Shown: positions 1 to 64,000 of the stretch, one piece after another | How the letters are laid out: the number at the start of each line of letters is the position of its first letter | How positions within the stretch are numbered: the stretch's first letter is position 1 | Sequence record: MW349128.1 | Source of the DNA: Staphylococcus phage Machias | DNA: 64,000 nucleotides | Direction: 5' to 3' (one strand) | Notes under the pieces: model-generated | The model's input: only the letters and a program-made list of their open reading frames with translations | Database searches by the model: none | Told to the model about the DNA's origin: nothing | Made by a program: the position numbers and the translations under genes

Positions 1-194
1 AATGCATGTTTAGTAAAATGGTTCTAGGTAATCAAGGAATTGAATATACAGAAATTAATATTGATGAGGATGAAAAAGCTAAAGAAGATCTTTTATCTAA
101 AGGCTATCAATCTTTACCAGTAATTGATTTCGGTACTGATGTTGTAGTTGGAAACGATCCAGCTAAATTAAATCAAGTATTATCTACATTATAG
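1..194 (+). CDS. Glutaredoxin-like (NrdH-like) redoxin, 5'-truncated at the window edge
   Basis: C-terminal ...INIDEDEKAKEDL...SLPVI...VVGNDPAKLNQVL matches the thioredoxin-fold tail of NrdH/glutaredoxins; the CxxC part would lie upstream of position 1; sits directly upstream of nrdI-nrdE-nrdF. Confidence 0.5.
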   Translation, partial: CMFSKMVLGNQGIEYTEINIDEDEKAKEDLLSKGYQSLPVIDFGTDVVVGNDPAKLNQVLSTL

Positions 195-212
195 AAAGGA
201 TGATTTATCATT

Positions 213-416
213 ATGAATACTATCTTTGAAAATAAAGAATCAGTAGATTATAAAAAACTTGCTGAAATGGTTCAAAACGGTCAAGTTGAAGAATTAAATG
301 ATAAACCTTTATACGAAGGACCTTATAAAGAAAATTTCAGTATTGAAGGTTGGAATTATACCTTTGAATCTGATGGTAGTTTTTGGAAATGGGAATATCG
401 TCAAGTAGGATATTAA
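213..416 (+). CDS. hypothetical small protein (67 aa)
   Basis: ORF with RBS-like aaaggatga upstream; no recognisable motif. Confidence 0.35.
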   Translation: MNTIFENKESVDYKKLAEMVQNGQVEELNDKPLYEGPYKENFSIEGWNYTFESDGSFWKWEYRQVGY

Positions 417-511
417 ATATATGAATTAAAATGATCTATCATAAGGATAACTTATGATGGATCTATTTTAAACCTCAAATTTAGAAAATATAATTAAATG
501 GAGAGATTTTC

Positions 512-934
512 ATGAAATTGGTTTATTTTACTTTAACAGGTAATAGTAAAAAATTTGCAGATAAATTAGACAAAACAATAGTTGGAGAACCTATTGAACT
601 TAATAGAAATAACTGTGAAGAAATAGAAATGGATGAAGATTATATACTTATATGTGGATCTTATAATACTCCTCATGCAATTTATAATCACGTTAAAAAG
701 TTCTTTAGTAATGGAATGAATTTAAGTAGATGTATTGGTATTGTAGGTTCAGGTAATAGAAATCTTAATTATGAATTCTTAACTACACCTAAGAAATTAT
801 GTAATGATTTTAATTTAGAATTATTAATGGGTATAGAATTATTCGGAATTAAAAATGAACATATCGAATTAAATAAAAAATTAAAAGAATTAAATAACTC
901 TAGTATTATAAATAAAGATTTAGAATTAGTATAG
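512..934 (+). CDS. nrdI: NrdI flavodoxin-like ribonucleotide reductase stimulatory protein
   Basis: N-terminal MKLVYFTLTGNSKKFADKL is the typical NrdI/flavodoxin FMN-binding start; position immediately 5' of nrdE; RBS ggagag. Confidence 0.8.
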   Translation: MKLVYFTLTGNSKKFADKLDKTIVGEPIELNRNNCEEIEMDEDYILICGSYNTPHAIYNHVKKFFSNGMNLSRCIGIVGSGNRNLNYEFLTTPKKLCNDFNLELLMGIELFGIKNEHIELNKKLKELNNSSIINKDLELV

Positions 935-954
935 ATATAAGGAGATAGGATAAA

Positions 955-1578
955 ATGCCAAAAGAAATAGATTTAACTTCAGAAAAATTTAAAGATTATT
1001 CATATAACGAATTAAACTCAAGAGGTTCACAATTAAAAGATGGTAATTTAGATTTAGAATTTGAATTAGCTTCAGTTAAAAAATACTTTTTAGATAATGT
1101 AAATAAAAATGTAAGATACTTTAAAACTTATAAAGAAAAAATTAACTATTTAGTAGATAATGATTATATTGATGGAGATATGATCAAAAATTATGATTTT
1201 GAATTTATTAAAGGATTAATGAAAGAATTAATGGCTTATAAACATAGATTCACTCGTTTATTAGGAGCTAAAAAATTCTATGAACAGTATGCAATGAAAG
1301 ATGATGCAGGAGAAATCTTATTAGAACTATATGAAGATAGAATTTTATTTGTAGCTTTATATTTAGCTGACGGTGATGAAGAATTAGCTAGAAATATTGC
1401 TAATGAAATTATTACAGGAACTTTCCAACCTGCCACACCAACATTCCTTAATGCAGGTAGAGTACGTTCTGGAGAATTAGTAAGTTGTTTCTTATTAACT
1501 ATGGAAGACTCTTTATCATCTATTTATAGAAATATCTCTAATGTAGCTCAATTAAGTAAACGTGGTGGAGGCGTAGGT
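955..1578 (+). CDS. nrdE: Ribonucleotide reductase class Ib large subunit NrdE, exon 1 (ends after ...SKRGGGVG)
   Basis: ATP-cone-less class Ib N-terminus; conserved GGGVG block at ~1567-1578; the reading frame then runs into intron sequence (KLYTFH stop); exon ends on a U. Confidence 0.8.
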
Positions 1579-2560
1579 AAACTATATACGTTTCATTAAG
1601 ATTTTTGAAAATTATAAATCTTAAATGATACTAATGCCTACGAAAAATCGTGTGAACTCATACTAAAGGGGTGTCTAATTATAATAATTAGGCTAACGGT
1701 CATAGCAGTTAATTATGCTGGTAAGAGAGACTAAGTCCTATTAAATTGATAGGATAGAGTTAATACCGTGCCAAGCTTTATACTATTCATAGCTTCTAGA
1801 TGGGAGCTTGATAAAATGAAAGAAAATGAAATATTTAAACAATTAGAAGAATTTCCAGACTATGATTTTGGTAGTCATGGAACTATAATATCTTATAAGA
1901 CTAAAAATCCTAGAAAAATTATACCCAAGATTGATAAGAATGGTTATCATGAAGTAGGATTGAGAGATTATACAAATAAAAGAAAATACAGAAAAGCACA
2001 TAGACTTATTCTATTAGCACATAATTATATAGAAAATTCAGAAGATATGCAAGTAAATCATATAAATGGTAAACCAGATGACAATCGTTTATCTAATTTA
2101 GAATGGTGTACATCTAAAGAAAATATGAAACATGCATATAATATTCTTAGTAAAAATAAAGATAATAATAAATTTAAAATAGAAGTTTTGATTAAAGATA
2201 AAAATGATAATATTTTTAATTTTGAATCTATGAGTAAAGCTTCAGTATTTATCAAAAGTTCTGTTGGTGGTCTAAGATCTTTCTGGGTTAGAAGAAAAAG
2301 ACCTACAAATGAATTTATTAAATATAAAGATTATGATATAATGTTTAAGCCTAGTGAAAACTGGATTAAAGAATATGGAAAAGAAATTGTTTAAAGTTAT
2401 GAATAGTAAATTGAAGGTGTAGAGACTATCGAAAAGAAAGTTTAATTACTTTACTTAGTAGAGTAGGTCAGAGATTAGTACTGATCGAAGTGCATGGCAT
2501 ATTATTTTAAATAATATGAAGATATAGTCCACTCATTATAGAAATATAGTGGTTAAAGTG
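1579..2560 (+). mobile_element. Group I intron nrdE-I1 (~980 nt) carrying an HNH homing endonuclease ORF
   Basis: Interrupts NrdE between GGGVG and ISLSNLRA; R-like GTAGAGACTATCG (~2420) and S-like AAGATATAGTCC (~2518-2529) elements, P7 pairing GACTA/TAGTC; 3' end ...aaagtg| ~31 nt after S; internal HNH ORF. Confidence 0.7.
1768..2394 (+). CDS. Intron-encoded HNH (HNH_3 / AP2-like) homing endonuclease; true start may be M at ~1813
   Basis: HGTIISYKT...NGYHEVGL...KAHRLILLAHNYIENSEDMQVNHINGKPDDNRLSNLEWCTSKEN is a classic HNH motif of I-HmuI/I-TwoI-type phage endonucleases; lies inside the nrdE intron. Confidence 0.7.
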   Translation: MPSFILFIASRWELDKMKENEIFKQLEEFPDYDFGSHGTIISYKTKNPRKIIPKIDKNGYHEVGLRDYTNKRKYRKAHRLILLAHNYIENSEDMQVNHINGKPDDNRLSNLEWCTSKENMKHAYNILSKNKDNNKFKIEVLIKDKNDNIFNFESMSKASVFIKSSVGGLRSFWVRRKRPTNEFIKYKDYDIMFKPSENWIKEYGKEIV

Positions 2561-2683
2561 ATTAGTTTAAGTAATTTACGTGCTGACAATGATCCAATTA
2601 AAGGTGTTGAAGGTGCAGCTTCAGGTGTAGTTCCAGTTATGAAAGTATTTGAAGATACTTTATCATATGTAAATCAACTGGGT
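2561..2683 (+). CDS. nrdE: NrdE exon 2 (41 codons: ISLSNLRADNDPIKGVEGAASGVVPVMKVFEDTLSYVNQLG)
   Basis: Not in the ORF track; translation aligns with the universally conserved RNR large-subunit segment (NLSRLRA...GVVPFMKVFNDTARYVDQGG in E. coli NrdA); bridges exon 1 to exon 3 in frame. Confidence 0.75.
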
Positions 2684-2845
2684 TAATTTTAATGGCTCAG
2701 TATAAATATTGTTAATTGCTGGAAAAGTTTACAAGCTTAATCAGCATCAATCAAGATGATTGTTCAACGACTAAATATAATAATACTTATTAATAGTATA
2801 AGATATAGTCTAATCTATATGAATTTCATATAGTTAATATAAATG
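2684..2845 (+). mobile_element. Mini group I intron nrdE-I2 (~162 nt, ORF-less)
   Basis: P ATTAATTGCTGG (2712-2723), Q TTAATCAGCATC (2746-2757), R GTTCAACGACTAAAT (2762-2776), S AAGATATAGTCTAAT (2800-2814); ends ...ataaatG| at 2845; splices VNQLG to QRNGAGALYLNIFH. Confidence 0.7.
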
Positions 2846-4300
2846 CAACGTAATGGAGCTGGAGCTCTTTATTTAAATATTTTCCATAAAGATGTAGTAA
2901 AATTCTTAGATACTAAGAAAGAAAATGCTGATGAAAAAGTAAGATTAAAAACTATTTCATTAGGTTTAACAGTTCCAGATAAATATTATCAATTAGTTAA
3001 AGAAAATAAATCATTATATACATTTAGTCCATATGACATTAAAAAATATTACGATTTAGATTTCGATAGTATTGACTTTAATACTTATTATGATATCTTT
3101 GTAGATGATAAACGTATTAGTAAAGAGAAAATGTATGCTCGTGATTTAGAAACTACTATTAGTAAATTACAACAAGAATCTGGTTATCCTTATATCATTA
3201 ATATTGATACAGCTAATAGAGCTAATCCAATTAGTCATGGTACAATTAAAATGAGTAACTTGTGTAGCGAAATTCTACAAGTACAATACCCTTCATTAGT
3301 TGACGATAATCAACAATATGTTAAAACAGGAACAGACGTTTCATGTAATTTAGCTTCAACTATTGTACCTGGTTTAATGAAATCAAAAGACTTTGGTAAA
3401 TCAGTTGGAACTATGTTAAGAAGTTTAAATTCAGTAGCAGAAAAATCTAATATTGAAGCTGTACCTACAGTTAAGAAAGCTAATGATCTATTCCATACAG
3501 TTGGTTTAGGTGCAATGGGATTACACACTTATTTAGCTGAAAACCATATTCAATATGGATCAGAAGAATCTAAAGACTTTACTAATATTTATTTCATGTT
3601 ATTAAACTATTGGACATTAGTTGAATCAAATAAAATTGCTAAAGAAAAAGATGAGTCATTCTATTTATTTGAAAAAACTGAATATGCTGATGGCTCTTAC
3701 TTTGATAAACGTTATATTGGTAAAAATATTCAACCACGTACTGAAAAAGTTAAAGAATTATTTGAAGATATCTTTATTCCATCTGATAGTGATTGGGAAC
3801 AATTAAGAAATAATATTGTTATGGACGGTCTATACAATCAAAATAGATTAGCTGTAGCACCTAATGGTTCTATTGGTTATGTTAGAGAAGTATCACCTTC
3901 AATTCACCCTATTGTTGAATTAATTGAAGAGCGTGTAGAAGGTAAAACAGGTACTACTTTCTATCCAGCACCAGGTATTACACCAGACAACTTTGAATAC
4001 TTTAAGAAAAATGCATATCAACTGGATATGAGAGATATGATTGATTTATATTCAGAAGCTCAATATCATGTAGACCAAGGTATTTCAATGAATATTTACT
4101 TAATGAATGAACTTGATCCAGATATATATGAATGGAAAAAAGATTCTTTAGATAAAGAAACTACTACTCGTGATATTAGTAGATTACGTAACTATGCTTA
4201 TAGTAAAGGTATTAAATCTATGTATTATACTCGTATTTATTCACCAGACCATGATTCTCAATCTCAAGGAATAGTTGAATGTGAATCTTGTTCTATCTAA
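2846..4300 (+). CDS. nrdE: NrdE exon 3 (C-terminal ~485 aa)
   Basis: ALYLNIFHKDVVKFLDTKKEN..., NLCSEI (active-site Cys region), C-terminal CESCSI tail typical of class I large subunits. Confidence 0.85.
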   Translation, partial: QRNGAGALYLNIFHKDVVKFLDTKKENADEKVRLKTISLGLTVPDKYYQLVKENKSLYTFSPYDIKKYYDLDFDSIDFNTYYDIFVDDKRISKEKMYARDLETTISKLQQESGYPYIINIDTANRANPISHGTIKMSNLCSEILQVQYPSLVDDNQQYVKTGTDVSCNLASTIVPGLMKSKDFGKSVGTMLRSLNSVAEKSNIEAVPTVKKANDLFHTVGLGAMGLHTYLAENHIQYGSEESKDFTNIYFMLLNYWTLVESNKIAKEKDESFYLFEKTEYADGSYFDKRYIGKNIQPRTEKVKELFEDIFIPSDSDWEQLRNNIVMDGLYNQNRLAVAPNGSIGYVREVSPSIHPIVELIEERVEGKTGTTFYPAPGITPDNFEYFKKNAYQLDMRDMIDLYSEAQYHVDQGISMNIYLMNELDPDIYEWKKDSLDKETTTRDISRLRNYAYSKGIKSMYYTRIYSPDHDSQSQGIVECESCSI

Positions 4301-4314
4301 TTGGAGGAAATTAT

Positions 4315-4533
4315 ATGACATTAAAAGAAAAATTTGAAAGTAAATATAGAAATTTAAATAAAGAACCAGAAATTTTAATTGTAGTAATTAAACTACCAAG
4401 TGGAGCTAAGGAAGTAATTTCCAATAGCTCTGACTTGGATAATAAAGTTCATTATTACTTAGAAAATTATGATGATCAATTTAGACATGTTAGAGATAAA
4501 AAAGTAAAGATAATTGATTTTATATTAGTATAA
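4315..4533 (+). CDS. hypothetical small protein (start taken at MTLKEKF, RBS ggagga)
   Basis: ORF between nrdE and nrdF with a good RBS; no known motif. Confidence 0.3.
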   Translation: MTLKEKFESKYRNLNKEPEILIVVIKLPSGAKEVISNSSDLDNKVHYYLENYDDQFRHVRDKKVKIIDFILV

Positions 4534-4554
4534 AGAATAAGGAGAGTTACTTAG

Positions 4555-5628
4555 ATGACAACAAAAGGAAATTTCTTAACAAGTAGTAATGATAATAAAA
4601 GTTATTATAGTCCTATGAATTGGAATAAAGTAGACGATTATGTAGATTTAATGACATTTGATACTTTAGTATCACAATTTTGGACTTCAACACGTATTCC
4701 AGTTTCAAATGATATTAAAGCTTGGAATGGATTAGATGATAATACAAAAGATGTAGTTAATAAAGTATTTGCCGAATTAACTACTCTTGATACACTTCAA
4801 TCACGTGAAGGAGGAGATGCTTTACTTCATCATGCTCTTACACCTATGGAAGAAGATGTATTAAACAACATCAGATTTATGGAAAGTATTCACAATCGCT
4901 CGTATAGTACTATTTTTACTACTTTGTTAAATTCAAAACAAGTAGATGAAAACTTCAAATGGGTAGAAGAAAATGAACATGTTCAAAAGAAAATTAAATT
5001 GATTAATGAAGCTTATCAATCAGGTGATATCCTTAAAGTGCAAGCCGCTTCAGTATTCTTAGAGTCATTCTTATTTTATTCAGGTTTTTATACTCCATTA
5101 AGATTAAAAGATAGTCTTAAAAGTGTATTAGAAATCATTAAATTAATCTTAAGAGATGAGTCACTTCATGGTTCTTATATTGGATATAAATTTGGTAAAC
5201 GTTATGAAAAATTAGAAGAAAATGAACAAAACGAAATTAAAATGTGGGTAACTAATTTACTATTTGAACTTTATCAAGTTGAATGTGAATTCATTGAAGA
5301 AGTTTATACTGAAATTGGTTGGGCTGAAGATGTTAAAATATTCGCTCAATATAATGCCAATAAAGCTTTATTAAATCTTAAATTAGATCCTATTTTCGAA
5401 ACTACTGAAGAAGATGTAAATCCAATTGTAATGGCTGGATTAAAAACTTCTACTGGTAATCATGATTTCTTCTCTCAAGAAGGTAACGGATATCTTATTG
5501 GTAAAGCTGAAAATACTAAAGAAGAAGATTATGATTCAATTGATGTTAATGAACTTAATAAGAATATCATTGATTCATATAAAGATAAAGCAGATGATAG
5601 ATTTAGTCATAGTTACTATATAGATTAA
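4555..5628 (+). CDS. nrdF: Ribonucleotide reductase class Ib small subunit NrdF
   Basis: Di-iron ligand blocks (ESFLFYSGFY, LRDESLHGSY) and overall R2 architecture; RBS aaggagag. Confidence 0.85.
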   Translation: MTTKGNFLTSSNDNKSYYSPMNWNKVDDYVDLMTFDTLVSQFWTSTRIPVSNDIKAWNGLDDNTKDVVNKVFAELTTLDTLQSREGGDALLHHALTPMEEDVLNNIRFMESIHNRSYSTIFTTLLNSKQVDENFKWVEENEHVQKKIKLINEAYQSGDILKVQAASVFLESFLFYSGFYTPLRLKDSLKSVLEIIKLILRDESLHGSYIGYKFGKRYEKLEENEQNEIKMWVTNLLFELYQVECEFIEEVYTEIGWAEDVKIFAQYNANKALLNLKLDPIFETTEEDVNPIVMAGLKTSTGNHDFFSQEGNGYLIGKAENTKEEDYDSIDVNELNKNIIDSYKDKADDRFSHSYYID

Positions 5629-5655
5629 TAAACAAATGTATATGATTAATTTGCA

Positions 5656-5693
5656 GCCCTAACATTTCTAACTGAGATGTTAGGGCATTTTTT
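5656..5693 (+). terminator. Rho-independent terminator after nrdF
   Basis: GCCCTAACAT...ATGTTAGGGC stem followed by TTTTTT. Confidence 0.6.
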
Positions 5694-5736
5694 ACGCACG
5701 AAAATTGAGCTTTAACATTCTTATATTTATGAAATA

Positions 5737-6510
5737 TTGAAGAGAAGGGAGATATATTTAAAATTGAATATTAAAGAATTTAGAAGAGAAGGAAATTCAA
5801 TAATTTTTACTGGTGAAGTATTAGATATTTATATACCAAGAGAACAATTTAAAAACGGTTTAGCTGAACATCGTGGAGAATATATTAATGCTTATGGTAT
5901 GTTCCAATTTGAAATTAAAACTGAAAAACAAGCTGAAGAAGGTAAATCTGGTGAAATTAGAAAGATTAAATATCCTAATAGAATGGATTTCAACTATACA
6001 GAACAGTTTAAATTTGATGGGAAATTATCAGAAGATTTAGATCCAATTCAGTATGACGTATTTAGATTGACTAATGGATGTCAGTTTATGGCTAATGTAC
6101 ATATTGAACAATCAGCTGAAACTGTTAAGAATTTTTTATTTCTATTTCATGCAGGTAAATTACCTTCATTTGTAGATTATAATGATATTATTAAACTTCA
6201 TTATGATGTATTAAATAGTAATAAAGTAAATCTTAAATCAAATTCATTAACTTATGAATTAATTATCGCTGAAATATGTAGATATAAAGGTAATGTAGAA
6301 ATGCCTTATAGAATAGCTTTGAATAAAAAAGATAATGTAGGATCATTAGACTATATTAATTATAATCTTAAGAAATTACCTAATCTTAATTCAACATTTG
6401 CTTCATTTACATTTGAAGGAATGGATGATACAATTGTAAGTTCTATAGGTAGAACTGCTAAGGGTGGAGAAGAAAAACGTACACCTTTAGAAGATGTTAT
6501 GAAATATTAA
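5737..6510 (+). CDS. hypothetical protein (257 aa; start uncertain, TTG in track)
   Basis: Long ORF, no recognisable motif. Confidence 0.4.
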   Translation: MKRREIYLKLNIKEFRREGNSIIFTGEVLDIYIPREQFKNGLAEHRGEYINAYGMFQFEIKTEKQAEEGKSGEIRKIKYPNRMDFNYTEQFKFDGKLSEDLDPIQYDVFRLTNGCQFMANVHIEQSAETVKNFLFLFHAGKLPSFVDYNDIIKLHYDVLNSNKVNLKSNSLTYELIIAEICRYKGNVEMPYRIALNKKDNVGSLDYINYNLKKLPNLNSTFASFTFEGMDDTIVSSIGRTAKGGEEKRTPLEDVMKY

Positions 6511-6530
6511 TAGAAAGAAGTGTTAATAAT

Positions 6531-6725
6531 ATGATATGGAAAATATCAAAGAATTTATTACCTTTGGTAAAATCTTTACTGTTATTTGCTAAATTTAATT
6601 CTAATAAAAAATATTTTAAACCTTATTTAGCATTTTTAGTTTTTCAAAATGAAATAAGTATAGATCAAATACCTGAAGAATATAAAGCTGATGTAGAAAA
6701 ATTAGTTAAAAGTTCTATGGAATAG
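6531..6725 (+). CDS. hypothetical small protein
   Basis: Short ORF, low confidence. Confidence 0.25.
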   Translation: MIWKISKNLLPLVKSLLLFAKFNSNKKYFKPYLAFLVFQNEISIDQIPEEYKADVEKLVKSSME

Positions 6726-6852
6726 TTGCATTGTGTTTCATATATACTTCTGTACTTTAAACATACTATTATAAAATTTATTATATTAAAAATGTCTATT
6801 GAAAAAATAAAATCACATAGATGTAAATATCGAAAGGAAGGTTACAAAAAAT

Positions 6853-9800
6853 ATGGCAGACTTTATGTATCTCCATCCTTCTGTACAAACTCAAGTTAAC
6901 TCTTATCAAAATAACTTCCAAACAGCTGAAGGTCCAGTGACTTTATTTGCAGCTGACACATTTGAAAAAGGTAAAGATGGAGTTATTGACTTTGTTGGTA
7001 CTGAAGAAGAATTTATCTTTAAATATGGTGAACCAAATTACGCAAAATACGGACAAACTGCTTACAACATGGTAAACTGGTTACGTTCTGGTGGTCAAGC
7101 TTACGTATTACGTGTACTACCTCAAAACGCAACTTACTCTCATGCCATTTTAAATGTTCAAAGTAGAGTTCAACGTAAAGGCAAAAAAGTTTTAACAGAA
7201 GCAAATGAATTAGTAGAAATTGATGACGTTAAAATTCGTCCAACTATTGCATTTGTTAAGAAAAATAATAGAAATATTGAAGAATTAGTAAATGAAATTT
7301 CATTAGACCGTACTGCAGAACAAACTGTAGATGGATATAATAATAATTTCTTATTATTAGCTTATCCAAATGGTCGTGGTGAATCTTATAACGATCTAGG
7401 AATTCGTTTAACATTAAATACTTCTTATGACACTAGTGGTCGTACTGAACGTGTTTATAATTTAGAAGTATTAGATTTCGATGAATTTGGTAACGTTAAT
7501 GTAATAGATGGACCTTTCTTAGTAACATTTGATACAGATTCAATTTCTGATACTGGTGAATCAATGTTTATCGAAGAAGTAGTTAATCGTTATTCTAAAT
7601 ATATCAATATTAAATTTAATCTTGAAAATTTCCAAAGATTAGCTGAGCAAATTAATCCATATGTTCATCCAGCTAGTATTGATGTTATTTCTGGACGTTC
7701 TAAAGTAGGTTTAGACGGAAATCCTGAAACATTCTACTCTGAAATTACTAAAGATTCAGAAGATGTTCATGTTTCTTTACAACGCTACAACAATAAAGGT
7801 ATTCCAGTAACTATTAATGGACAACCAGTATTAAATAAACCTGATTTTAACGATCCAGTTGAAAATGCTTTAATTTCATTAGATAATGGTATTCGTGAAA
7901 AATCATTTGTAACAGATTCTGACCGTTTATCTTACATGAGAGATCAATATAAGACTCTACGTTCTGATAAATTCTCTGAATTCAAGTCAATCTTAAATAA
8001 AATTATCGTACCTAATGGTGGACTATTTGTTGATGATGCAGGAGATCTTCCTAAGACAATTAAAGAGAATTTAGTTTCTGATAAATTAACTCAAGAAGAT
8101 GTTACAGCTAATATTGAAGATGAAGAAGCAGTAGAAAAAGAATTAGCTGAAAAATTCAAACCTTCTGAAATTAACTTTGGTGGTAAACCTTCAGGTGTTG
8201 TATCTGAATTGGTTGAAAACTATAAAACTTATTTCGAAGATTCTAATGAAGAAAACTTATCAGCTGTATTAGCTTCTTCTGAAGAAATTGGTTCTTTACT
8301 ATTAAATGAATTCTTAGATAATGGTAATAAACTTAATGCAGCTTATGAATTAGTTTATAAATCTAATTCAGGTATTTCTTCAAATCCTAAATATCAAGCA
8401 GATGTTAAAGAATTACGTGATGTTCTTTCTCAAAAAGACCAAATCCGTATCTTTGGTATTCAACATAAATCTAATATCTTAGATATTACAAATGATATTG
8501 CTGAATTACGTATTGGAATGAAATCTGTAACTAATATTGAAGGTATGAGTAAAGTATTAAACGATACTGAAACTGAACTTAAATATGTTACTGATAATTT
8601 AATTCCTGCTGTTAAAGAAGGATTACCAGAAGATGCTATTAAATTCATTAACACTGTTCCTGATGAAGATGGAGACGGTGAACGTGAAATAGTTTCTCCT
8701 GAATCTATGTTAAACCGTATTGCAGATTGTCAATTATTGATTGATGATGTTCGTGTAGGTTTAATGGAAGATAACGCAACTAATCGTGAAGAAGTTTATA
8801 CTGCATGTAATGAAATTGCTAATCAATTAGTTGACTTAATTAATAGAGCTGTTTCAGTATCTTCAACTTATAAAGTTGCTCGTGCTGTACGTATTGCAGC
8901 TAACACTATCTATTATGATATTGCTATTTTCCGTAAGAACATTGATGAAATGATCCAAACTCGTTCTAACTATACTGAACGTGATATCACTTCAAATGCT
9001 CATCAAAATATTGAATTGGCTGTTGCTAACTTGAATAAAGCTAACTCTAAATACTTCAATACTAACCTTATTGATGTAGCTAGTCCGGTTAAATTCTTAT
9101 TCGGTTCAGATGGTGATTTCTCTTATGAAAATGATTTATCATATAGTGAACGTAAGAATGCAGTTAATCGTGAATTAATTAAAGCTTATAAAGGTTTAAT
9201 TGATGAAGATTTAACAAATACAAAAGCTGTTCCGTTTGATGTTGTTCTTGATGCTCGTTATTCTAACGAAGTTAAGTTCGCTATTTCTGAATTAGCTAAA
9301 AACAACCGTAAGGACTTTGTATTCTTAGCTGATACTGTTACTGATCGTTACCCAGTTAGTCCTGAAGATGCAATTAAATGGAGAAAAGAAGAATTTGCAG
9401 TATCTTCTGAGTACACAGCTATTTACTCTCAAGACTTAACTTACTATGATGAGTATACTGGTAGAGACATTCGTTTCACACCAACTTATCGTTTAGCTTC
9501 AATGATTCCTTATCAAGCAGTTAATTCTGGTTTACACTTCCCTATTGCAGGACCTAGACGTGGACTAGTAGAAGGACATAAAGCTTTATCATGGGCTCCT
9601 AATGAACCTTATAAAGAAAAACTTTATACTTCTAAGATTAACTACATTGAAAAAGATATTGATAGAACTAAATTTGGTTCTCAAATGACATCTATTAAAT
9701 CAGATGGTCCATTATCTAACCTTAATAATATCTTCACATTAAATCAAATTAAACGTGATGCTGAAACATTAGTTTCTGATTACCAATTTGAATTAAATGA

Positions 9801-10002
9801 TGATGAAACTCGTTCTATCATGAATACAGAATTGAATTCTTATTTAACTCGTTATGTATCTAACCGTAGTTGTGAAACTATTCAAGCTGAAGTTAGTGCT
9901 GATGAATATGATAAAGCTCAACGTATCGTACGTGTACGTATTTCTGTTAAATTCAACAATGTTATTGAACGTATCTTCATTGATATCAATGTTGAAAAAT
10001 AA
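6853..10002 (+). CDS. Large (1049 aa) probable virion structural protein (function unassigned)
   Basis: Strong RBS gaaaggaagg; codon usage less AT-skewed (highly expressed look); followed by a strong terminator; no catalytic motifs. Confidence 0.5.
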   Translation: MADFMYLHPSVQTQVNSYQNNFQTAEGPVTLFAADTFEKGKDGVIDFVGTEEEFIFKYGEPNYAKYGQTAYNMVNWLRSGGQAYVLRVLPQNATYSHAILNVQSRVQRKGKKVLTEANELVEIDDVKIRPTIAFVKKNNRNIEELVNEISLDRTAEQTVDGYNNNFLLLAYPNGRGESYNDLGIRLTLNTSYDTSGRTERVYNLEVLDFDEFGNVNVIDGPFLVTFDTDSISDTGESMFIEEVVNRYSKYINIKFNLENFQRLAEQINPYVHPASIDVISGRSKVGLDGNPETFYSEITKDSEDVHVSLQRYNNKGIPVTINGQPVLNKPDFNDPVENALISLDNGIREKSFVTDSDRLSYMRDQYKTLRSDKFSEFKSILNKIIVPNGGLFVDDAGDLPKTIKENLVSDKLTQEDVTANIEDEEAVEKELAEKFKPSEINFGGKPSGVVSELVENYKTYFEDSNEENLSAVLASSEEIGSLLLNEFLDNGNKLNAAYELVYKSNSGISSNPKYQADVKELRDVLSQKDQIRIFGIQHKSNILDITNDIAELRIGMKSVTNIEGMSKVLNDTETELKYVTDNLIPAVKEGLPEDAIKFINTVPDEDGDGEREIVSPESMLNRIADCQLLIDDVRVGLMEDNATNREEVYTACNEIANQLVDLINRAVSVSSTYKVARAVRIAANTIYYDIAIFRKNIDEMIQTRSNYTERDITSNAHQNIELAVANLNKANSKYFNTNLIDVASPVKFLFGSDGDFSYENDLSYSERKNAVNRELIKAYKGLIDEDLTNTKAVPFDVVLDARYSNEVKFAISELAKNNRKDFVFLADTVTDRYPVSPEDAIKWRKEEFAVSSEYTAIYSQDLTYYDEYTGRDIRFTPTYRLASMIPYQAVNSGLHFPIAGPRRGLVEGHKALSWAPNEPYKEKLYTSKINYIEKDIDRTKFGSQMTSIKSDGPLSNLNNIFTLNQIKRDAETLVSDYQFELNDDETRSIMNTELNSYLTRYVSNRSCETIQAEVSADEYDKAQRIVRVRISVKFNNVIERIFIDINVEK

Positions 10003-10023
10003 TAGTTTAATATAAACCCATTA

Positions 10024-10059
10024 TAGGATACGACAATGTAAGTCGTATCCTATTTTTTA
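10024..10059 (+). terminator. Rho-independent terminator
   Basis: AGGATACGAC-aatgtaa-GTCGTATCCT followed by TTTTTT. Confidence 0.7.
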
Positions 10060-10181
10060 TTTATAAATTTTAAAATATAAAAGATATTATCTTATAATTA
10101 TTTATACTAATATGAAGTTAATATAAACTCTTTATTATATATCATTATGGATAAATATTTATGAAAAGGAGAAAATAATCT

Positions 10182-10988
10182 ATGATTTTACCAAGTAAGA
10201 ATCAGCGTGTGTTTGATAATAACATCGCTAAAAATAAATGGTTCTACAATGGCCATATGAACTTACAAACTCTTGAGTTTGATCCGTTCGTAACTGGTTA
10301 CAGCTTTATCGTATGGACTAAAGTTCCTTCATGGGTTGAAAAACAATTCCCTGGATTTAAAGCTATGACTCAAAAGAACTTTAAATCATTCCAAGGTTTA
10401 GAAAATATTGAATTAACTACAAATGATTATATGCATACATTTAACGGTAATAACTATCGTACTGCTGCATCTATCACTAAAGGAAACACTGGTTTCCAAA
10501 TGACTCACCAAGAATTCTCTGGTAGTCCAATTAAAAATATGTATCAATATTGGGTATCTGGTATCCGTGATCCTCGTACTGGTATTGCAACTTATCCTAA
10601 AATTCATAATTTAGAATATGCTGCTAAGAACCATACAGGAGAATTACTATACATCCAAACTCGTCCTGATGCTAATAACACTAGTAAAAATAATATTGAA
10701 TTTGCTGCTTACTATACAGCTGTTATGCCTACTCGTATTAGCATTGATCACCATAACTATACTATGGAAACTCACGAAGAAGTTCAAATTGAACAAGATT
10801 TCGCAGGTAATATGGAAATCTCTGCTCGTGTAAATGACTTCGCTAAGTCTAAACTTAAAGAAGTATACAGCTTCGTTGAACAAGGTATGTTTGATCCTAA
10901 TGCACCTAAAGAAGCAGGAGCTCAGCTTTCTGACTTTGATTATAACAAAGGTGGAATTACAGGTTCAGGTAACGGAGATATTAAATAA
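10182..10988 (+). CDS. hypothetical protein (268 aa), possibly structural
   Basis: Strong RBS aaaggag; follows the large structural-like gene; terminator downstream. Confidence 0.5.
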   Translation: MILPSKNQRVFDNNIAKNKWFYNGHMNLQTLEFDPFVTGYSFIVWTKVPSWVEKQFPGFKAMTQKNFKSFQGLENIELTTNDYMHTFNGNNYRTAASITKGNTGFQMTHQEFSGSPIKNMYQYWVSGIRDPRTGIATYPKIHNLEYAAKNHTGELLYIQTRPDANNTSKNNIEFAAYYTAVMPTRISIDHHNYTMETHEEVQIEQDFAGNMEISARVNDFAKSKLKEVYSFVEQGMFDPNAPKEAGAQLSDFDYNKGGITGSGNGDIK

Positions 10989-11004
10989 TTTTAGCAATAA
11001 AAAT

Positions 11005-11040
11005 CCCCTAACACATTTATTTGTGTTAGGGGTTATATTT
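11005..11040. terminator. Bidirectional terminator between convergent genes
   Basis: CCCCTAACAC-atttattt-GTGTTAGGGG flanked by A/T runs on both sides. Confidence 0.6.
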
Positions 11041-13202
11041 TAATAATTTATTCTAGAGTATATGTGACATAATGTTATAATATCTAAATTCTCAGTTTCA
11101 TTCAATAATCTGTCTTTCCAATTTTCTCCGAGATCGTATATTGTTTCACCAATTTCACTTTCAGTAAAATTCTGTAGCGGAACTAATTTAGCGTCATACT
11201 TATTAAATTTGTTAATATATCCATCATAAGTATAATCTTGACTCAGATATTTAATGGATTCAAATACAAAAGGTTTAAATATCATATATCTATCAAATTG
11301 CATATCATCATGTATCATTAAAATTTTAGGTAAATAATGAGATTTTATTGGGAAAGAAATATCTAAATTCTGTATTGGATTTTTATATCTAATATCGAAT
11401 TCTAATTTTCTAGTGTTATAATCAAATTCATTAATAGCATAATATATAGGAGGTTTTTCTATATAAAACTCAATATTATCTTCAGTATCTATATATTCAC
11501 TAATACTTCTAAATGATCTTGATTTTTCACCATCAATATTATTTAATTCATCATCATTATTTGTTTCTACATAATCCTTAAATATGAAATAATGATCTTT
11601 AAGATTAGGGTATAATAATGCTTTTGGATTGACATCTGAATGTTTTTCAATGGTATTTGAATTTATTATCAATGAGTCAAATAAAAAATTATTTTCATCA
11701 GACACTGTTATTTTAATTTCATTTTCTTTTTTCAGATATACTTCTTTAATACGATCATCTATACCTATATCAGTATTTCTCTTATATAAAGATAATGTAC
11801 ATAAATCATTATGATCTCCATATACTTTAGCTAAGTAATTTTTACCATTTATACTAATTATTGCTTCTTCTTTTTTATTATTAACTTCATTCCTATTTTT
11901 TCTTCTAAACAGTAAATTGAATGTGTACATTCCGGATTCAGTTAATTTGATTTCATTTTTAAGTGTACCTGTTAAAATTGTAAATTTATTGTTCATTCTA
12001 TTAACTTCATCAATAGAAGTTAATTTACCATCTATCTTTACAGTTTCTAAAATATTTCCAGTACCCATATTTAATGAATCATTATCTACATAAAAATCAC
12101 TCATTGGAATTATAGTACGAGTGCCAATCTTAAAGTCGTTATAAGTTTTAACATAAAAAGGATTTTTGGATTCAGGAACTTCAGTCTCTTGAAGTATAAT
12201 AATATCTATATCATTATTTTTAGTAGAGAATCTTTCATCGTATTCAAATTTAAACGTATGTTTTCCTTTTTCCAAATACAATGGTACTTCTTCATAAAAT
12301 TCATTTTCTGAATCTCTATAAAATTCTAATATAGATCTATTCCATATAAATTCCCTATCTGTCGGAGATCTAAAATAGTACCCTACATTATCTACAAATA
12401 CTTTGTTCACTGTACCATTACTAAAATGGTTTCCATTTTTACATCTAATTTCATAATAAGAAGAATTAGGAATATAAATGTTCATTTCCAATATTCCATC
12501 CTCAATAGTTACATAACCTTCTCCAAGAAATCTATCATATCCTGATTTTCTTTTATAAGCTCCATCAAAGTTACTTTCCCTTGTTTTATATATATCACCT
12601 AGATATGCATCATAAAATATCCTACCGTCATCTAATAATCCTTCATGTATTAGTCCATCTATAATTTCAGATTCTTTTAATACTTTACGATTATAAGCAT
12701 AATCTTTAGGATACTTTCTATTATCTTGATATATTGGTGGGTAAGGTTCGATTTTCACTTCCTTTCTTTCTATACTATTAAAAGACAAATCTTCATATTC
12801 TATATTCCCTATGAAGTTTGTGTCATAAATTCTCTCTGTTTTACCTAAATAATTATAGAATATAGTAAATAAGTCATATTTTAATTCACCAATAATTTCA
12901 TAAGGTCTTTCTTCATATACTAAAATATCTGAAGAAATATCCTCTAATCTAAAGGTTGGATTCTCTAAACCATATTCACTTTTGATATAATCTTCTGATT
13001 TTGGAATATCAAGTGTATTATCTTCATTAAATGTAAATTTATTATATTCCTCAGAATTAGATTCCACTCTTAATATTAATTTATCACTTTTCTTTGTTTT
13101 AGTTTCGATTAAAGTTTTATTTTCATTATCTTTAATTTTAGTTATTACAATGTCTCCAGAATTGTGTTTATCAATTAATTCTTCTATTCTATATAATTTC
13201 AT
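11040..13202 (-). CDS. hypothetical protein (720 aa), leftward virion/tail module
   Basis: Long ORF, last gene of the minus-strand block. Confidence 0.5.
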   Translation of the reverse strand: MKLYRIEELIDKHNSGDIVITKIKDNENKTLIETKTKKSDKLILRVESNSEEYNKFTFNEDNTLDIPKSEDYIKSEYGLENPTFRLEDISSDILVYEERPYEIIGELKYDLFTIFYNYLGKTERIYDTNFIGNIEYEDLSFNSIERKEVKIEPYPPIYQDNRKYPKDYAYNRKVLKESEIIDGLIHEGLLDDGRIFYDAYLGDIYKTRESNFDGAYKRKSGYDRFLGEGYVTIEDGILEMNIYIPNSSYYEIRCKNGNHFSNGTVNKVFVDNVGYYFRSPTDREFIWNRSILEFYRDSENEFYEEVPLYLEKGKHTFKFEYDERFSTKNNDIDIIILQETEVPESKNPFYVKTYNDFKIGTRTIIPMSDFYVDNDSLNMGTGNILETVKIDGKLTSIDEVNRMNNKFTILTGTLKNEIKLTESGMYTFNLLFRRKNRNEVNNKKEEAIISINGKNYLAKVYGDHNDLCTLSLYKRNTDIGIDDRIKEVYLKKENEIKITVSDENNFLFDSLIINSNTIEKHSDVNPKALLYPNLKDHYFIFKDYVETNNDDELNNIDGEKSRSFRSISEYIDTEDNIEFYIEKPPIYYAINEFDYNTRKLEFDIRYKNPIQNLDISFPIKSHYLPKILMIHDDMQFDRYMIFKPFVFESIKYLSQDYTYDGYINKFNKYDAKLVPLQNFTESEIGETIYDLGENWKDRLLNETENLDIITLCHIYSRINY

Positions 13203-13236
13203 AATTTTAGTTCCTTTCAGTTATGTTAATTTTAAA

Positions 13237-13809
13237 TTAAGTAAACATATTCAATCCCGGATTATTTGGATGGGGATTATATTGGGATTTATATCCATAA
13301 ATTGCATCATCAATTTGTTGTTGAAAAACTCTTCCTTTAATTACTTGCATACTTCTAGAATATTGAGTTTTCATATTAATTTGAGCTTTATCAATAATGG
13401 ATAGTTGATCTCTTCTAATTCCTGCTAAGCAATCAATATAAGATAATAATCCTGTATTAAATTTCATTCTTTGGAATGATTTAGAAGCCATTAAGTTTGG
13501 ATACATATCTCTAATATTAATAGATACAGTAATTTCTCTTGGGAAACCATCTGCAGTCCATGTACCTTCTTCACCACGAACTATATTCATTGAAGTTATT
13601 ATACCTGTATTACATTCAAATCTACCAGGACAATTAGCTCTAATAATAAACGGTTGCTTATAAGAGAATATTGAATCTTGTAAAGGTAAAGCTAATACTA
13701 ATAATGAAAGAAATGGTAAATATACATTGTCAAATATAGATTGTGGATCTCCATAAGCACTATAGAATTTAAATTCTAGATTATAAGTACGGTCAAAAGT
13801 TGAATTCAT
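13237..13809 (-). CDS. hypothetical protein (190 aa) immediately downstream of the IStron-like element
   Basis: ORF with a weak RBS (caggtttggATG). Confidence 0.45.
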   Translation of the reverse strand: MNSTFDRTYNLEFKFYSAYGDPQSIFDNVYLPFLSLLVLALPLQDSIFSYKQPFIIRANCPGRFECNTGIITSMNIVRGEEGTWTADGFPREITVSINIRDMYPNLMASKSFQRMKFNTGLLSYIDCLAGIRRDQLSIIDKAQINMKTQYSRSMQVIKGRVFQQQIDDAIYGYKSQYNPHPNNPGLNMFT

Positions 13810-13814
13810 CCAAA

Positions 13815-14005
13815 CCTGGTTTGTTAAATCTTGATTTTATATATTAAATATAAAGGCAAGACCTTGTATAAAATACACTTGGCTCAGTGACTAACGTATA
13901 AGGGAACCCTTATACTCCTTGTAAAGCTAATCGGACATTAGCTTATCACCCGTTTATCGTCTCCCGCTACCCGCAGGCGACTCTCATATCTTTTATTTTG
14001 TGAGA
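13815..14005 (-). ncRNA. Candidate TnpB guide (omega/right-end) RNA scaffold
   Basis: Only markedly GC-rich, stem-rich stretch in the region; stems read on the minus strand (as transcribed): AAGCTAAT/ATTAGCTT, GTATAAGGG/CCCTTATAC; lies directly 3' of the tnpB stop, where IS605 omega-RNAs map. Confidence 0.4.
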
Positions 14006-15199
14006 TTAAACATATTTTAAATCTAGAATATTTTTAGCTGCATTTAAATCTCTATCAAGAACTACATCACAATTAGGACAATCATGAGTATCATCACCTA
14101 AAACTAATTTCTCTTTATTAGTTCTAACATAACCACATGATGAACATGTCTGTGTAGTCTTTTTCTTAGTAATAATATTTAATTCATTATCATAAAAATT
14201 AGATTTAAATTTTAATTTTTCTAAAAAATCATACTTACCAAATCTTCTATTAGAACGTCTAAGATTTCTGAATCTATCAGATATTTTATGTGGATATGGT
14301 TCTATATTGATTACTTTATAATTTTTAACTAACCAATTAGTAATTTTGTCCCTATGATCTTCCAACATATCATATTCTCTATTATAAGACTTTCTTAATT
14401 GTTTTAAAAGTTTGTAATATGATTTTGAATAATATTTTTTTCTATCTAATTTAGATTTAATTTTTTCAGTTTTTCTTTCTTGTTTCCATAGAATATTCGG
14501 TATTTTAAATTCAAATACTTGACCGTTTGAGTCTACAGCAGCTAAAGGAGTTTTTATCCCCATATCAATACCAATTGAATAATTATTTTCTCTCTGTTTC
14601 TTATAATTGATTATCTCATAAGTTATAGAGATGTAGAATTTTTCATTCTTTCTGCTTATGGTGTAATATTTAAAATTAATATCGTTAGAGTTAATAAATT
14701 TTAAAGATTCCTTAGTTTTAATAACAAAAGGTTTAATTCCTTTCATTGCAGAAACTCTTATCCATTTTTTAGATAAAAATTTTACAGGTAAACTTAGTTT
14801 ATCTTTAACTATAAATCTAAATGAATCGTTAGAATATTTTTTCTTTTTAAATTTAGGTTTAAATTTATCACTATCTATATAATTTTTAGATTTTCTAGCT
14901 TTACTCTGCATTTCATAGTATTTAGAAAAAGTCTGATTTAGATCTTTTAAAGCTTCTTGTCTAACCATACTATTAACTTCATAAAGATAAGGATAATTTC
15001 CAGAATTTTGAATTTCGTTGTTTAATTTCTTTTGAAAATCAAATCCACTAAATTTCTTATCATCATCAATATTCTGATAATCTTCTAAAGCCATATTCCA
15101 TACTTTTCTTCTTACACCAAAGCATTTATTGAAATAATTCTTTTGGTCTTGATTTGGGTATATTCTAGTTTTGAAAGATTTAACTATTCCTTTTTTCAT
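14006..15199 (-). CDS. tnpB: TnpB (IS200/IS605-family OrfB) RNA-guided-nuclease-like protein, 397 aa
   Basis: RuvC-I GIDMGIKTPLAAV, zinc finger CSSCGY...CPNCD, RuvC-III DRDLNAAKNI; strong RBS aggaggtg; no tnpA present. Confidence 0.85.
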   Translation of the reverse strand: MKKGIVKSFKTRIYPNQDQKNYFNKCFGVRRKVWNMALEDYQNIDDDKKFSGFDFQKKLNNEIQNSGNYPYLYEVNSMVRQEALKDLNQTFSKYYEMQSKARKSKNYIDSDKFKPKFKKKKYSNDSFRFIVKDKLSLPVKFLSKKWIRVSAMKGIKPFVIKTKESLKFINSNDINFKYYTISRKNEKFYISITYEIINYKKQRENNYSIGIDMGIKTPLAAVDSNGQVFEFKIPNILWKQERKTEKIKSKLDRKKYYSKSYYKLLKQLRKSYNREYDMLEDHRDKITNWLVKNYKVINIEPYPHKISDRFRNLRRSNRRFGKYDFLEKLKFKSNFYDNELNIITKKKTTQTCSSCGYVRTNKEKLVLGDDTHDCPNCDVVLDRDLNAAKNILDLKYV

Positions 15200-15249
15200 T
15201 GTTTAATTTCACCTCCTAATCATATTATATAAATATGTTAGGAAATTCC

Positions 15250-15300
15250 TGATATGAATTTTTTATCAGTATTTTATACAATCTCTAAATTAGTAATTTA
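15250..15300 (-). repeat. IS605-type left-end subterminal hairpins
   Basis: Perfect palindromes CTGATAtgaattttttATCAG and CTCTAAATTagtAATTTAGAG just 5' of tnpB. Confidence 0.4.
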
Positions 15301-15304
15301 GAGC

Positions 15305-15410
15305 ACAGACTATATCATACTCATTGATATGAGTGAATATATTTAGTCGTTGGACAAGTCTTATTGACTTGATGCTGATTGAGATAATAATCTATTCCAG
15401 CAATTAATAT
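15305..15410 (-). mobile_element. Group I intron catalytic core (mini-intron family copy) on the minus strand
   Basis: Reverse complement contains ATTAATTGCTGG, AATCAGCATC, GTCCAACGACTAAAT, ATGATATAGTCT in the same order and spacing as the other mini-introns. Confidence 0.65.
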
Positions 15411-15442
15411 TCTTTGCTAATTAAAATTACTTTTAATAGGGA

Positions 15443-16354
15443 CTATTTGTGTGAATAATCCGGATAATACATTGATGCACCATCTAAATGTTCCATAAAG
15501 TTACCTACAATACCACCAATAACTGGCATATTTGCTACCATATCATTAATACTATCTTTAATAGTTCTAGTAATTTTACCTAAAATAGAAGCTCCACCAA
15601 TACGAGCCATTTCTTTTTGTTCTCGTATTTCTTGGTTTTTATTATTAACTTGAGAAGCAATATCAGATTGATTATATTCATGCATTGCAGATTCTGATAT
15701 ACTAGTTGATTTATCTGCATAGTAAGCTAGTCCATAGTTTTTATCATCTTGTAGAGATCCACCTAGATCAAATGATCCTTTTAAACCCATTGATGCATGA
15801 ACTTGAGAAGCCATAGTTTGTACGTATTTATAATATTCAGCCATTTTAGGTTCAAAGCTTATCATACGACCATCTTTAGTATTACCGATACCTACTAAAG
15901 ATAAACCAGAGTTTACTAATCTATCCATTCCTTCACCAAAACTCCATAATTTACCTTCTCCTGGTTTACCAAATAATTTACCATTTAATTTAGGCATACC
16001 CGGCATTATAAATACTAAAGGTAAATCTAATTCAAATGTTCTTTTATATATTCTTCTATTAGGATCATCTAAACTAGAATAGTACATAGGCATTCCAAAT
16101 ACATCTAGTTCACCTTTAACATTTCTTAATTGTTTTTTATCTTTAGCATTTTTATCTGTTAAATATTCAGTTGCTTGTCTTTGATTACCCAAAGCATCCA
16201 TAAAAGCACCAGTATCTTTTTGAGTAGGATCATATTCATGATAGTCATAATCACCTTTTTTCTCATCAGCTTGAGGTATTAAAGCCATATCATCATCTGC
16301 CACTTTTAAAGGTTCTTGTTCCTTAGACTCTTTTTTATCTTTTTCTTCAGCCAA
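15443..16354 (-). CDS. hypothetical protein (303 aa; TTG start) of the leftward virion module
   Basis: ORF from the track; its stop lies ~9 nt before the predicted 5' end of the IStron-like intron. Confidence 0.5.
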   Translation of the reverse strand: MAEEKDKKESKEQEPLKVADDDMALIPQADEKKGDYDYHEYDPTQKDTGAFMDALGNQRQATEYLTDKNAKDKKQLRNVKGELDVFGMPMYYSSLDDPNRRIYKRTFELDLPLVFIMPGMPKLNGKLFGKPGEGKLWSFGEGMDRLVNSGLSLVGIGNTKDGRMISFEPKMAEYYKYVQTMASQVHASMGLKGSFDLGGSLQDDKNYGLAYYADKSTSISESAMHEYNQSDIASQVNNKNQEIREQKEMARIGGASILGKITRTIKDSINDMVANMPVIGGIVGNFMEHLDGASMYYPDYSHK

Positions 16355-16455
16355 TTTATTTCACTTCCTTTTAATAATAAAGAGGATATGACACATAATA
16401 AATGTCATATCCCCAATTTAATTTATTTACTATAAATTTATGTTGCATCAAAATA

Positions 16456-19400
16456 TTATTTTCCTGAGAAAACAGGTATAGCTGGTCTAACGTCAATAAC
16501 AAATCTATCTCCATAAGAATCTCTAATTGCTTCTTGTAAATCTTGATTACCTGTAGATGGATCTTGACTTGAACCATCAGGAGTATAAGGATTATTAGGA
16601 TCATTAGGATTATTAGGGTTGTTTGGATTATTAGGATTTGATTGATTATCATTTCCATTATTATTGCTATTATTTCCATTAGAACCATTAGATCCATTAG
16701 AACCATTATTTCCATTAGATCCATTTTGACCGTCTTTACCGTTATTAATAATATTAGGATTTTCTTTAATAATTTTTTCAAGCTCTTTTTGAATATCTTT
16801 AATAATTACATTACCTTTAGAATCTACTAAATCACCTTTATTATTAATAATAGTATTAGAAATATTTGTTGTATTTCCATCTTTATTAATATTTTTACCT
16901 TTAAAGGACATATCTTTAAGTTGTTCTAACATTTTGGCAGTATTTTTATCAATATTGCTTGTATGTTTAATTATATTATCTAAATCCATACGTTTTTGTG
17001 GATCTACTTTCATAGGTCCTTTATTTTCATAATTTACTTTAGAATTATTATAATTATTAGTAATATTATAGATATTTCTTACTGTATTATTATTACCTTG
17101 TATAGTTTGATTTGTAATGGAATTATTATTAGTTGTAGGTTTACCATTATTATAATTATTATTGATAACCGTAGAACTATTATTTCCTCCATTATTAATT
17201 ATACTAGAATTATTCTGGTTATTATTAACATTTCCTTGACTTCCTGAAGATGATTGATTGTTACCATCAGCTCCAGAACTATATGAAGGTGATGAACCAT
17301 CTTTACCGTCTTTTCCATCAGAACCATCTTTACCAGATGATCCTTCTGAATCGTCAGATGATGAACTTGATCCACTTGAAGATCCAGATTCTGTAGCTTC
17401 CTTACCTGCTTTAGCTTTAAGTTCAGCCTGTTGTTCTTCATCTATCTTTTTAGCTTCTTCATAGTCAATTCCATAAATTCTAGCATAACGTTTCATTAAT
17501 CTATCATTTAAAGCTTCTTGTTCTTCTTCATCCATACGGTTATCATCTCTACCAGTAATAGAACCGTACCAAGTACCATTTTTGAAACTATATTCAGAAG
17601 CTCCAGCAGAAGATCCATTAGAGTCTCCTCCTTCACTATCGCTTCCACCTATTTTATCACTACCATCTAGAGGTTTACCTGTATCATCAGGACCACCGCC
17701 GCCATATCTCATTGTAATACCAATTTGTAATCCCATTTTTTGGTATTTATTTGCAGGAGTTACAGCAACACCATGACCATAATATGATTCAACTTGTTTT
17801 CCTCCACCTATATACATAGTAACATGGTTATCGTTATCACATAAAGTAATATCACCAATTTTTTTCTTAGTGCCTTTACTTATTTTTCTAAATTTAGTAC
17901 CACCATCTCTAAAAGTAAAAGTGGTAGCATTAATATCCATTTCTAAACCAGCTTTTTTGAATGAACGAGCAATTAAACTAGAACAGTCAAATGAATTTTT
18001 ACCTTGTCTATTTGACTGAGAGTATGTTGCACCATCTTGAGCTATTGCCCATTGTACTGCTTGTTTAATTTTATCTCTTTCAGATCCACCGGATCCTCCA
18101 CCTTTACCATAAACTCCACCAGTAATAGTAGGTTTTTCTAAAACTAAACCAGTTTTTCCAACTTTTTTATTTTTATTAGATGTAGATGATACCATATTTG
18201 CAAATTGATTAACGTTCGTATCACTATAAACAGTACTAGAACCTCCACCTTTAGCTTTAGTGGATTTCTTAGATGAACCCCCTAGTTTATCTAACCATTT
18301 TTTAGCGTTTGATTGTCTTTCAGGAATAACTTTAACTCCTGCACGTTCATACAAATTCTCCCATACAACTGTTGCTTCATCAACATTCTTAGCTTTCTTA
18401 ATAGCAGACCAAGCAGCAGATTCAGATCCTTGAAGTTCATACCACATGAAGTCTAACTGAGCATCAAGATCAGACCATTTCTTACCTTTCTTTTCAGCAA
18501 ATGCTTTAAGATTATCTTTACGATCATCCCATTGAGCTAGTCCTTTACCTCCGACCCAACCAGAGTTTTGTTCGGCACCGGGATCCATTTTGGATTCACG
18601 TTCAAAGTTACCTAATATACCTGCTATCTGATGATCTTCTAACCCTTTTTCAGCAAAGAAATTCCATACTTTAGATGCAACATCTTTACCATCAACACTT
18701 TCTGCTCCTCCATCAGATGATCCTTCTGAAGAAGAACTTCCTGATGAACCGGCCATGAATCCTGCCATAATATCATTCATCATTCCGCCAAGTTTATCAA
18801 ACCAATCACCAATTTTGTTTACTACTTCACCATCAGGATCAGTTATATCTTTTTTAGATTTTTTCTTTTTCTTCTTACTTAATAAAGAATAGAAAGGAGA
18901 TAATCTTAACATAGTTTCAGCCAATTTTTTAGGAGCTTTTTTAAGTTTACTCATTAAATTATTAGGCATCATTTTATGCATTTTTTCACTAATTTTACCC
19001 ATGATAGATAAAGGAGAATTTTTCATTACTCCATTAACATCTTTCTCGATATTATCTTTAGTTTTATTAGTTGACTCTTCTACTTGTTTTTTAGCATCTT
19101 TACTAGCTTTATCAGACATTCCTTGCATTTCAGCCATTTCTTTCTTAGCTCTTTCAGATGCATGATCTTCAATACCTTCTTGATAAGAACCTAATTCTTC
19201 TTTACTAGCTTCCACCATTTCACGACTTTGATTAGACATATCTTCTTCATGAGAAGAGAATTTGTCATCAAGGAATCCTGATAAGTTTTTAGCTAAGCCT
19301 ATTCCACCTTGAATAAGATTAGAAGTAGCTCCGACCATATTACTAATTCCTTTTCCAGCCATAGCTAAAGGTGCCATTAATAACATTGAAGCTCCACCTA

Positions 19401-22200
19401 CAGCTTTTTTAATTAAACCACCAAAACCTTCAGATTTTTCTTCCATCATACTATCAGTAGAATCACCAAATCCTTTAGCCATTCCAGTAGTTTTTTGTAC
19501 CATATTCATACCTAGACCAAAAGCAGGTTTTACAATTCCTTTATAAAGTCCAACTCCAGCTAATCCCATTAAAGGAACTTGAGCTAATAAAGGATTGTCT
19601 TTAATAAAACTTCCAATTAATGAAGAACTATCTTTATCACCAGTTAATTTAGAATCAACTAAAGGATCAACACTAAATTTAGCATTTTCACCGTTAGGTT
19701 GCTCTGAATCTAATTTCTCTTGTTCTTTTTTCTGTTTTGCAGGGTGATCATTAAAACCTATAAAGCTTCCTAAAGTTTTAATTGGATGTTTAAGAGATTC
19801 AATTGGATGTGCTATAGTACTCATTATTTCAGGAGCAGACAATAATATAGATAAAGGTAATCCTACACCAGTTGCGGCCAGTCCTACTCTTGAACCTACT
19901 TTCAAACCAGCTTTAACTATACCTTTACCGGCTTTAGATCTCATTAATTTACTTCCAACTTTACTTGCACCAAATTTACCTTTAGCTTTATTTCTTAGTT
20001 TAGAACGTAATCCTCTTCCAGCACCAGATAACAAAGCTCCACCAGCAGCAAATTTACCGGCAAGTGATTCACCAGCACCTATAACACTTTTACCAATTTT
20101 AGTATTAGCCATTTTACTATCTAATACTTTTCTTTTAAGTTTATCTTTATCAATATCTTTAATTTTATCTTTAGCTTTTTCTTCTATTTTATCTTTAATC
20201 TCATCTTTTAATGGATTATCTTCTTTTTCTTCTTGTTGTCTATTTACTTCAGAAGCATGAGCTTCATTACTATCTGAGATCAAAGTAGATTTTTGTTTAT
20301 CTTTATTATTTAAATTATTTCCATTATTAGAATTAGAAGAATTATTAGAATTAGAAGACTTAGTATCTTTAATATCATCCAATTTTTCTTTAATTTCATC
20401 AAATTTACTATCTTGTTTTTGACTATCTCCAGATACAATATTATTATTATCATTTTGTGAAGATTGTTGATTATTTTTTCTTACATCTAGTTTATCATTT
20501 ATTCTAGATACAATATTTTTAATTTCACTTATATCGCTATTGATAATATTAAAATTAATGTCAGAAAATTCATTGTTACCTTTAGAAGCATATGACTTAG
20601 GTTTTTGACCTTTATCATTAACTGCATTTATAGTACTTCCGCCAAGATTTTTTCTAATTGATTTAGATTTTTGATTCAATTGCATTCTAGCTTTAGTTAA
20701 ACTAGTTTTTACTTCTTTATCTTCAAATAGCTCTTCTAAAAGACTATTTACATTAGATGACTTAGTTTTAACTTTATCACTATCTTTAGAACTATTAACA
20801 TTTTCACTAATAATATTTTTTACTAATGATTTATAATCTTTAGAGTCTATATTTTTATCTTTAGCTTTACTTTCAACTCTTTTAAAGAATTCAGAACTTT
20901 CAATAGTTTTATCTATAGATTTTTTAATTTCATCATTAATAGTTTTAGATGTTTTAAAAGATCCTGAATCATAATCATAATGAATTTCTTCACCATCTTC
21001 AGAAGTTAAACCAACTATTTTAGATAAATAACCAGGAATAACTGTATTAATAGTACTATGTGTTTCAACATCAAAAGCTACTCTTTCATTTTTATTCTTT
21101 TTATTTGCTGTTGAAATTCCACCATCTATATTATTAAATAATTTATCTATAAGTTTGCTTTTCTGTTTATCTATGAAATCACGATTAGTTTTCTTCTTAT
21201 CTTCTTTATTTTCATCTTTAGTAAATACCGTTGACATATTTGTTAGCTTTTCACTAATTTTATCACTGTTTATTATATCAAAAGCTTTACCTTTAGCACT
21301 GTCTAAAAGTCCACCTTGTATGCCTTTAGTTCTACTCCCAATAATATCTTTAACTAATTCAATACCTTGTTTTTTAGCAAATTCTTTAGCTTTATCTTTA
21401 AAACCATCTGCTTGACTACCACTTAGTATATTAGAAAGAGTTATATTAGATAAGAACAAATCTTCTAAAGAATTACTATTTTTAATTTCACTTATATTTT
21501 TTACAGATGTATTATTTCTAATATCATTACTAGTTTTGATTAAACCTGTTAATCCTTCAAATAAATTCTCTCTAACATTATCATTAGTTTCTCTCATGTA
21601 ATGAAGAGTTTCCATTAAATTATTAAAACCTGTGGCATTAATTTGAGATAAATTAGATATAGAAGAAGTTAAAAGAGCAGAAGATTTAGCTGAAGATGAA
21701 TTATCATTAATTACTGTTGTTGATGAAATGACTTCAGATTTATTACTTTCTTCTTCATCAAAATCATCGAAAGAAAAATCTCCTATTTCATCATTATCTG
21801 AATTTTCATCACTCATATCAAAATCATCAAAGCTACTGAAATCAAAATCATCGCCCATATCCATTGTTCCGCCATCTAAATTGGATGATTTATTTAAAGC
21901 TCCTTTATCTATGATCGTTTCACCAGTTTTTAAAGTTCTTTTAGTACTTTTAAGAGCTTCTTTAGATAAATCTTTCCCAGTTTCAGTTAACTTCTTAAAT
22001 TGTTCTTTTCTATTATCTTTAACTTCTTTGATAGCTTTTAAAGGATTATTGTTATCAATAAGTTTTTTCATATTGTTTGATTTCATGTTATTCAAATTCT
22101 TTTTGAATTCATTATCAATGTATTTTCTAGAAGAATTAGAAGAGGAGTTCCTATTGAACTCTCTTTCTAATTTCTTATTATTAAATTTATCTTTAGCCAA
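16456..22200 (-). CDS. Giant (1914 aa) tape-measure-like virion protein with lysozyme-like and CHAP/NlpC-P60 peptidoglycan hydrolase domains
   Basis: Gly-rich hydrophobic segments typical of tape-measure proteins; GLAQWDDRKDNLKAFAEKKGKKWSDLDAQLDFMWYEL (phage tail lysozyme-like); NSFDCSSLIARSF...HVTMYIGGG (Cys/His CHAP-like); low-complexity S/G/N/D linkers. Confidence 0.75.
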   Translation of the reverse strand: MAKDKFNNKKLEREFNRNSSSNSSRKYIDNEFKKNLNNMKSNNMKKLIDNNNPLKAIKEVKDNRKEQFKKLTETGKDLSKEALKSTKRTLKTGETIIDKGALNKSSNLDGGTMDMGDDFDFSSFDDFDMSDENSDNDEIGDFSFDDFDEEESNKSEVISSTTVINDNSSSAKSSALLTSSISNLSQINATGFNNLMETLHYMRETNDNVRENLFEGLTGLIKTSNDIRNNTSVKNISEIKNSNSLEDLFLSNITLSNILSGSQADGFKDKAKEFAKKQGIELVKDIIGSRTKGIQGGLLDSAKGKAFDIINSDKISEKLTNMSTVFTKDENKEDKKKTNRDFIDKQKSKLIDKLFNNIDGGISTANKKNKNERVAFDVETHSTINTVIPGYLSKIVGLTSEDGEEIHYDYDSGSFKTSKTINDEIKKSIDKTIESSEFFKRVESKAKDKNIDSKDYKSLVKNIISENVNSSKDSDKVKTKSSNVNSLLEELFEDKEVKTSLTKARMQLNQKSKSIRKNLGGSTINAVNDKGQKPKSYASKGNNEFSDINFNIINSDISEIKNIVSRINDKLDVRKNNQQSSQNDNNNIVSGDSQKQDSKFDEIKEKLDDIKDTKSSNSNNSSNSNNGNNLNNKDKQKSTLISDSNEAHASEVNRQQEEKEDNPLKDEIKDKIEEKAKDKIKDIDKDKLKRKVLDSKMANTKIGKSVIGAGESLAGKFAAGGALLSGAGRGLRSKLRNKAKGKFGASKVGSKLMRSKAGKGIVKAGLKVGSRVGLAATGVGLPLSILLSAPEIMSTIAHPIESLKHPIKTLGSFIGFNDHPAKQKKEQEKLDSEQPNGENAKFSVDPLVDSKLTGDKDSSSLIGSFIKDNPLLAQVPLMGLAGVGLYKGIVKPAFGLGMNMVQKTTGMAKGFGDSTDSMMEEKSEGFGGLIKKAVGGASMLLMAPLAMAGKGISNMVGATSNLIQGGIGLAKNLSGFLDDKFSSHEEDMSNQSREMVEASKEELGSYQEGIEDHASERAKKEMAEMQGMSDKASKDAKKQVEESTNKTKDNIEKDVNGVMKNSPLSIMGKISEKMHKMMPNNLMSKLKKAPKKLAETMLRLSPFYSLLSKKKKKKSKKDITDPDGEVVNKIGDWFDKLGGMMNDIMAGFMAGSSGSSSSEGSSDGGAESVDGKDVASKVWNFFAEKGLEDHQIAGILGNFERESKMDPGAEQNSGWVGGKGLAQWDDRKDNLKAFAEKKGKKWSDLDAQLDFMWYELQGSESAAWSAIKKAKNVDEATVVWENLYERAGVKVIPERQSNAKKWLDKLGGSSKKSTKAKGGGSSTVYSDTNVNQFANMVSSTSNKNKKVGKTGLVLEKPTITGGVYGKGGGSGGSERDKIKQAVQWAIAQDGATYSQSNRQGKNSFDCSSLIARSFKKAGLEMDINATTFTFRDGGTKFRKISKGTKKKIGDITLCDNDNHVTMYIGGGKQVESYYGHGVAVTPANKYQKMGLQIGITMRYGGGGPDDTGKPLDGSDKIGGSDSEGGDSNGSSAGASEYSFKNGTWYGSITGRDDNRMDEEEQEALNDRLMKRYARIYGIDYEEAKKIDEEQQAELKAKAGKEATESGSSSGSSSSSDDSEGSSGKDGSDGKDGKDGSSPSYSSGADGNNQSSSGSQGNVNNNQNNSSIINNGGNNSSTVINNNYNNGKPTTNNNSITNQTIQGNNNTVRNIYNITNNYNNSKVNYENKGPMKVDPQKRMDLDNIIKHTSNIDKNTAKMLEQLKDMSFKGKNINKDGNTTNISNTIINNKGDLVDSKGNVIIKDIQKELEKIIKENPNIINNGKDGQNGSNGNNGSNGSNGSNGNNSNNNGNDNQSNPNNPNNPNNPNDPNNPYTPDGSSQDPSTGNQDLQEAIRDSYGDRFVIDVRPAIPVFSGK
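16560..16740 (-). repeat. Short tandem repeats (CCATTAGAWCCATTAGAACC-type units) encoding (GSN)n and (PNN)n
   Basis: Visible 9/15-nt periodicity; protein C-terminus GSNGNNGSNGSNGSNGNNSNNNGNDNQSNPNNPNNPNNPNDPNNP. Confidence 0.5.
17300..17620. repeat. ~300-bp dispersed repeat copy A, shared between the two giant genes (partner at 22680-22940)
   Basis: ~85-90% nucleotide identity; encodes EYSFKNGTWYGSITGRDD(N/R)RMDEEEQE(A/E)LNDRLMKRYA(R/K)IYGIDYEEAKKID... in both proteins. Confidence 0.6.
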
Positions 22201-22221
22201 TTTTTATTCTCACCACTCTTT

Positions 22222-25200
22222 TTATTTTAATTCTTCTAAAAGTCTATCTAATTCTTTAGTAGAAGCTAATGTATTTCTATCTATATTTGACAACATTTTA
22301 ACGAGGTCATCTGAATACCAATATTGCTCATAATCATATATATAATCTGTATTACCATTAGTTACAGTTGAATTTTTATAATTATTTACAATTTTATTAT
22401 AATGATTTGTAGTTTTATTTTTACCTTTTACAAATTCTTGTTTTACATCGGTATTATTAACAGTACTTCCTTGACCTTGATTATAATTATTATTTGTTGT
22501 ATTATTACTTGTATTACCTTGATTATTTTGTGTTGATTTATTACTATTAGAAAAACCACTATTCTCTAATGTTGGTAATTGGAAACCATTACCTAATTTA
22601 GAAATTTGACTACCTGCTTTTTCAATATTTTCTTTAGCTTTATCCTTAGAAGAACTTGCAGAAGATCCAGAATCTTTATCGTCTCCATCTTTAGATGAAC
22701 TTGATCCGCTTGAAGATCCAGACTCAGTAGCTTCTTTACCTGCTTTAGCTTTAAGCTCTTCTTGTTGTTCTTTATCTATTTTCTTAGCTTCTTCATAGTC
22801 AATTCCATAGATTTTAGCATAACGTTTCATTAAACGATCATTAAGCTCTTCTTGTTCTTCTTCATCCATTCTTCTATCATCTCTACCGGTAATAGAACCA
22901 TACCAAGTACCATTTTTGAAACTGTATTCTCCGGCTCCGGAACCTGAAGAAGAATCAGAACTATCACTATCAGAAGATTCACCATCTTCATCTTTAGAAA
23001 CTTTAGATTCAGATCCTTTTTCATCTTCATCTTTATTATCTTTTTTATCAGCTTTAGATTTTTCTTTTTCTACTTCTTTATCAATTTTTTCTTCTGCTTT
23101 TTTATCATCAGAAGAACCTCCACCACCAATATAAGGATTTACATACATTTTTATTAAATCTACTAATATCATTCTACCTTTATTAGTTGGCATATAACCA
23201 TCTTCTTTAACTAAAACAGAATTAGCTTTACTAAACCAGTCAATTATATTAGCTGCACTAGCATTAATTGATTCATTGACTGCATTCATCAAATCAGTTA
23301 AATCTAAACTAGTACCGTTTTTATTACTATTGAAATAAGTATTAACGAAATATACATTAGCTTTATCATACATATTCTGTATTTCTGATATTTCTCCTGT
23401 AGATAATCCTCCGTTTAAACCTAATTGGATGACTATTGCTACACCTGTTCTGTTATACTCATCAATATTATTCTGTAATATTCTTCTACCAGATTCAGAT
23501 CCACCAGAATATTGTTTCCCTACAGAAGCTTCTATTTTAGCACCTTTAATTTTAATTCTAAGATCATTTGAAGCATCTTTAGTTATTTCATCACCTATAA
23601 TCAAAATTTTATTAAATTGATTTGATGATCTTAATATTCCAGTTTGTTTTTTCTCTTTACTTTCTTTAATTGCATTAAATACTTTATTTACTTTTTTAGC
23701 TTTTTCTTTAACTTTATAATCATCTTGCTTATTGATTCTATTTATTTGTGTATTAATTTTATCTTGCTCTCTCTTTTGTTGAGCAATTTCTTTTCTTCGG
23801 TTCTGCATATCTTGGATGCTTTTCTTCTTAAGTTGTCTTTGCATAGATACAGAATTCATATCACCTACTAGTGAATGACCTCCACCTTTATCTTTTTCAC
23901 CTTTTTTACTACTTCCACCTTTAGAACTACTCTTATCGTCATCATCATCTGAACCTTTACCTTTTACTTTAGCAAATACATAAGGTGCTGGATCAATTGC
24001 AGTTTCATTTGAAGGTCTTCCTTTCATGACCTGGAAGTGCATATGTGGTGCAGTAGTTTGAGCCCCTGTATTACCAGAGACGGCAATTTTTTGACCTACT
24101 CCTACTTTATCACCTTTTTTAGCAGTTATTTTACTATTATGCATATACCAAGTGTAGATACTACCGTTTTTGACCTCAACGATATTACCTCCACCAACGT
24201 CTTTAATTATATTACTTACTGTACCAGGTACAATAGCTAATATATCTGTTCCTGTAGGCATACCAATATCTATACCCCAGTGTTTTGAACTTCCGTTAAA
24301 TGATAGTCCTTGATAATTACCAAATGGTTGCCAGAATTGGTGTTTCTTAATCCAAGCACCTGCAGCATTATCAGGTATTTTATTCAATACAGATTGTGAT
24401 GTAATAGAAGGTGCATTTTTATCTATTTCAATTTCATCACCTTGTAATTGTCCACTACTGCTACCTGATGAAGATGATGAATCTCCACCTGAACTAGAGT
24501 TTTTCATTTTAGACATGGCAACTACCATTTCTTCCATTTTAACTAAGAAACGTGCAAACCAATCACCAATTTCTCCTCCACCTTTAGTAGAGAAATCTAT
24601 TCCACCTTTTGCAATTTGATATAAACTACCTAAAGGAGTATCATAGAACATATTTTCTTGTATTTCTTCTTCAGCTTTAGGACCTGACTTCATTTTATTA
24701 TCAGTTATTGTTTTAAACATATCTCCACCAACTTTTGAAATTGGGAATAAAGGAGATGATCTAAACATCATTTTAGAAGTAGATAATATTAATCTTCCTA
24801 AACCTGTTTCATCTTCATTTTCTTTTTCTTCTTTTTCTCTAGCCTCAAGATTATCTCCTGGGTGTTTAGACAATCCGAAAAAGCTTCCTAAAGTTTTAAT
24901 TGGATGTTTAAGAGATTCAATAGGATGTTTTATAGTTTTGATAATATCTGGTGCCCACATTGCCGCACCTATAATAGGACCAACAATAGGTATAAAAGGT
25001 AATGCTGTTTTTAGACCAGCTTTTAAAGCAAATTTTCCAGCAGCTTTCATACCGCCTTTACTGAATAATTTATTTTTAGCTTTACCTAAGAATCCAAAAG
25101 TTTTTTTACCCCCATTTTTTATAGAGCTAAATATACCTTTACCTATAGAACTAGCTTTTTTAAAACCTTTACCTAAAAATTTACCCGTTTTAGTTAATCC

Positions 25201-28146
25201 CTTAACTGCAAATGATTTTACTTTAGGTAACTTTTTAGCACCCCATTTTACTACAGATGCACCTGTATTGAATGCACCTTTACCAAATTTAACAGTTTTA
25301 TTGAATACACCTTTACCAAATTTAACAGTTTTTCCAAATATATTTTTACCTAAATTTCCAATACCTTTTATTAAATTTTTAGTTTTCCCATAAAAGTTCT
25401 TTCCTATATCTACAACTTTACCAATAGCACCTTTAACTTTACCAGGTAGTCCTCTAACTACATCAAGCATTTTCATTGCACCTTCAGGTAAGAATTTCTT
25501 TAGTATCTTAGGTAAGAATTTTGCTGCTATAGCACCTCCACCTAACATTAAACCAGCTTTACCTAAAAATCCTAATCCTGTTCCAACACTACCCATTAGA
25601 CCTTTTTCTTGATCTTTTTTCCTTTTACCGTTCATTAATTTAGCCAAAACAGTAGCAGATAGTCCTGCAAAAGCAATTGTTCCTGGTTTACTAAAATCTA
25701 ACATTGAGTTCATTAATTTCTTAGTACCTGTTTCTTTTTCAGCTGCTCCACCAGAGCCAAATTTAAGAGTTCCTCTTAAATCTTCAGCAACCTTTGTTTT
25801 ACTAGATCCTGATAATTTTGATATAACGTCTTCACCAGTCTCAGCAGCATTTGCAGTTGATAAACCTTTTTTCATTTCATCTAATTTTTTATTATCATCA
25901 GATTGATTCATGTCGTTTATCATAGTTTTACTTTGCTTAGGATAAGCAGTGCTAATTAAATTTTCAAGATATTTTCTAGCTTTAGATTGCTTTTCTTCTC
26001 TAGATAAATCATCAATACTTTTAGTTGGTTCTTTATTTAAATCAACTTTATTATTACTCTGAGGTCCTTTAATATTCTTTATTAAATTCATTAAAGGATG
26101 ATTATCTGTATAGTTATTATCTATGATACCAGAATTATGATCTTCATTATTACCATTATTATTAGTGTTTTCTCTTAAAATAGATGAAGGATCTTTACGC
26201 ATATCATTAAATTTATTAACAGAACTTGATAGTTTACCTAATTTGTCTTGAACTGATTTTGTTTTTTCATTAGATAAATAACTAGGTAAATTAAACTTAC
26301 TAGACGAATCTATAATACTATTAATTTTTCCTATTTTATCATTTACATAATCTTTATTATTGCTTATATTTTCTGGATTAATATCGTCTAATTTACTTTC
26401 TATTTCTAAGAATAATTTTTTAAGTTCATCAAGATCATCATTCTTCCATTCGATATCAGAATAATCTTTAACTTCATTAATTTTATTTACTCTAGCAGAA
26501 CTTGATTGAGTTTCATTATTTCTTCTTTTTAATCCTTTAATATCTGTAAATGACATTAATGTTGAATCATCTTTACCAATCTTGTTATACTCAGAGCCTA
26601 TTGATTTCTTAATATTAAAAAGATCAATATTAAATTTAGATATATCATTATTGAAAATATTTTCAATAATATCTGAATAATTTATATCCTTAGTATGCTT
26701 AGATAATTCATCTTTATTTTTTACTGGTTTATTAATTTTACTTAAAGAGAGTAAGATATCTTTAATTTCTTCATCTTCAATACCATTATCAGATAAATCT
26801 TTTCCTAATTTAGTATCTTTAAAATTAAATAATGATTTTTCTTTTAATTTATCATTTATATTTTTTCTAGTATTCTCTCTACTATCCCAAGTTCCTTCAG
26901 AATAGTTATATATACTACCTAATTCACTATTATTAACTAAACCGTTAGATTTTCCTTCTCTTTTAGCAATTAGGTTACCTTGTAATCTAGATAAAAGATC
27001 TGGTATAGCTTTATTAATAGAAGTATGACTTTCCCTATCAAATTGAACCGGAGTACTTTTATCTCTTTTATTCTTAGTTGATATTGTTCCATCACTTAAA
27101 ACGTTATCTTTTAAATTTCCGATTCTTTTATTAAGTGCTTCACCTAAATTAGAAATATATTTATTATCATTACCTTTAAGTTTATCTAAGGTATTTGATA
27201 ACCTTCCTTCATCATCAGTCAGTTCACTTACTAATAAAGAACCTAAATTATTAGGATCAAATTTTCTATTAAGTCTACTAAATATACCTTTATTTTCAAC
27301 ATCATCTGGATCGTATCCTGAAGTACTTCCATACATCAATTTCTTCATGCCCATTTGAGCACCTGTAGTTAATGCTAATTCAATAGGATTTTTTGCAAAT
27401 CCCATTAATATATTCTTAAGTCCTTCAGAACCACCTAACATACTTATCATTGAATTATTTTCAATATTTGTTTTATTATCTAAATATTTTAATAAACTTA
27501 TATTGCCATTAAGTATCTCAAATAGTTTACTTTGTTTTCCTCTTTTAGTGTTTTCTTCAAGTAAGGTATTTTGATATATAGAACTCTGTATTGATGCTAA
27601 ATTCGATACAGCTGAATTCATTAAAGTACTTGTAGCCTCATTTGATATCGCTAAATTTCTTAAAGCTATATTAGTTCCTGTAAAACCTTTTTGGTTAATC
27701 GTAGCGAGATTATTAAAAGCAATTAAAGGGGAATTTACTAGACTAGATTTCTTTTTATCTGAAACATTTATTATTTCAGATTTTGTACCATCATCATTAT
27801 CAATTATTTCAGTAATTGTTTCATACTCAGGTTTAGAATTTGATAGTTCTTCACTTTCTTCTGAAAATATATCATTTTCTTTTGAACTAGATTTAATGCT
27901 TTTTATTAAATTCTTAGTGGAAGATTTAATTTCAGAAACGTTTTTAATTCTTCTTTCTTCTTTATTCATTAAATTTAATCCATCAGAACCAATAACACTA
28001 TCTAATGCTGGATTTGATTTAATAAATGCATTGAAAAGAATACGACTAGTATTTTTAGAAGCATTTTTAATTATCTCTGATTTATTATTTTTTTCTAGCC
28101 TCTTTATATTCTTTTTATTATTATCCATTACTTTTAATTTCACCAC
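22222..28146 (-). CDS. Giant (1974 aa) tape-measure-like virion protein with M23 peptidase and SGNH/GDSL-like hydrolase domains
   Basis: HWGIDIGMPTGTDILA...HMHFQV (M23 HxxxD/HxH); ILIIGDEITKD...GLNGG (SGNH-like); Gly-rich hydrophobic segments; shares IIKTIKHPIESLKHPIKTLGSF and the EYSFKNGTWYGSITGRDD module with the neighbouring giant gene. Confidence 0.75.
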   Translation of the reverse strand: MVKLKVMDNNKKNIKRLEKNNKSEIIKNASKNTSRILFNAFIKSNPALDSVIGSDGLNLMNKEERRIKNVSEIKSSTKNLIKSIKSSSKENDIFSEESEELSNSKPEYETITEIIDNDDGTKSEIINVSDKKKSSLVNSPLIAFNNLATINQKGFTGTNIALRNLAISNEATSTLMNSAVSNLASIQSSIYQNTLLEENTKRGKQSKLFEILNGNISLLKYLDNKTNIENNSMISMLGGSEGLKNILMGFAKNPIELALTTGAQMGMKKLMYGSTSGYDPDDVENKGIFSRLNRKFDPNNLGSLLVSELTDDEGRLSNTLDKLKGNDNKYISNLGEALNKRIGNLKDNVLSDGTISTKNKRDKSTPVQFDRESHTSINKAIPDLLSRLQGNLIAKREGKSNGLVNNSELGSIYNYSEGTWDSRENTRKNINDKLKEKSLFNFKDTKLGKDLSDNGIEDEEIKDILLSLSKINKPVKNKDELSKHTKDINYSDIIENIFNNDISKFNIDLFNIKKSIGSEYNKIGKDDSTLMSFTDIKGLKRRNNETQSSSARVNKINEVKDYSDIEWKNDDLDELKKLFLEIESKLDDINPENISNNKDYVNDKIGKINSIIDSSSKFNLPSYLSNEKTKSVQDKLGKLSSSVNKFNDMRKDPSSILRENTNNNGNNEDHNSGIIDNNYTDNHPLMNLIKNIKGPQSNNKVDLNKEPTKSIDDLSREEKQSKARKYLENLISTAYPKQSKTMINDMNQSDDNKKLDEMKKGLSTANAAETGEDVISKLSGSSKTKVAEDLRGTLKFGSGGAAEKETGTKKLMNSMLDFSKPGTIAFAGLSATVLAKLMNGKRKKDQEKGLMGSVGTGLGFLGKAGLMLGGGAIAAKFLPKILKKFLPEGAMKMLDVVRGLPGKVKGAIGKVVDIGKNFYGKTKNLIKGIGNLGKNIFGKTVKFGKGVFNKTVKFGKGAFNTGASVVKWGAKKLPKVKSFAVKGLTKTGKFLGKGFKKASSIGKGIFSSIKNGGKKTFGFLGKAKNKLFSKGGMKAAGKFALKAGLKTALPFIPIVGPIIGAAMWAPDIIKTIKHPIESLKHPIKTLGSFFGLSKHPGDNLEAREKEEKENEDETGLGRLILSTSKMMFRSSPLFPISKVGGDMFKTITDNKMKSGPKAEEEIQENMFYDTPLGSLYQIAKGGIDFSTKGGGEIGDWFARFLVKMEEMVVAMSKMKNSSSGGDSSSSSGSSSGQLQGDEIEIDKNAPSITSQSVLNKIPDNAAGAWIKKHQFWQPFGNYQGLSFNGSSKHWGIDIGMPTGTDILAIVPGTVSNIIKDVGGGNIVEVKNGSIYTWYMHNSKITAKKGDKVGVGQKIAVSGNTGAQTTAPHMHFQVMKGRPSNETAIDPAPYVFAKVKGKGSDDDDDKSSSKGGSSKKGEKDKGGGHSLVGDMNSVSMQRQLKKKSIQDMQNRRKEIAQQKREQDKINTQINRINKQDDYKVKEKAKKVNKVFNAIKESKEKKQTGILRSSNQFNKILIIGDEITKDASNDLRIKIKGAKIEASVGKQYSGGSESGRRILQNNIDEYNRTGVAIVIQLGLNGGLSTGEISEIQNMYDKANVYFVNTYFNSNKNGTSLDLTDLMNAVNESINASAANIIDWFSKANSVLVKEDGYMPTNKGRMILVDLIKMYVNPYIGGGGSSDDKKAEEKIDKEVEKEKSKADKKDNKDEDEKGSESKVSKDEDGESSDSDSSDSSSGSGAGEYSFKNGTWYGSITGRDDRRMDEEEQEELNDRLMKRYAKIYGIDYEEAKKIDKEQQEELKAKAGKEATESGSSSGSSSSKDGDDKDSGSSASSSKDKAKENIEKAGSQISKLGNGFQLPTLENSGFSNSNKSTQNNQGNTSNNTTNNNYNQGQGSTVNNTDVKQEFVKGKNKTTNHYNKIVNNYKNSTVTNGNTDYIYDYEQYWYSDDLVKMLSNIDRNTLASTKELDRLLEELK
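22680..22940. repeat. ~300-bp dispersed repeat copy B (partner at 17300-17620)
   Basis: Same as copy A. Confidence 0.6.
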
Positions 28147-28204
28147 CGCTCATATTTTCTTAATACAAATATGTTCCATCAAGTTATATGATTTGATAAT
28201 AATT

Positions 28205-28268
28205 TACAAAAAAAAACAAAAATTTCCCTAACACAAATACTCCATTTAAGGAATATAAGTGTTAGGGA
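28205..28268 (-). terminator. Terminator-like hairpin for the minus-strand gene 28275-28937
   Basis: TCCCTAACAC...GTGTTAGGGA inverted repeat with a T-run on the minus strand (aatttttgttttttttt). Confidence 0.5.
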
Positions 28269-28274
28269 AAATAA

Positions 28275-28937
28275 TTATTTATTTTTAACTACTTCTTGAA
28301 TTTTATCTAATACTAAATCTACATCTTTTTCTAAAGATAATTTTTCAAATAACATAGTTAATAAGAAATCTATTGTTTTATGGTTAATAAAGAAAATAGA
28401 ACCAATAATATGATTCATTTCTTTTTTACTGACTTTTTTATTTTCTTGATGATATTTTCTATTAGGTGTTAATCTTCTTATATGACCACCATTATTAACC
28501 ACTGTTTTACTTACAGAATCAATTATTGTTTGATAGAATTTATCATCACTAACTTTTTCACCTGTATTTAATACAAAATCTTTACTGAAATTTAAATCAT
28601 TTAATTCTATTACATATTTGTATTCTAAATTATACTTCTCAATCAAAGTAGAATTTATAGAAACAAAATAAAGAATTATATCTAATAATTCAAGAGAAGC
28701 TAATGAAGTTAATTCATAGCGTTCCTTAATATTATCAGTCTTTAATAAATTATACATTTCAATATTAAACTCATAAGATTCTTCAATTATTTGAGGTAAA
28801 AATCTATCAATCATTTGATGTAATTCTTCGTCACCAAAATCATAACGTTTAATTACATCAATATGATTTAAATATAGATTCTCTATATTAATATTAATAC
28901 TTCTTTTCTTATTGTAAAAATGCTTCATTAATATCAT
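28275..28937 (-). CDS. hypothetical protein (220 aa) upstream of the tape-measure-like genes (possible tail assembly chaperone position)
   Basis: ORF; function assigned by synteny only. Confidence 0.45.
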   Translation of the reverse strand: MILMKHFYNKKRSININIENLYLNHIDVIKRYDFGDEELHQMIDRFLPQIIEESYEFNIEMYNLLKTDNIKERYELTSLASLELLDIILYFVSINSTLIEKYNLEYKYVIELNDLNFSKDFVLNTGEKVSDDKFYQTIIDSVSKTVVNNGGHIRRLTPNRKYHQENKKVSKKEMNHIIGSIFFINHKTIDFLLTMLFEKLSLEKDVDLVLDKIQEVVKNK

Positions 28938-28949
28938 CCAATCTATTTA

Positions 28950-29867
28950 TTATTGAAATTTATTTTTAAACTCTTTTTCATACTCTTCATTAACTTTATT
29001 TAAATCGATTTCTTCACCATCTACTGTTCTAAATTTATCAGCAGATAATTTCTCACCTTTTAATACTTCTTTATCATCAGATTCAACTTTAGCTTGCATA
29101 ACTATATGTGGAGTTACATATGAAGGTGATTTAACTGTATCTAATTTAGGTGCATGAATACGAGCTTTTTGTAATTTACGTGTAAAGTTGATGTTATTAA
29201 TTGAAATTGTTTTACCCTCTTTTAAAGCTGATGTACGTAATGAATCTGCTAATGTTACAATATCTTTTAATTCTTTTTTACTGTATGCTTCATTTCCTGA
29301 TTCATCTACAAGATTCATTAATAAATCATTTAATAATTCATCTTTAGTGTATGATTTATCACTGTATTTCTTTTTAGTAGTTTTCTTAACGTCTTTTTTA
29401 ACTCGATTAACTTTAATTTTTTCCACTTTATTATCATCCTTTTTACTTGTTTTAGTTTTTGTACTAGATTTCTTTTTAACTGGATTCTTAACTTCTTCTA
29501 CTTTTTCTTCTTTAACTTCTTTTTCTTCTTTAATTTCTTTTTCTTTATCAGGATTAATTCCTGAAGCTGTAATAGTTACATTATCATATTCTGTATCTGT
29601 TGGAATATCCTTTAATTTGATAATTACATCTTTTAATTCATCAGAAGCAATATTAATTTCATTCTTATTGTAATTAATTTTGATTACATTATCATCTTCT
29701 GGGATTAATACTAAATTCTTTCTATCATATTTTTCTGGAATTGTTTCAATTTCAAAAGTTAATACGTCACCTTTATAACCTTGTTCTTCACTTACTTTTA
29801 ATTCTGCTGATTCTAATACACTTAAATCCTTAGTTTCATTAGTTACTTTTCTTCTTGTAATTGCCAT
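28950..29867 (-). CDS. hypothetical Lys-rich protein (305 aa), first gene of the leftward module
   Basis: ORF with RBS ggagaga; central KKxSxKxK low-complexity region. Confidence 0.5.
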   Translation of the reverse strand: MAITRRKVTNETKDLSVLESAELKVSEEQGYKGDVLTFEIETIPEKYDRKNLVLIPEDDNVIKINYNKNEINIASDELKDVIIKLKDIPTDTEYDNVTITASGINPDKEKEIKEEKEVKEEKVEEVKNPVKKKSSTKTKTSKKDDNKVEKIKVNRVKKDVKKTTKKKYSDKSYTKDELLNDLLMNLVDESGNEAYSKKELKDIVTLADSLRTSALKEGKTISINNINFTRKLQKARIHAPKLDTVKSPSYVTPHIVMQAKVESDDKEVLKGEKLSADKFRTVDGEEIDLNKVNEEYEKEFKNKFQ

Positions 29868-30222
29868 ATCCTATTCTCTCCTTATATTTTTATATATTTG
29901 AAATTAGTATTTAACCTAATCTCATTAAAATAATATATATTTAAAATATTAGTTGTAATTTTTAATTTTTTCTATGATCCAAATTAAGTTTATTTATAAG
30001 TATTTTTCTTTAATTTTAATTACTTAATTTTTAATAACATTTTTAATTACTATTATTTTTTATAATATATTTATTAATTAATAAAAAATCTATTATTTAC
30101 AAATATATAAATAATATATTGTGGTGGATTTCAAATTTTTTATAAAGAAAAAATTATTAAACTGAATTAACCAATAATTATTAAATTACAAAGTAAATGA
30201 TTTACAAAAATAATCGAGGTGT
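29868..30222. promoter_or_regulatory. Ultra-AT-rich (~10% GC) divergent regulatory region between the leftward and rightward gene blocks
   Basis: 355 bp non-coding; genes diverge from both sides; multiple TATA/TTTAAT runs. Confidence 0.4.
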
Positions 30223-31446
30223 ATGAATTTCATGGGATTAAATAAAAAACAAGAAGAAGGATTAATGAAGGCTAAGCACTGGTGGAATAATGATACATCA
30301 AGACCTTTTGTTTTAGCAGGAATTGCTGGAAGTGGTAAAAGTTATTTGATGACTAAAATAATAGATACTTTAGGATTACATGAATCTCAAGTATCATTTA
30401 TAGCATATACAGGTATGGCAGCAGGAGTATTAGTTAAGAGAGGTATAAATGCTACTACCATTCATAGAACTATTTATAATCCTTTCGTAGATGAAAAAAC
30501 AGGTGAAGTTAGATTTGTTTTAAAAACTAAAGAAGAATTTGATCCTGAAATTAAATTAATAATCATTGATGAAATATCTATGGTTCCTGATAAAATGATT
30601 GAAGAGATTAAACAATTTGAAATACCTATATTAGTTTGTGGAGACAAATCTCAATTGACACCAGTTTTTGGTACTAATTCATTAATAGAAAATCCAGACA
30701 TATTCTTAGATGAACCTGTTAGACAGGCATTAGATAACCCTATTCTTAAAATGGCTAATGAAGTTCGTAAAGGAGAAGATATTGAATATGGTTCTTATGG
30801 AGATAATTTACAAGTAATAAATTCAAATGAATTAACAATAGATATGTATAAAAATGCAGATCAAGTTCTTATGAGTTATAATAAAACAGTTAATCAATTT
30901 AATAGCTTCTATAGAAATCAAGTTGAAGGAATTGACATTGAATCAAATCCTTTTCCTAAAGCAGGAGAAAAAATTATTTGCTTGAAAAATAACTGGAATA
31001 AAGTTATTACTGAAGGAAATATAAATCAATATCTTACAAATGGTTTAATTGGAGAAATAACAAGATCTGGTAAGAAAAATAGTTTTACTGCTTCAACACA
31101 ATTAGATTTTAAGCCAGTAGGTTTTGATAATGAAAGATTTAGTAGAATATATTATGATGATTTAATTTTCAATGGAACTATTAGAGATCAACAAGAATTA
31201 TTTGAATTAAGAAAGACAGATAATGAAATTAATAAGATCTTTAAAAAACGTTATGTAACCACTATGAGTAATTTTAGTATGAAAGTTAATCCTTTTAATT
31301 ATGCTTATGGAATAACTGTTCATAAATCTCAAGGTTCTGAATTTGATAACGTTATTGTATTCGATGAAAATTATTCTAAAGATAGATACAAATCATTATA
31401 CACTGCAATTACTCGTGCTAAAAAGAATTTAATTATAGTTAAGTAA
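30223..31446 (+). CDS. Dda/RecD-like SF1 DNA helicase
   Basis: Walker A GIAGSGKSY, Walker B IIIDEISMV, motif VI GITVHKSQGSEFDNVIVFD. Confidence 0.8.
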   Translation: MNFMGLNKKQEEGLMKAKHWWNNDTSRPFVLAGIAGSGKSYLMTKIIDTLGLHESQVSFIAYTGMAAGVLVKRGINATTIHRTIYNPFVDEKTGEVRFVLKTKEEFDPEIKLIIIDEISMVPDKMIEEIKQFEIPILVCGDKSQLTPVFGTNSLIENPDIFLDEPVRQALDNPILKMANEVRKGEDIEYGSYGDNLQVINSNELTIDMYKNADQVLMSYNKTVNQFNSFYRNQVEGIDIESNPFPKAGEKIICLKNNWNKVITEGNINQYLTNGLIGEITRSGKKNSFTASTQLDFKPVGFDNERFSRIYYDDLIFNGTIRDQQELFELRKTDNEINKIFKKRYVTTMSNFSMKVNPFNYAYGITVHKSQGSEFDNVIVFDENYSKDRYKSLYTAITRAKKNLIIVK

Positions 31447-31459
31447 AGGAGATCTTTCA

Positions 31460-31690
31460 ATGACTAATAATAATAATCAAATTACTCAGGTTTCAAATCA
31501 ATTAAACACTGCATTGAATAATATTGCTAAAGCAATAAGAGGTCAGGATAAAATTGATGAAATTGAAGAGTTGAAACGAGAGAATAAAGAACTTCATGAA
31601 TTTCTCTTTAAAGTTTATCAGAATAATGAAGTTGATAGAAAAAAATTAAAGAAAATACTTTTTAAAGATATTAATAGTAAATTTATATAA
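31460..31690 (+). CDS. hypothetical small coiled-coil protein
   Basis: RBS aaggagat; heptad-like charged sequence. Confidence 0.4.
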   Translation: MTNNNNQITQVSNQLNTALNNIAKAIRGQDKIDEIEELKRENKELHEFLFKVYQNNEVDRKKLKKILFKDINSKFI

Positions 31691-31701
31691 GGAGAATTAC
31701 A

Positions 31702-32157
31702 ATGACAAGTGAAAAGAAAATTGCATCAGAATTAACTTTAGATCAGAAAATTAAATTATTAGAACCTAAAATACAAGAAGAATCTTATTTAAGACCATTG
31801 AGTCAAGTTGATGAGTCTTTTTATAATGAAGTTATTAAAGATGAATTAATGGATCAAATTAATAAAGAAAATCATAAATTCGAAAATAGCTTTGACTATC
31901 ATATATTTAAAAATGGCCCTATACAGTTAATGGGTTTCATATACAAGTTTGAATTCAACGAACAAGATTTAAAAGTTAAAAAAGAAAAACCTAGAGAAGA
32001 AAATATTTACTTTGGAAGTTTTCTTTTAAATAATAAAAACAAAAAAGATGATCCAATTTACTTGTTACAAGTGGATAGTAGTCTGGTTGATTTCAGTTTA
32101 ATTGAAAATAAAAAATATAAAGAATTTGGACGTAATTTATTTAAATTAATTAAATAG
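31702..32157 (+). CDS. hypothetical protein (151 aa)
   Basis: RBS aaggagaa. Confidence 0.4.
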   Translation: MTSEKKIASELTLDQKIKLLEPKIQEESYLRPLSQVDESFYNEVIKDELMDQINKENHKFENSFDYHIFKNGPIQLMGFIYKFEFNEQDLKVKKEKPREENIYFGSFLLNNKNKKDDPIYLLQVDSSLVDFSLIENKKYKEFGRNLFKLIK

Positions 32158-32168
32158 GAGTGATATAA

Positions 32169-32447
32169 ATGGATAAAGAAATCGAAGATTTAGCAGGAGG
32201 AATAAATAATCTAGAAATTGACCTTAAAGGGATGAATTACAGATTATCTAATGATAAACAAGTTATTGATTTTGAAATAGAGAAAATTAATGGATATATT
32301 AAATTTTTACATGAAGAAAATCAAAGCATCAAAAAAGAAAATATGTTGTTAAAAGAAGCAATAGTATCTATTTCTAAGCATACAGGATTTAATAATGATT
32401 ATATAAATAAATTGTCTAACGAAATTATCAAAGAAAACTTTAAATAA
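32169..32447 (+). CDS. hypothetical small coiled-coil protein
   Basis: RBS taggagtg. Confidence 0.4.
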   Translation: MDKEIEDLAGGINNLEIDLKGMNYRLSNDKQVIDFEIEKINGYIKFLHEENQSIKKENMLLKEAIVSISKHTGFNNDYINKLSNEIIKENFK

Positions 32448-32467
32448 TAAAGAGATGTGATTTTATT

Positions 32468-32743
32468 TTGAATAATGAAAAAAGTTTAATTAAGCGTATG
32501 GAAGATTTAGAAGAACGTACTAGAATGAATGAAATTAAATTAAATACTATGAAAGATAATTATCATTATATAAATGACATTATAGGTACATTAATTAATA
32601 GAATAGATAATTCTAATCAAACTAATGAAAAGAAATTGGATGAGGTAAGATTAGAATTAGTTCGTCTTTCTAACGAATTAAATTCACATTCTGAAGTAAC
32701 TAAAAAGTATATAAAGAATTTTATCAGAGATAATCTTAAATAA
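32468..32743 (+). CDS. hypothetical small coiled-coil protein (TTG start)
   Basis: ORF packed in an operon. Confidence 0.35.
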   Translation: MNNEKSLIKRMEDLEERTRMNEIKLNTMKDNYHYINDIIGTLINRIDNSNQTNEKKLDEVRLELVRLSNELNSHSEVTKKYIKNFIRDNLK

Positions 32744-32747
32744 AGGA

Positions 32748-33029
32748 ATGAAGTGTATGAAAGCTATTAAAAGAATAATTGGTTCAGAAGAATTTATTAA
32801 CACTGTAAAGAAAACTATAGCTAGAACTAAGAAAGCAGAAGAGAAATTTTATGATTTAAATAATAGAGTTGATAAAGCTGTATCTTTAGCTAGTAAAGTT
32901 GTTGAAGATAATAAAGAAAAAGAAAGAAAAATTAAAGAACTAAAAGAAGCTTTATCTAAAGAGAAAATTAATAATAGAAGTATAAAATCCAGATATAATA
33001 GATTATTATATAAAAATGAGGGAAAATAA
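32748..33029 (+). CDS. hypothetical small coiled-coil protein
   Basis: RBS aaaggaatgaag. Confidence 0.4.
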   Translation: MKCMKAIKRIIGSEEFINTVKKTIARTKKAEEKFYDLNNRVDKAVSLASKVVEDNKEKERKIKELKEALSKEKINNRSIKSRYNRLLYKNEGK

Positions 33030-33031
33030 TT

Positions 33032-33259
33032 ATGAATCCAAATATTAATTTTAATGATAATGGAAAATCTATGGATGAACTTTATTCAAAGTTACAATTT
33101 TCATTTGCTAAACAAGTAGAAAAAGATATATTGGAAGATAATGAAAAAGATTCTCTAGAAAAAGAATTAAAAGAACTTAGAGAGCTTATTTTCGAAGTAG
33201 CTAAAAAATATGACGTTAAAGAAGTAAAAGATTATTTAGTTAGAAAAAATATGAAATAA
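33032..33259 (+). CDS. hypothetical small protein
   Basis: RBS gagggaaaa. Confidence 0.4.
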   Translation: MNPNINFNDNGKSMDELYSKLQFSFAKQVEKDILEDNEKDSLEKELKELRELIFEVAKKYDVKEVKDYLVRKNMK

Positions 33260-33263
33260 ATAA

Positions 33264-33292
33264 GAGGTAATGACATTAATTTGTCATTACCT
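33264..33292. terminator. Bidirectional terminator hairpin
   Basis: GAGGTAATGACA-ttaatt-TGTCATTACCTC between convergent genes. Confidence 0.55.
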
Positions 33293-33305
33293 CAATTATA
33301 CTTCT

Positions 33306-35534
33306 TTAGTCATCATATTTATCTCTATATTCATAATAACTATCATATTGAACTTCTAAACCTGAGAAAGCTGAAATGAATCCCATATGCCCTTCCATAT
33401 TGATATTTTCAATATCTTTAATATCAACATCAGGTTCTCTATAATTAAAATCTTTATTTTTATCTATAAAAATTCTAATTCTATTTTCATTCTTTATAAT
33501 CTTAATATATTTATTATTAATATCTAAAGGTACATGATTAGTTACATATAGCTGTTTTTCTTTTTCATCTTGGAATATTTCTTTAGGTTTTCCAAATACT
33601 TTATCAATTTCATAGAAACCAGTTTTCATTACACGATCAGGATCATCCATCACATCTTTATCATCTAAATCAAAATAAGGTACATCCCAATTTTCTTGTT
33701 GAGAAGCTATCCACAACATATAACCTGAGTTAAGATTAGAATTATAATCAAATACAATACCTGCTCCACCAGTATTATTTTTATTAATAACTTTAAATGT
33801 CATAATATAATTTTTAGGGAATTTGAAATTTTGACTATATACATAGTTTAAAGAATCATCATCAAATTTAGTTGTTCCATCTTTAAAACTAATGTAACCA
33901 TAGTTTCCTAATGATTGTTTAGTAATTGATTTATTGTAAAATCCTGTATATGTCTGTGTATCAACTGGATAAGTTCCATAAGAACGTAAAGCAACTATCG
34001 TAGGATTAAAGAAGATTCCTGAACGACTCTCATCAAAGAAATACTGTGACCCATCTGGATTTTTTAATGAATAGTTGTATTCCAATTCTACATCATACCA
34101 ATCTTCTTTAGTCACTATAAATGTGTTATTAAATTCTTCATGACTAATTCCAGCTATTTCAAGTTCATCAAGACTAACTTGTATAATTTCATTTGGATCA
34201 ACTTCATTATCAAAATTAGTTAATTTAACTTCTATCTCCATTTTTTTAATATTCTTCATATTATACATCATATGCTTAAGATAAGATTTTTGACCTTGAG
34301 TATTATAATTTTTATTAGTTGAAGGGAATATGTTTTCAACTTTCTTAACTTTACCAGTATTAGAAGTTAATGTAATATCATAAACTAATTTAGCTGTTGG
34401 ATGATTATTATCTTTAAAATTAGTTGAATAACCTAAATTAAATGCAAAGAAATCATATTTAAGTAAACGCTTAATATTCATTCTAGGATTTTCATTTTCA
34501 TCATCTAAAGTTATCTTGACAAAAGAAGCTGAATCACCTTCTTCTTTATCTGATTTACTGAACATATCTCCTTTAACTTCATAAAGACCAGTTTCTTTAT
34601 TAAAACTTACCGAAGATAATCTAGTTGATTCTAAATTAGAATGCTGTACATCTTCATCATTAGCTTTTCTTAAATCAAATATAGCAGTTGGAGCTTTAAA
34701 TTGGTAATTTTCTGTAGCATTAATTATATTAAACCCTTTACTATCTGTTATATTTAATTTAGAAGTTCCGTTTTGTAATGGAGCAAATAAGTATTTTTCA
34801 CCAGGTTTGAAATACATCTTACCTTTAAATTTACGAGAGAAACCTTTCTTATAAAAGATATGAGGTAAAGTTTTTAAACCATCATTATTAAGTGTAAAAG
34901 GTTCAACTAATTCTTTATTATCTGTATCAGGTCTATAGAATTTGTGTTCATGAACTTCATATCTTTCTCTTAAATAGCGATCTGAAGTAATATCATTCAA
35001 TTTATCATCAAAGTCTAATTCAGGTACAAAAGGTATAATTTTAGGATTTCTGTATTTAGGTGTTACTCTGTCTGAATCTTCTTCAGTACTTTTAATCATA
35101 TGTTTATATATTGGTTTAGGATTAGTTTCAGATCCTAATACATCGTTTTCACTATTGATAATCTTATTTAAATCGTTAATTACAGTTTCTGTGAATACTT
35201 TAACAGTATCTGTATTAAATTGATCCACTGTCTGCATATCATTTACGAATAATAATAAATACCATAGATCTGTTGTTCCATATAATTCATTGGAAAGATA
35301 TTCAGGTTTATAATGATATGCTTTATCTAATTCATAATCTATCAAATCTGCCTTTAATACATTTTCATATTTCTTTAATAATGGAAAACCGAATACTGAT
35401 TGCTTTTCAAATATATACCATTCAGATATATTATTTAATAATAGTTTATTTGATTTGGAATATTGTATTTCTTCAGCCATTTCAGGAACATCATTCTTTC
35501 CCATATTCGAGTTCCCTACGTTACGTATAAGCAT
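33306..35534 (-). CDS. hypothetical protein (742 aa), lone minus-strand gene; possible carbohydrate-binding/fibre-like protein
   Basis: Long ORF; function speculative. Confidence 0.45.
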   Translation of the reverse strand: MLIRNVGNSNMGKNDVPEMAEEIQYSKSNKLLLNNISEWYIFEKQSVFGFPLLKKYENVLKADLIDYELDKAYHYKPEYLSNELYGTTDLWYLLLFVNDMQTVDQFNTDTVKVFTETVINDLNKIINSENDVLGSETNPKPIYKHMIKSTEEDSDRVTPKYRNPKIIPFVPELDFDDKLNDITSDRYLRERYEVHEHKFYRPDTDNKELVEPFTLNNDGLKTLPHIFYKKGFSRKFKGKMYFKPGEKYLFAPLQNGTSKLNITDSKGFNIINATENYQFKAPTAIFDLRKANDEDVQHSNLESTRLSSVSFNKETGLYEVKGDMFSKSDKEEGDSASFVKITLDDENENPRMNIKRLLKYDFFAFNLGYSTNFKDNNHPTAKLVYDITLTSNTGKVKKVENIFPSTNKNYNTQGQKSYLKHMMYNMKNIKKMEIEVKLTNFDNEVDPNEIIQVSLDELEIAGISHEEFNNTFIVTKEDWYDVELEYNYSLKNPDGSQYFFDESRSGIFFNPTIVALRSYGTYPVDTQTYTGFYNKSITKQSLGNYGYISFKDGTTKFDDDSLNYVYSQNFKFPKNYIMTFKVINKNNTGGAGIVFDYNSNLNSGYMLWIASQQENWDVPYFDLDDKDVMDDPDRVMKTGFYEIDKVFGKPKEIFQDEKEKQLYVTNHVPLDINNKYIKIIKNENRIRIFIDKNKDFNYREPDVDIKDIENINMEGHMGFISAFSGLEVQYDSYYEYRDKYDD

Positions 35535-35720
35535 TTAATTTCACTTCCGTTCATTTTATTGGTATAATAAATGGTTGTTAAAGCATTTATCAATATAGAT
35601 AAAAAATTAGAATTTTCAAATAATATTTTAAATATATATTATTTTATTGAGAATGAGTTATTATTAGACTTAATTCTCAAATATAAAATAAAAATTTTAA
35701 TTAAGAGGAGAGATTTGGAT

Positions 35721-37268
35721 ATGTCAGTAACAAAATACAGTGATGTAAAATTAGTAGCAAAATTAAACTTTGAGGCGGATAACTTGGTGAATATCATCGG
35801 ACACGGAGGAATCGGTAAGACTCAATTATTCAAAGAAATTGCTAGAGAAGAAAATATGAACTTCATTACTATTGCAGCTAACAACTTAAAAGAAGGTGAG
35901 CTTTCAATGCCAATGCTTTCACCTAAAGATAATGAAGTTGTATATGCTCCAATGGATAAAATTAAAGAAGCAAATAGACTTTATGAAGCTTATAAAGAAT
36001 ATCAAGCTAATGGTGGAGTTCAATATTCTCAAAGAGATTTAGCTAATATGAAATTAGATGAACTTAAAGAAATTTATAAAGATTTATCTAAAGAAGATAA
36101 TCTAGTTGAATATTATGAAGATACTCAAGAAAACTATGTGAACAAAGTATTTAACAAAGCTAAAGTTAAAAATGTTAAATATACTCATGCAGAATTAAGA
36201 AATAAATCTGTACCAGAATTAGAAGAAATCTTTAAAGAACTTACTGGTAAAGAACTAAAAGATAAATTAGGTAAAGGTTATTATATTAGTAAAGTATTAG
36301 AATTAATTCCTAGACCTTATACACTTCTATTTGTTGATGAAATTGCTCGTACAGATCAACAAGTACAATCTGAACTTATGAACTTCTTATTAGAACGTCA
36401 AGTTAATGGATATCATTTACCAGACAATGTTAAAATTGCTCTAGCACAAAATCCAAGTTCTGATATGCCTGGTTTTGAAGATACAGATTATTCTTCAACA
36501 TCTATGGATAATGCAGTATCTTCTCGTTTACTTCATATTCATATGGAACCAGATATGACTAGTTTCGTACAATATGCAACTCAATATAAACCAGATTCTG
36601 AAAAACAAAATATTCATCCTTCTGTATTAGAATTTATTACTGAAAAAGAAAGTTATGAATATTTATTCAATCCTAATAAAGAGGCGAATGTTGACTTTAA
36701 CGATACTAACCCTCGTTCTTGGGAAATGTTAAGTAATCTTGTATACACTATTGAAGATAGTGATTTATTAAAAACAGGAAGTCCAGAAGAAAATAGACGT
36801 AATAAACAAAAAGCATTACAGATTTCTGCAGAGGGTAAAATTAATATGTCTTTAGCTAATAAATTTACTAAATTCTATATTGATAATCAAGCTAAGCTTC
36901 CAAGACCTTCTGATATTCTATTTGAATATGATAGAGGAGTAATGACACCAAGAAAAGAATTATTGAAACAGCACATTGAAGTTATTGAAGGTCAATCTAC
37001 AATTCGTCAATTGACATTGAAAACTGCAATTATTAACTATCTTAAAAATAATCCAGATTTAATTGATGAGAAAGTTATTCAAGTTGCAGTAGAAGCTTTA
37101 TTATTAGGTAAAACTGAAACTAATGCTACATCAGTAAGATTAATTAGTAGATTATCTGAATCAACAGAAGATACAGATCAAATTCTATATGATAAATTTA
37201 CTGATAATGATTTATATAGTGAAGAAGCATTTAAACTATATGAAAAAATGACAGGTTCTTTAGGATAA
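35721..37268 (+). CDS. AAA+ ATPase of the MoxR/CbbQ (AAA_5) type
   Basis: Walker A IIGHGGIGKTQLF, Walker B LLFVDEIARTD, sensor ...IALAQNP; start re-assigned to ATG at 35721 with RBS aagaggag (the track's N-terminal 50 aa span a promoter-like region). Confidence 0.7.
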   Translation: MSVTKYSDVKLVAKLNFEADNLVNIIGHGGIGKTQLFKEIAREENMNFITIAANNLKEGELSMPMLSPKDNEVVYAPMDKIKEANRLYEAYKEYQANGGVQYSQRDLANMKLDELKEIYKDLSKEDNLVEYYEDTQENYVNKVFNKAKVKNVKYTHAELRNKSVPELEEIFKELTGKELKDKLGKGYYISKVLELIPRPYTLLFVDEIARTDQQVQSELMNFLLERQVNGYHLPDNVKIALAQNPSSDMPGFEDTDYSSTSMDNAVSSRLLHIHMEPDMTSFVQYATQYKPDSEKQNIHPSVLEFITEKESYEYLFNPNKEANVDFNDTNPRSWEMLSNLVYTIEDSDLLKTGSPEENRRNKQKALQISAEGKINMSLANKFTKFYIDNQAKLPRPSDILFEYDRGVMTPRKELLKQHIEVIEGQSTIRQLTLKTAIINYLKNNPDLIDEKVIQVAVEALLLGKTETNATSVRLISRLSESTEDTDQILYDKFTDNDLYSEEAFKLYEKMTGSLG

Positions 37269-37277
37269 TATAATAAA

Positions 37278-37320
37278 GATAATGGAGATTAGGTTCTCCA
37301 TTATCTTATTTATTTTTTTA
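37278..37320 (+). terminator. Rho-independent terminator
   Basis: GATAATGGAGA...TCTCCATTATC followed by a long T-run. Confidence 0.6.
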
Positions 37321-37337
37321 TTTATAAATATTAGGAG

Positions 37338-39281
37338 ATGAATTGGATAATGGAAAAACGTACTATTAAAGTTATTAGAAGAGATATACTTGATGAAGTT
37401 CAAGATTCTATTAGAGAAGATAGAAGTTATGATAAAGAAAAATTAGTTAAACTTGGTAAAGAATTAATGGAGAATAGTATATTTGTATTATATACTTCAG
37501 ATGTAGATATCTATGGAGTTATGTTAATGACTGTAGAAAAGATTATTGATTTAGAAGTACCTGAAGCTACATTTTCAGTATATGATGAAGATAAAGGATA
37601 TAGAATTGGTATTAATCCAATACTATTAGCTACTACAGTTGATAAAGATGAGGAAATTATTTCTATGTTCCTACATGAAGCTATGCATGTTGCTCATGGA
37701 CATTTGATTGAATTTAGAATGTTAAAGAATAAGGAAGATCAACAATTGAAAATGATAAGTCACTTAGGTATGGATTTATCTATATTTGAAATTGAAGAAG
37801 ACTTCCAATTAGGTAAACGTGAAGCTAATACAAGTAAAAAAGTATTACCTGAAATTGCACCTAATGTAGATAAGATTGAAAAGTACATTCAAGATAAATT
37901 TAATAAGACAGATTTTAAATTAAATCACAAAGATGGTTCTCATTATTATATTAAAGAATTAGTAGATGTATATAGAGAAAATGAAGAAGAAGATTTGTTT
38001 GAATCTATGGGACAATCTATTCAAGATATGATTCAAGAAGCTTCTGAGAAACAAAATGAAAGAAGTGAAGAATCATTAGAACAAGAAAATGAACAGTTGA
38101 AAGATATGTTGGATAAATTAAAAGATATAGAAGAAAAGAATGATTTATCAAAACAACTTTCCAATAATAAAATTGATGATTCAGATATTGATGACTTTGA
38201 AAAACAAGCTCAAGATTATATGAATCAGTTAGATGATTTGAATGGTAATAATGAAAAAGAAAGTAATGATACTAAAAGTCAAAAAGAAATTGAAGAAAAG
38301 ATGAATGATTTATTAGATTCTATGAAAGATAATAGTAATAATAATGATTTTGATCAATCTAATAATTCTGATTTATCTGACAAAATTCAAGAAATGAAAT
38401 CAAACTTATTAAATCAGATGATTCAAAATAGTATGCAGCAAGGTTCTGAAGGTATGCAAGGTGAAGATAGTGGAATGAGCAATGGTCAAAATATTAGTGA
38501 AATGGGAAGTAATATGACTATGTCTTCTTCATTAGAAGGTAATAAAAAATATGAAGATAGATTTGATGTTAATCCATTACAAAATGATGCTACTGAAGAA
38601 AGAATGAAAGATCAACTTCATGAATTATTAACTAACGCTGTTAGCAATAGTAGAGGTGATACTCCAGCTCATATTAAAGAACAAATTGAAATACTGAAAC
38701 GTAAACCAAAAATTAAATGGCAAGATTTCTTAAAATCTAAAGTTGGTAAGAAACGTGCAGACACTAGAAAAACTATTTTAAGACGTAATAGAAGACAACC
38801 TTATCGTAATGATGTTAGAGGAACTTTACCTGGTAAGAAATTAGGAAAAGTGTTTGCAGCAATTGATACTTCAGGTTCAATGAGTAAAACTGAAATTGAA
38901 GAAATTATTGCTGAATTATATTATATCAGTAAAGATATGAAGATTGATTTAGTTTTATTATTCTTCTCTACAGATGTAGAAGAAGTTGTAGAAGTAACTA
39001 GACCTAACCAATTTAATAATTATGTAATGGGTCGAGGAGGAACTTATTTTAGTTCTGTATTTGATTATTTAAATGATGATAATAATAAAAATAAATACAA
39101 TGTAACAAAAGATGACATTTTACTATTCTTCTCAGATGGTTTTGGAGAGCCGGAAGTTGATTATGGTGTATTAAAAGATATTATTTGGGTTATCACTGAA
39201 GATGAGAAAAACTTATCAGTTAATGATCCAAAAGGTAAAGTACTAAAATTAGAAATAGATAATAATCGTAATAATTTCTAA
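37338..39281 (+). CDS. VWA-domain protein with an N-terminal HExxH putative metallopeptidase domain (DUF2201-like), partner of the AAA+ ATPase
   Basis: HEAMHVAHGH (HExxH); MIDAS-like AAIDTSGSMSK; large acidic/Asn-rich linker. Confidence 0.65.
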   Translation: MNWIMEKRTIKVIRRDILDEVQDSIREDRSYDKEKLVKLGKELMENSIFVLYTSDVDIYGVMLMTVEKIIDLEVPEATFSVYDEDKGYRIGINPILLATTVDKDEEIISMFLHEAMHVAHGHLIEFRMLKNKEDQQLKMISHLGMDLSIFEIEEDFQLGKREANTSKKVLPEIAPNVDKIEKYIQDKFNKTDFKLNHKDGSHYYIKELVDVYRENEEEDLFESMGQSIQDMIQEASEKQNERSEESLEQENEQLKDMLDKLKDIEEKNDLSKQLSNNKIDDSDIDDFEKQAQDYMNQLDDLNGNNEKESNDTKSQKEIEEKMNDLLDSMKDNSNNNDFDQSNNSDLSDKIQEMKSNLLNQMIQNSMQQGSEGMQGEDSGMSNGQNISEMGSNMTMSSSLEGNKKYEDRFDVNPLQNDATEERMKDQLHELLTNAVSNSRGDTPAHIKEQIEILKRKPKIKWQDFLKSKVGKKRADTRKTILRRNRRQPYRNDVRGTLPGKKLGKVFAAIDTSGSMSKTEIEEIIAELYYISKDMKIDLVLLFFSTDVEEVVEVTRPNQFNNYVMGRGGTYFSSVFDYLNDDNNKNKYNVTKDDILLFFSDGFGEPEVDYGVLKDIIWVITEDEKNLSVNDPKGKVLKLEIDNNRNNF

Positions 39282-39290
39282 TATTAATTA

Positions 39291-39345
39291 TGTGGTAATG
39301 GGGATTAATTTCTCTATTACCACATATTATATTTTATTTTTTATA
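39291..39345 (+). terminator. Terminator hairpin
   Basis: TGTGGTAAT...ATTACCACA followed by a T-rich tract. Confidence 0.5.
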
Positions 39346-39371
39346 TATTGAAAGGAATGAATATTTAGGAT

Positions 39372-41594
39372 ATGGAAAATTTTGTAAAAGATGAGATAGA
39401 AAAATTATTTAATGTAACTATATATAATAAAGAATTTTGTGATTTAGATGTTATGTACAATAGAAAAGATACGAATACTAGAACCTTTTTAACTGATAAT
39501 TTGAAAAGTAGAATAGAAGAAAATTTAATTAATCTCATTAGATACTCGTATGGTGATGTCAAACAAAAAGTAATGGTTAGAGATAATGAATATAGAAAAA
39601 ATTATAAAGATTTTTTAATGAACCATCCTGATATTAATACAGAAGGTTTATTGGATGAAAATGAAGAAGGTATTTCTATTTTTAGAGATCCGTATGGTGA
39701 TAACAGCACAATAAGAGATTCAGATATTATAAATAATGTAAATAGACGTGAGGATATTTTTACAAATAAAGGTGAACGACTAGATAATGGTACTAAATTA
39801 AAAGATACTTTTGTACTTAGAAATATGTCTATAAATTATAATAATGTAATTACGGATAGATTAGAAACTGATATAAAATTCTTCCAATCTGATTCCTTTA
39901 TTGATGAAAATAATAAAATATCTGAATTATCTTTTGAAAATATATTATGTATTGATGAGACAGTATCTATTAGGGAAAGAAGAAAATGGTATAAATCAAT
40001 AGAAAAAGAATCCATTCCAAATATGAATATCATATATAAATATGTACCAGAGGTAATGAAATTTATAGCTACAGGTATATATAAAACTACTAACTTTAAA
40101 CCAGATATATACCACTTTATTGGATTAGAATATTTATTGTTTGTAGGTGCATATAGAGGATATAACAGAAACAGTTATTATTCTCTTGCAAATCTAATGA
40201 TGTTATTAAATAATTTAATTAGAGTTAATGATATCAATAATATTATTGATGATCAAAAATTAAAATATTCTGATTTTAGAAAAAGATTGGATAGAAATGT
40301 AATTGAAATTAAAAAAGATAAAAATATATCATTAGAAGGATTCATGATACAAAGAAATGATTTAAATAAAAGAATTTTAAGTGAATTTAATGATGTTCTT
40401 AATAAATTAAATAAAAATTTAGATATTAATGAGAATATAAAAATTGGTTTTAATAATACCTTAGATAAATCAATTGAAGAAGTTATTAAAGATAATAATT
40501 CAGGTATTTCTAGTTATACAATTGATAAAGTTAAAGAAAAATACAATAATATATTATCTAGTATTATTGATGAAATTAAAAACTCTATAGGTTATATAAA
40601 TCAAGAAAATATAATTAATTATTTCCTTGATGAAAAAGCTAATGAAAAAGTAGAACAATTAGATGATTTTGAAATTAGAATTTTTAATAAATATAATTCT
40701 TTAACGAATCTAAGCAATGAAGATAAATTTTATATTAAAGATTTAAATGATGAAAATCTTATAAGAAAGTTAATTGAAGTTATTAAAAAATATAATAAAA
40801 AAATAGATATTGACGCAACTAATATTGATTTCAGTAAATTAAAAGATTCAACATATGATTTAATTAGTTCTCTTGAAAATGATAATTTTATGAAAATAAC
40901 GATGTCTCCTTCTTTAGATAATATAGATTATTTCACTAAAATGTGTATTAAAGATATAAATGAATTTGATAGAGATTATTTAATTAAAAATTACAAAAAG
41001 ATTTTTGAAGAAATAGACAGTAAGAAAAATGATCATAAAAATATAATAAGTGTTAGTCTAGACAATTTTATAATTAACTTTAATAAATTTACTGGTTTTG
41101 GATCGAATAATATATTAACTGAAAGTGTTAGAATTATTAATAATGATCTAAGTATTGAGGATGTATCATTAATATTCTTAATTTCAATTAATGGATTTAA
41201 ACAAGAAAATGAAGATTTAGAAATTACAAGTACAGATAATATGATTTCTTCATTTAGAGAGGAAGTAGATTATAAAGGACAAACAACTTCATTGAATGCA
41301 ATTAAAAATATATTTATAGACGGTAATTATGAGTCTATTTCAAATATACTTTTACTATTATTTGGAAATATTAATTTCAACCAACCGTATAATAATTTTT
41401 ATTTAGAAAAGCTTAATACAAGTTCAAAATATTTCTTAAATTCAGAATTTGCTTACAAAGATAATGAAGGTAAAATTAAAAGTGGAAGTTTCAATAATTT
41501 CATTAAAGATAATAAAGATAATTTAAATTCTGAAGTATTGAATAAATTTAGAAAATACAGAACTAAATACCTAGCAAGAAATATATTTTTATAA
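39372..41594 (+). CDS. hypothetical protein (740 aa), extremely N/K/I-rich
   Basis: Long ORF; no motifs. Confidence 0.45.
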   Translation: MENFVKDEIEKLFNVTIYNKEFCDLDVMYNRKDTNTRTFLTDNLKSRIEENLINLIRYSYGDVKQKVMVRDNEYRKNYKDFLMNHPDINTEGLLDENEEGISIFRDPYGDNSTIRDSDIINNVNRREDIFTNKGERLDNGTKLKDTFVLRNMSINYNNVITDRLETDIKFFQSDSFIDENNKISELSFENILCIDETVSIRERRKWYKSIEKESIPNMNIIYKYVPEVMKFIATGIYKTTNFKPDIYHFIGLEYLLFVGAYRGYNRNSYYSLANLMMLLNNLIRVNDINNIIDDQKLKYSDFRKRLDRNVIEIKKDKNISLEGFMIQRNDLNKRILSEFNDVLNKLNKNLDINENIKIGFNNTLDKSIEEVIKDNNSGISSYTIDKVKEKYNNILSSIIDEIKNSIGYINQENIINYFLDEKANEKVEQLDDFEIRIFNKYNSLTNLSNEDKFYIKDLNDENLIRKLIEVIKKYNKKIDIDATNIDFSKLKDSTYDLISSLENDNFMKITMSPSLDNIDYFTKMCIKDINEFDRDYLIKNYKKIFEEIDSKKNDHKNIISVSLDNFIINFNKFTGFGSNNILTESVRIINNDLSIEDVSLIFLISINGFKQENEDLEITSTDNMISSFREEVDYKGQTTSLNAIKNIFIDGNYESISNILLLLFGNINFNQPYNNFYLEKLNTSSKYFLNSEFAYKDNEGKIKSGSFNNFIKDNKDNLNSEVLNKFRKYRTKYLARNIFL

Positions 41595-41603
41595 ATATGA
41601 TTT

Positions 41604-41620
41604 AAATATATATTATAAAA
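41604..41620 (+). promoter_or_regulatory. Conserved promoter-like motif AAATATATATTATAAAA (copy 1 of 5)
   Basis: Exact 17-mer recurring upstream of rightward genes. Confidence 0.45.
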
Positions 41621-41634
41621 ATGTAATAATTAGA

Positions 41635-41662
41635 GTGTAATATCATTAATTTGATATTACAC
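41635..41662 (+). other. Perfect hairpin between the promoter-like motif and the RBS
   Basis: GTGTAATATCA-ttaattt-TGATATTACAC; could terminate the upstream gene or be a 5'-UTR structure. Confidence 0.35.
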
Positions 41663-41692
41663 TATTTTAATTTATAAGGAGATGAAATAGAT

Positions 41693-42937
41693 ATGGTAGA
41701 AGATTTATATGAAAATGATATATTTATCTTTGATTTAAAAAATAATGATTTAAATGAAGATGATAAATATATGGTTAATAAGTTTATTACAAATTTGTTC
41801 TATAGATATTCACTTGCAGAAGGTATAGATAATTTGAATATTTTAAATTCAAAAGAAGTAAAAATAAATGATAATATTAAGATTATCAAAATAAGAAATT
41901 TTAATAATTTAAAAAATGGTGACATATTAGCTTCATTAATATTAAATTATTACCATACTGAAAATTTAGATTTAAAAGAAATATTAAAGGATAATTTAAT
42001 TAAAGAAATAAATATGGAAGATAATTATTATATGAATAAAGATATAAATGTATTAATTAAATTTATGTATATCAGTAAATTTACTTATGATAATGATTTA
42101 AATGAAATTAATATTGATATAGATGAATATTTCTCTAACGAAACAGATATTGCATATATAGTTAAATTAATAAAAGATGAAGATATGAACTTCTTTAAAG
42201 AGAACACACATATAATGAGTTTAAAGTATATTAATGAAATAGGTATAACTCAATTATTTAATAAAATATTTTATACTAAATCTTTTAATAAAGATAAAGA
42301 AGAAAAATTTATTAAAACCGTAATTGATTATATTTATACTGGAACTAAAAATAAAACGTACAGTAATAAAATATTAATTATGAATGAGTTGTATGGTGTA
42401 TTTGGAAGAAAATATAAAAAACCTAGTAACGATATATTAAATTATATTGAAAATACAGTGGATAATATCATTAAGAATAAAGTTAAAGATAGTAAATATA
42501 AAGAATTTGATAAAAAGTATTTAATTGAAAGAATAAGAATTTTTAATAGAAATATAAAAGATATAGGTGTTTATAATAGAATAGATAATTATTTAAAATA
42601 TGATAAAGAAACTTACTTAGGTGATAATGATGATATAGTTAAAGCATTCTTTTTCAATAATTATCAATATGATAGTATTTTTCGTTTATGTGTAATATTT
42701 AAAAATAAATTACCTGAAAAGGAAAATGTTGAAGAATTCTTTATTAAATTATTAGATTTAATTAATAAAAATACAACTACAACAGAGAAGAAAAAACTTA
42801 TGAAAGATATTTTAAACCCTAGTTTTAATAATATTGATAAATTTAAATATAACGATCCAAGCTTTTTAGTTAGTAAATCTAAAGGAGAGCTTAAGAGAAT
42901 AATCATGCACAATACAGTTAAGAAAACATTTATTTAA
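41693..42937 (+). CDS. hypothetical protein (414 aa)
   Basis: RBS aaggagatg. Confidence 0.45.
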   Translation: MVEDLYENDIFIFDLKNNDLNEDDKYMVNKFITNLFYRYSLAEGIDNLNILNSKEVKINDNIKIIKIRNFNNLKNGDILASLILNYYHTENLDLKEILKDNLIKEINMEDNYYMNKDINVLIKFMYISKFTYDNDLNEINIDIDEYFSNETDIAYIVKLIKDEDMNFFKENTHIMSLKYINEIGITQLFNKIFYTKSFNKDKEEKFIKTVIDYIYTGTKNKTYSNKILIMNELYGVFGRKYKKPSNDILNYIENTVDNIIKNKVKDSKYKEFDKKYLIERIRIFNRNIKDIGVYNRIDNYLKYDKETYLGDNDDIVKAFFFNNYQYDSIFRLCVIFKNKLPEKENVEEFFIKLLDLINKNTTTTEKKKLMKDILNPSFNNIDKFKYNDPSFLVSKSKGELKRIIMHNTVKKTFI

Positions 42938-42956
42938 AAGAAAGAGGTTATGCGAT

Positions 42957-43679
42957 ATGTTAGTAAAGGAGAATAAAGAAGTGAAGTTAAAGAATAGAGA
43001 CAGTATACGTATAGATCAATTAATGACAATTAATTTAAATGATCCATCTTCAAAGAATATTATTACTTTTCAGTTATTACTGGAAAGTAATATTTTAAGT
43101 TGTTATATTAAAGATAATCTAGATAAAACGTTATTTACTAAAAATGAGTTAAACAAATATGAAGAATTTATAAATTATACCATAGACAATTTTGAATCTG
43201 AAGGTATAAGAATTAATGGAAAAGAGGATAAATTTTTAACTGATCTATTAAGAAAAGCATCAATTAAAAGATTAGTTAAAATGGTAGACTCTGATACTAT
43301 GATTATTAATGATAAATATCTATTTATTAATCGATTAATTAATATAGGAACTAAAATTAAAGAAGATGATTCCAAGTATATTTCGGATGTAATATACATC
43401 AATTTTAAAGATGAAGTTAATCAAAATAAATTAAATAAAATTATATTAAATCCTAATTTACAATCTGTAATAGAATATCTAATTCATAGGAATTTAATTA
43501 AAGAAATTGATGAAAAAATATTATACAAATGGATTATGTTTTTAGATGAGAATATTAGTAAATGTAAAAGTACTGTATATTATAGGTTAAATCATAGCTT
43601 AGTTAGTTTAATAAATAAGTATAATAATATACAAGAAGCTAAAGGTTATTTAGGATATGAAAGATTAGAATTAGAATGA
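42957..43679 (+). CDS. hypothetical protein (240 aa)
   Basis: RBS agaggtt. Confidence 0.4.
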   Translation: MLVKENKEVKLKNRDSIRIDQLMTINLNDPSSKNIITFQLLLESNILSCYIKDNLDKTLFTKNELNKYEEFINYTIDNFESEGIRINGKEDKFLTDLLRKASIKRLVKMVDSDTMIINDKYLFINRLINIGTKIKEDDSKYISDVIYINFKDEVNQNKLNKIILNPNLQSVIEYLIHRNLIKEIDEKILYKWIMFLDENISKCKSTVYYRLNHSLVSLINKYNNIQEAKGYLGYERLELE

Positions 43680-43733
43680 TTTAATATTTTTAGATATTAT
43701 TATAGATAACTTTAAATAAGGAGAGAATAAATA

Positions 43734-43946
43734 ATGAACCCATCCAGTCCAACTAGTCCTCTAAACCCAGCTAATCCAGCTAGTCCAACTAATCCTGCAA
43801 ATATGTCAGATCATAATAATAATAGCCTTAACGAATCATTATTTAACTTTCCAGATTCTTTCTTAGAGTTTATAATAACGTTTGGTGTGTTAACAATTAT
43901 TTTATTTGGTATTTTCTTTGCAATTTCATTTATTAGAAATTATTAA
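43734..43946 (+). CDS. Small membrane protein with N-terminal Pro-rich tandem repeats and one C-terminal TM helix
   Basis: SPTSPLNPANPASPTNPAN repeats; FIITFGVLTIILFGIFFAISFI hydrophobic segment; RBS aaggagag. Confidence 0.45.
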   Translation: MNPSSPTSPLNPANPASPTNPANMSDHNNNSLNESLFNFPDSFLEFIITFGVLTIILFGIFFAISFIRNY

Positions 43947-43954
43947 AATATATT

Positions 43955-43990
43955 CCCCTAATACTATTAATTTAGTATTAGGGGAAAATT
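43955..43990. terminator. Bidirectional terminator
   Basis: CCCCTAATACTA-ttaatt-TAGTATTAGGGG. Confidence 0.6.
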
Positions 43991-43998
43991 ATTATTTT

Positions 43999-44274
43999 TT
44001 ATTTCTTACTGTCTAATTCAGCTAATTTTAATTTAGCTTTAGTCGCATATTTTTGACGGATTATATCACGCCATTTTTTACGAGCACGAGCAGCTTTTTG
44101 ATATTTAAAGTAAATTGGATCTTGAGCTTCTTTAGCAGCAACTAAAGCTAATTGGTTCAATCTACGTTTACGTTTAGTTTGTTCATCTAAACGCATGATA
44201 TTTTGCTCACGTAAAAGAGCTTCATCAGTAGCTTTCATAATTTGCTCTTCTAGTGGAGATAAATTATTAGACAA
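43999..44274 (-). CDS. small basic protein (91 aa)
   Basis: K/R-rich ORF on the minus strand. Confidence 0.4.
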   Translation of the reverse strand: MSNNLSPLEEQIMKATDEALLREQNIMRLDEQTKRKRRLNQLALVAAKEAQDPIYFKYQKAARARKKWRDIIRQKYATKAKLKLAELDSKK

Positions 44275-44406
44275 AATATTTCACATCTCTTTCTTAGATT
44301 TATTTAGTTTATTAATAAATAGTATGTTTTGTTAATGATAGTTTAAAAATTTTAATAATAAAGAATAACTAGATTTTTATAATTATGTAGGAGGTTAGTA
44401 AACCAA

Positions 44407-45430
44407 ATGACAACAGAATTAAAGAATAAAGAAGAAAGAAAAAGAGCTTTAACTGGATATTTAGAACAATTGGTATGGATGGTTCAAAAGAATAATCCTG
44501 ATTTTGATAAAGAAGAAATATTAAAAGAATGTAGAGAATTTGTAAAAGAAAATGTTAAACCTGTTATGACAGAGGTATCAGGTCAAGAAATGAATGTTGA
44601 TTCTTTATTACGTACAGTTATTAATTCAAATTTAATAGTAACTGGATCAGGTTCGATTTATCAAACACAATCACAAAGAAAAAATTTAAATGCAGAGATG
44701 TTAAAAGACTTCATTGATTCACGTAAAGTAGCTAAACATAATATGTTTATAAGTAAAGGTGTAGACGATGTTAAATATCATAAATATATGAATGAACAAA
44801 AAACAATTAAGATCTTGGCTAATAGTTACTATGGTGCTATGATACAAGGAAATAGTATTTTCTATGATCCTTATTCAGGACCTGCTATCACATATAGTGG
44901 TGTTGATATTGTTACGACTTCAGCAATAGCTTTAGAAAGATTTATAGGTAGTAAAATATTCTTTATGAATATTAGTGAGATTTATAATTATATCGTAAGA
45001 ATATGTCAAGAAGAATATAAAGATCATGATATTAAGATAAATTCAGTTCCTACTGATAATGAAATATTAAAAGGTTTATTGGATAACGTAGAATATAATT
45101 TCTCTGAAGATGAAGAAAATGATTTAAAAGAATTCTTTAGTAATTTAACTCAAGATGAGAAAAATAGAGTTTATTTTAAAAATAATCTTTATGGTTTATT
45201 AGATCACACTGATATATTTGATAATAAAATTAGTAAAATGACAGGTAGAGAAGATTTCTTAGATCCGAACGAACCACCTGAAGATATGATACCATTATTA
45301 GATGAATTATTTGATATATTAGAAGACTGGGTTATTTATAATTATCAAGATTACAATAGAATGTATAGAATGAATTATAAAAAACGTAGAAGTGTACTTA
45401 CAATCGATTATGATAACATGGTCGCTGCTT
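44407..45430 (+). CDS. Family-B DNA polymerase, C-terminal half, exon 1 (motif B to motif C); no exonuclease/motif-A region in this gene
   Basis: Kx3NSxYG motif KILANSYYGAM; following IFYDPYSGPAITYSGVD (compare RB69 FRYYDLRNATAITTFGQ); motif-C-like VLTIDYDNM at the very end; strong RBS taggaggt means it is an independent start. Confidence 0.65.
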
Positions 45431-45591
45431 AAAGTAATTTAAGTTGATTCACATTATTAATTGCTGAGAAAGTATTTATTAAATTAATCAGCATCAATCA
45501 ATATGATTGTTCAACGACTAAATATAATGATACTCATAAAGAGTATATGATATAGTCTATTTTATATTTAAAAATATAATATTAAAGACAG
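45431..45591 (+). mobile_element. Mini group I intron polB-IA (3' end uncertain: 45591, 45603 or 45612)
   Basis: 5' aaagtaatttaagttgat..., P TTAATTGCTGAG, Q TTAATCAGCATC, R GTTCAACGACTAAAT, S ATGATATAGTCTAT; the in-frame continuation has no stops. Confidence 0.6.
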
Positions 45592-45840
45592 ATAGTAACT
45601 TCGTACATTTAGATCCATTATATCAAAAAATGAAAGAAAAGAAACCTGAAGATTTCCCTATTGCAGAAAATGGTTTAGAAGATAAATTAGAACAACGTGT
45701 AGGTAATATATCTATTATTAACTATCAAATTACTAAATTGCTAGAATTATCTTATCATAGATTCTGTAAAGATTTAGGATTAGAAGATGAACATTTAGGT
45801 GTTATATCTATGAAAAATGAGTATGTAAATGCTCCAGTAT
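45592..45840 (+). CDS. DNA polymerase B exon 2 (~83 aa)
   Basis: Open frame ...LDPLYQKMKEKKPEDF...NEYVNAPV joining exon 1 and exon 3 in frame. Confidence 0.55.
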
Positions 45841-45996
45841 ACAGTAATGTGTATTAGTAAATATTATTAATTGCTGAGACAAAATAAAATTAATCAGCAT
45901 CTTCAAATAATGAAGTTCAACGACTAAATATAATAATTCTTAATAATAAAGAATATGATATAGTCTAGTCTTATATTTAAAATATAAGTATAAACG
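45841..45996 (+). mobile_element. Mini group I intron polB-IB
   Basis: 5' acagtaatgtgtatt..., full P/Q/R/S set; 3' end ...ataaacG|; the E2(t)+tt+E3 junction reads ...NAPV-F-LLDKQ in frame. Confidence 0.65.
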
Positions 45997-46697
45997 TTTT
46001 ACTTGACAAACAGTTAACAACAGATAAAAAGAAAACTTATGCTTCATCAGTAATTCAACAAGAGGGTAATTTAGTTCAACCACCAGACTTAGATGTTAAA
46101 GGTATGGCTATTAGAAAAGTTAATACTAATAAACGTATTAGAGAATTATTTACTGAAATATTACAAAAAGATATCTTAGAAAATAAAACTGGAATTGATA
46201 GAATTGGAATTATACGTAAATATAAAGAAATTGAAGAAATGATTAAAAAATCATTAGAGAATGGTGATATTGAATTCTTAAAACCTGGTAAAGCTAATAA
46301 CGCAGAAGTATATAAAGATCCTTATACACAAATGAATTATAGAGCAGCTTTATCATGGAATTTAATGTATCCAGATAAAGAAATATCTCTTCCAGCAAAT
46401 ATCTTAATGGTTAAATTAAATATTAAATCATTTGGAGATATTAAGGATAAAGTTGATGATGAAGAATTATTAGATAAATTTAGAGAAGTATTTAGAAACG
46501 AAAGATTAGTTAAAAATGGAATGAATGTAATTGCAGTTGAAGGTAATACAATTCCTGAAGAATTTAGACCTTTTATTGATTATGATTCAATGATAGAAGA
46601 TCATATTAAACCAGGTAAAGATATTATTGAATCTATTGGAGTTAAAGTGTTAGAATCTTCAAATAGTTCTTTCGTATCAAATATGGTTAAATTTTAA
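45997..46697 (+). CDS. DNA polymerase B exon 3 (C-terminal thumb; KGxxxRK = KKRY-like motif)
   Basis: ...PPDLDVKGMAIRKVNTNKR... in the same frame as the track ORF 46104-46697, open upstream to the splice site. Confidence 0.6.
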
Positions 46698-46720
46698 AAA
46701 AAAAAAGGAGGGTATATTTA

Positions 46721-47224
46721 ATGAGATACTTTTTATTTAAACCTAAAAAGTTTCAAGAACTATTTGAAACTGAAAAGAAATTATCATCTGTCTTTGAATA
46801 TTATAGAGATATGAAAAAAGATATTGTATTTAAAGTTGATGAAAATGATGATATTTTTATGATGTTATATAATATTTTAAGTGATGAAATATTACCTTTT
46901 ATAAGATGTAAAGTATACAATAAAAAAGATGGAGAAATACTAAAAGCATCAGAATTATATGTCCCTATTAGTTTGGATATTCATAAAGAAATAAATATAA
47001 ATAAAAATAGTATAGAGTATGATTCTAACATGCCTTATAAACATGGTTTAATTGAATGTCCATCTATTGACGAAGATAATACTAACAATTATCTTCGTTT
47101 AAATTTTCAATATAATGACAAAGATGATTATTTTTATATTTACTTAAATGATATTTATGCTATTTTTGAAGAGATAGATAAAACAGAATTTATGAAAATA
47201 GAAACTAAAAAGAATTTTATGTAG
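46721..47224 (+). CDS. hypothetical protein (167 aa)
   Basis: RBS aaaggaggg. Confidence 0.45.
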   Translation: MRYFLFKPKKFQELFETEKKLSSVFEYYRDMKKDIVFKVDENDDIFMMLYNILSDEILPFIRCKVYNKKDGEILKASELYVPISLDIHKEININKNSIEYDSNMPYKHGLIECPSIDEDNTNNYLRLNFQYNDKDDYFYIYLNDIYAIFEEIDKTEFMKIETKKNFM

Positions 47225-47283
47225 ATTGAAAAAATTTATTATTTTCATATAAAAATTCTTGCTTAATTTTTAATTTTATGTTA

Positions 47284-47300
47284 AAATATATATTATAAAA
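47284..47300 (+). promoter_or_regulatory. Promoter-like motif AAATATATATTATAAAA (copy 2)
   Basis: Exact 17-mer, 62 nt upstream of the 47362 start. Confidence 0.45.
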
Positions 47301-47361
47301 ACGAGAATATGTCACTATTAAAATTAAACTTATTCTTAATAAATTTGGAGAGTGAAAAGAA

Positions 47362-48672
47362 ATGGCAAAACAATCAGATGTATTTAGTAAAAAGAAATCA
47401 TTATATAGAAAAAATGGTAGAAAAATACCTTCTAAGTTTAGAAAGATGGATGTAGATGGTACTTGGTTTTATAGATTTGATCATAATAGATTTATCATTG
47501 ATAATTTAACTAGATTTATGGAAGATAAAGAATTAAAAAAATTATTAAATGATTATAGAAATAATTATGATAATAAAGAAAAATTTAATAATGATTGTTA
47601 CTTCTTTGAATTAGATAAAGATATACCTAAATTAAATAAATCTCAATTAAAGATATTCTTCACTCATTTATCTAGAAAACATATTGGAAAAGATTTCTTA
47701 AAAAATATTACTTTGAAAGATAATTCTAAATTAGAAATAAAAGAATTTGATGATTTAGAAATATGGTCAAGAGAACCTGATAAAGAAGAAGTATATGACG
47801 TTGGTTATCTTGATATGAAAGATTATAGAATGATTGCTCATATTGATCATGAAAATGAAGAAATTGTTATTCATACAGATATTGAAGAAGAAAATCCAAA
47901 ATCATATAGTACTTTAATTAGTTCTTTAGAATCAATTGAAATTGATGATTATTATGAAGATATTAGCTCTGATGAAATAAGAATTAAATTAAATGACTTT
48001 AATTTAAGAAAAGTATTTAATAAGACTAATAGTAAAATATTTAAAGTTATTTTACCAGTTACTTATAATTATGAAGGTTTTGATGATCAAGTGTCCTTCT
48101 TATTTGATAATTTCAGTAAAACATATATTAAACAACTTGAAAAAGAAGAATACGATAAGAAAATGCCTATCGGAGGACAACCTTATCATTTAAGACCTGA
48201 AAATAGACCTTATTATGCTAAACGTAGAATAATTAAAGATTGGAATATTTATGAAATATTTGATGAAGATAAAGATGGATATAAATTATTCAGTGTTAAA
48301 GATGATCAAGGGTTTATTTATTTAATATACTATATTGGTAAGAATTATCATGGTAAAGGTATAATAGTTAACGGTAAAGAATCTCCAGAACTTCAAGATC
48401 CGTCTAATTATAGAAAATCAGTTAAATTAAAAGATATTTATTACAGTGTATTAATTTCACAAGCTAAATATAATCTAATGAAGAAAAATAAATTTGATAT
48501 TTATACAGCTTTTGATACATCCAACCCTAAATATATGACAATTTCAGATGAAGAAAATATTCATACAACTGATTTCTTAATACCTGAAAGACCATTTAAA
48601 ATTAGACAAACTAAATTTAGAGAAGATAAAATATCAAATTTAAAAGATAAATTCGTAGAGGAGTTTGAATAG
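47362..48672 (+). CDS. hypothetical protein (436 aa)
   Basis: RBS ggagagtg. Confidence 0.45.
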   Translation: MAKQSDVFSKKKSLYRKNGRKIPSKFRKMDVDGTWFYRFDHNRFIIDNLTRFMEDKELKKLLNDYRNNYDNKEKFNNDCYFFELDKDIPKLNKSQLKIFFTHLSRKHIGKDFLKNITLKDNSKLEIKEFDDLEIWSREPDKEEVYDVGYLDMKDYRMIAHIDHENEEIVIHTDIEEENPKSYSTLISSLESIEIDDYYEDISSDEIRIKLNDFNLRKVFNKTNSKIFKVILPVTYNYEGFDDQVSFLFDNFSKTYIKQLEKEEYDKKMPIGGQPYHLRPENRPYYAKRRIIKDWNIYEIFDEDKDGYKLFSVKDDQGFIYLIYYIGKNYHGKGIIVNGKESPELQDPSNYRKSVKLKDIYYSVLISQAKYNLMKKNKFDIYTAFDTSNPKYMTISDEENIHTTDFLIPERPFKIRQTKFREDKISNLKDKFVEEFE

Positions 48673-48675
48673 TAT

Positions 48676-49410
48676 ATGGAGGATAATGAATATATGTATA
48701 CAGAAGATGAAATGAATACAGGTCATATAGTTGCGGATTGTGATGAAGTTTTAGTCAATATATCGCCAAAGATAGTTCAATTAATGCATGAAGATTATGA
48801 ATATTATAATCAATTCTTTAGATTATCTGAAGATTTTGATTATAATAAACATTATGATGTAATATTAAGTAGACCTGAATACTATATAGATCAATGGTTA
48901 GTTAGAAAAGATGTTTATAATAACTTTTCAGAAAAAGAAGTTAATGAAGCAAGAGAAAGACTACAAAATGAAATTATATTTAAAAAAGATTTATATGATG
49001 AACTTCAACCAACTAATTTAGGTAGAAGTTTATCATATACCATTAATACACCGTTAATGAATAAATTAACTATCGTTACTAAAACTTCAGATAATAATCT
49101 AAAATCTAAAGAGAAGTTTTTAAAAACTTTATTTAGAGGAAGTATGGATAAAGTTGATATATTCTACTTAGAACCAGATGAGAAAAAATCTGATGTGATT
49201 AATTCTTTAGGATATGTTACTAGAATATATGAAGATGAAGTAAGTAATATTAGTGATATTATAAAGAACTGTCAAAATGTAACACAAACAGGAATTGATA
49301 TTCCTTCATTGGGATATAATCAAGATATCGATGAAGGAACGATATTAAAAGCTAAAGAAAAGAAAATTGATTTAAACTATTTCAGTTATATGGGACAAAG
49401 TATTAAATAA
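48676..49410 (+). CDS. HAD-superfamily 5'(3')-deoxyribonucleotidase-like protein (NT5C-like)
   Basis: N-terminal HIVADCDEVLVNISPKIV resembles HAD motif I (DxDxV) of NT5C-family enzymes. Confidence 0.4.
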   Translation: MEDNEYMYTEDEMNTGHIVADCDEVLVNISPKIVQLMHEDYEYYNQFFRLSEDFDYNKHYDVILSRPEYYIDQWLVRKDVYNNFSEKEVNEARERLQNEIIFKKDLYDELQPTNLGRSLSYTINTPLMNKLTIVTKTSDNNLKSKEKFLKTLFRGSMDKVDIFYLEPDEKKSDVINSLGYVTRIYEDEVSNISDIIKNCQNVTQTGIDIPSLGYNQDIDEGTILKAKEKKIDLNYFSYMGQSIK

Positions 49411-49419
49411 ACAAATAAT

Positions 49420-49470
49420 CCATGTTTGACAAATTCAAGTCAAACATGGATTTATTATAATTTTTTTTTT
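49420..49470 (+). terminator. Rho-independent terminator
   Basis: CCATGTTTGAC-aaattcaa-GTCAAACATGG followed by T10. Confidence 0.65.
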
Positions 49471-49508
49471 ATAAAAATTGACATTGAGGAAGGAAATTAA
49501 AATGAAAA

Positions 49509-49802
49509 ATGGACATTAAAGATTTCATAATAGTTTTTTCTTTATTCTATCTTATTTTAGTTGCTATACCGTCTGTAATATTCTTAAGTAAAATTAATTA
49601 CAAAAAGAGTAATAAAATTATTATATTATTCTTTAATATAATAATCGTTTTATTTATATGTATTACTGTATTACTGTATAATTTATTTAATAAAGAAGAT
49701 AATAAAGAATCACTAAAATATTATAATAAAGAAGAAAATATAATAGATTATTATATCGAAAAAGATATTAATCCATTATTAAAAGAAAGTGATGTGAAAT
49801 AG
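49509..49802 (+). CDS. small membrane protein (2 predicted TM helices)
   Basis: FIIVFSLFYLILVAIPSVIFL and IIILFFNIIIVLFICITVLLY. Confidence 0.4.
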   Translation: MDIKDFIIVFSLFYLILVAIPSVIFLSKINYKKSNKIIILFFNIIIVLFICITVLLYNLFNKEDNKESLKYYNKEENIIDYYIEKDINPLLKESDVK

Positions 49803-49805
49803 TAA

Positions 49806-50979
49806 ATGAAAGTAGATATGATAGATATTGAACAAGTCATAACTGATACAAATGCTAAAGAAGTAACCAATCCTGTATTTTTCGATTCAGGTATACTACC
49901 AAAAGAAGATGGTTTATTTTCATATGATATATTTGGTTTAATAGGTACTCCTGAAAGAAAAACCAATTTAGGTTGGATTAATTTAAAGGATAAATACCTT
50001 AATCCGGTGGCTTATAAAGCATTAAAAGATTTAGATAAAAATATTGAACTATGTATTCAGGGTTCAGAGTATTTTAAAGTAGAAAAAGGTCAATTAGTTC
50101 CTTCAGAAGATGGAGATACTGGACTGAATTTCTTATATGAAGTATTTGATGATTTAAAATTTAGAAAGAATGATTCTCGTATTAGATCTGAAAAAATTGA
50201 TATGATTAAAAATACAGATAAGCAAAAAATATTTGTAGATAAATGGCTAGTAATACCTGCTTTTTATAGAGACTTTAATCCTAATGAAACTTCAGGAGAA
50301 ATTCAAGATACTGAAGAAGTTAATAATATGTATTCTTCTATTATACGTTCTGTAGATGCTATTAGTTTTAATTCTTTTGGTTTTATTGCTAACAGTACTA
50401 AATATAATATACAAAATACATTATTTGAAATATATCAGAAATTTACTTCAGGAGAATTATCAGGTAAAACTGGTTTTATGCAAAAACGTATATTGGGTAA
50501 AACAGTAGATAATAGTACTCGTGCAGTTATTTCTTCACCTAAAATTAATTCGAATAGATGGGATGAAATGCAGATAGAGTTTGGTGAGTTAGGTGTACCA
50601 TTAACTCAATTAGTTACCTTATTTTTACCATTCTTTAATAAGTATATAATTGATTTTATTGAACTTCATAAAGATGCTTTCCAAACAGCTACTGGAAATG
50701 ATGAGAAAGAATTATCATTAGAAGAAGTGTATGAACAATTCGATGATAAATCTATTAAGAATATGCTAGAATTCTTTATTAAAGATCCTAATGAAAGATT
50801 TAGTCCTATATATGTAAATGATAGAGAAGGTAAACGCCATAAAGTTAAATTATTTGAAAAAACTTTGGGTAGAGATTTTACTGTAATTGATTTACTTTAT
50901 ATTGCTGCAACCGAAATAGTAGAAGATAAGCATGTTATGTATTCAAGATATCCGATTAATAAAATGGTCGCTGCTTAAA
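49806..50979 (+). CDS. Multisubunit RNA polymerase beta-prime-like subunit (N-terminal half), exon 1
   Basis: LPKEDGLFSYDIFG (compare KPERDGLFCERIFGP), GWINLKDKYLNPV (compare GHIELASPTAHIW), KRILGKTVDNSTRAVISSP (compare GKRVDYSGRSVIVVGP); no Zn finger, as in phiKZ/AR9-type phage RNAPs. Confidence 0.7.
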
Positions 50980-51140
50980 GTGATTTAAGTTGATAAACAT
51001 TGTTAATTGCTGAAATACTATTAATAAAGTTAATCAGCATCAATTAAATATAATTGTTCAACGACTAAATGCAATGATACTATTTAATAGTATATAATAT
51101 AGTCTAATTTATATAATACTTATATAAATATAATAAATGC
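50980..51140 (+). mobile_element. Mini group I intron rpoC'-IC (3' end uncertain, 51139-51156)
   Basis: 5' aaagtgatttaagttgat..., P/Q/R/S set, S at ~51100-51108, ...ataaatG at 51139. Confidence 0.6.
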
Positions 51141-51341
51141 GAAAATTTCTTGAACGTAGCACCTGCTAAAATTAAAATATTAACTACTGTTGATACTATT
51201 CCAGAAATAATTTTAGATGATATAGTATTAAAAGATTACCCTAAAGTAGTAAGAGAGTATCCTGTTGATGAAGATATTTTCTTAGATACTGCAATCATAC
51301 ACAATTCATATGCTCAAGCACTTGGTGCAGATTTTGATGGC
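51141..51341 (+). CDS. beta-prime-like exon 2, ending in ...HNSYAQALGADFDG (first part of the catalytic NADFDGD motif)
   Basis: ADFDG followed by an intron; the frame is open back to ~51120. Confidence 0.6.
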
Positions 51342-51491
51342 AAAATTTTATATTACCATCATTAAATAATATTAATTGCTGGAAAATCTAATAAGATAAT
51401 CAGCATCAACTTAATAAAAGTTGTTCAACGACTAAATATATTACTAAAGAAGATATAGTCTAATTATATGTAAATACATGTATATAAAATG
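51342..51491 (+). mobile_element. Mini group I intron rpoC'-ID, splitting the DFDG|D catalytic motif
   Basis: P ATTAATTGCTGG 51372, Q, R GTTCAACGACTAAAT, S AAGATATAGTCTAAT ~51450-51464; ends ...aaaatG| 51491; next exon begins DMISIRSLWSVEA (compare [14 protein letters not shown]). Confidence 0.65.
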
Positions 51492-51617
51492 GATATGATT
51501 TCAATACGCTCTTTATGGTCTGTAGAAGCAAATAAAGAAGCTGATAAACTTATTAATAAGAAAACTAATTACTTAAACTACACAGGAAATAGTATACGTG
51601 GAGTTGGTAATGAGAGT
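51492..51617 (+). CDS. beta-prime-like exon 3 (42 codons DMISIRSLWSVEANKEADKLINKKTNYLNYTGNSIRGVGNES)
   Basis: Completes the NADFDGD-like motif and aligns with the segment after it in bacterial beta-prime; not in the ORF track (<60 aa). Confidence 0.6.
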
Positions 51618-51759
51618 AAGTTTGTATGCTCTCAATAAATTTCATTAATTGCTGGAAAAACAAAATTAATCAGCATCAACTTAATAAAAGTTGTTCAACG
51701 ACTAAATATGAAAATGATTTAAATATCATAAGATATAGTCTAATTATCATAAATATATG
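51618..51759 (+). mobile_element. Mini group I intron rpoC'-IE
   Basis: 5' aagtttgtatgctc..., P AATTGCTGG 51647-51655, Q, R, S ~51730-51744, ...aaatatatG|. Confidence 0.55.
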
Positions 51760-51792
51760 GTACAAGCTTTATATTCTTTAACTAAAGAATAA
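51760..51792 (+). CDS. beta-prime-like terminal mini-exon (VQALYSLTKE-stop); boundary tentative
   Basis: In frame with exon 3; resembles ...AERLYRSGLA; followed by a terminator. Confidence 0.35.
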   Translation, partial: VQALYSLTKE

Positions 51793-51803
51793 TTTAAAAA
51801 TTC

Positions 51804-51840
51804 AGAGTAACGGTCTAATATAGATCGTTACTCTTATTAT
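51804..51840 (+). terminator. Terminator hairpin after the split beta-prime gene
   Basis: AGAGTAACG-gtctaatatagat-CGTTACTCT then TTATTAT. Confidence 0.55.
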
Positions 51841-51866
51841 ATTGCTTTTATACAAAATACTTATTT

Positions 51867-51883
51867 AAATATATATTATAAAA
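51867..51883 (+). promoter_or_regulatory. Promoter-like motif AAATATATATTATAAAA (copy 3), heading the paralog array
   Basis: Exact 17-mer 30 nt upstream of the 51913 start. Confidence 0.45.
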
Positions 51884-51912
51884 TAGAAGTATATTAAAAT
51901 ACAAAAGGAGAA

Positions 51913-52545
51913 GTGATTATTTTGAATATTAATGATTATAGATATTTTAAAATGGATGATGGATTAATGCAAATCCATAAAGATAAAATTAAAGGAAATA
52001 TTACAGACTTGATAGGAATGTTGCATATTGATGTAGATCGTATCAAGGAAGATAATTTTCTAAATTTAGGTTTAGAAAGATTAAATATAAATATTTCTTT
52101 TGATAATCTTGAATTGGTATGGGAAAATATAAAATTTCAATTTAGTTTGTCGATAATTATTTTTGCTGAAAAACAAGAAAATGAATTAAATGAATATACA
52201 AGTAGTATAAGATTTTTTTATGATAATGAAGAAAGACAAATGGAGAGTGATAGATTTAAAAAACTTATATTAAATGTTGATTATATAAAAAATTTTGTAA
52301 GTTTAATGGTAGATGATAAAGAAATCGATGATTTAACAATTTCTATTTTTAATTATGATAAAAATGATTTTCATTTAAAATGTTCTGATATTGTAATTAG
52401 ATACTTATACGATTTAGAAAGAAGATTTAATGATAAAGGTTATGATTTGTTATTAAATGGTAAGAATATAAATGAATTAGAAGACAATGAAGAAAAAGAT
52501 ATTGATAAGATTAAGAAATATTTAGTGAAAGAAAATTTTAAATAA
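51913..52545 (+). CDS. C-tail family paralog 1 (210 aa; ...KIKKYLVKENFK)
   Basis: RBS aaaaggagaag; conserved C-terminal tail. Confidence 0.6.
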   Translation: MIILNINDYRYFKMDDGLMQIHKDKIKGNITDLIGMLHIDVDRIKEDNFLNLGLERLNINISFDNLELVWENIKFQFSLSIIIFAEKQENELNEYTSSIRFFYDNEERQMESDRFKKLILNVDYIKNFVSLMVDDKEIDDLTISIFNYDKNDFHLKCSDIVIRYLYDLERRFNDKGYDLLLNGKNINELEDNEEKDIDKIKKYLVKENFK

Positions 52546-52556
52546 GGAATGATAAA

Positions 52557-53219
52557 ATGGATAATATAAAAGTATACAATAATACAATAACTAATCAAAA
52601 ATTTTCTTTAGATAATAATGAAATTGATAATGGTAGATTCTTATATAAAGCTATGGAACAAGTAACAAATAAAAATCAAAAGAATATTGAATTTCTTGAT
52701 AGTAGTTTTCTAGTAAATAATATGCAGATGAATTTCCATTTTTATATTTACTCGGATTTTATTATAAACTTTAAAAATCTAACTGGAAAAGATAAAAATA
52801 TATTAATTAATGGTAATAATTCTGATATAACAAGGGCTTCATTTGTCTGTTTTTATGACAATATTGATAATGAAAGAATATTCCAAATTTATCTAAAAAC
52901 AAAGAAATCTAAAAAGATAAGAAATATATTAAAAGATTATGAAAGTGAGAAATATTTAATTGAAAGAATAATGTTAATTGGTGAAGATATATCTTTTAAA
53001 GTAGATTTTAAAAAAGAATATTTAGATAGTATAGAAGATAATGAATATAAGTCTTTAGACAGTTTGATTCACTATATATTAAAAGATATGTTAATTAATA
53101 TAGATGGAGAATTTATACCTTTTATGGAATTTATTAAAAATTATCTTTATTCTATATCTAAAGAAATTACTGATGAAAAAGAAATTAAGAAATATTTAAT
53201 TAAAGAAAATTTTAAATAA
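52557..53219 (+). CDS. C-tail family paralog 2 (220 aa; ...ITDEKEIKKYLIKENFK)
   Basis: RBS taaggaatg; conserved tail. Confidence 0.6.
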   Translation: MDNIKVYNNTITNQKFSLDNNEIDNGRFLYKAMEQVTNKNQKNIEFLDSSFLVNNMQMNFHFYIYSDFIINFKNLTGKDKNILINGNNSDITRASFVCFYDNIDNERIFQIYLKTKKSKKIRNILKDYESEKYLIERIMLIGEDISFKVDFKKEYLDSIEDNEYKSLDSLIHYILKDMLINIDGEFIPFMEFIKNYLYSISKEITDEKEIKKYLIKENFK

Positions 53220-53236
53220 TGGAGTTGAAATAGATA

Positions 53237-53722
53237 ATGATATATTACAAAAATAAAGTAAATGGTGAAATATATGAAGTTAATAATATTCATAGAAAAG
53301 ATGATGCTTTTTATTATGTGTTTGGTAATGAATTTAAAAAAGAGAATTCGTCTTTTTATAGATCTGATGGTAAAAAGATTGACCTATATGATGAAGATGT
53401 AGGAAGTATAAAATTGGAGTTTTTCTTAATTTACGGTTTTATTAATCTTCATTTAACTACGCACATTTCTTGGGATCTTAATAGTATTCCTTTTATACCT
53501 AAAAATATAGATTTAACAAACCAAAATCTTGTCATATCAGACTCTTCAATTGATCTTTATTATTTATTTTATAAAAGATTATGTTATGCGATAGATGTAA
53601 ATATGACACATTATAATATTCCATTAGAAAAATTTAATTTTGATAATGAAGATATATTTGAAATAATTTCAGAAGATTGCAAAGAAGTAAAAGATTTTAA
53701 AGTTAGAAATCATTTTAAATAA
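53237..53722 (+). CDS. C-tail family paralog 3 (161 aa; degenerate tail ...KEVKDFKVRNHFK)
   Basis: RBS aatggagttg; tail diverged. Confidence 0.5.
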   Translation: MIYYKNKVNGEIYEVNNIHRKDDAFYYVFGNEFKKENSSFYRSDGKKIDLYDEDVGSIKLEFFLIYGFINLHLTTHISWDLNSIPFIPKNIDLTNQNLVISDSSIDLYYLFYKRLCYAIDVNMTHYNIPLEKFNFDNEDIFEIISEDCKEVKDFKVRNHFK

Positions 53723-53735
53723 GGAGGAATTATTA

Positions 53736-54407
53736 ATGGAAGGTTATGATTTTGATTTATATATAACAAATAGGGATTTGAAAGATAATCATTTTATGAA
53801 AATAAATAAAGATAGGTATAATAATGATAGAGACTATATTGAAAGAGTAAATACTATCAATATGATAAAATTATTAACTCATGTCTCTTATCCTGATTAT
53901 GAAAATATTATATCATTTAATGTTGACTGTAAACTGAAATTAAGAGGTTTTAATGATTATAAAGATATTAAGTTATCTTATTATCAAGAAGTAGAATCAA
54001 AATCAACTATTATTGCCGGAATATCATTTGTAAAAACTGAATTAAATTTAATAAGTAAAGAGAAAGATAATAGATATCTAACAGATGAATTATTGTATGA
54101 GTATGATATGATGAAAATAAATACAAGTATAAATAATAAACTTAATACAATTAAATTAACTAAAAATGAAGCCACTGCTTTGAATAGTATTAGTCAGAGA
54201 AGTCCTAAATTTCATTTATCACTTGATAAGTTTAGAAGAGAATTCTTAAAGATGATAACTGAATTAAATAAGTATGAAGATATACAGTTTTTAATTGATG
54301 GAACGTATTATAGTTTAGAAGATATCAATTTATACAATAAAGATTTATTTAGAACTGCTACTGATAAGGAATTCAAGAATTATTTAGTTAAAGAAGGATT
54401 TAGATAA
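53736..54407 (+). CDS. C-tail family paralog 4 (223 aa; ...TDKEFKNYLVKEGFR)
   Basis: RBS taaggaggaa. Confidence 0.6.
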   Translation: MEGYDFDLYITNRDLKDNHFMKINKDRYNNDRDYIERVNTINMIKLLTHVSYPDYENIISFNVDCKLKLRGFNDYKDIKLSYYQEVESKSTIIAGISFVKTELNLISKEKDNRYLTDELLYEYDMMKINTSINNKLNTIKLTKNEATALNSISQRSPKFHLSLDKFRREFLKMITELNKYEDIQFLIDGTYYSLEDINLYNKDLFRTATDKEFKNYLVKEGFR

Positions 54408-54410
54408 AAA

Positions 54411-54427
54411 AGTGTATTAAATATATA
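54411..54427 (+). promoter_or_regulatory. Promoter-like motif AAATATATATTATAAAA (copy 4), internal to the array
   Basis: Exact 17-mer. Confidence 0.45.
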
Positions 54428-54502
54428 TTATAAAAATGAGATAATGAATCTAACAGAGTTCATTATCTCTAATAATATCTTAAATAGAGGAGATGAAGTT
54501 AA

Positions 54503-55145
54503 TATGGATAATAATGAATATATAAATAATCATGAATTCTATAAAGTTGATAGTAGAGGACAAATAATAGTAACTAATAAAGATGTTACTAAAGATGAAT
54601 TAAATGTTAATCTATTCAAAGAATTATTTAATTTTAATAATGTTAAGAAAAAAATAGATGAAATTGGTTTATTTTCATTAAAAACCAATAGTATTTTGAT
54701 AAGGGACAAAAATACTTATTACAGAACTAAGAATTCTTATATAGATATAACAGACATGTGCAATAATAATTATTTTGAATTATATTTTGTATTTTCATTA
54801 TTAGATAAAAATGAAAATGGATGCAAGAATATAGGACCTTTTAAAAGTTCAATTAGCAGTCAAGTATTTTCATATACAGCTAAAATTCAAATTAAAAATA
54901 GAGACAATTTGGAACATGAATTAATTTCAAATATAATTGATCTCTTTAGTAGTAAAAAAGAAACAAATTTAATAATATATACAGTTGATTCAGTAGAGGA
55001 TGATATTGATTTTATGACAAGTCGAGAATTTAAGAAAGATTTAATTTTAGAAGAATATACACTCGATGAAATATACAAGGTCTTAGAAAAATTAGAAAGT
55101 GAAAAAGAAATTAAACAATACTTAGTTAAAGAAAATTTTAAATAG
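54503..55145 (+). CDS. C-tail family paralog 5 (start re-set to ATG 54503; ...SEKEIKQYLVKENFK)
   Basis: RBS agaggagatg upstream of 54503; the track start at 54444 would overlap the promoter motif. Confidence 0.55.
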
Positions 55146-55151
55146 AGAGGA

Positions 55152-55697
55152 GTGAAATATATGGATTTAAAAAATTCTAGATTTTTAAGAAAAAGTAAAC
55201 ATCATAAAATAATACAATTTAAGCATAATAATATAAATAATGATCATGTATTAGGATTATCTTTATTAATATTATTTACTAATGTTTATATAAGAAGTGA
55301 TTCTGATGATATTAGTATTTATGATTATTTATCAAATGTATACATGAAAATAGATGGTTATTTAAAAGGTCCTTTATCAATAACGCATGGAGACAATAAT
55401 AGCGTATTAGTATATTCTAGAATTAGATTACCATTAGATCTATTTAAATTAAGAGAATACAATGTTAATACTAGATTATACACATATATTCTTCTTGATA
55501 ATTATGAAACTGATAAAGGAGATTTAATTCAATCCGTTGTTAATGCTTCTGATTATATTATTAAGAATGATAGAATTAAATTAAAAATAATTATTGATGG
55601 AATTGAAAAAGATATTGGTGGTATATTAAAATACTTTGATGAAGTTAAAGATGAAAAAGAAATTAAGAAATATTTAGTAGAAAAAAATTTTAAATAA
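55152..55697 (+). CDS. C-tail family paralog 6 (181 aa; ...KDEKEIKKYLVEKNFK)
   Basis: RBS tagagaggagtg. Confidence 0.6.
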   Translation: MKYMDLKNSRFLRKSKHHKIIQFKHNNINNDHVLGLSLLILFTNVYIRSDSDDISIYDYLSNVYMKIDGYLKGPLSITHGDNNSVLVYSRIRLPLDLFKLREYNVNTRLYTYILLDNYETDKGDLIQSVVNASDYIIKNDRIKLKIIIDGIEKDIGGILKYFDEVKDEKEIKKYLVEKNFK

Positions 55698-55714
55698 TGA
55701 AAGAGGTAATTAAA

Positions 55715-56332
55715 ATGAATGAATCATTATATGTATCTGATATTTTAGAATATAGTTTCATTGATAAAAAGAGTCTTTCTAGAAAAGAATTATTTGATAT
55801 ATCTTTTGATCAATTTTTCAAACATCCAGGCTGTACTGGTTATGATGTTAAAAATGTTCGTCTTTGGATAAATTCTATGGATGGTCTAATTCTAAGATTC
55901 GGTTATGATATGAATAATCTTTTTTATGTAAATGAATTTGATCTTTTCGTAGATAAAAATGATGGTCAATATGAATTTAGTTTTGTATTAGATATTCCAG
56001 CGTTTTCAAAAAAAGAAGTTCACTGTGAAATAGGACCTTTTGTATCTAGAGAAGGTGAAATTGAATTTTATTTTAATGATACAGAAATATATACTGAAGG
56101 AAAAACTTTACTAGACAAAGCTAAAGAATACTTGACTAGAGATATATTTAATAAAAATGGTTCTGCATTTAATGTCTTTTCATTAAATAACGAAGACAAT
56201 ATTCATGATTACAAAATAAGTAAAGAGGATATAAAAGAAATCTATAATTTAAATATTATAGATGAACTATTTAAAGAAGTAACGGATGAAAAGGAAATTA
56301 AAAATTACTTAGTCAAGAAAGGTTTTGAATAA
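55715..56332 (+). CDS. C-tail family paralog 7 (start likely ATG 55715; ...VTDEKEIKNYLVKKGFE)
   Basis: RBS aaagaggtaa before 55715; the track start is 55697. Confidence 0.55.
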   Translation: MNESLYVSDILEYSFIDKKSLSRKELFDISFDQFFKHPGCTGYDVKNVRLWINSMDGLILRFGYDMNNLFYVNEFDLFVDKNDGQYEFSFVLDIPAFSKKEVHCEIGPFVSREGEIEFYFNDTEIYTEGKTLLDKAKEYLTRDIFNKNGSAFNVFSLNNEDNIHDYKISKEDIKEIYNLNIIDELFKEVTDEKEIKNYLVKKGFE

Positions 56333-56333
56333 T

Positions 56334-57011
56334 ATGATTGATTTTAAATTATACAAAAATATAGATAATGGAAAATATATAGAAGCAAAAGATGGTATAG
56401 AAAAATATATTAGATCTTTTTCATTTATTAACTATGTGGATGATAATCTATACTTAGTGAAGCATGAAAAATATACAAAAGACGACTATATATTGAGACA
56501 TCAAGGAATGACTAGAAATTTCATTGTAATTAATCACAATAACATTATGTATAGAATAAAACACATAGAATTGACTATTCGGTTGAAGCTTAATCATGAA
56601 GCTATAATTAATATTAAACTTACACCTACAGCTGCAACTCTTAATAAATTTGAAAGTGTTGGAAATTTCACAAAAGTAAGAAACTTATTTTATAACCGGA
56701 AATTATTTAAATATGAAAATTATCCTAAATTTGAATATGATTATAAAGAAGAAGATCAGATTTTCTTTAGTGAAATGTTTGAAGCGGTATTAAAAGAAAT
56801 TGAAAATGATGATATTGATTTTTATGTAATTAATGAAGAAATTATAGAAGAATTTGAAGAAAATAAGAATAAAATAAAACTAGAAAATTTCTCGAAGTAT
56901 AAAGATGGTACATTAGAAGATTATAATATATTAAATTTCAGTAAGAAATTTATTGAAATTAAAGATGAGAAAGAAATTAAAAACTATTTAGTAAATAAAA
57001 ACTTTAGGTAA
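56334..57011 (+). CDS. C-tail family paralog 8 (...IKDEKEIKNYLVNKNFR)
   Basis: ATG at ~56334 right after the upstream stop; the track start is 56325. Confidence 0.55.
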   Translation: MIDFKLYKNIDNGKYIEAKDGIEKYIRSFSFINYVDDNLYLVKHEKYTKDDYILRHQGMTRNFIVINHNNIMYRIKHIELTIRLKLNHEAIINIKLTPTAATLNKFESVGNFTKVRNLFYNRKLFKYENYPKFEYDYKEEDQIFFSEMFEAVLKEIENDDIDFYVINEEIIEEFEENKNKIKLENFSKYKDGTLEDYNILNFSKKFIEIKDEKEIKNYLVNKNFR

Positions 57012-57057
57012 TTTAATTAACTTACTTTTATAATATATGAAAGAAGTGATTAACTAA

Positions 57058-57843
57058 ATGTCTAATGAAAATAACGGAATTGATTTAATTTCACAAATTA
57101 ATGATATGATGGAAGAATATAAAATGCTAGTTGGATTTAAATCTAAAATGGAACGTAAAGAAATTCAATTAGAAGAAAGAATTAGAGATTTAACTAAGAA
57201 TCTGAAATATCCTAAACATACATTTGTATCTAATATGGAAGCTAATATTATTAGTGTAGAAAAAGAAATTAAAGACACTATTATGCAAATGAAAAATGTT
57301 AAAAAAGATATTATTGACTTAACTATGAAAGCTCAGAAAATGGCTGAAGATGATGAATCTGAAGATAACTATAAAGTGCTTGCTAAAAATGTACTTAGTC
57401 AGCTTAATAATATGTCTAATAAAGATATATTAAACAGCATGACAGAAAATGAAGAAGATACTGCTGAAGATGAAGAAGATTTGAAAGATAAATTAGATCA
57501 AACTTTAGAAAATCTAAATAAAGATATAGATGAAGATGAAAAAGAAATTGAAAAAAGAGAGGAATTACAAAAAGAAGTTAATGAACTTAAACATCAAGAC
57601 TTAGCTTCTATTTTAAAAGTATATAAAGGCACATTGCAATTCTTTGTATTAGGTGATACTCCAAATGAATATGAACTAGTAATTGCTGATAATGAAATGA
57701 ATATCATTGAAGAAGATGAGCTTGAAGATGAATATCCAGAATTATTTACTATGACTAGAGATCTTATCTTTGAAGATGTTGAAGGTAATGATGAAATAGT
57801 TAAAGATGAATTTGGAAATATTTATCAAAAAGCAGAATTTTAG
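57058..57843 (+). CDS. acidic coiled-coil protein (261 aa) embedded in the array; lacks the family tail
   Basis: Highly charged, E/D/K-rich. Confidence 0.5.
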   Translation: MSNENNGIDLISQINDMMEEYKMLVGFKSKMERKEIQLEERIRDLTKNLKYPKHTFVSNMEANIISVEKEIKDTIMQMKNVKKDIIDLTMKAQKMAEDDESEDNYKVLAKNVLSQLNNMSNKDILNSMTENEEDTAEDEEDLKDKLDQTLENLNKDIDEDEKEIEKREELQKEVNELKHQDLASILKVYKGTLQFFVLGDTPNEYELVIADNEMNIIEEDELEDEYPELFTMTRDLIFEDVEGNDEIVKDEFGNIYQKAEF

Positions 57844-58040
57844 ATTATTTTGCCCATAATATATCGCATTAATATATTATGGGTATTTATTATATAGGAG
57901 ATGAATTAAATATGTTAAAAAGATTATATGAATTATTAACTAGAAAAAGATTTGAAAAGAAACTATATGAATTTAAATTTAGTTATCAAGACCATGAGCA
58001 TCTTAATGAAGTTCATGAATTTAGTAAAAACAATTAAGGA

Positions 58041-58451
58041 GTGATATTATTGCTATCAGAATACAGATTAAATAGTAATAAAGAAAATATTAAACAACTA
58101 TTAAGAGATTATGGTTTTAGAAAAGATTCTTATACTAAAGCGTTATTATATAGAAAGCGTGTGACTGATCCAAATGATATTTTGTTCATAGAAGCTGAAG
58201 TGGTTATTGAAACTAATTCAGATCTAGTTAAATTAAATTATTATGATAATAAACATAATAGATTTAATCCTTCTAATGAATCGCCAGAGGTTCAAAAAGG
58301 TTTAAGTATATTAGAAGACATGAAAGAAAAAGAATTATTAATTGAACCAGAATTAACTCAAAATAAAGAAGAAAAAGAAGTTCTTGATAGACTTAAAGAA
58401 CAACGTGAAGAAATGGAAAATGGACAAGTATCACCTAATTCTGAAGATTAG
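58041..58451 (+). CDS. hypothetical protein (136 aa), no family tail
   Basis: RBS taaggagtg. Confidence 0.45.
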   Translation: MILLLSEYRLNSNKENIKQLLRDYGFRKDSYTKALLYRKRVTDPNDILFIEAEVVIETNSDLVKLNYYDNKHNRFNPSNESPEVQKGLSILEDMKEKELLIEPELTQNKEEKEVLDRLKEQREEMENGQVSPNSED

Positions 58452-58454
58452 AAT

Positions 58455-58471
58455 AAATATATATTATAAAA
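58455..58471 (+). promoter_or_regulatory. Promoter-like motif AAATATATATTATAAAA (copy 5)
   Basis: Exact 17-mer 61 nt upstream of the 58532 start. Confidence 0.45.
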
Positions 58472-58478
58472 ACGTTAT

Positions 58479-58503
58479 CCCAATACTATTAAATTAGTAT
58501 TGG
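58479..58503 (+). other. Hairpin between the promoter-like motif and the RBS
   Basis: CCCAATACTAttaaatTAGTATTGGG; same promoter-hairpin-RBS layout as at 41635. Confidence 0.35.
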
Positions 58504-58531
58504 GATTATTATAATAAAAGGAGTTAAATAA

Positions 58532-59311
58532 ATGGAGAAAATTAACAAATACTATGCTAGTAAATCTGAAAAAGAATTTATGGAATTAACTTTCAATGAA
58601 AATGAAACAAACTATTTTGACTTTAAATGGAAAGTTTTAAGCAAATTATTCGCTGAAATGCAGTTAAAGTATAATGAAAGATTTTTCATAACTCATGAAG
58701 AATATGATGATAATGATGGCTTATTTGGTGTTAGATTATTTTTTGATGCTTTCCCTACAGTAAAATATAAATATAAGGGTAAAAAAAATAAAATGGAACT
58801 TCTCTTTTACGCTACAATACGTTTTAGTTTAAAAGAAGAAGACGATAACTATATTAAGATTAGAGCTTTCCCTGTATATAATAATAGTAAGATAGGTAAA
58901 AGATTATTTAGTAAAAGATCTGGTATATTTGATGATGATGGTGAACTATATTTACATCATAGCTTTAATGAAGAAATTATATCTCGATTTTTAAAATATT
59001 ATAAAAGTCATATACAAAAAGGAAAAAGAGCTGTAGAACTCAAAGATGATTTATATAAAATATTTAATGATACAAATAAATTAATCTTTGAATTACTGGA
59101 TCAGATACAAGACCATTCAGATATTGAATTTCTTATTGCACCGGATTGGGATTTTAGCGTTAAGGAAAAGGTAAAAGAAAAAGGTTTTAGTTTTGAAAAA
59201 GAATATGATAAGTATATCAGTTTAAATGATTTTGACGCTGATGCATATTTTAGAGAAATAACTGATGAGAAAGAGATTAAAAAATTTAAAGTCAAGAAAG
59301 GATTTTCCTAA
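58532..59311 (+). CDS. C-tail family paralog 9 (259 aa; ...ITDEKEIKKFKVKKGFS)
   Basis: RBS aaaggagtt. Confidence 0.6.
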   Translation: MEKINKYYASKSEKEFMELTFNENETNYFDFKWKVLSKLFAEMQLKYNERFFITHEEYDDNDGLFGVRLFFDAFPTVKYKYKGKKNKMELLFYATIRFSLKEEDDNYIKIRAFPVYNNSKIGKRLFSKRSGIFDDDGELYLHHSFNEEIISRFLKYYKSHIQKGKRAVELKDDLYKIFNDTNKLIFELLDQIQDHSDIEFLIAPDWDFSVKEKVKEKGFSFEKEYDKYISLNDFDADAYFREITDEKEIKKFKVKKGFS

Positions 59312-59312
59312 T

Positions 59313-60122
59313 ATGAAAAATAATACAAAATATTTTATAGATAAAGAAAGAGACGAATTAATTGAAATTGATAGAAATTATCTTAACCGATATGAATATA
59401 TTGCATATGTATTAACCACTATGGATATTAATAATATTTTAAGTAGTAAAGGATACGCTAAATCTTTCATAGATAATATTTCTAAAGAAGAAGATTATAT
59501 GAATTTTCATTATAAAGAAATTGATAATGATATTTATTTTATAGACAAACATAATAAAAATGATGCTTTTAAAAGATTTAATACTAATTTTCATATTAAT
59601 TTCAATACTGGTAGAATGGATAAAATTGAAACTGGAGAATTTAAATTAGATTTTCATTTTGATAATTCATTATATAAAGAATATTTCAATACAATTACTA
59701 ATGGTTTAGTAAATGAAAATAATTTAGTTAATGAAGGAATAAATGAAAAAATGAGATCTCTTGTAAATATTGAATTATTTGAAAAGAGTTTATACGAGAT
59801 CAAATATAATAATGAATCATTTATGGATTTAAGTTTTTCAATATCGGCATTTGAGAAAAATCCTATTATTAAATTTATAGAAGATTTTAAGGATTTATTC
59901 TTTATAATATTATATCAGAATAATCTTAGTGTATTAATGTCTCTTTATGAGATTAAATATATGTATAAAGATGATATAGAATTTTATATTAGTTTCTCCA
60001 GTAAGGGTGGCGGTTTAATTAATTTATTACATCTAATAGAAAGTGATGAAAATGATTTATTCAAAGAATTAACAGATGAAAAAGATATTAAAAATTTTAA
60101 AGTCAAGAAAGGATTTTCATAA
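59313..60122 (+). CDS. C-tail family paralog 10 (start re-set to ATG 59313; ...LTDEKDIKNFKVKKGFS)
   Basis: ATG directly after the upstream stop; the track start at 59265 overlaps the previous gene. Confidence 0.55.
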   Translation: MKNNTKYFIDKERDELIEIDRNYLNRYEYIAYVLTTMDINNILSSKGYAKSFIDNISKEEDYMNFHYKEIDNDIYFIDKHNKNDAFKRFNTNFHINFNTGRMDKIETGEFKLDFHFDNSLYKEYFNTITNGLVNENNLVNEGINEKMRSLVNIELFEKSLYEIKYNNESFMDLSFSISAFEKNPIIKFIEDFKDLFFIILYQNNLSVLMSLYEIKYMYKDDIEFYISFSSKGGGLINLLHLIESDENDLFKELTDEKDIKNFKVKKGFS

Positions 60123-60859
60123 TGGAATATAATAATTATTATAGATATAAATTAGATGGAAAAATACTTCACTTTAATATGGATAGAACTGACTTGCGTA
60201 GAGATATATTGGCTGAAATATTTACTAAAATGCAGATGGAATATATTTATAAAAATGAAGAAATGATCATCAGACCAAGAAACTTTAGACATCGATCTGT
60301 ACTTTCTTTAGTTTATTCTCTTTTTAATGATAAAGTAGTTAAAATCGAACAAATTTCTAAAATATTAATTAAAGATCATGCAAGAGATTTATTAAAATAT
60401 AATACGAATTTTAATTTAGAATTTAATTCTATTTTAGATAAAGGAATATTTAAAAAAGATTTTCCAAAGGAATCTTTTCATGACAAAACAGAAAGTAATA
60501 TGAATGGATACTCAATTTTAAGTGATAATATAAGACATACTAGTGAAAATTTTGTTAATCTAGAAGATAGAGATCGTATTTTAAATTTTGGAGAAATAGA
60601 ATTTCTAGTCAAAGAATTTAATAGAGCTCTTTTAAATTATCTTATGGATTTAGTGGAATATGGAGATTTAGAATTAAATGTTAAGAAATCAGAGTTAGCA
60701 TATTTTATGACCGGAATATATACAAAAATGGAAGAACAAGAAGACAAATTATTTTCTATATTCGATTATAAATTTTTACTTAATGAATCTGGGTTATTTG
60801 AAGAGGTTACAGATGAAAAAGTTATTAAAGAATATTTAGTGAAAAATAATTTTAAATAA
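60122..60859 (+). CDS. C-tail family paralog 11 (245 aa; ...VTDEKVIKEYLVKNNFK)
   Basis: Start overlaps the upstream stop (ATAATGG). Confidence 0.6.
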   Translation: MEYNNYYRYKLDGKILHFNMDRTDLRRDILAEIFTKMQMEYIYKNEEMIIRPRNFRHRSVLSLVYSLFNDKVVKIEQISKILIKDHARDLLKYNTNFNLEFNSILDKGIFKKDFPKESFHDKTESNMNGYSILSDNIRHTSENFVNLEDRDRILNFGEIEFLVKEFNRALLNYLMDLVEYGDLELNVKKSELAYFMTGIYTKMEEQEDKLFSIFDYKFLLNESGLFEEVTDEKVIKEYLVKNNFK

Positions 60860-60873
60860 AGGAGGATTTTTCG

Positions 60874-61734
60874 TTGAATAAAAATAAAGATTATTATCTA
60901 TATAAATTAGAAGACAAAATGTACACAGTTGAAAATGAAATTGAAGATTTATCGGATATAGGTATAAAGAATTTTATAACTCCAGAAATTAATACTTTAA
61001 GTCATATATTCTCAAATTTACAATTCTCACATAAAGAAAATAGAAACCCTGATAAATCTCCTTTTATGCTTTTTAATATTTTTAAAGAGGAACCAAGACA
61101 TATTAAAGGAGCTATTATAGATATAATGCCATTTCTACCTTTTTTAGCTTATAATATAAACGATTCAAAAATATTAAATAATTTTAGTATAAATTTAAAT
61201 TCAGATGTCAAATTTCATGAAAAAGGTGAATATAAAGATAAAGACGATAATGATATTTATGTACTTAAAAATGGCATTGATCTTAGTTTAGAATTGAGTA
61301 TTTCAAATCTTGGAACTGAATTAGACAAAAAATTATTTAATGAATCATGTGGAAATGTCTTTGAGTTTAAAGGAGAAAATAATACATTAGTATTTAAAAT
61401 AAATAAATTTATACCTGAAGAAGATCCAATTCAACTATATAATGCTTTAAAGAAAAATAATCTAGGTCATCATAGGATGTATAAATTTCTTCTAAATATA
61501 AATAATGAAATACTAACATTATTGAATAAAATAACCAATCATCTTAATATAAATTTTTATTTAAATGAAAGATATTTTTTAGAATTTAGCAAAGATGATT
61601 TAAAAATAAAAGAAGAAGATATTAAAGATAAATATGTAGAATTATTTAGTTATATAGATGAAACAGATACATTTGAGAAAATTAATGATGAAAAGATTAT
61701 AGCTAAATATAAAGTAAGAGATAATTTTAAATAA
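60874..61734 (+). CDS. C-tail family paralog 12 (286 aa; ...INDEKIIAKYKVRDNFK)
   Basis: RBS aaaggagga; TTG start in the track. Confidence 0.55.
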   Translation: MNKNKDYYLYKLEDKMYTVENEIEDLSDIGIKNFITPEINTLSHIFSNLQFSHKENRNPDKSPFMLFNIFKEEPRHIKGAIIDIMPFLPFLAYNINDSKILNNFSINLNSDVKFHEKGEYKDKDDNDIYVLKNGIDLSLELSISNLGTELDKKLFNESCGNVFEFKGENNTLVFKINKFIPEEDPIQLYNALKKNNLGHHRMYKFLLNINNEILTLLNKITNHLNINFYLNERYFLEFSKDDLKIKEEDIKDKYVELFSYIDETDTFEKINDEKIIAKYKVRDNFK

Positions 61735-61796
61735 AATTAAAATTCTATAATAACGGAAAATTATAGTAGTATAACTAGGAGATGAAATTAGATAAT

Positions 61797-64000
61797 GAAA
61801 ATTAAACGATTAAAGTTAGTTAACTTTATAGGTATATATGCTGGGACAGGTCTTAAAGAAATTGAGATAGACTTCAGTAAGAGTAAAAATAATATGATAA
61901 TGCTACTTGGAAATAACGGATCTAGTAAGACTGTGATACTTTCACAACTAAGTCCGTATAGAACTTCTAATGATAATCGTAAGACAATTACGATTGAAGG
62001 AGAAAAAGGAGTTAAAGAAATCGATTATATTAAAGGTAATGATGTATATAAAATTAAACATCATTATGGTAAAAATAGTTCTCAGAATAAATCATTTATT
62101 AAAAAGAATGATGAAGAATTAAATGAAAATGGTGGCATTAAACTGTTTAATGAAATAGTTGATAATGAATTAGACGTATCACAAGAATATTTCACAGTAG
62201 GTAGATTAGGAGATAATGTATCTAACTTTATAGACTATACTACAGGTGATCGTAAAACATATATTAACAAATTTGTACCTAATATTGATAAGTATTTAGA
62301 AGCTTATAAAGTTGCTAATGAAAAGAAAAAGCTTATTGATAAAGATCTTAAGTCATTAAGATTTGATTTAGATAAATATAAAGAATTTGATGAAATTAAG
62401 AAAGAAAAAGAAGTACTAGAAAATTTAATTAATGAAATTCAAGATGAATTAGATAATGCTAATAAAGAAAAGACTTCTAATGAGACCAAATTAAATTCTA
62501 TTATGGAAGAAAAGTATAATGAAATTCATCCAACTCAATTAAAAGAAAATTTAATTAATGAACTTCATGAACTTGAAAATGAATTAGAAAAAGAAAGAAA
62601 GTTAAAAGAATCTAATGAAAATCTAAATAATTATACATTAGAATCTGCTAATGAAAAGAAAGAAAAAGTATCTTCTATACTTAATGAAGTTCATACAAAT
62701 TTAACATCAACTAAAAAGGATAAAGAATCTAATCAAGATAAATTAGATGATTTAATTAGTAGAAAATCTAAAATTGAATCTAGAATGAATGCTATTAAGT
62801 TCAATGAAGATTATGATGCTTCACAGGAAATTGATGAAATTCTTCAATCATATAAAGATGATCTAACTGATTTAGATAATGATATAGATGTTGCTAGAGG
62901 ATCCTATTTCAATAACTTTAATATTAAAATTAAAGATAATATTGAAGTTAATACACTTAATTTATATATAGATAACCTATTAAATAAAGTTAATAAATTC
63001 AAGAGTCTAGTTAATGATAATAAATTTAAATATAATGATATTCATGGAGATTTTGAAACTGAAATTAAATCTAATAAAGAAAAAATTTCTATGAACCTAA
63101 ATGAAGCTAATGAACTTAATACAAGTCTTAATCAAATTAAAGGTAAATCAGATTTACTTAAAATATTAGAACAAAAAGATCATGAACATTATAAAGAATG
63201 TGTATTTGTACCTTTAGTAGTTGATTTTAAAGATAATGAATATGATTCAATTGATAAATTGGAAACTAGAGTTAATGAACTTTATGAAGAAAATAATCAG
63301 TTAGAAAATGATAATGAACTTCTTTCTAATCATATCGATATATTAAATCAATTTAATTATATTAAAGAAGATGTCGATTCATTAAACGAATATTTAGGTT
63401 TTGATATTATTACTATGGATAATATTAAAGAGATATTTATTAATAATAGCTCATTTACTAATGAAGAAAATAGCTTGAAATCATTATCAGATAATGTTAA
63501 TGAAATTAGAACATCTGAACGCAATAGAGATGAATTATCTAAAGAATTGGAAAGAAAAAGATATGCGTTTAAAGAAGATCATTCTAATCAAAAATTAATG
63601 AATCAATATAACGAAGATAAAGCTGAATTAGAAAAGCAGATTGAAGAAGTTAAAAGTAATAAAGATAATATCTTAGAGAATCTTAATGAACTTAATGCAA
63701 AGAAAGATAAAGGACAAAATACTTTAGACATTATTAATGAATTTATTAATTTAACAGAAAAGTCTGATGAAATTAAATCTAACATTAAAGATAAACAATC
63801 TAATATTGATGAAGTTGATAAAGATTTAAATAATTTAAGTAGATTATATGAACTTAATCAACAATCAGATAGTAAGATTAATTCTATTAAAGATAATTTA
63901 ACTATGAAGAAAAATGATTTAGAATCTACTAAAGAAAAATACTTTACAGTAAATACGATTATTAATAAGATTGATGATATTGAGAAAGTATTATGGAAAT
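61797..64000 (+). CDS. SbcC/Rad50-like (T4 gp46-like) recombination/repair ATPase, 3'-truncated by the window end
   Basis: N-terminal Walker A LLGNNGSSKTVILSQL followed by >600 aa of uninterrupted coiled-coil-type sequence; RBS aactaggagatg; no stop before 64000. Confidence 0.65.

Follow-up and report, generated by a model that had tools for sequence, protein, structure and literature searches.

Our analysis of the window, a 64,000-nt stretch of the genome of Staphylococcus phage Machias (MW349128.1), indicated that the elements interrupting the polB gene (intron A) and the virion RNA polymerase beta-prime gene (intron C) are sister copies of a very small, ORF-less group I intron that is predicted from its sequence to be self-splicing (probability of about 0.88). 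The 13-nt sequence ATGGTCGCTGCTT, which is common to both genes and had been described in the initial annotation as an exon flank, is very probably intron RNA rather than exon, in which helix P1 contributes its 3′ strand, including the internal guide, followed by a joiner and the start of helix P2.

The 13-mer was found exactly at 45418-45430 and 50964-50976, confirming the reported identity of the two sites; no third match occurred in the window with up to two mismatches allowed, a level at which shuffled sequences gave a mean of 0.21 matches. The second copy had originally been placed 2-3 nt away (50966-50979), and the two bases preceding the 13-mer had been swapped, the correct readings being aaC-ATGG in polB and aaA-ATGG in beta-prime. 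The approximately 90% identity described for the next ~45 nt was also reproduced, with 87% identity over an ungapped 89 nt, and similarity was evident 5′ of the 13-mer as well (CGATTAtgATAAcATGG versus CGATTA--ATAAaATGG). Over their full lengths of 179 and 183 nt, introns A and C align with 153 identical positions (85%), and they are reciprocal best matches in the core (83%), each being the closest relative of the other. Because this identity extends both downstream and upstream of the 13-mer, the latter is, as judged from the alignment, one well-conserved stretch of a ~180-nt repeat and no isolated coincidence. The proposal of recent spread within this genome holds insofar as A and C are close paralogues, but "recent" overstates a relationship in which ~15% of positions differ.

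Intron-free orthologues define the junctions with single-base precision, and the two genes can be laid out as follows (all on the plus strand).

44407-45408: polB exon 1, ending ..ACA ATC GAT (..T I D) within the catalytic DTDS motif
45409-45587: intron A, 179 nt, putative ORF-less group I intron with its terminal G at 45587
45418-45430: 13-mer in intron A, with AUGGUCG as the proposed P1 3′ strand with guide (45418-45424), a joiner (45425-45426), and the start of P2 (45427-45430)
45588-45822: polB exon 2, TDSNFVHLDP...ISMKNE and the first base of a Phe codon
45823-45996: intron B, 174 nt, exon end GAGU pairing with guide GCUC
45997-46697: polB exon 3, stop codon included
49806-50956: exon 1 of virion RNA polymerase beta-prime (N-terminal part), ending ..TAT CCG AT (..Y P I)
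50957-51139: intron C, 183 nt, exon CGAU (50953-50956) pairing with guide GUCG (50967-50970), terminal G at 51139
50964-50976: 13-mer in intron C, with the same proposed roles as in intron A
51140-51341: beta-prime exon 2, ending ..GAT GGC within the catalytic NADFDGD motif
51342-51491: intron D, 150 nt, without P2, exon GAUGGC pairing with guide ACCAUC
51492-51617: beta-prime exon 3, set by orthologue alignment
51618-51759: intron E, 142 nt, without P2, exon GAGAGU pairing with guide GCUCUC
51760-51792: beta-prime exon 4, VQALYSLTKE and then stop

Joining these exons yielded uninterrupted proteins of 645 aa (polB) and 503 aa (beta-prime), each collinear with the intact genes of SA1, S6, and PALS_2. 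The intron A site is empty in five phages (S6, PALS_2, SA1, MarsHill, and Madawaska), where polB reads ..ATTGAC↓ACAGAT.. (arrow, junction; protein ..LT(I/V)D↓TDSNF..), and the intron C site is empty in S6, PALS_2, SA1, and Madawaska, where beta-prime reads ..CCGAT↓TGAAAAT.. (protein ..SRYPI↓ENFLNV..); intron C splits the Ile codon (AT↓C). None of these orthologues natively encodes the 13-mer or anything like MVAA, which had been raised as a possibly ancestral protein end. The 5′ exon actually ends at 45408 (..ATCGAT) in polB and at 50956 (..TCCGAT) in beta-prime, so the suggestion that the boundary could lie ~13 nt further upstream was right in direction but too small, the actual shifts being 22 and 20 nt, respectively.

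These comparisons leave very little room for the reading in which the 13-mer is exon sequence common to two unrelated genes and a homing or reverse-splicing target whose GCTGCT is paired by the guide. Group I introns do pick their sites by short pairing, and translation confirmed that both upstream frames stay open through the 13-mer, reaching the same TAA with the described ends ..YDNMVAA and ..NKMVAA; the intact orthologues, however, lack the 13-mer and join their flanks 22 and 20 nt upstream, and an exon reading would demand insertion inside the conserved DTDS motif. A search for P1 and its guide recovered no complement of GCUGCU in the 5′ part of the intron; the 13-mer itself holds the guide, GGUCG, which would pair with the exon end CGAU rather than with GCTGCTT as initially suggested, and both the Rfam alignment and RNAfold placed the 13-mer within P1/P2. 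The 13-mer is common to the two genes because introns A and C are homologous and not through a shared 13-nt target, and what sites A and C truly share is, on the aligned sequences, just the 4-nt CGAT preceding the intron.

It is similarly improbable that intron mobility dragged donor exon sequence along by co-conversion and rewrote both protein ends to MVAA. Exon bases beside occupied sites do differ from the empty alleles, as seen for the synonymous bases at the polB intron A site (ATCGAT versus ATTGAC) and for PB50, which lacks intron B and in which 9 of the 28 exon differences from the window fall within 25 nt of the empty intron B site. Yet these flank changes are synonymous single bases in true exons that improve guide pairing without creating MVAA, MVAA itself is intron sequence, and homologous repair could not co-convert polB with a donor exon from beta-prime, to which it is unrelated.

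In the preferred model of intron RNA, AUGGUCG would form the 3′ strand of P1, and its GUCG would pair with the exon's final CGAU, so that the 5′ splice site carries a U.G wobble, as is usual; the rest of the 13-mer would supply the joiner and open a P2 hairpin capped by a GNRA loop. The predicted P1 of intron A spans 45405-45412 and 45417-45424 (CGAU↓UAUG / CAUGGUCG), followed by P2 at 45427-45444 (GCUUAAA-GUAA-UUUAAGU) and the core at 45445-45561. When a short stretch was searched, Rfam model RF00028 matched 45400-45579 over its full length (29.9 bits, E = 1e-5), pairing UCGAUUAUG with CAUGGUCGC as P1 and giving UUAAAGUAAUUUAA as P2, and RNAfold returned the same two helices. The corresponding P2 of intron C lies at 50973-50990 (GCUUAAA-GUGA-UUUAAGU), and the LY01 copy at the intron C site keeps cUGGUCG and folds into P1 and P2. 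Two observations count against the assignment: RNAfold of the intron C 5′ end alone favors another fold, and, in introns A and C alike, no more than 4 bp of P1 involve exon bases. Variation of the 13-mer in other phages was confined to positions outside GGTCG, both in intron A (AH12, ATGGTCGCcGCTT) and in intron C (AH12, ATGGTCGCTtCTT; LY01, cTGGTCGCTtCTT). GUUGAU (45443-45448, downstream of P2), which could pair with AUCGAU in polB, was also considered as the guide of both introns. We discarded it on two grounds: unlike GGUCG, it is not conserved, reading GAAUGA at the beta-prime site of LY01 and GUUGUU in PB50, and the P1 proposed by Rfam and RNAfold relies on CAUGGUCG.

By standard group I chemistry, the transcript would fold, free guanosine would attack after the last exon U (45408 or 50956), and the exons would be joined after the last intron G (45587 or 51139), restoring ..LTID-TDSNF.. 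with the polymerase DTDS motif and ..SRYPI-ENFLNV... The MVAA tails, previously interpreted as rewritten protein ends, would then arise only from read-through of unspliced RNA into the intron and be missing from spliced mRNA. Both read-throughs run in the same frame, since the stretches preceding the 13-mer differ in length by 2 nt, which compensates for the differing exon phases; with odds of ~1 in 3, this needs no special explanation.

A covariance model of the core (R1) retrieved 41 copies of the family scoring 78-123 bits, 7 in the window and 34 in LY01, and none in phage S6. All copies contain AAUUGCUGG, AAUCAGCA, GUUCAACGACUAAA, and AAGAUAUAGUCU, corresponding to the P/Q/R/S elements of a P3-P8 core. 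In an alignment that was itself fitted to the covariance model, standard pairs filled 98.1% of pair cells across the 41 copies, compared with 75.7% in shuffles and 27-45% with the partners slid, and double-sided changes numbered 246 versus 69 in shuffles; P3, P5, P6, and P8 covary, and P4 and P7 are invariant. The P1 expected of a group I intron, in which an internal guide pairs with the end of the 5′ exon and a U.G pair marks the splice site, is present, and a terminal G closes all six ORF-less introns of the window (2845, 45587, 45996, 51139, 51491, and 51759) at junctions set by orthologues. The two members outside polB and beta-prime are given below.

2684-2845, plus strand: family copy in the ribonucleotide reductase alpha gene (intact gene in S6, 17943-20144), 162 nt, exon CUGGGU pairing with guide GCUCAG, R1 score 111.3 bits
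13816-15457, minus strand: TnpB-carrying, IStron-like family intron, 1642 nt, with the TnpB gene at 14006-15199 (minus strand), exon CGGAU pairing with guide GUCC, R1 score 123.3 bits

Rfam gave no match in the whole window at the RF00028 gathering threshold (50 bits) and no group I match over 43000-54000 (11 kb) at E ≤ 10. Only searches of less than 1 kb produced matches, all below 50 bits: 34.2 (intron D), 29.9 (intron A), 27.8 (intron E), 22.4 (intron C, partial), and 17.3 bits (intron B). The alignment spanned the whole model in three of these five cases; the R1 scores of the same introns were 100.5, 99.2, 103.9, 95.4, and 87.2 bits. We attribute the sub-threshold scores to limited sensitivity toward short, AT-rich members and do not count them against membership. 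Subgroup IA2, typical of phages, carries peripheral elements such as P7.1/P7.2 and P9 extensions, and the family copies are too short for these usual extras; in the smallest copies, P2 is absent and P8 vestigial. Intron B retains a P2 (UAUACA-GUAA-UGUGUA); a 5′ splice site after CCAGTAT was considered for it and rejected, as SA1 and S6 place the junction after GAGT. A scan of IMG/VR with TTAATCAGCATC-N(6-30)-GTTCAACGACTAAAT gave no match, and the relatives obtained all came from Staphylococcus jumbo phages.

Split RNA polymerase subunit genes are known in these Staphylococcus jumbo phages, and in several deposited genome records the pieces appear as individual CDSs, as would be expected if the ~180-nt elements were intergenic repeats (MITE-, REP-, or promoter/terminator-like) that separate gene fragments, each translated on its own. 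The missing Rfam match at the gathering threshold is in line with this, as is a published Rfam analysis of a related phage that found no introns (PMC10638138). We nevertheless consider it highly unlikely: the junctions interrupt codons (AT↓C, T↓TT) as well as catalytic motifs (D↓TDS, DFDG↓D), the first in-frame start of the downstream pieces examined (e.g., 45630 and 46104) lies well inside conserved protein sequence, and one exon of LY01 measures 6 nt. The group I P/Q/R/S core, the strong covariation of P3, P5, P6, and P8, and the end-to-end RF00028 match also argue for introns.

Site choice appeared to be tied to the guide, the part of the proposed target recognition that stands, but the 13-mer is not the target. 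Automatic junction mapping against S6 was noisy in AT-rich DNA, worst at micro-exons and where the last exon base differs from S6, and ~28 sites were curated by hand, with the remaining sites left out. The last exon base was U at 27 of the 28 curated sites and C, paired with A, at the other; a C.A pair is carried by the intron D splice site. Contiguous exon-guide pairing reached 4.64 bp, compared with 2.47 ± 0.19 bp after permutation, a statistic that is partly circular because the guides in the 28-site table were assigned by hand. In members whose junctions are fixed by protein alignment, the guide occupies the same architectural position, and one orthologous pair at intron D shows a compensatory change (GAUGGC/ACCAUC versus GACGGU/GCCGU). 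GUCG-guide introns follow CGAT at five different sites, and further same-guide/same-target pairs were seen for exon ends CUGGGU, GGU, and GCCU. At the level of sequence, the five CGAT sites show guide-matched ectopic spread.

One route for such spread, possible although we give it somewhat less than even odds, is DNA-level mobility, in which IS200/IS605-type transposition or repair driven by TnpB or a homing endonuclease, in the manner of the TnpB-carrying relatives, brought introns A and C to two CGAT sites, with the shared guide and target reflecting a transposon's fixed target, (T)GAT. TnpB-carrying copies belong to the same family: the 1642-nt unit, precisely absent from S6, encodes a 397-aa ORF with HTH_OrfB_IS605, OrfB_IS605, and Cas12f1-like TNB domains, and such copies follow CGGAT where S6 has CTGAT and end in ..CCAG or ..ACAG, similar but not identical to group A IStrons with their TTGAT target and TCAG end (PMC4227781). 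Moreover, the empty alleles at GUCG-intron sites read NGAT in four of five cases, the changes at the empty PB50 site form a conversion-tract-like cluster, and introns that carry endonucleases occur in the same gene of MarsHill and Madawaska. Against DNA mobility, introns A and C carry no ORF, the ORFs that lie between polB and beta-prime or follow them yielded no endonuclease domain with Pfam, and most members follow unrelated sequences (CUGGGU, GAGAGU, UGGAAU, GGCCU) that match just their own guides. No TnpA-like gene was found by tblastn in the window, LY01, or S6, a weak negative given that the probe was an approximate IS608 TnpA sequence.

More speculatively, and in our view improbably, the ORF-less mini-introns might reach new genes by guide-directed reverse splicing into transcripts of the phage and be copied back to DNA with the aid of the phage's retron-type reverse transcriptase. 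Such an enzyme is annotated in LY01 and has been reported for MarsHill-like phages in the available text of a preprint (bioRxiv 10.1101/2020.12.14.422802). The five CGAT sites and the other same-guide/same-target pairs could then, with the same reserve, be read as footprints, and the P1-strengthening synonymous exon changes would be later tuning. If true, no natural example would speak more clearly for a pathway whose support is otherwise circumstantial only.

The corrected gene models give polB and beta-prime without MVAA ends, with borders at 45408/45409 and 50956/50957, and the records of AH12, PB50, and LY01 that annotate the fragments as separate proteins are affected likewise. A family of ~140-185 nt group I introns escapes the standard Rfam threshold; with empty and occupied alleles for dozens of sites and TnpB-carrying relatives, it offers a compact natural system suited to questions about the minimum size of a working group I ribozyme, the mutual adaptation of guide sequences and exons, and RNA versus DNA routes of ORF-less intron movement.

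The window phage belongs to the AH12/PB50/MarsHill group of Staphylococcus jumbo phages. Introns are also reportedly present in Bacillus phage AR9, as described by Lavysh et al. in 2016. For MarsHill-like phages, the available text of Korn et al. (bioRxiv 10.1101/2020.12.14.422802) reports introns in the same phage group and the same host genes, those for DNA polymerase and RNA polymerase subunits, with the exon junctions of MarsHill and Madawaska likewise predicted from protein alignment; intron A is present in the window phage and absent from both. That text lists interrupted genes and exon numbers and leaves RNA family, structure, guides, copy number, and size undescribed, so introns in these phages were previously reported, whereas their RNA family, small size, and guide/target rule appear new to the literature as far as this source extends. 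The T4 td, nrdB, and nrdD, Twort orf142, and SPO1 DNA polymerase introns are of the self-splicing type predicted for our family and, like it, have a P/Q/R/S core and sit in conserved motifs of DNA-metabolism genes (PMC3984707); they also share the U.G at the 5′ splice site, the 3′ terminal G, and a sporadic distribution among close relatives. Our family differs in being mostly ORF-less and in having dozens of copies per genome instead of one to few, and its members measure 142-183 nt as against the usual 250-500 nt of group I introns (PMC10964413).

Group A IStrons (CdISt1 type) and their ORF-less derivatives (PMC4227781, PMC10690162) offer a second comparison, in that one copy in the window and two in LY01 join the intron core to TnpB in a single predicted spliced unit, with a (C/T)GAT-type site just before it and ..CAG as its last bases. 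Group A IStrons insert after TTGAT, ATTAT, or TTTAT, terminate in TCAG at the 3′ end, and possess TnpA and subterminal hairpins (PMC4227781); introns A and C are unlike them in having no IS part and in ending ..AAAG and ..AATG rather than ..CAG. The host here is a phage genome, and the IStrons in Clostridium botulinum phages are group B. In rDNA group I introns, close relatives occupy heterologous sites sharing just a 4-6 nt guide complement, as here, and their occurrence at different sites has been regarded as circumstantial evidence for reverse splicing (PMC1299323; PMC3984707). Unlike the rDNA introns, the present ones lie in viral protein-coding genes, in a group of genomes that encodes a reverse transcriptase.

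Exactly two copies of the 13-mer ATGGTCGCTGCTT lie in the window (45418-45430 and 50964-50976), identical to each other as the initial annotation had reported; its first position was correct, whereas the second was 2-3 nt off, with the two preceding bases swapped. Open reading frames 44407-45432 (polB) and 49806-50978 (virion RNA polymerase beta-prime gene) read through the 13-mer to the next TAA, ending in ..YDNMVAA and ..NKMVAA, respectively. Its description as an identical exon flank did not hold against the related Staphylococcus jumbo phages, to which the region is 95-98% (AH12, PB50) or 80-84% (LY01, MarsHill, Madawaska, S6, PALS_2, DC4, SA1) identical. Both genes are uninterrupted in SA1, S6, and PALS_2, where the proteins read ..RRSVLT(V/I)D-TDSNFVHLDP.. 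(polB) and ..HVMYSRYPI-ENFLNVAPAK.. (beta-prime). Intron-free polB alleles read ACAATTGAC followed by ACAGAT (S6, PALS_2, MarsHill, Madawaska) or ACTGTGGAC followed by ACAGAT (SA1), and intron-free beta-prime alleles read TATCCGAT followed by TGAAAAT (S6, PALS_2, Madawaska) or TACCCTAT followed by AGAAAAT (SA1). Because none of these alleles of either gene contains the 13-mer or an MVAA lookalike, exon 1 of polB ends at 45408 (..ATCGAT) with coding resuming at 45588 (ACAGATAGT), and exon 1 of beta-prime ends at 50956 (..TCCGAT) with coding resuming at 51140 (CGAAAAT). The 13-mer is intron sequence, at nt 10-22 of the polB intron and 8-20 of the beta-prime intron, and the supposed exon flank is an artefact of a frame read on into the intron; the accompanying caveat that the boundary may lie upstream had the direction right. 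Together with the analogous junctions of three further interruptions, the predicted splicing yields uninterrupted proteins of 645 aa (polB) and 503 aa (beta-prime). Insertion points fall in catalytic motifs, between D and TDS of the polymerase and between DFDG and D of beta-prime (intron D).

Introns of the family in the window
2684-2845, nrdE intron, ribonucleotide reductase alpha, 162 nt
13816-15457, minus strand, TnpB-carrying copy, virion-protein gene, 1642 nt
45409-45587, intron A, polB, 179 nt
45823-45996, intron B, polB, 174 nt
50957-51139, intron C, beta-prime, 183 nt
51342-51491, intron D, beta-prime, 150 nt
51618-51759, intron E, beta-prime, 142 nt

The likeness of introns A and C is not confined to the 13-mer. 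The roughly 90% identity noted for tens of nucleotides downstream was borne out (89 nt at 87%), and the similarity also extends 5' of the 13-mer, up to a common CGATTA, spanning both whole ~180-nt elements at 85% identity. In the Rfam alignment of intron A, P1 forms between UCGAUUAUG and CAUGGUCGC, and P2 is UUAAAGUAAUUUAA; RNAfold returned the same two hairpins from the 5' end and from the whole intron. P1 joins CGAU-UAUG (45405-45412, hyphen at the splice site) to CAUGGUCG (45417-45424), and P2 is GCUUAAA-GUAA-UUUAAGU (45427-45444), whose GNRA loop reads GUAA here and GUGA in intron C. On these predicted pairings, AUGGUCG of the 13-mer forms the 3' strand of P1, and GUCG within it is the internal guide, which pairs with exon CGAU and puts a U.G at the splice site; CU then joins P1 to GCUU, the start of P2. 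Introns A and C are paralogous group I introns, and the 13-mer is their P1/guide-P2 segment. The proposal that a guide links both sites stands in corrected form, the target being CGAT rather than GCTGCTT. Counterparts of the 13-mer in AH12 (ATGGTCGCcGCTT in intron A, ATGGTCGCTtCTT in intron C) and at the LY01 beta-prime site (cTGGTCGCTtCTT) retain GGTCG unchanged and vary in the joiner. An alternative guide downstream of P2, GUUGAU, was rejected, being lost in LY01 and altered in PB50. In members without P2, a six-base guide lies directly 5' of a 6-7-nt A/U-rich joiner, then P3; with exon ends fixed by protein alignment, the exon/guide pairs are CUGGGU/GCUCAG (nrdE), GAGAGU/GCUCUC (E), and GAUGGC/ACCAUC (D).

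The motif GTTCAACGACTAAAT occurred seven times in the window (0.13 expected), and all seven loci carry the classical group I core elements AAUUGCUGG, AAUCAGCA, GUUCAACGACUAAA, and AAGAUAUAGUCU. Rfam gave no match at its gathering threshold (50 bits) or, over 11 kb, at E <= 10; on stretches below 1 kb, its group I model matched A, D, and E end-to-end (29.9, 34.2, and 27.8 bits), C partially (22.4 bits), and B weakly (17.3 bits), all under that threshold. Seventeen copies were used to build a covariance model spanning core helices P3 to P8. Its matches, which all scored 78-123 bits, numbered 7 in the window and 34 across the complete LY01 genome; the complete S6 genome gave none, nor did the regions of SA1 and PALS_2. 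In the resulting 41-copy alignment, which was fitted to the model and somewhat favours structure although the margin is large, standard pairs filled 98.1% of pair cells, against 75.7% in column shuffles and 27-45% with slid partners, and double-sided changes numbered 246 against 69 in shuffles. P3, P5, P6, and P8 covaried; P4 and P7 showed no variation at all. The window elements are group I introns. With intron A as the query, blastn found 29 places in AH12, 19 in PB50, 30 in LY01, 11 in Madawaska, and 9 in MarsHill. In LY01, introns also cluster in fours, in one gene over a coding stretch of ~80 nt.

Guides and targets were compared at 28 distinct curated sites, with S6 as the intron-free reference. 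The exon ends in U at 27 of them, and contiguous exon-guide pairing averaged 4.64 bp, against 2.50 bp for the same guides on S6 alleles and 2.47 +/- 0.19 bp for permuted pairs, figures that carry some circularity through hand assignment of guides at architecturally fixed positions. Introns with guide GUCG sit after CGAT at five different sites.

Exon ends at GUCG sites, occupied and in S6
polB, intron A (window): occupied ATCGAT, S6 ATTGAC
beta-prime, intron C: occupied TCCGAT, S6 TCCGAT
LY01, inside NADFDGD: occupied GCCGAT, S6 GCAGAT
LY01, 6-nt exon: occupied TACGAT, S6 TATGAT
LY01, a further gene: occupied GCCGAT, S6 GCTGAT

Other pairs recur at unrelated sites (GCUCAG with CUGGGU, GCC with GGU, GGGCUU with GCCU), and occupied alleles often depart from empty ones by synonymous substitutions that supply the terminal U or give a stronger P1. 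Two occupied sites have AGT as the serine codon preceding the intron, in place of the TCG/TCA of intron-free alleles: GAGAGT against GAATCG at beta-prime intron E (51612-51617), and GACAGT against GATTCA in LY01 polB (stretch L003, ~4822-4833). Moving between serine codon families in this way brings the exon into agreement with the guide; in Madawaska, GAGAGT occurs with no intron. At the 5' end of intron D (51336-51366), the exon GATGGC ends in C, paired with A of guide ACCATC, whereas the MarsHill and LY01 orthologue has GACGGT with guide GCCGT, a double compensatory change that includes a natural U.G to C.A switch at the splice site. The 6-nt LY01 exon TACGAT (stretch L013, 40812-41195; exon 40999-41004) lies between introns 40818-40998 and 41005-41188, and spliced ATCTGT-TACGAT-TGGGTA matches S6 ATTTGTTATGATTGGGTA at the protein level. 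Exons flanking an LY01 mini-intron (L013 40422-40526) map ~1.2 kb apart in S6 (8072 and 6896), with S6_0080 between; S6, which has no family member there or elsewhere, may carry a different, ORF-containing insertion.

Resemblance follows the genome rather than the site: in the core, introns A and C are reciprocal best matches (0.83), the identity of intron C to its LY01 counterpart at that beta-prime site is only 0.71, and three LY01 GUCG introns are mutual nearest relatives (0.77-0.79). This is compatible with spread within a genome as well as with gene conversion among copies. The intron C site is occupied in four phages and natively CGAT, and the intron A site is occupied only in the window/AH12/PB50 clade, a distribution compatible with transfer from beta-prime to polB, though no proof of it. 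Intron B is missing from polB of PB50 (stretch L008, ~2480-2530; window 45800-46020), and 9 of the 28 exon differences between PB50 and the window fall no more than 25 nt from the empty site; of the 28 in AH12, which has the intron, 2 fall in that span. This pattern resembles a conversion tract and seems to point to DNA-level exchange between alleles; the cluster has the look of a tract left by recombination or co-conversion when the intron was gained or lost.

The copies may move by reverse splicing, which requires only a 4-6 nt match, as observed, and these phages encode a retron-type reverse transcriptase; no intermediate is known, and reviews stress the missing direct evidence (PMC3984707). 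One such gene, with a possible link to intron spread, is annotated in the intron-rich LY01 genome (stretch L010, 23311-24813). DNA-level routes may be the alternative, given TnpB-carrying, IStron-like copies within the same family and endonuclease-bearing introns in beta-prime of MarsHill and Madawaska, although no endonuclease domain was found in neighbouring ORFs and, as weak evidence, no TnpA was found. The 13816-15457 copy, which splits its gene after ..CCGGAT (empty site CCTGAT in S6), encodes a 397-aa TnpB (14006-15199, minus strand) with HTH_OrfB_IS605, OrfB_IS605, and Cas12f1-like TNB domains; the whole is an IStron-like element carried by a phage. Two 80%-identical copies lie at other sites in LY01, again after CGGAT, and LY01 has four more distant TnpB genes besides.

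Elsewhere in the window, 52479-61734 holds ~10 tandem paralogous ORFs of roughly 200 aa with a conserved ~22-aa C-terminus (..EKEIKKYLVKENFK, then stop), and one more such ORF ends at 33264. A 9-nt periodic Asn/Gly/Ser-rich repeat (16649-16744) lies within a 1914-aa ORF (16456-22200, minus strand). This ORF and the neighbouring giant gene are paralogous giant virion-type genes, as they have in common a 245-nt segment (17360-17604 and 22694-22938, 88% identity).

Elements of this kind are known, and published work already places them in this phage group: polymerase genes of MarsHill-like phages were reported to contain introns, whose junctions were predicted from protein alignments, and a paper on the related phage DC4 states that Rfam finds no introns there. 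No description seems to exist, in the literature searched, of the family's structure, small size, or copy number, or of its guide/target regularities. Compared with group I introns generally, usually quoted at 250-500 nt (PMC10964413), the window elements are shorter, and the TnpB copies, which follow CGGAT (CTGAT in S6) and end in ..CAG, are close to group A IStrons (PMC4227781).
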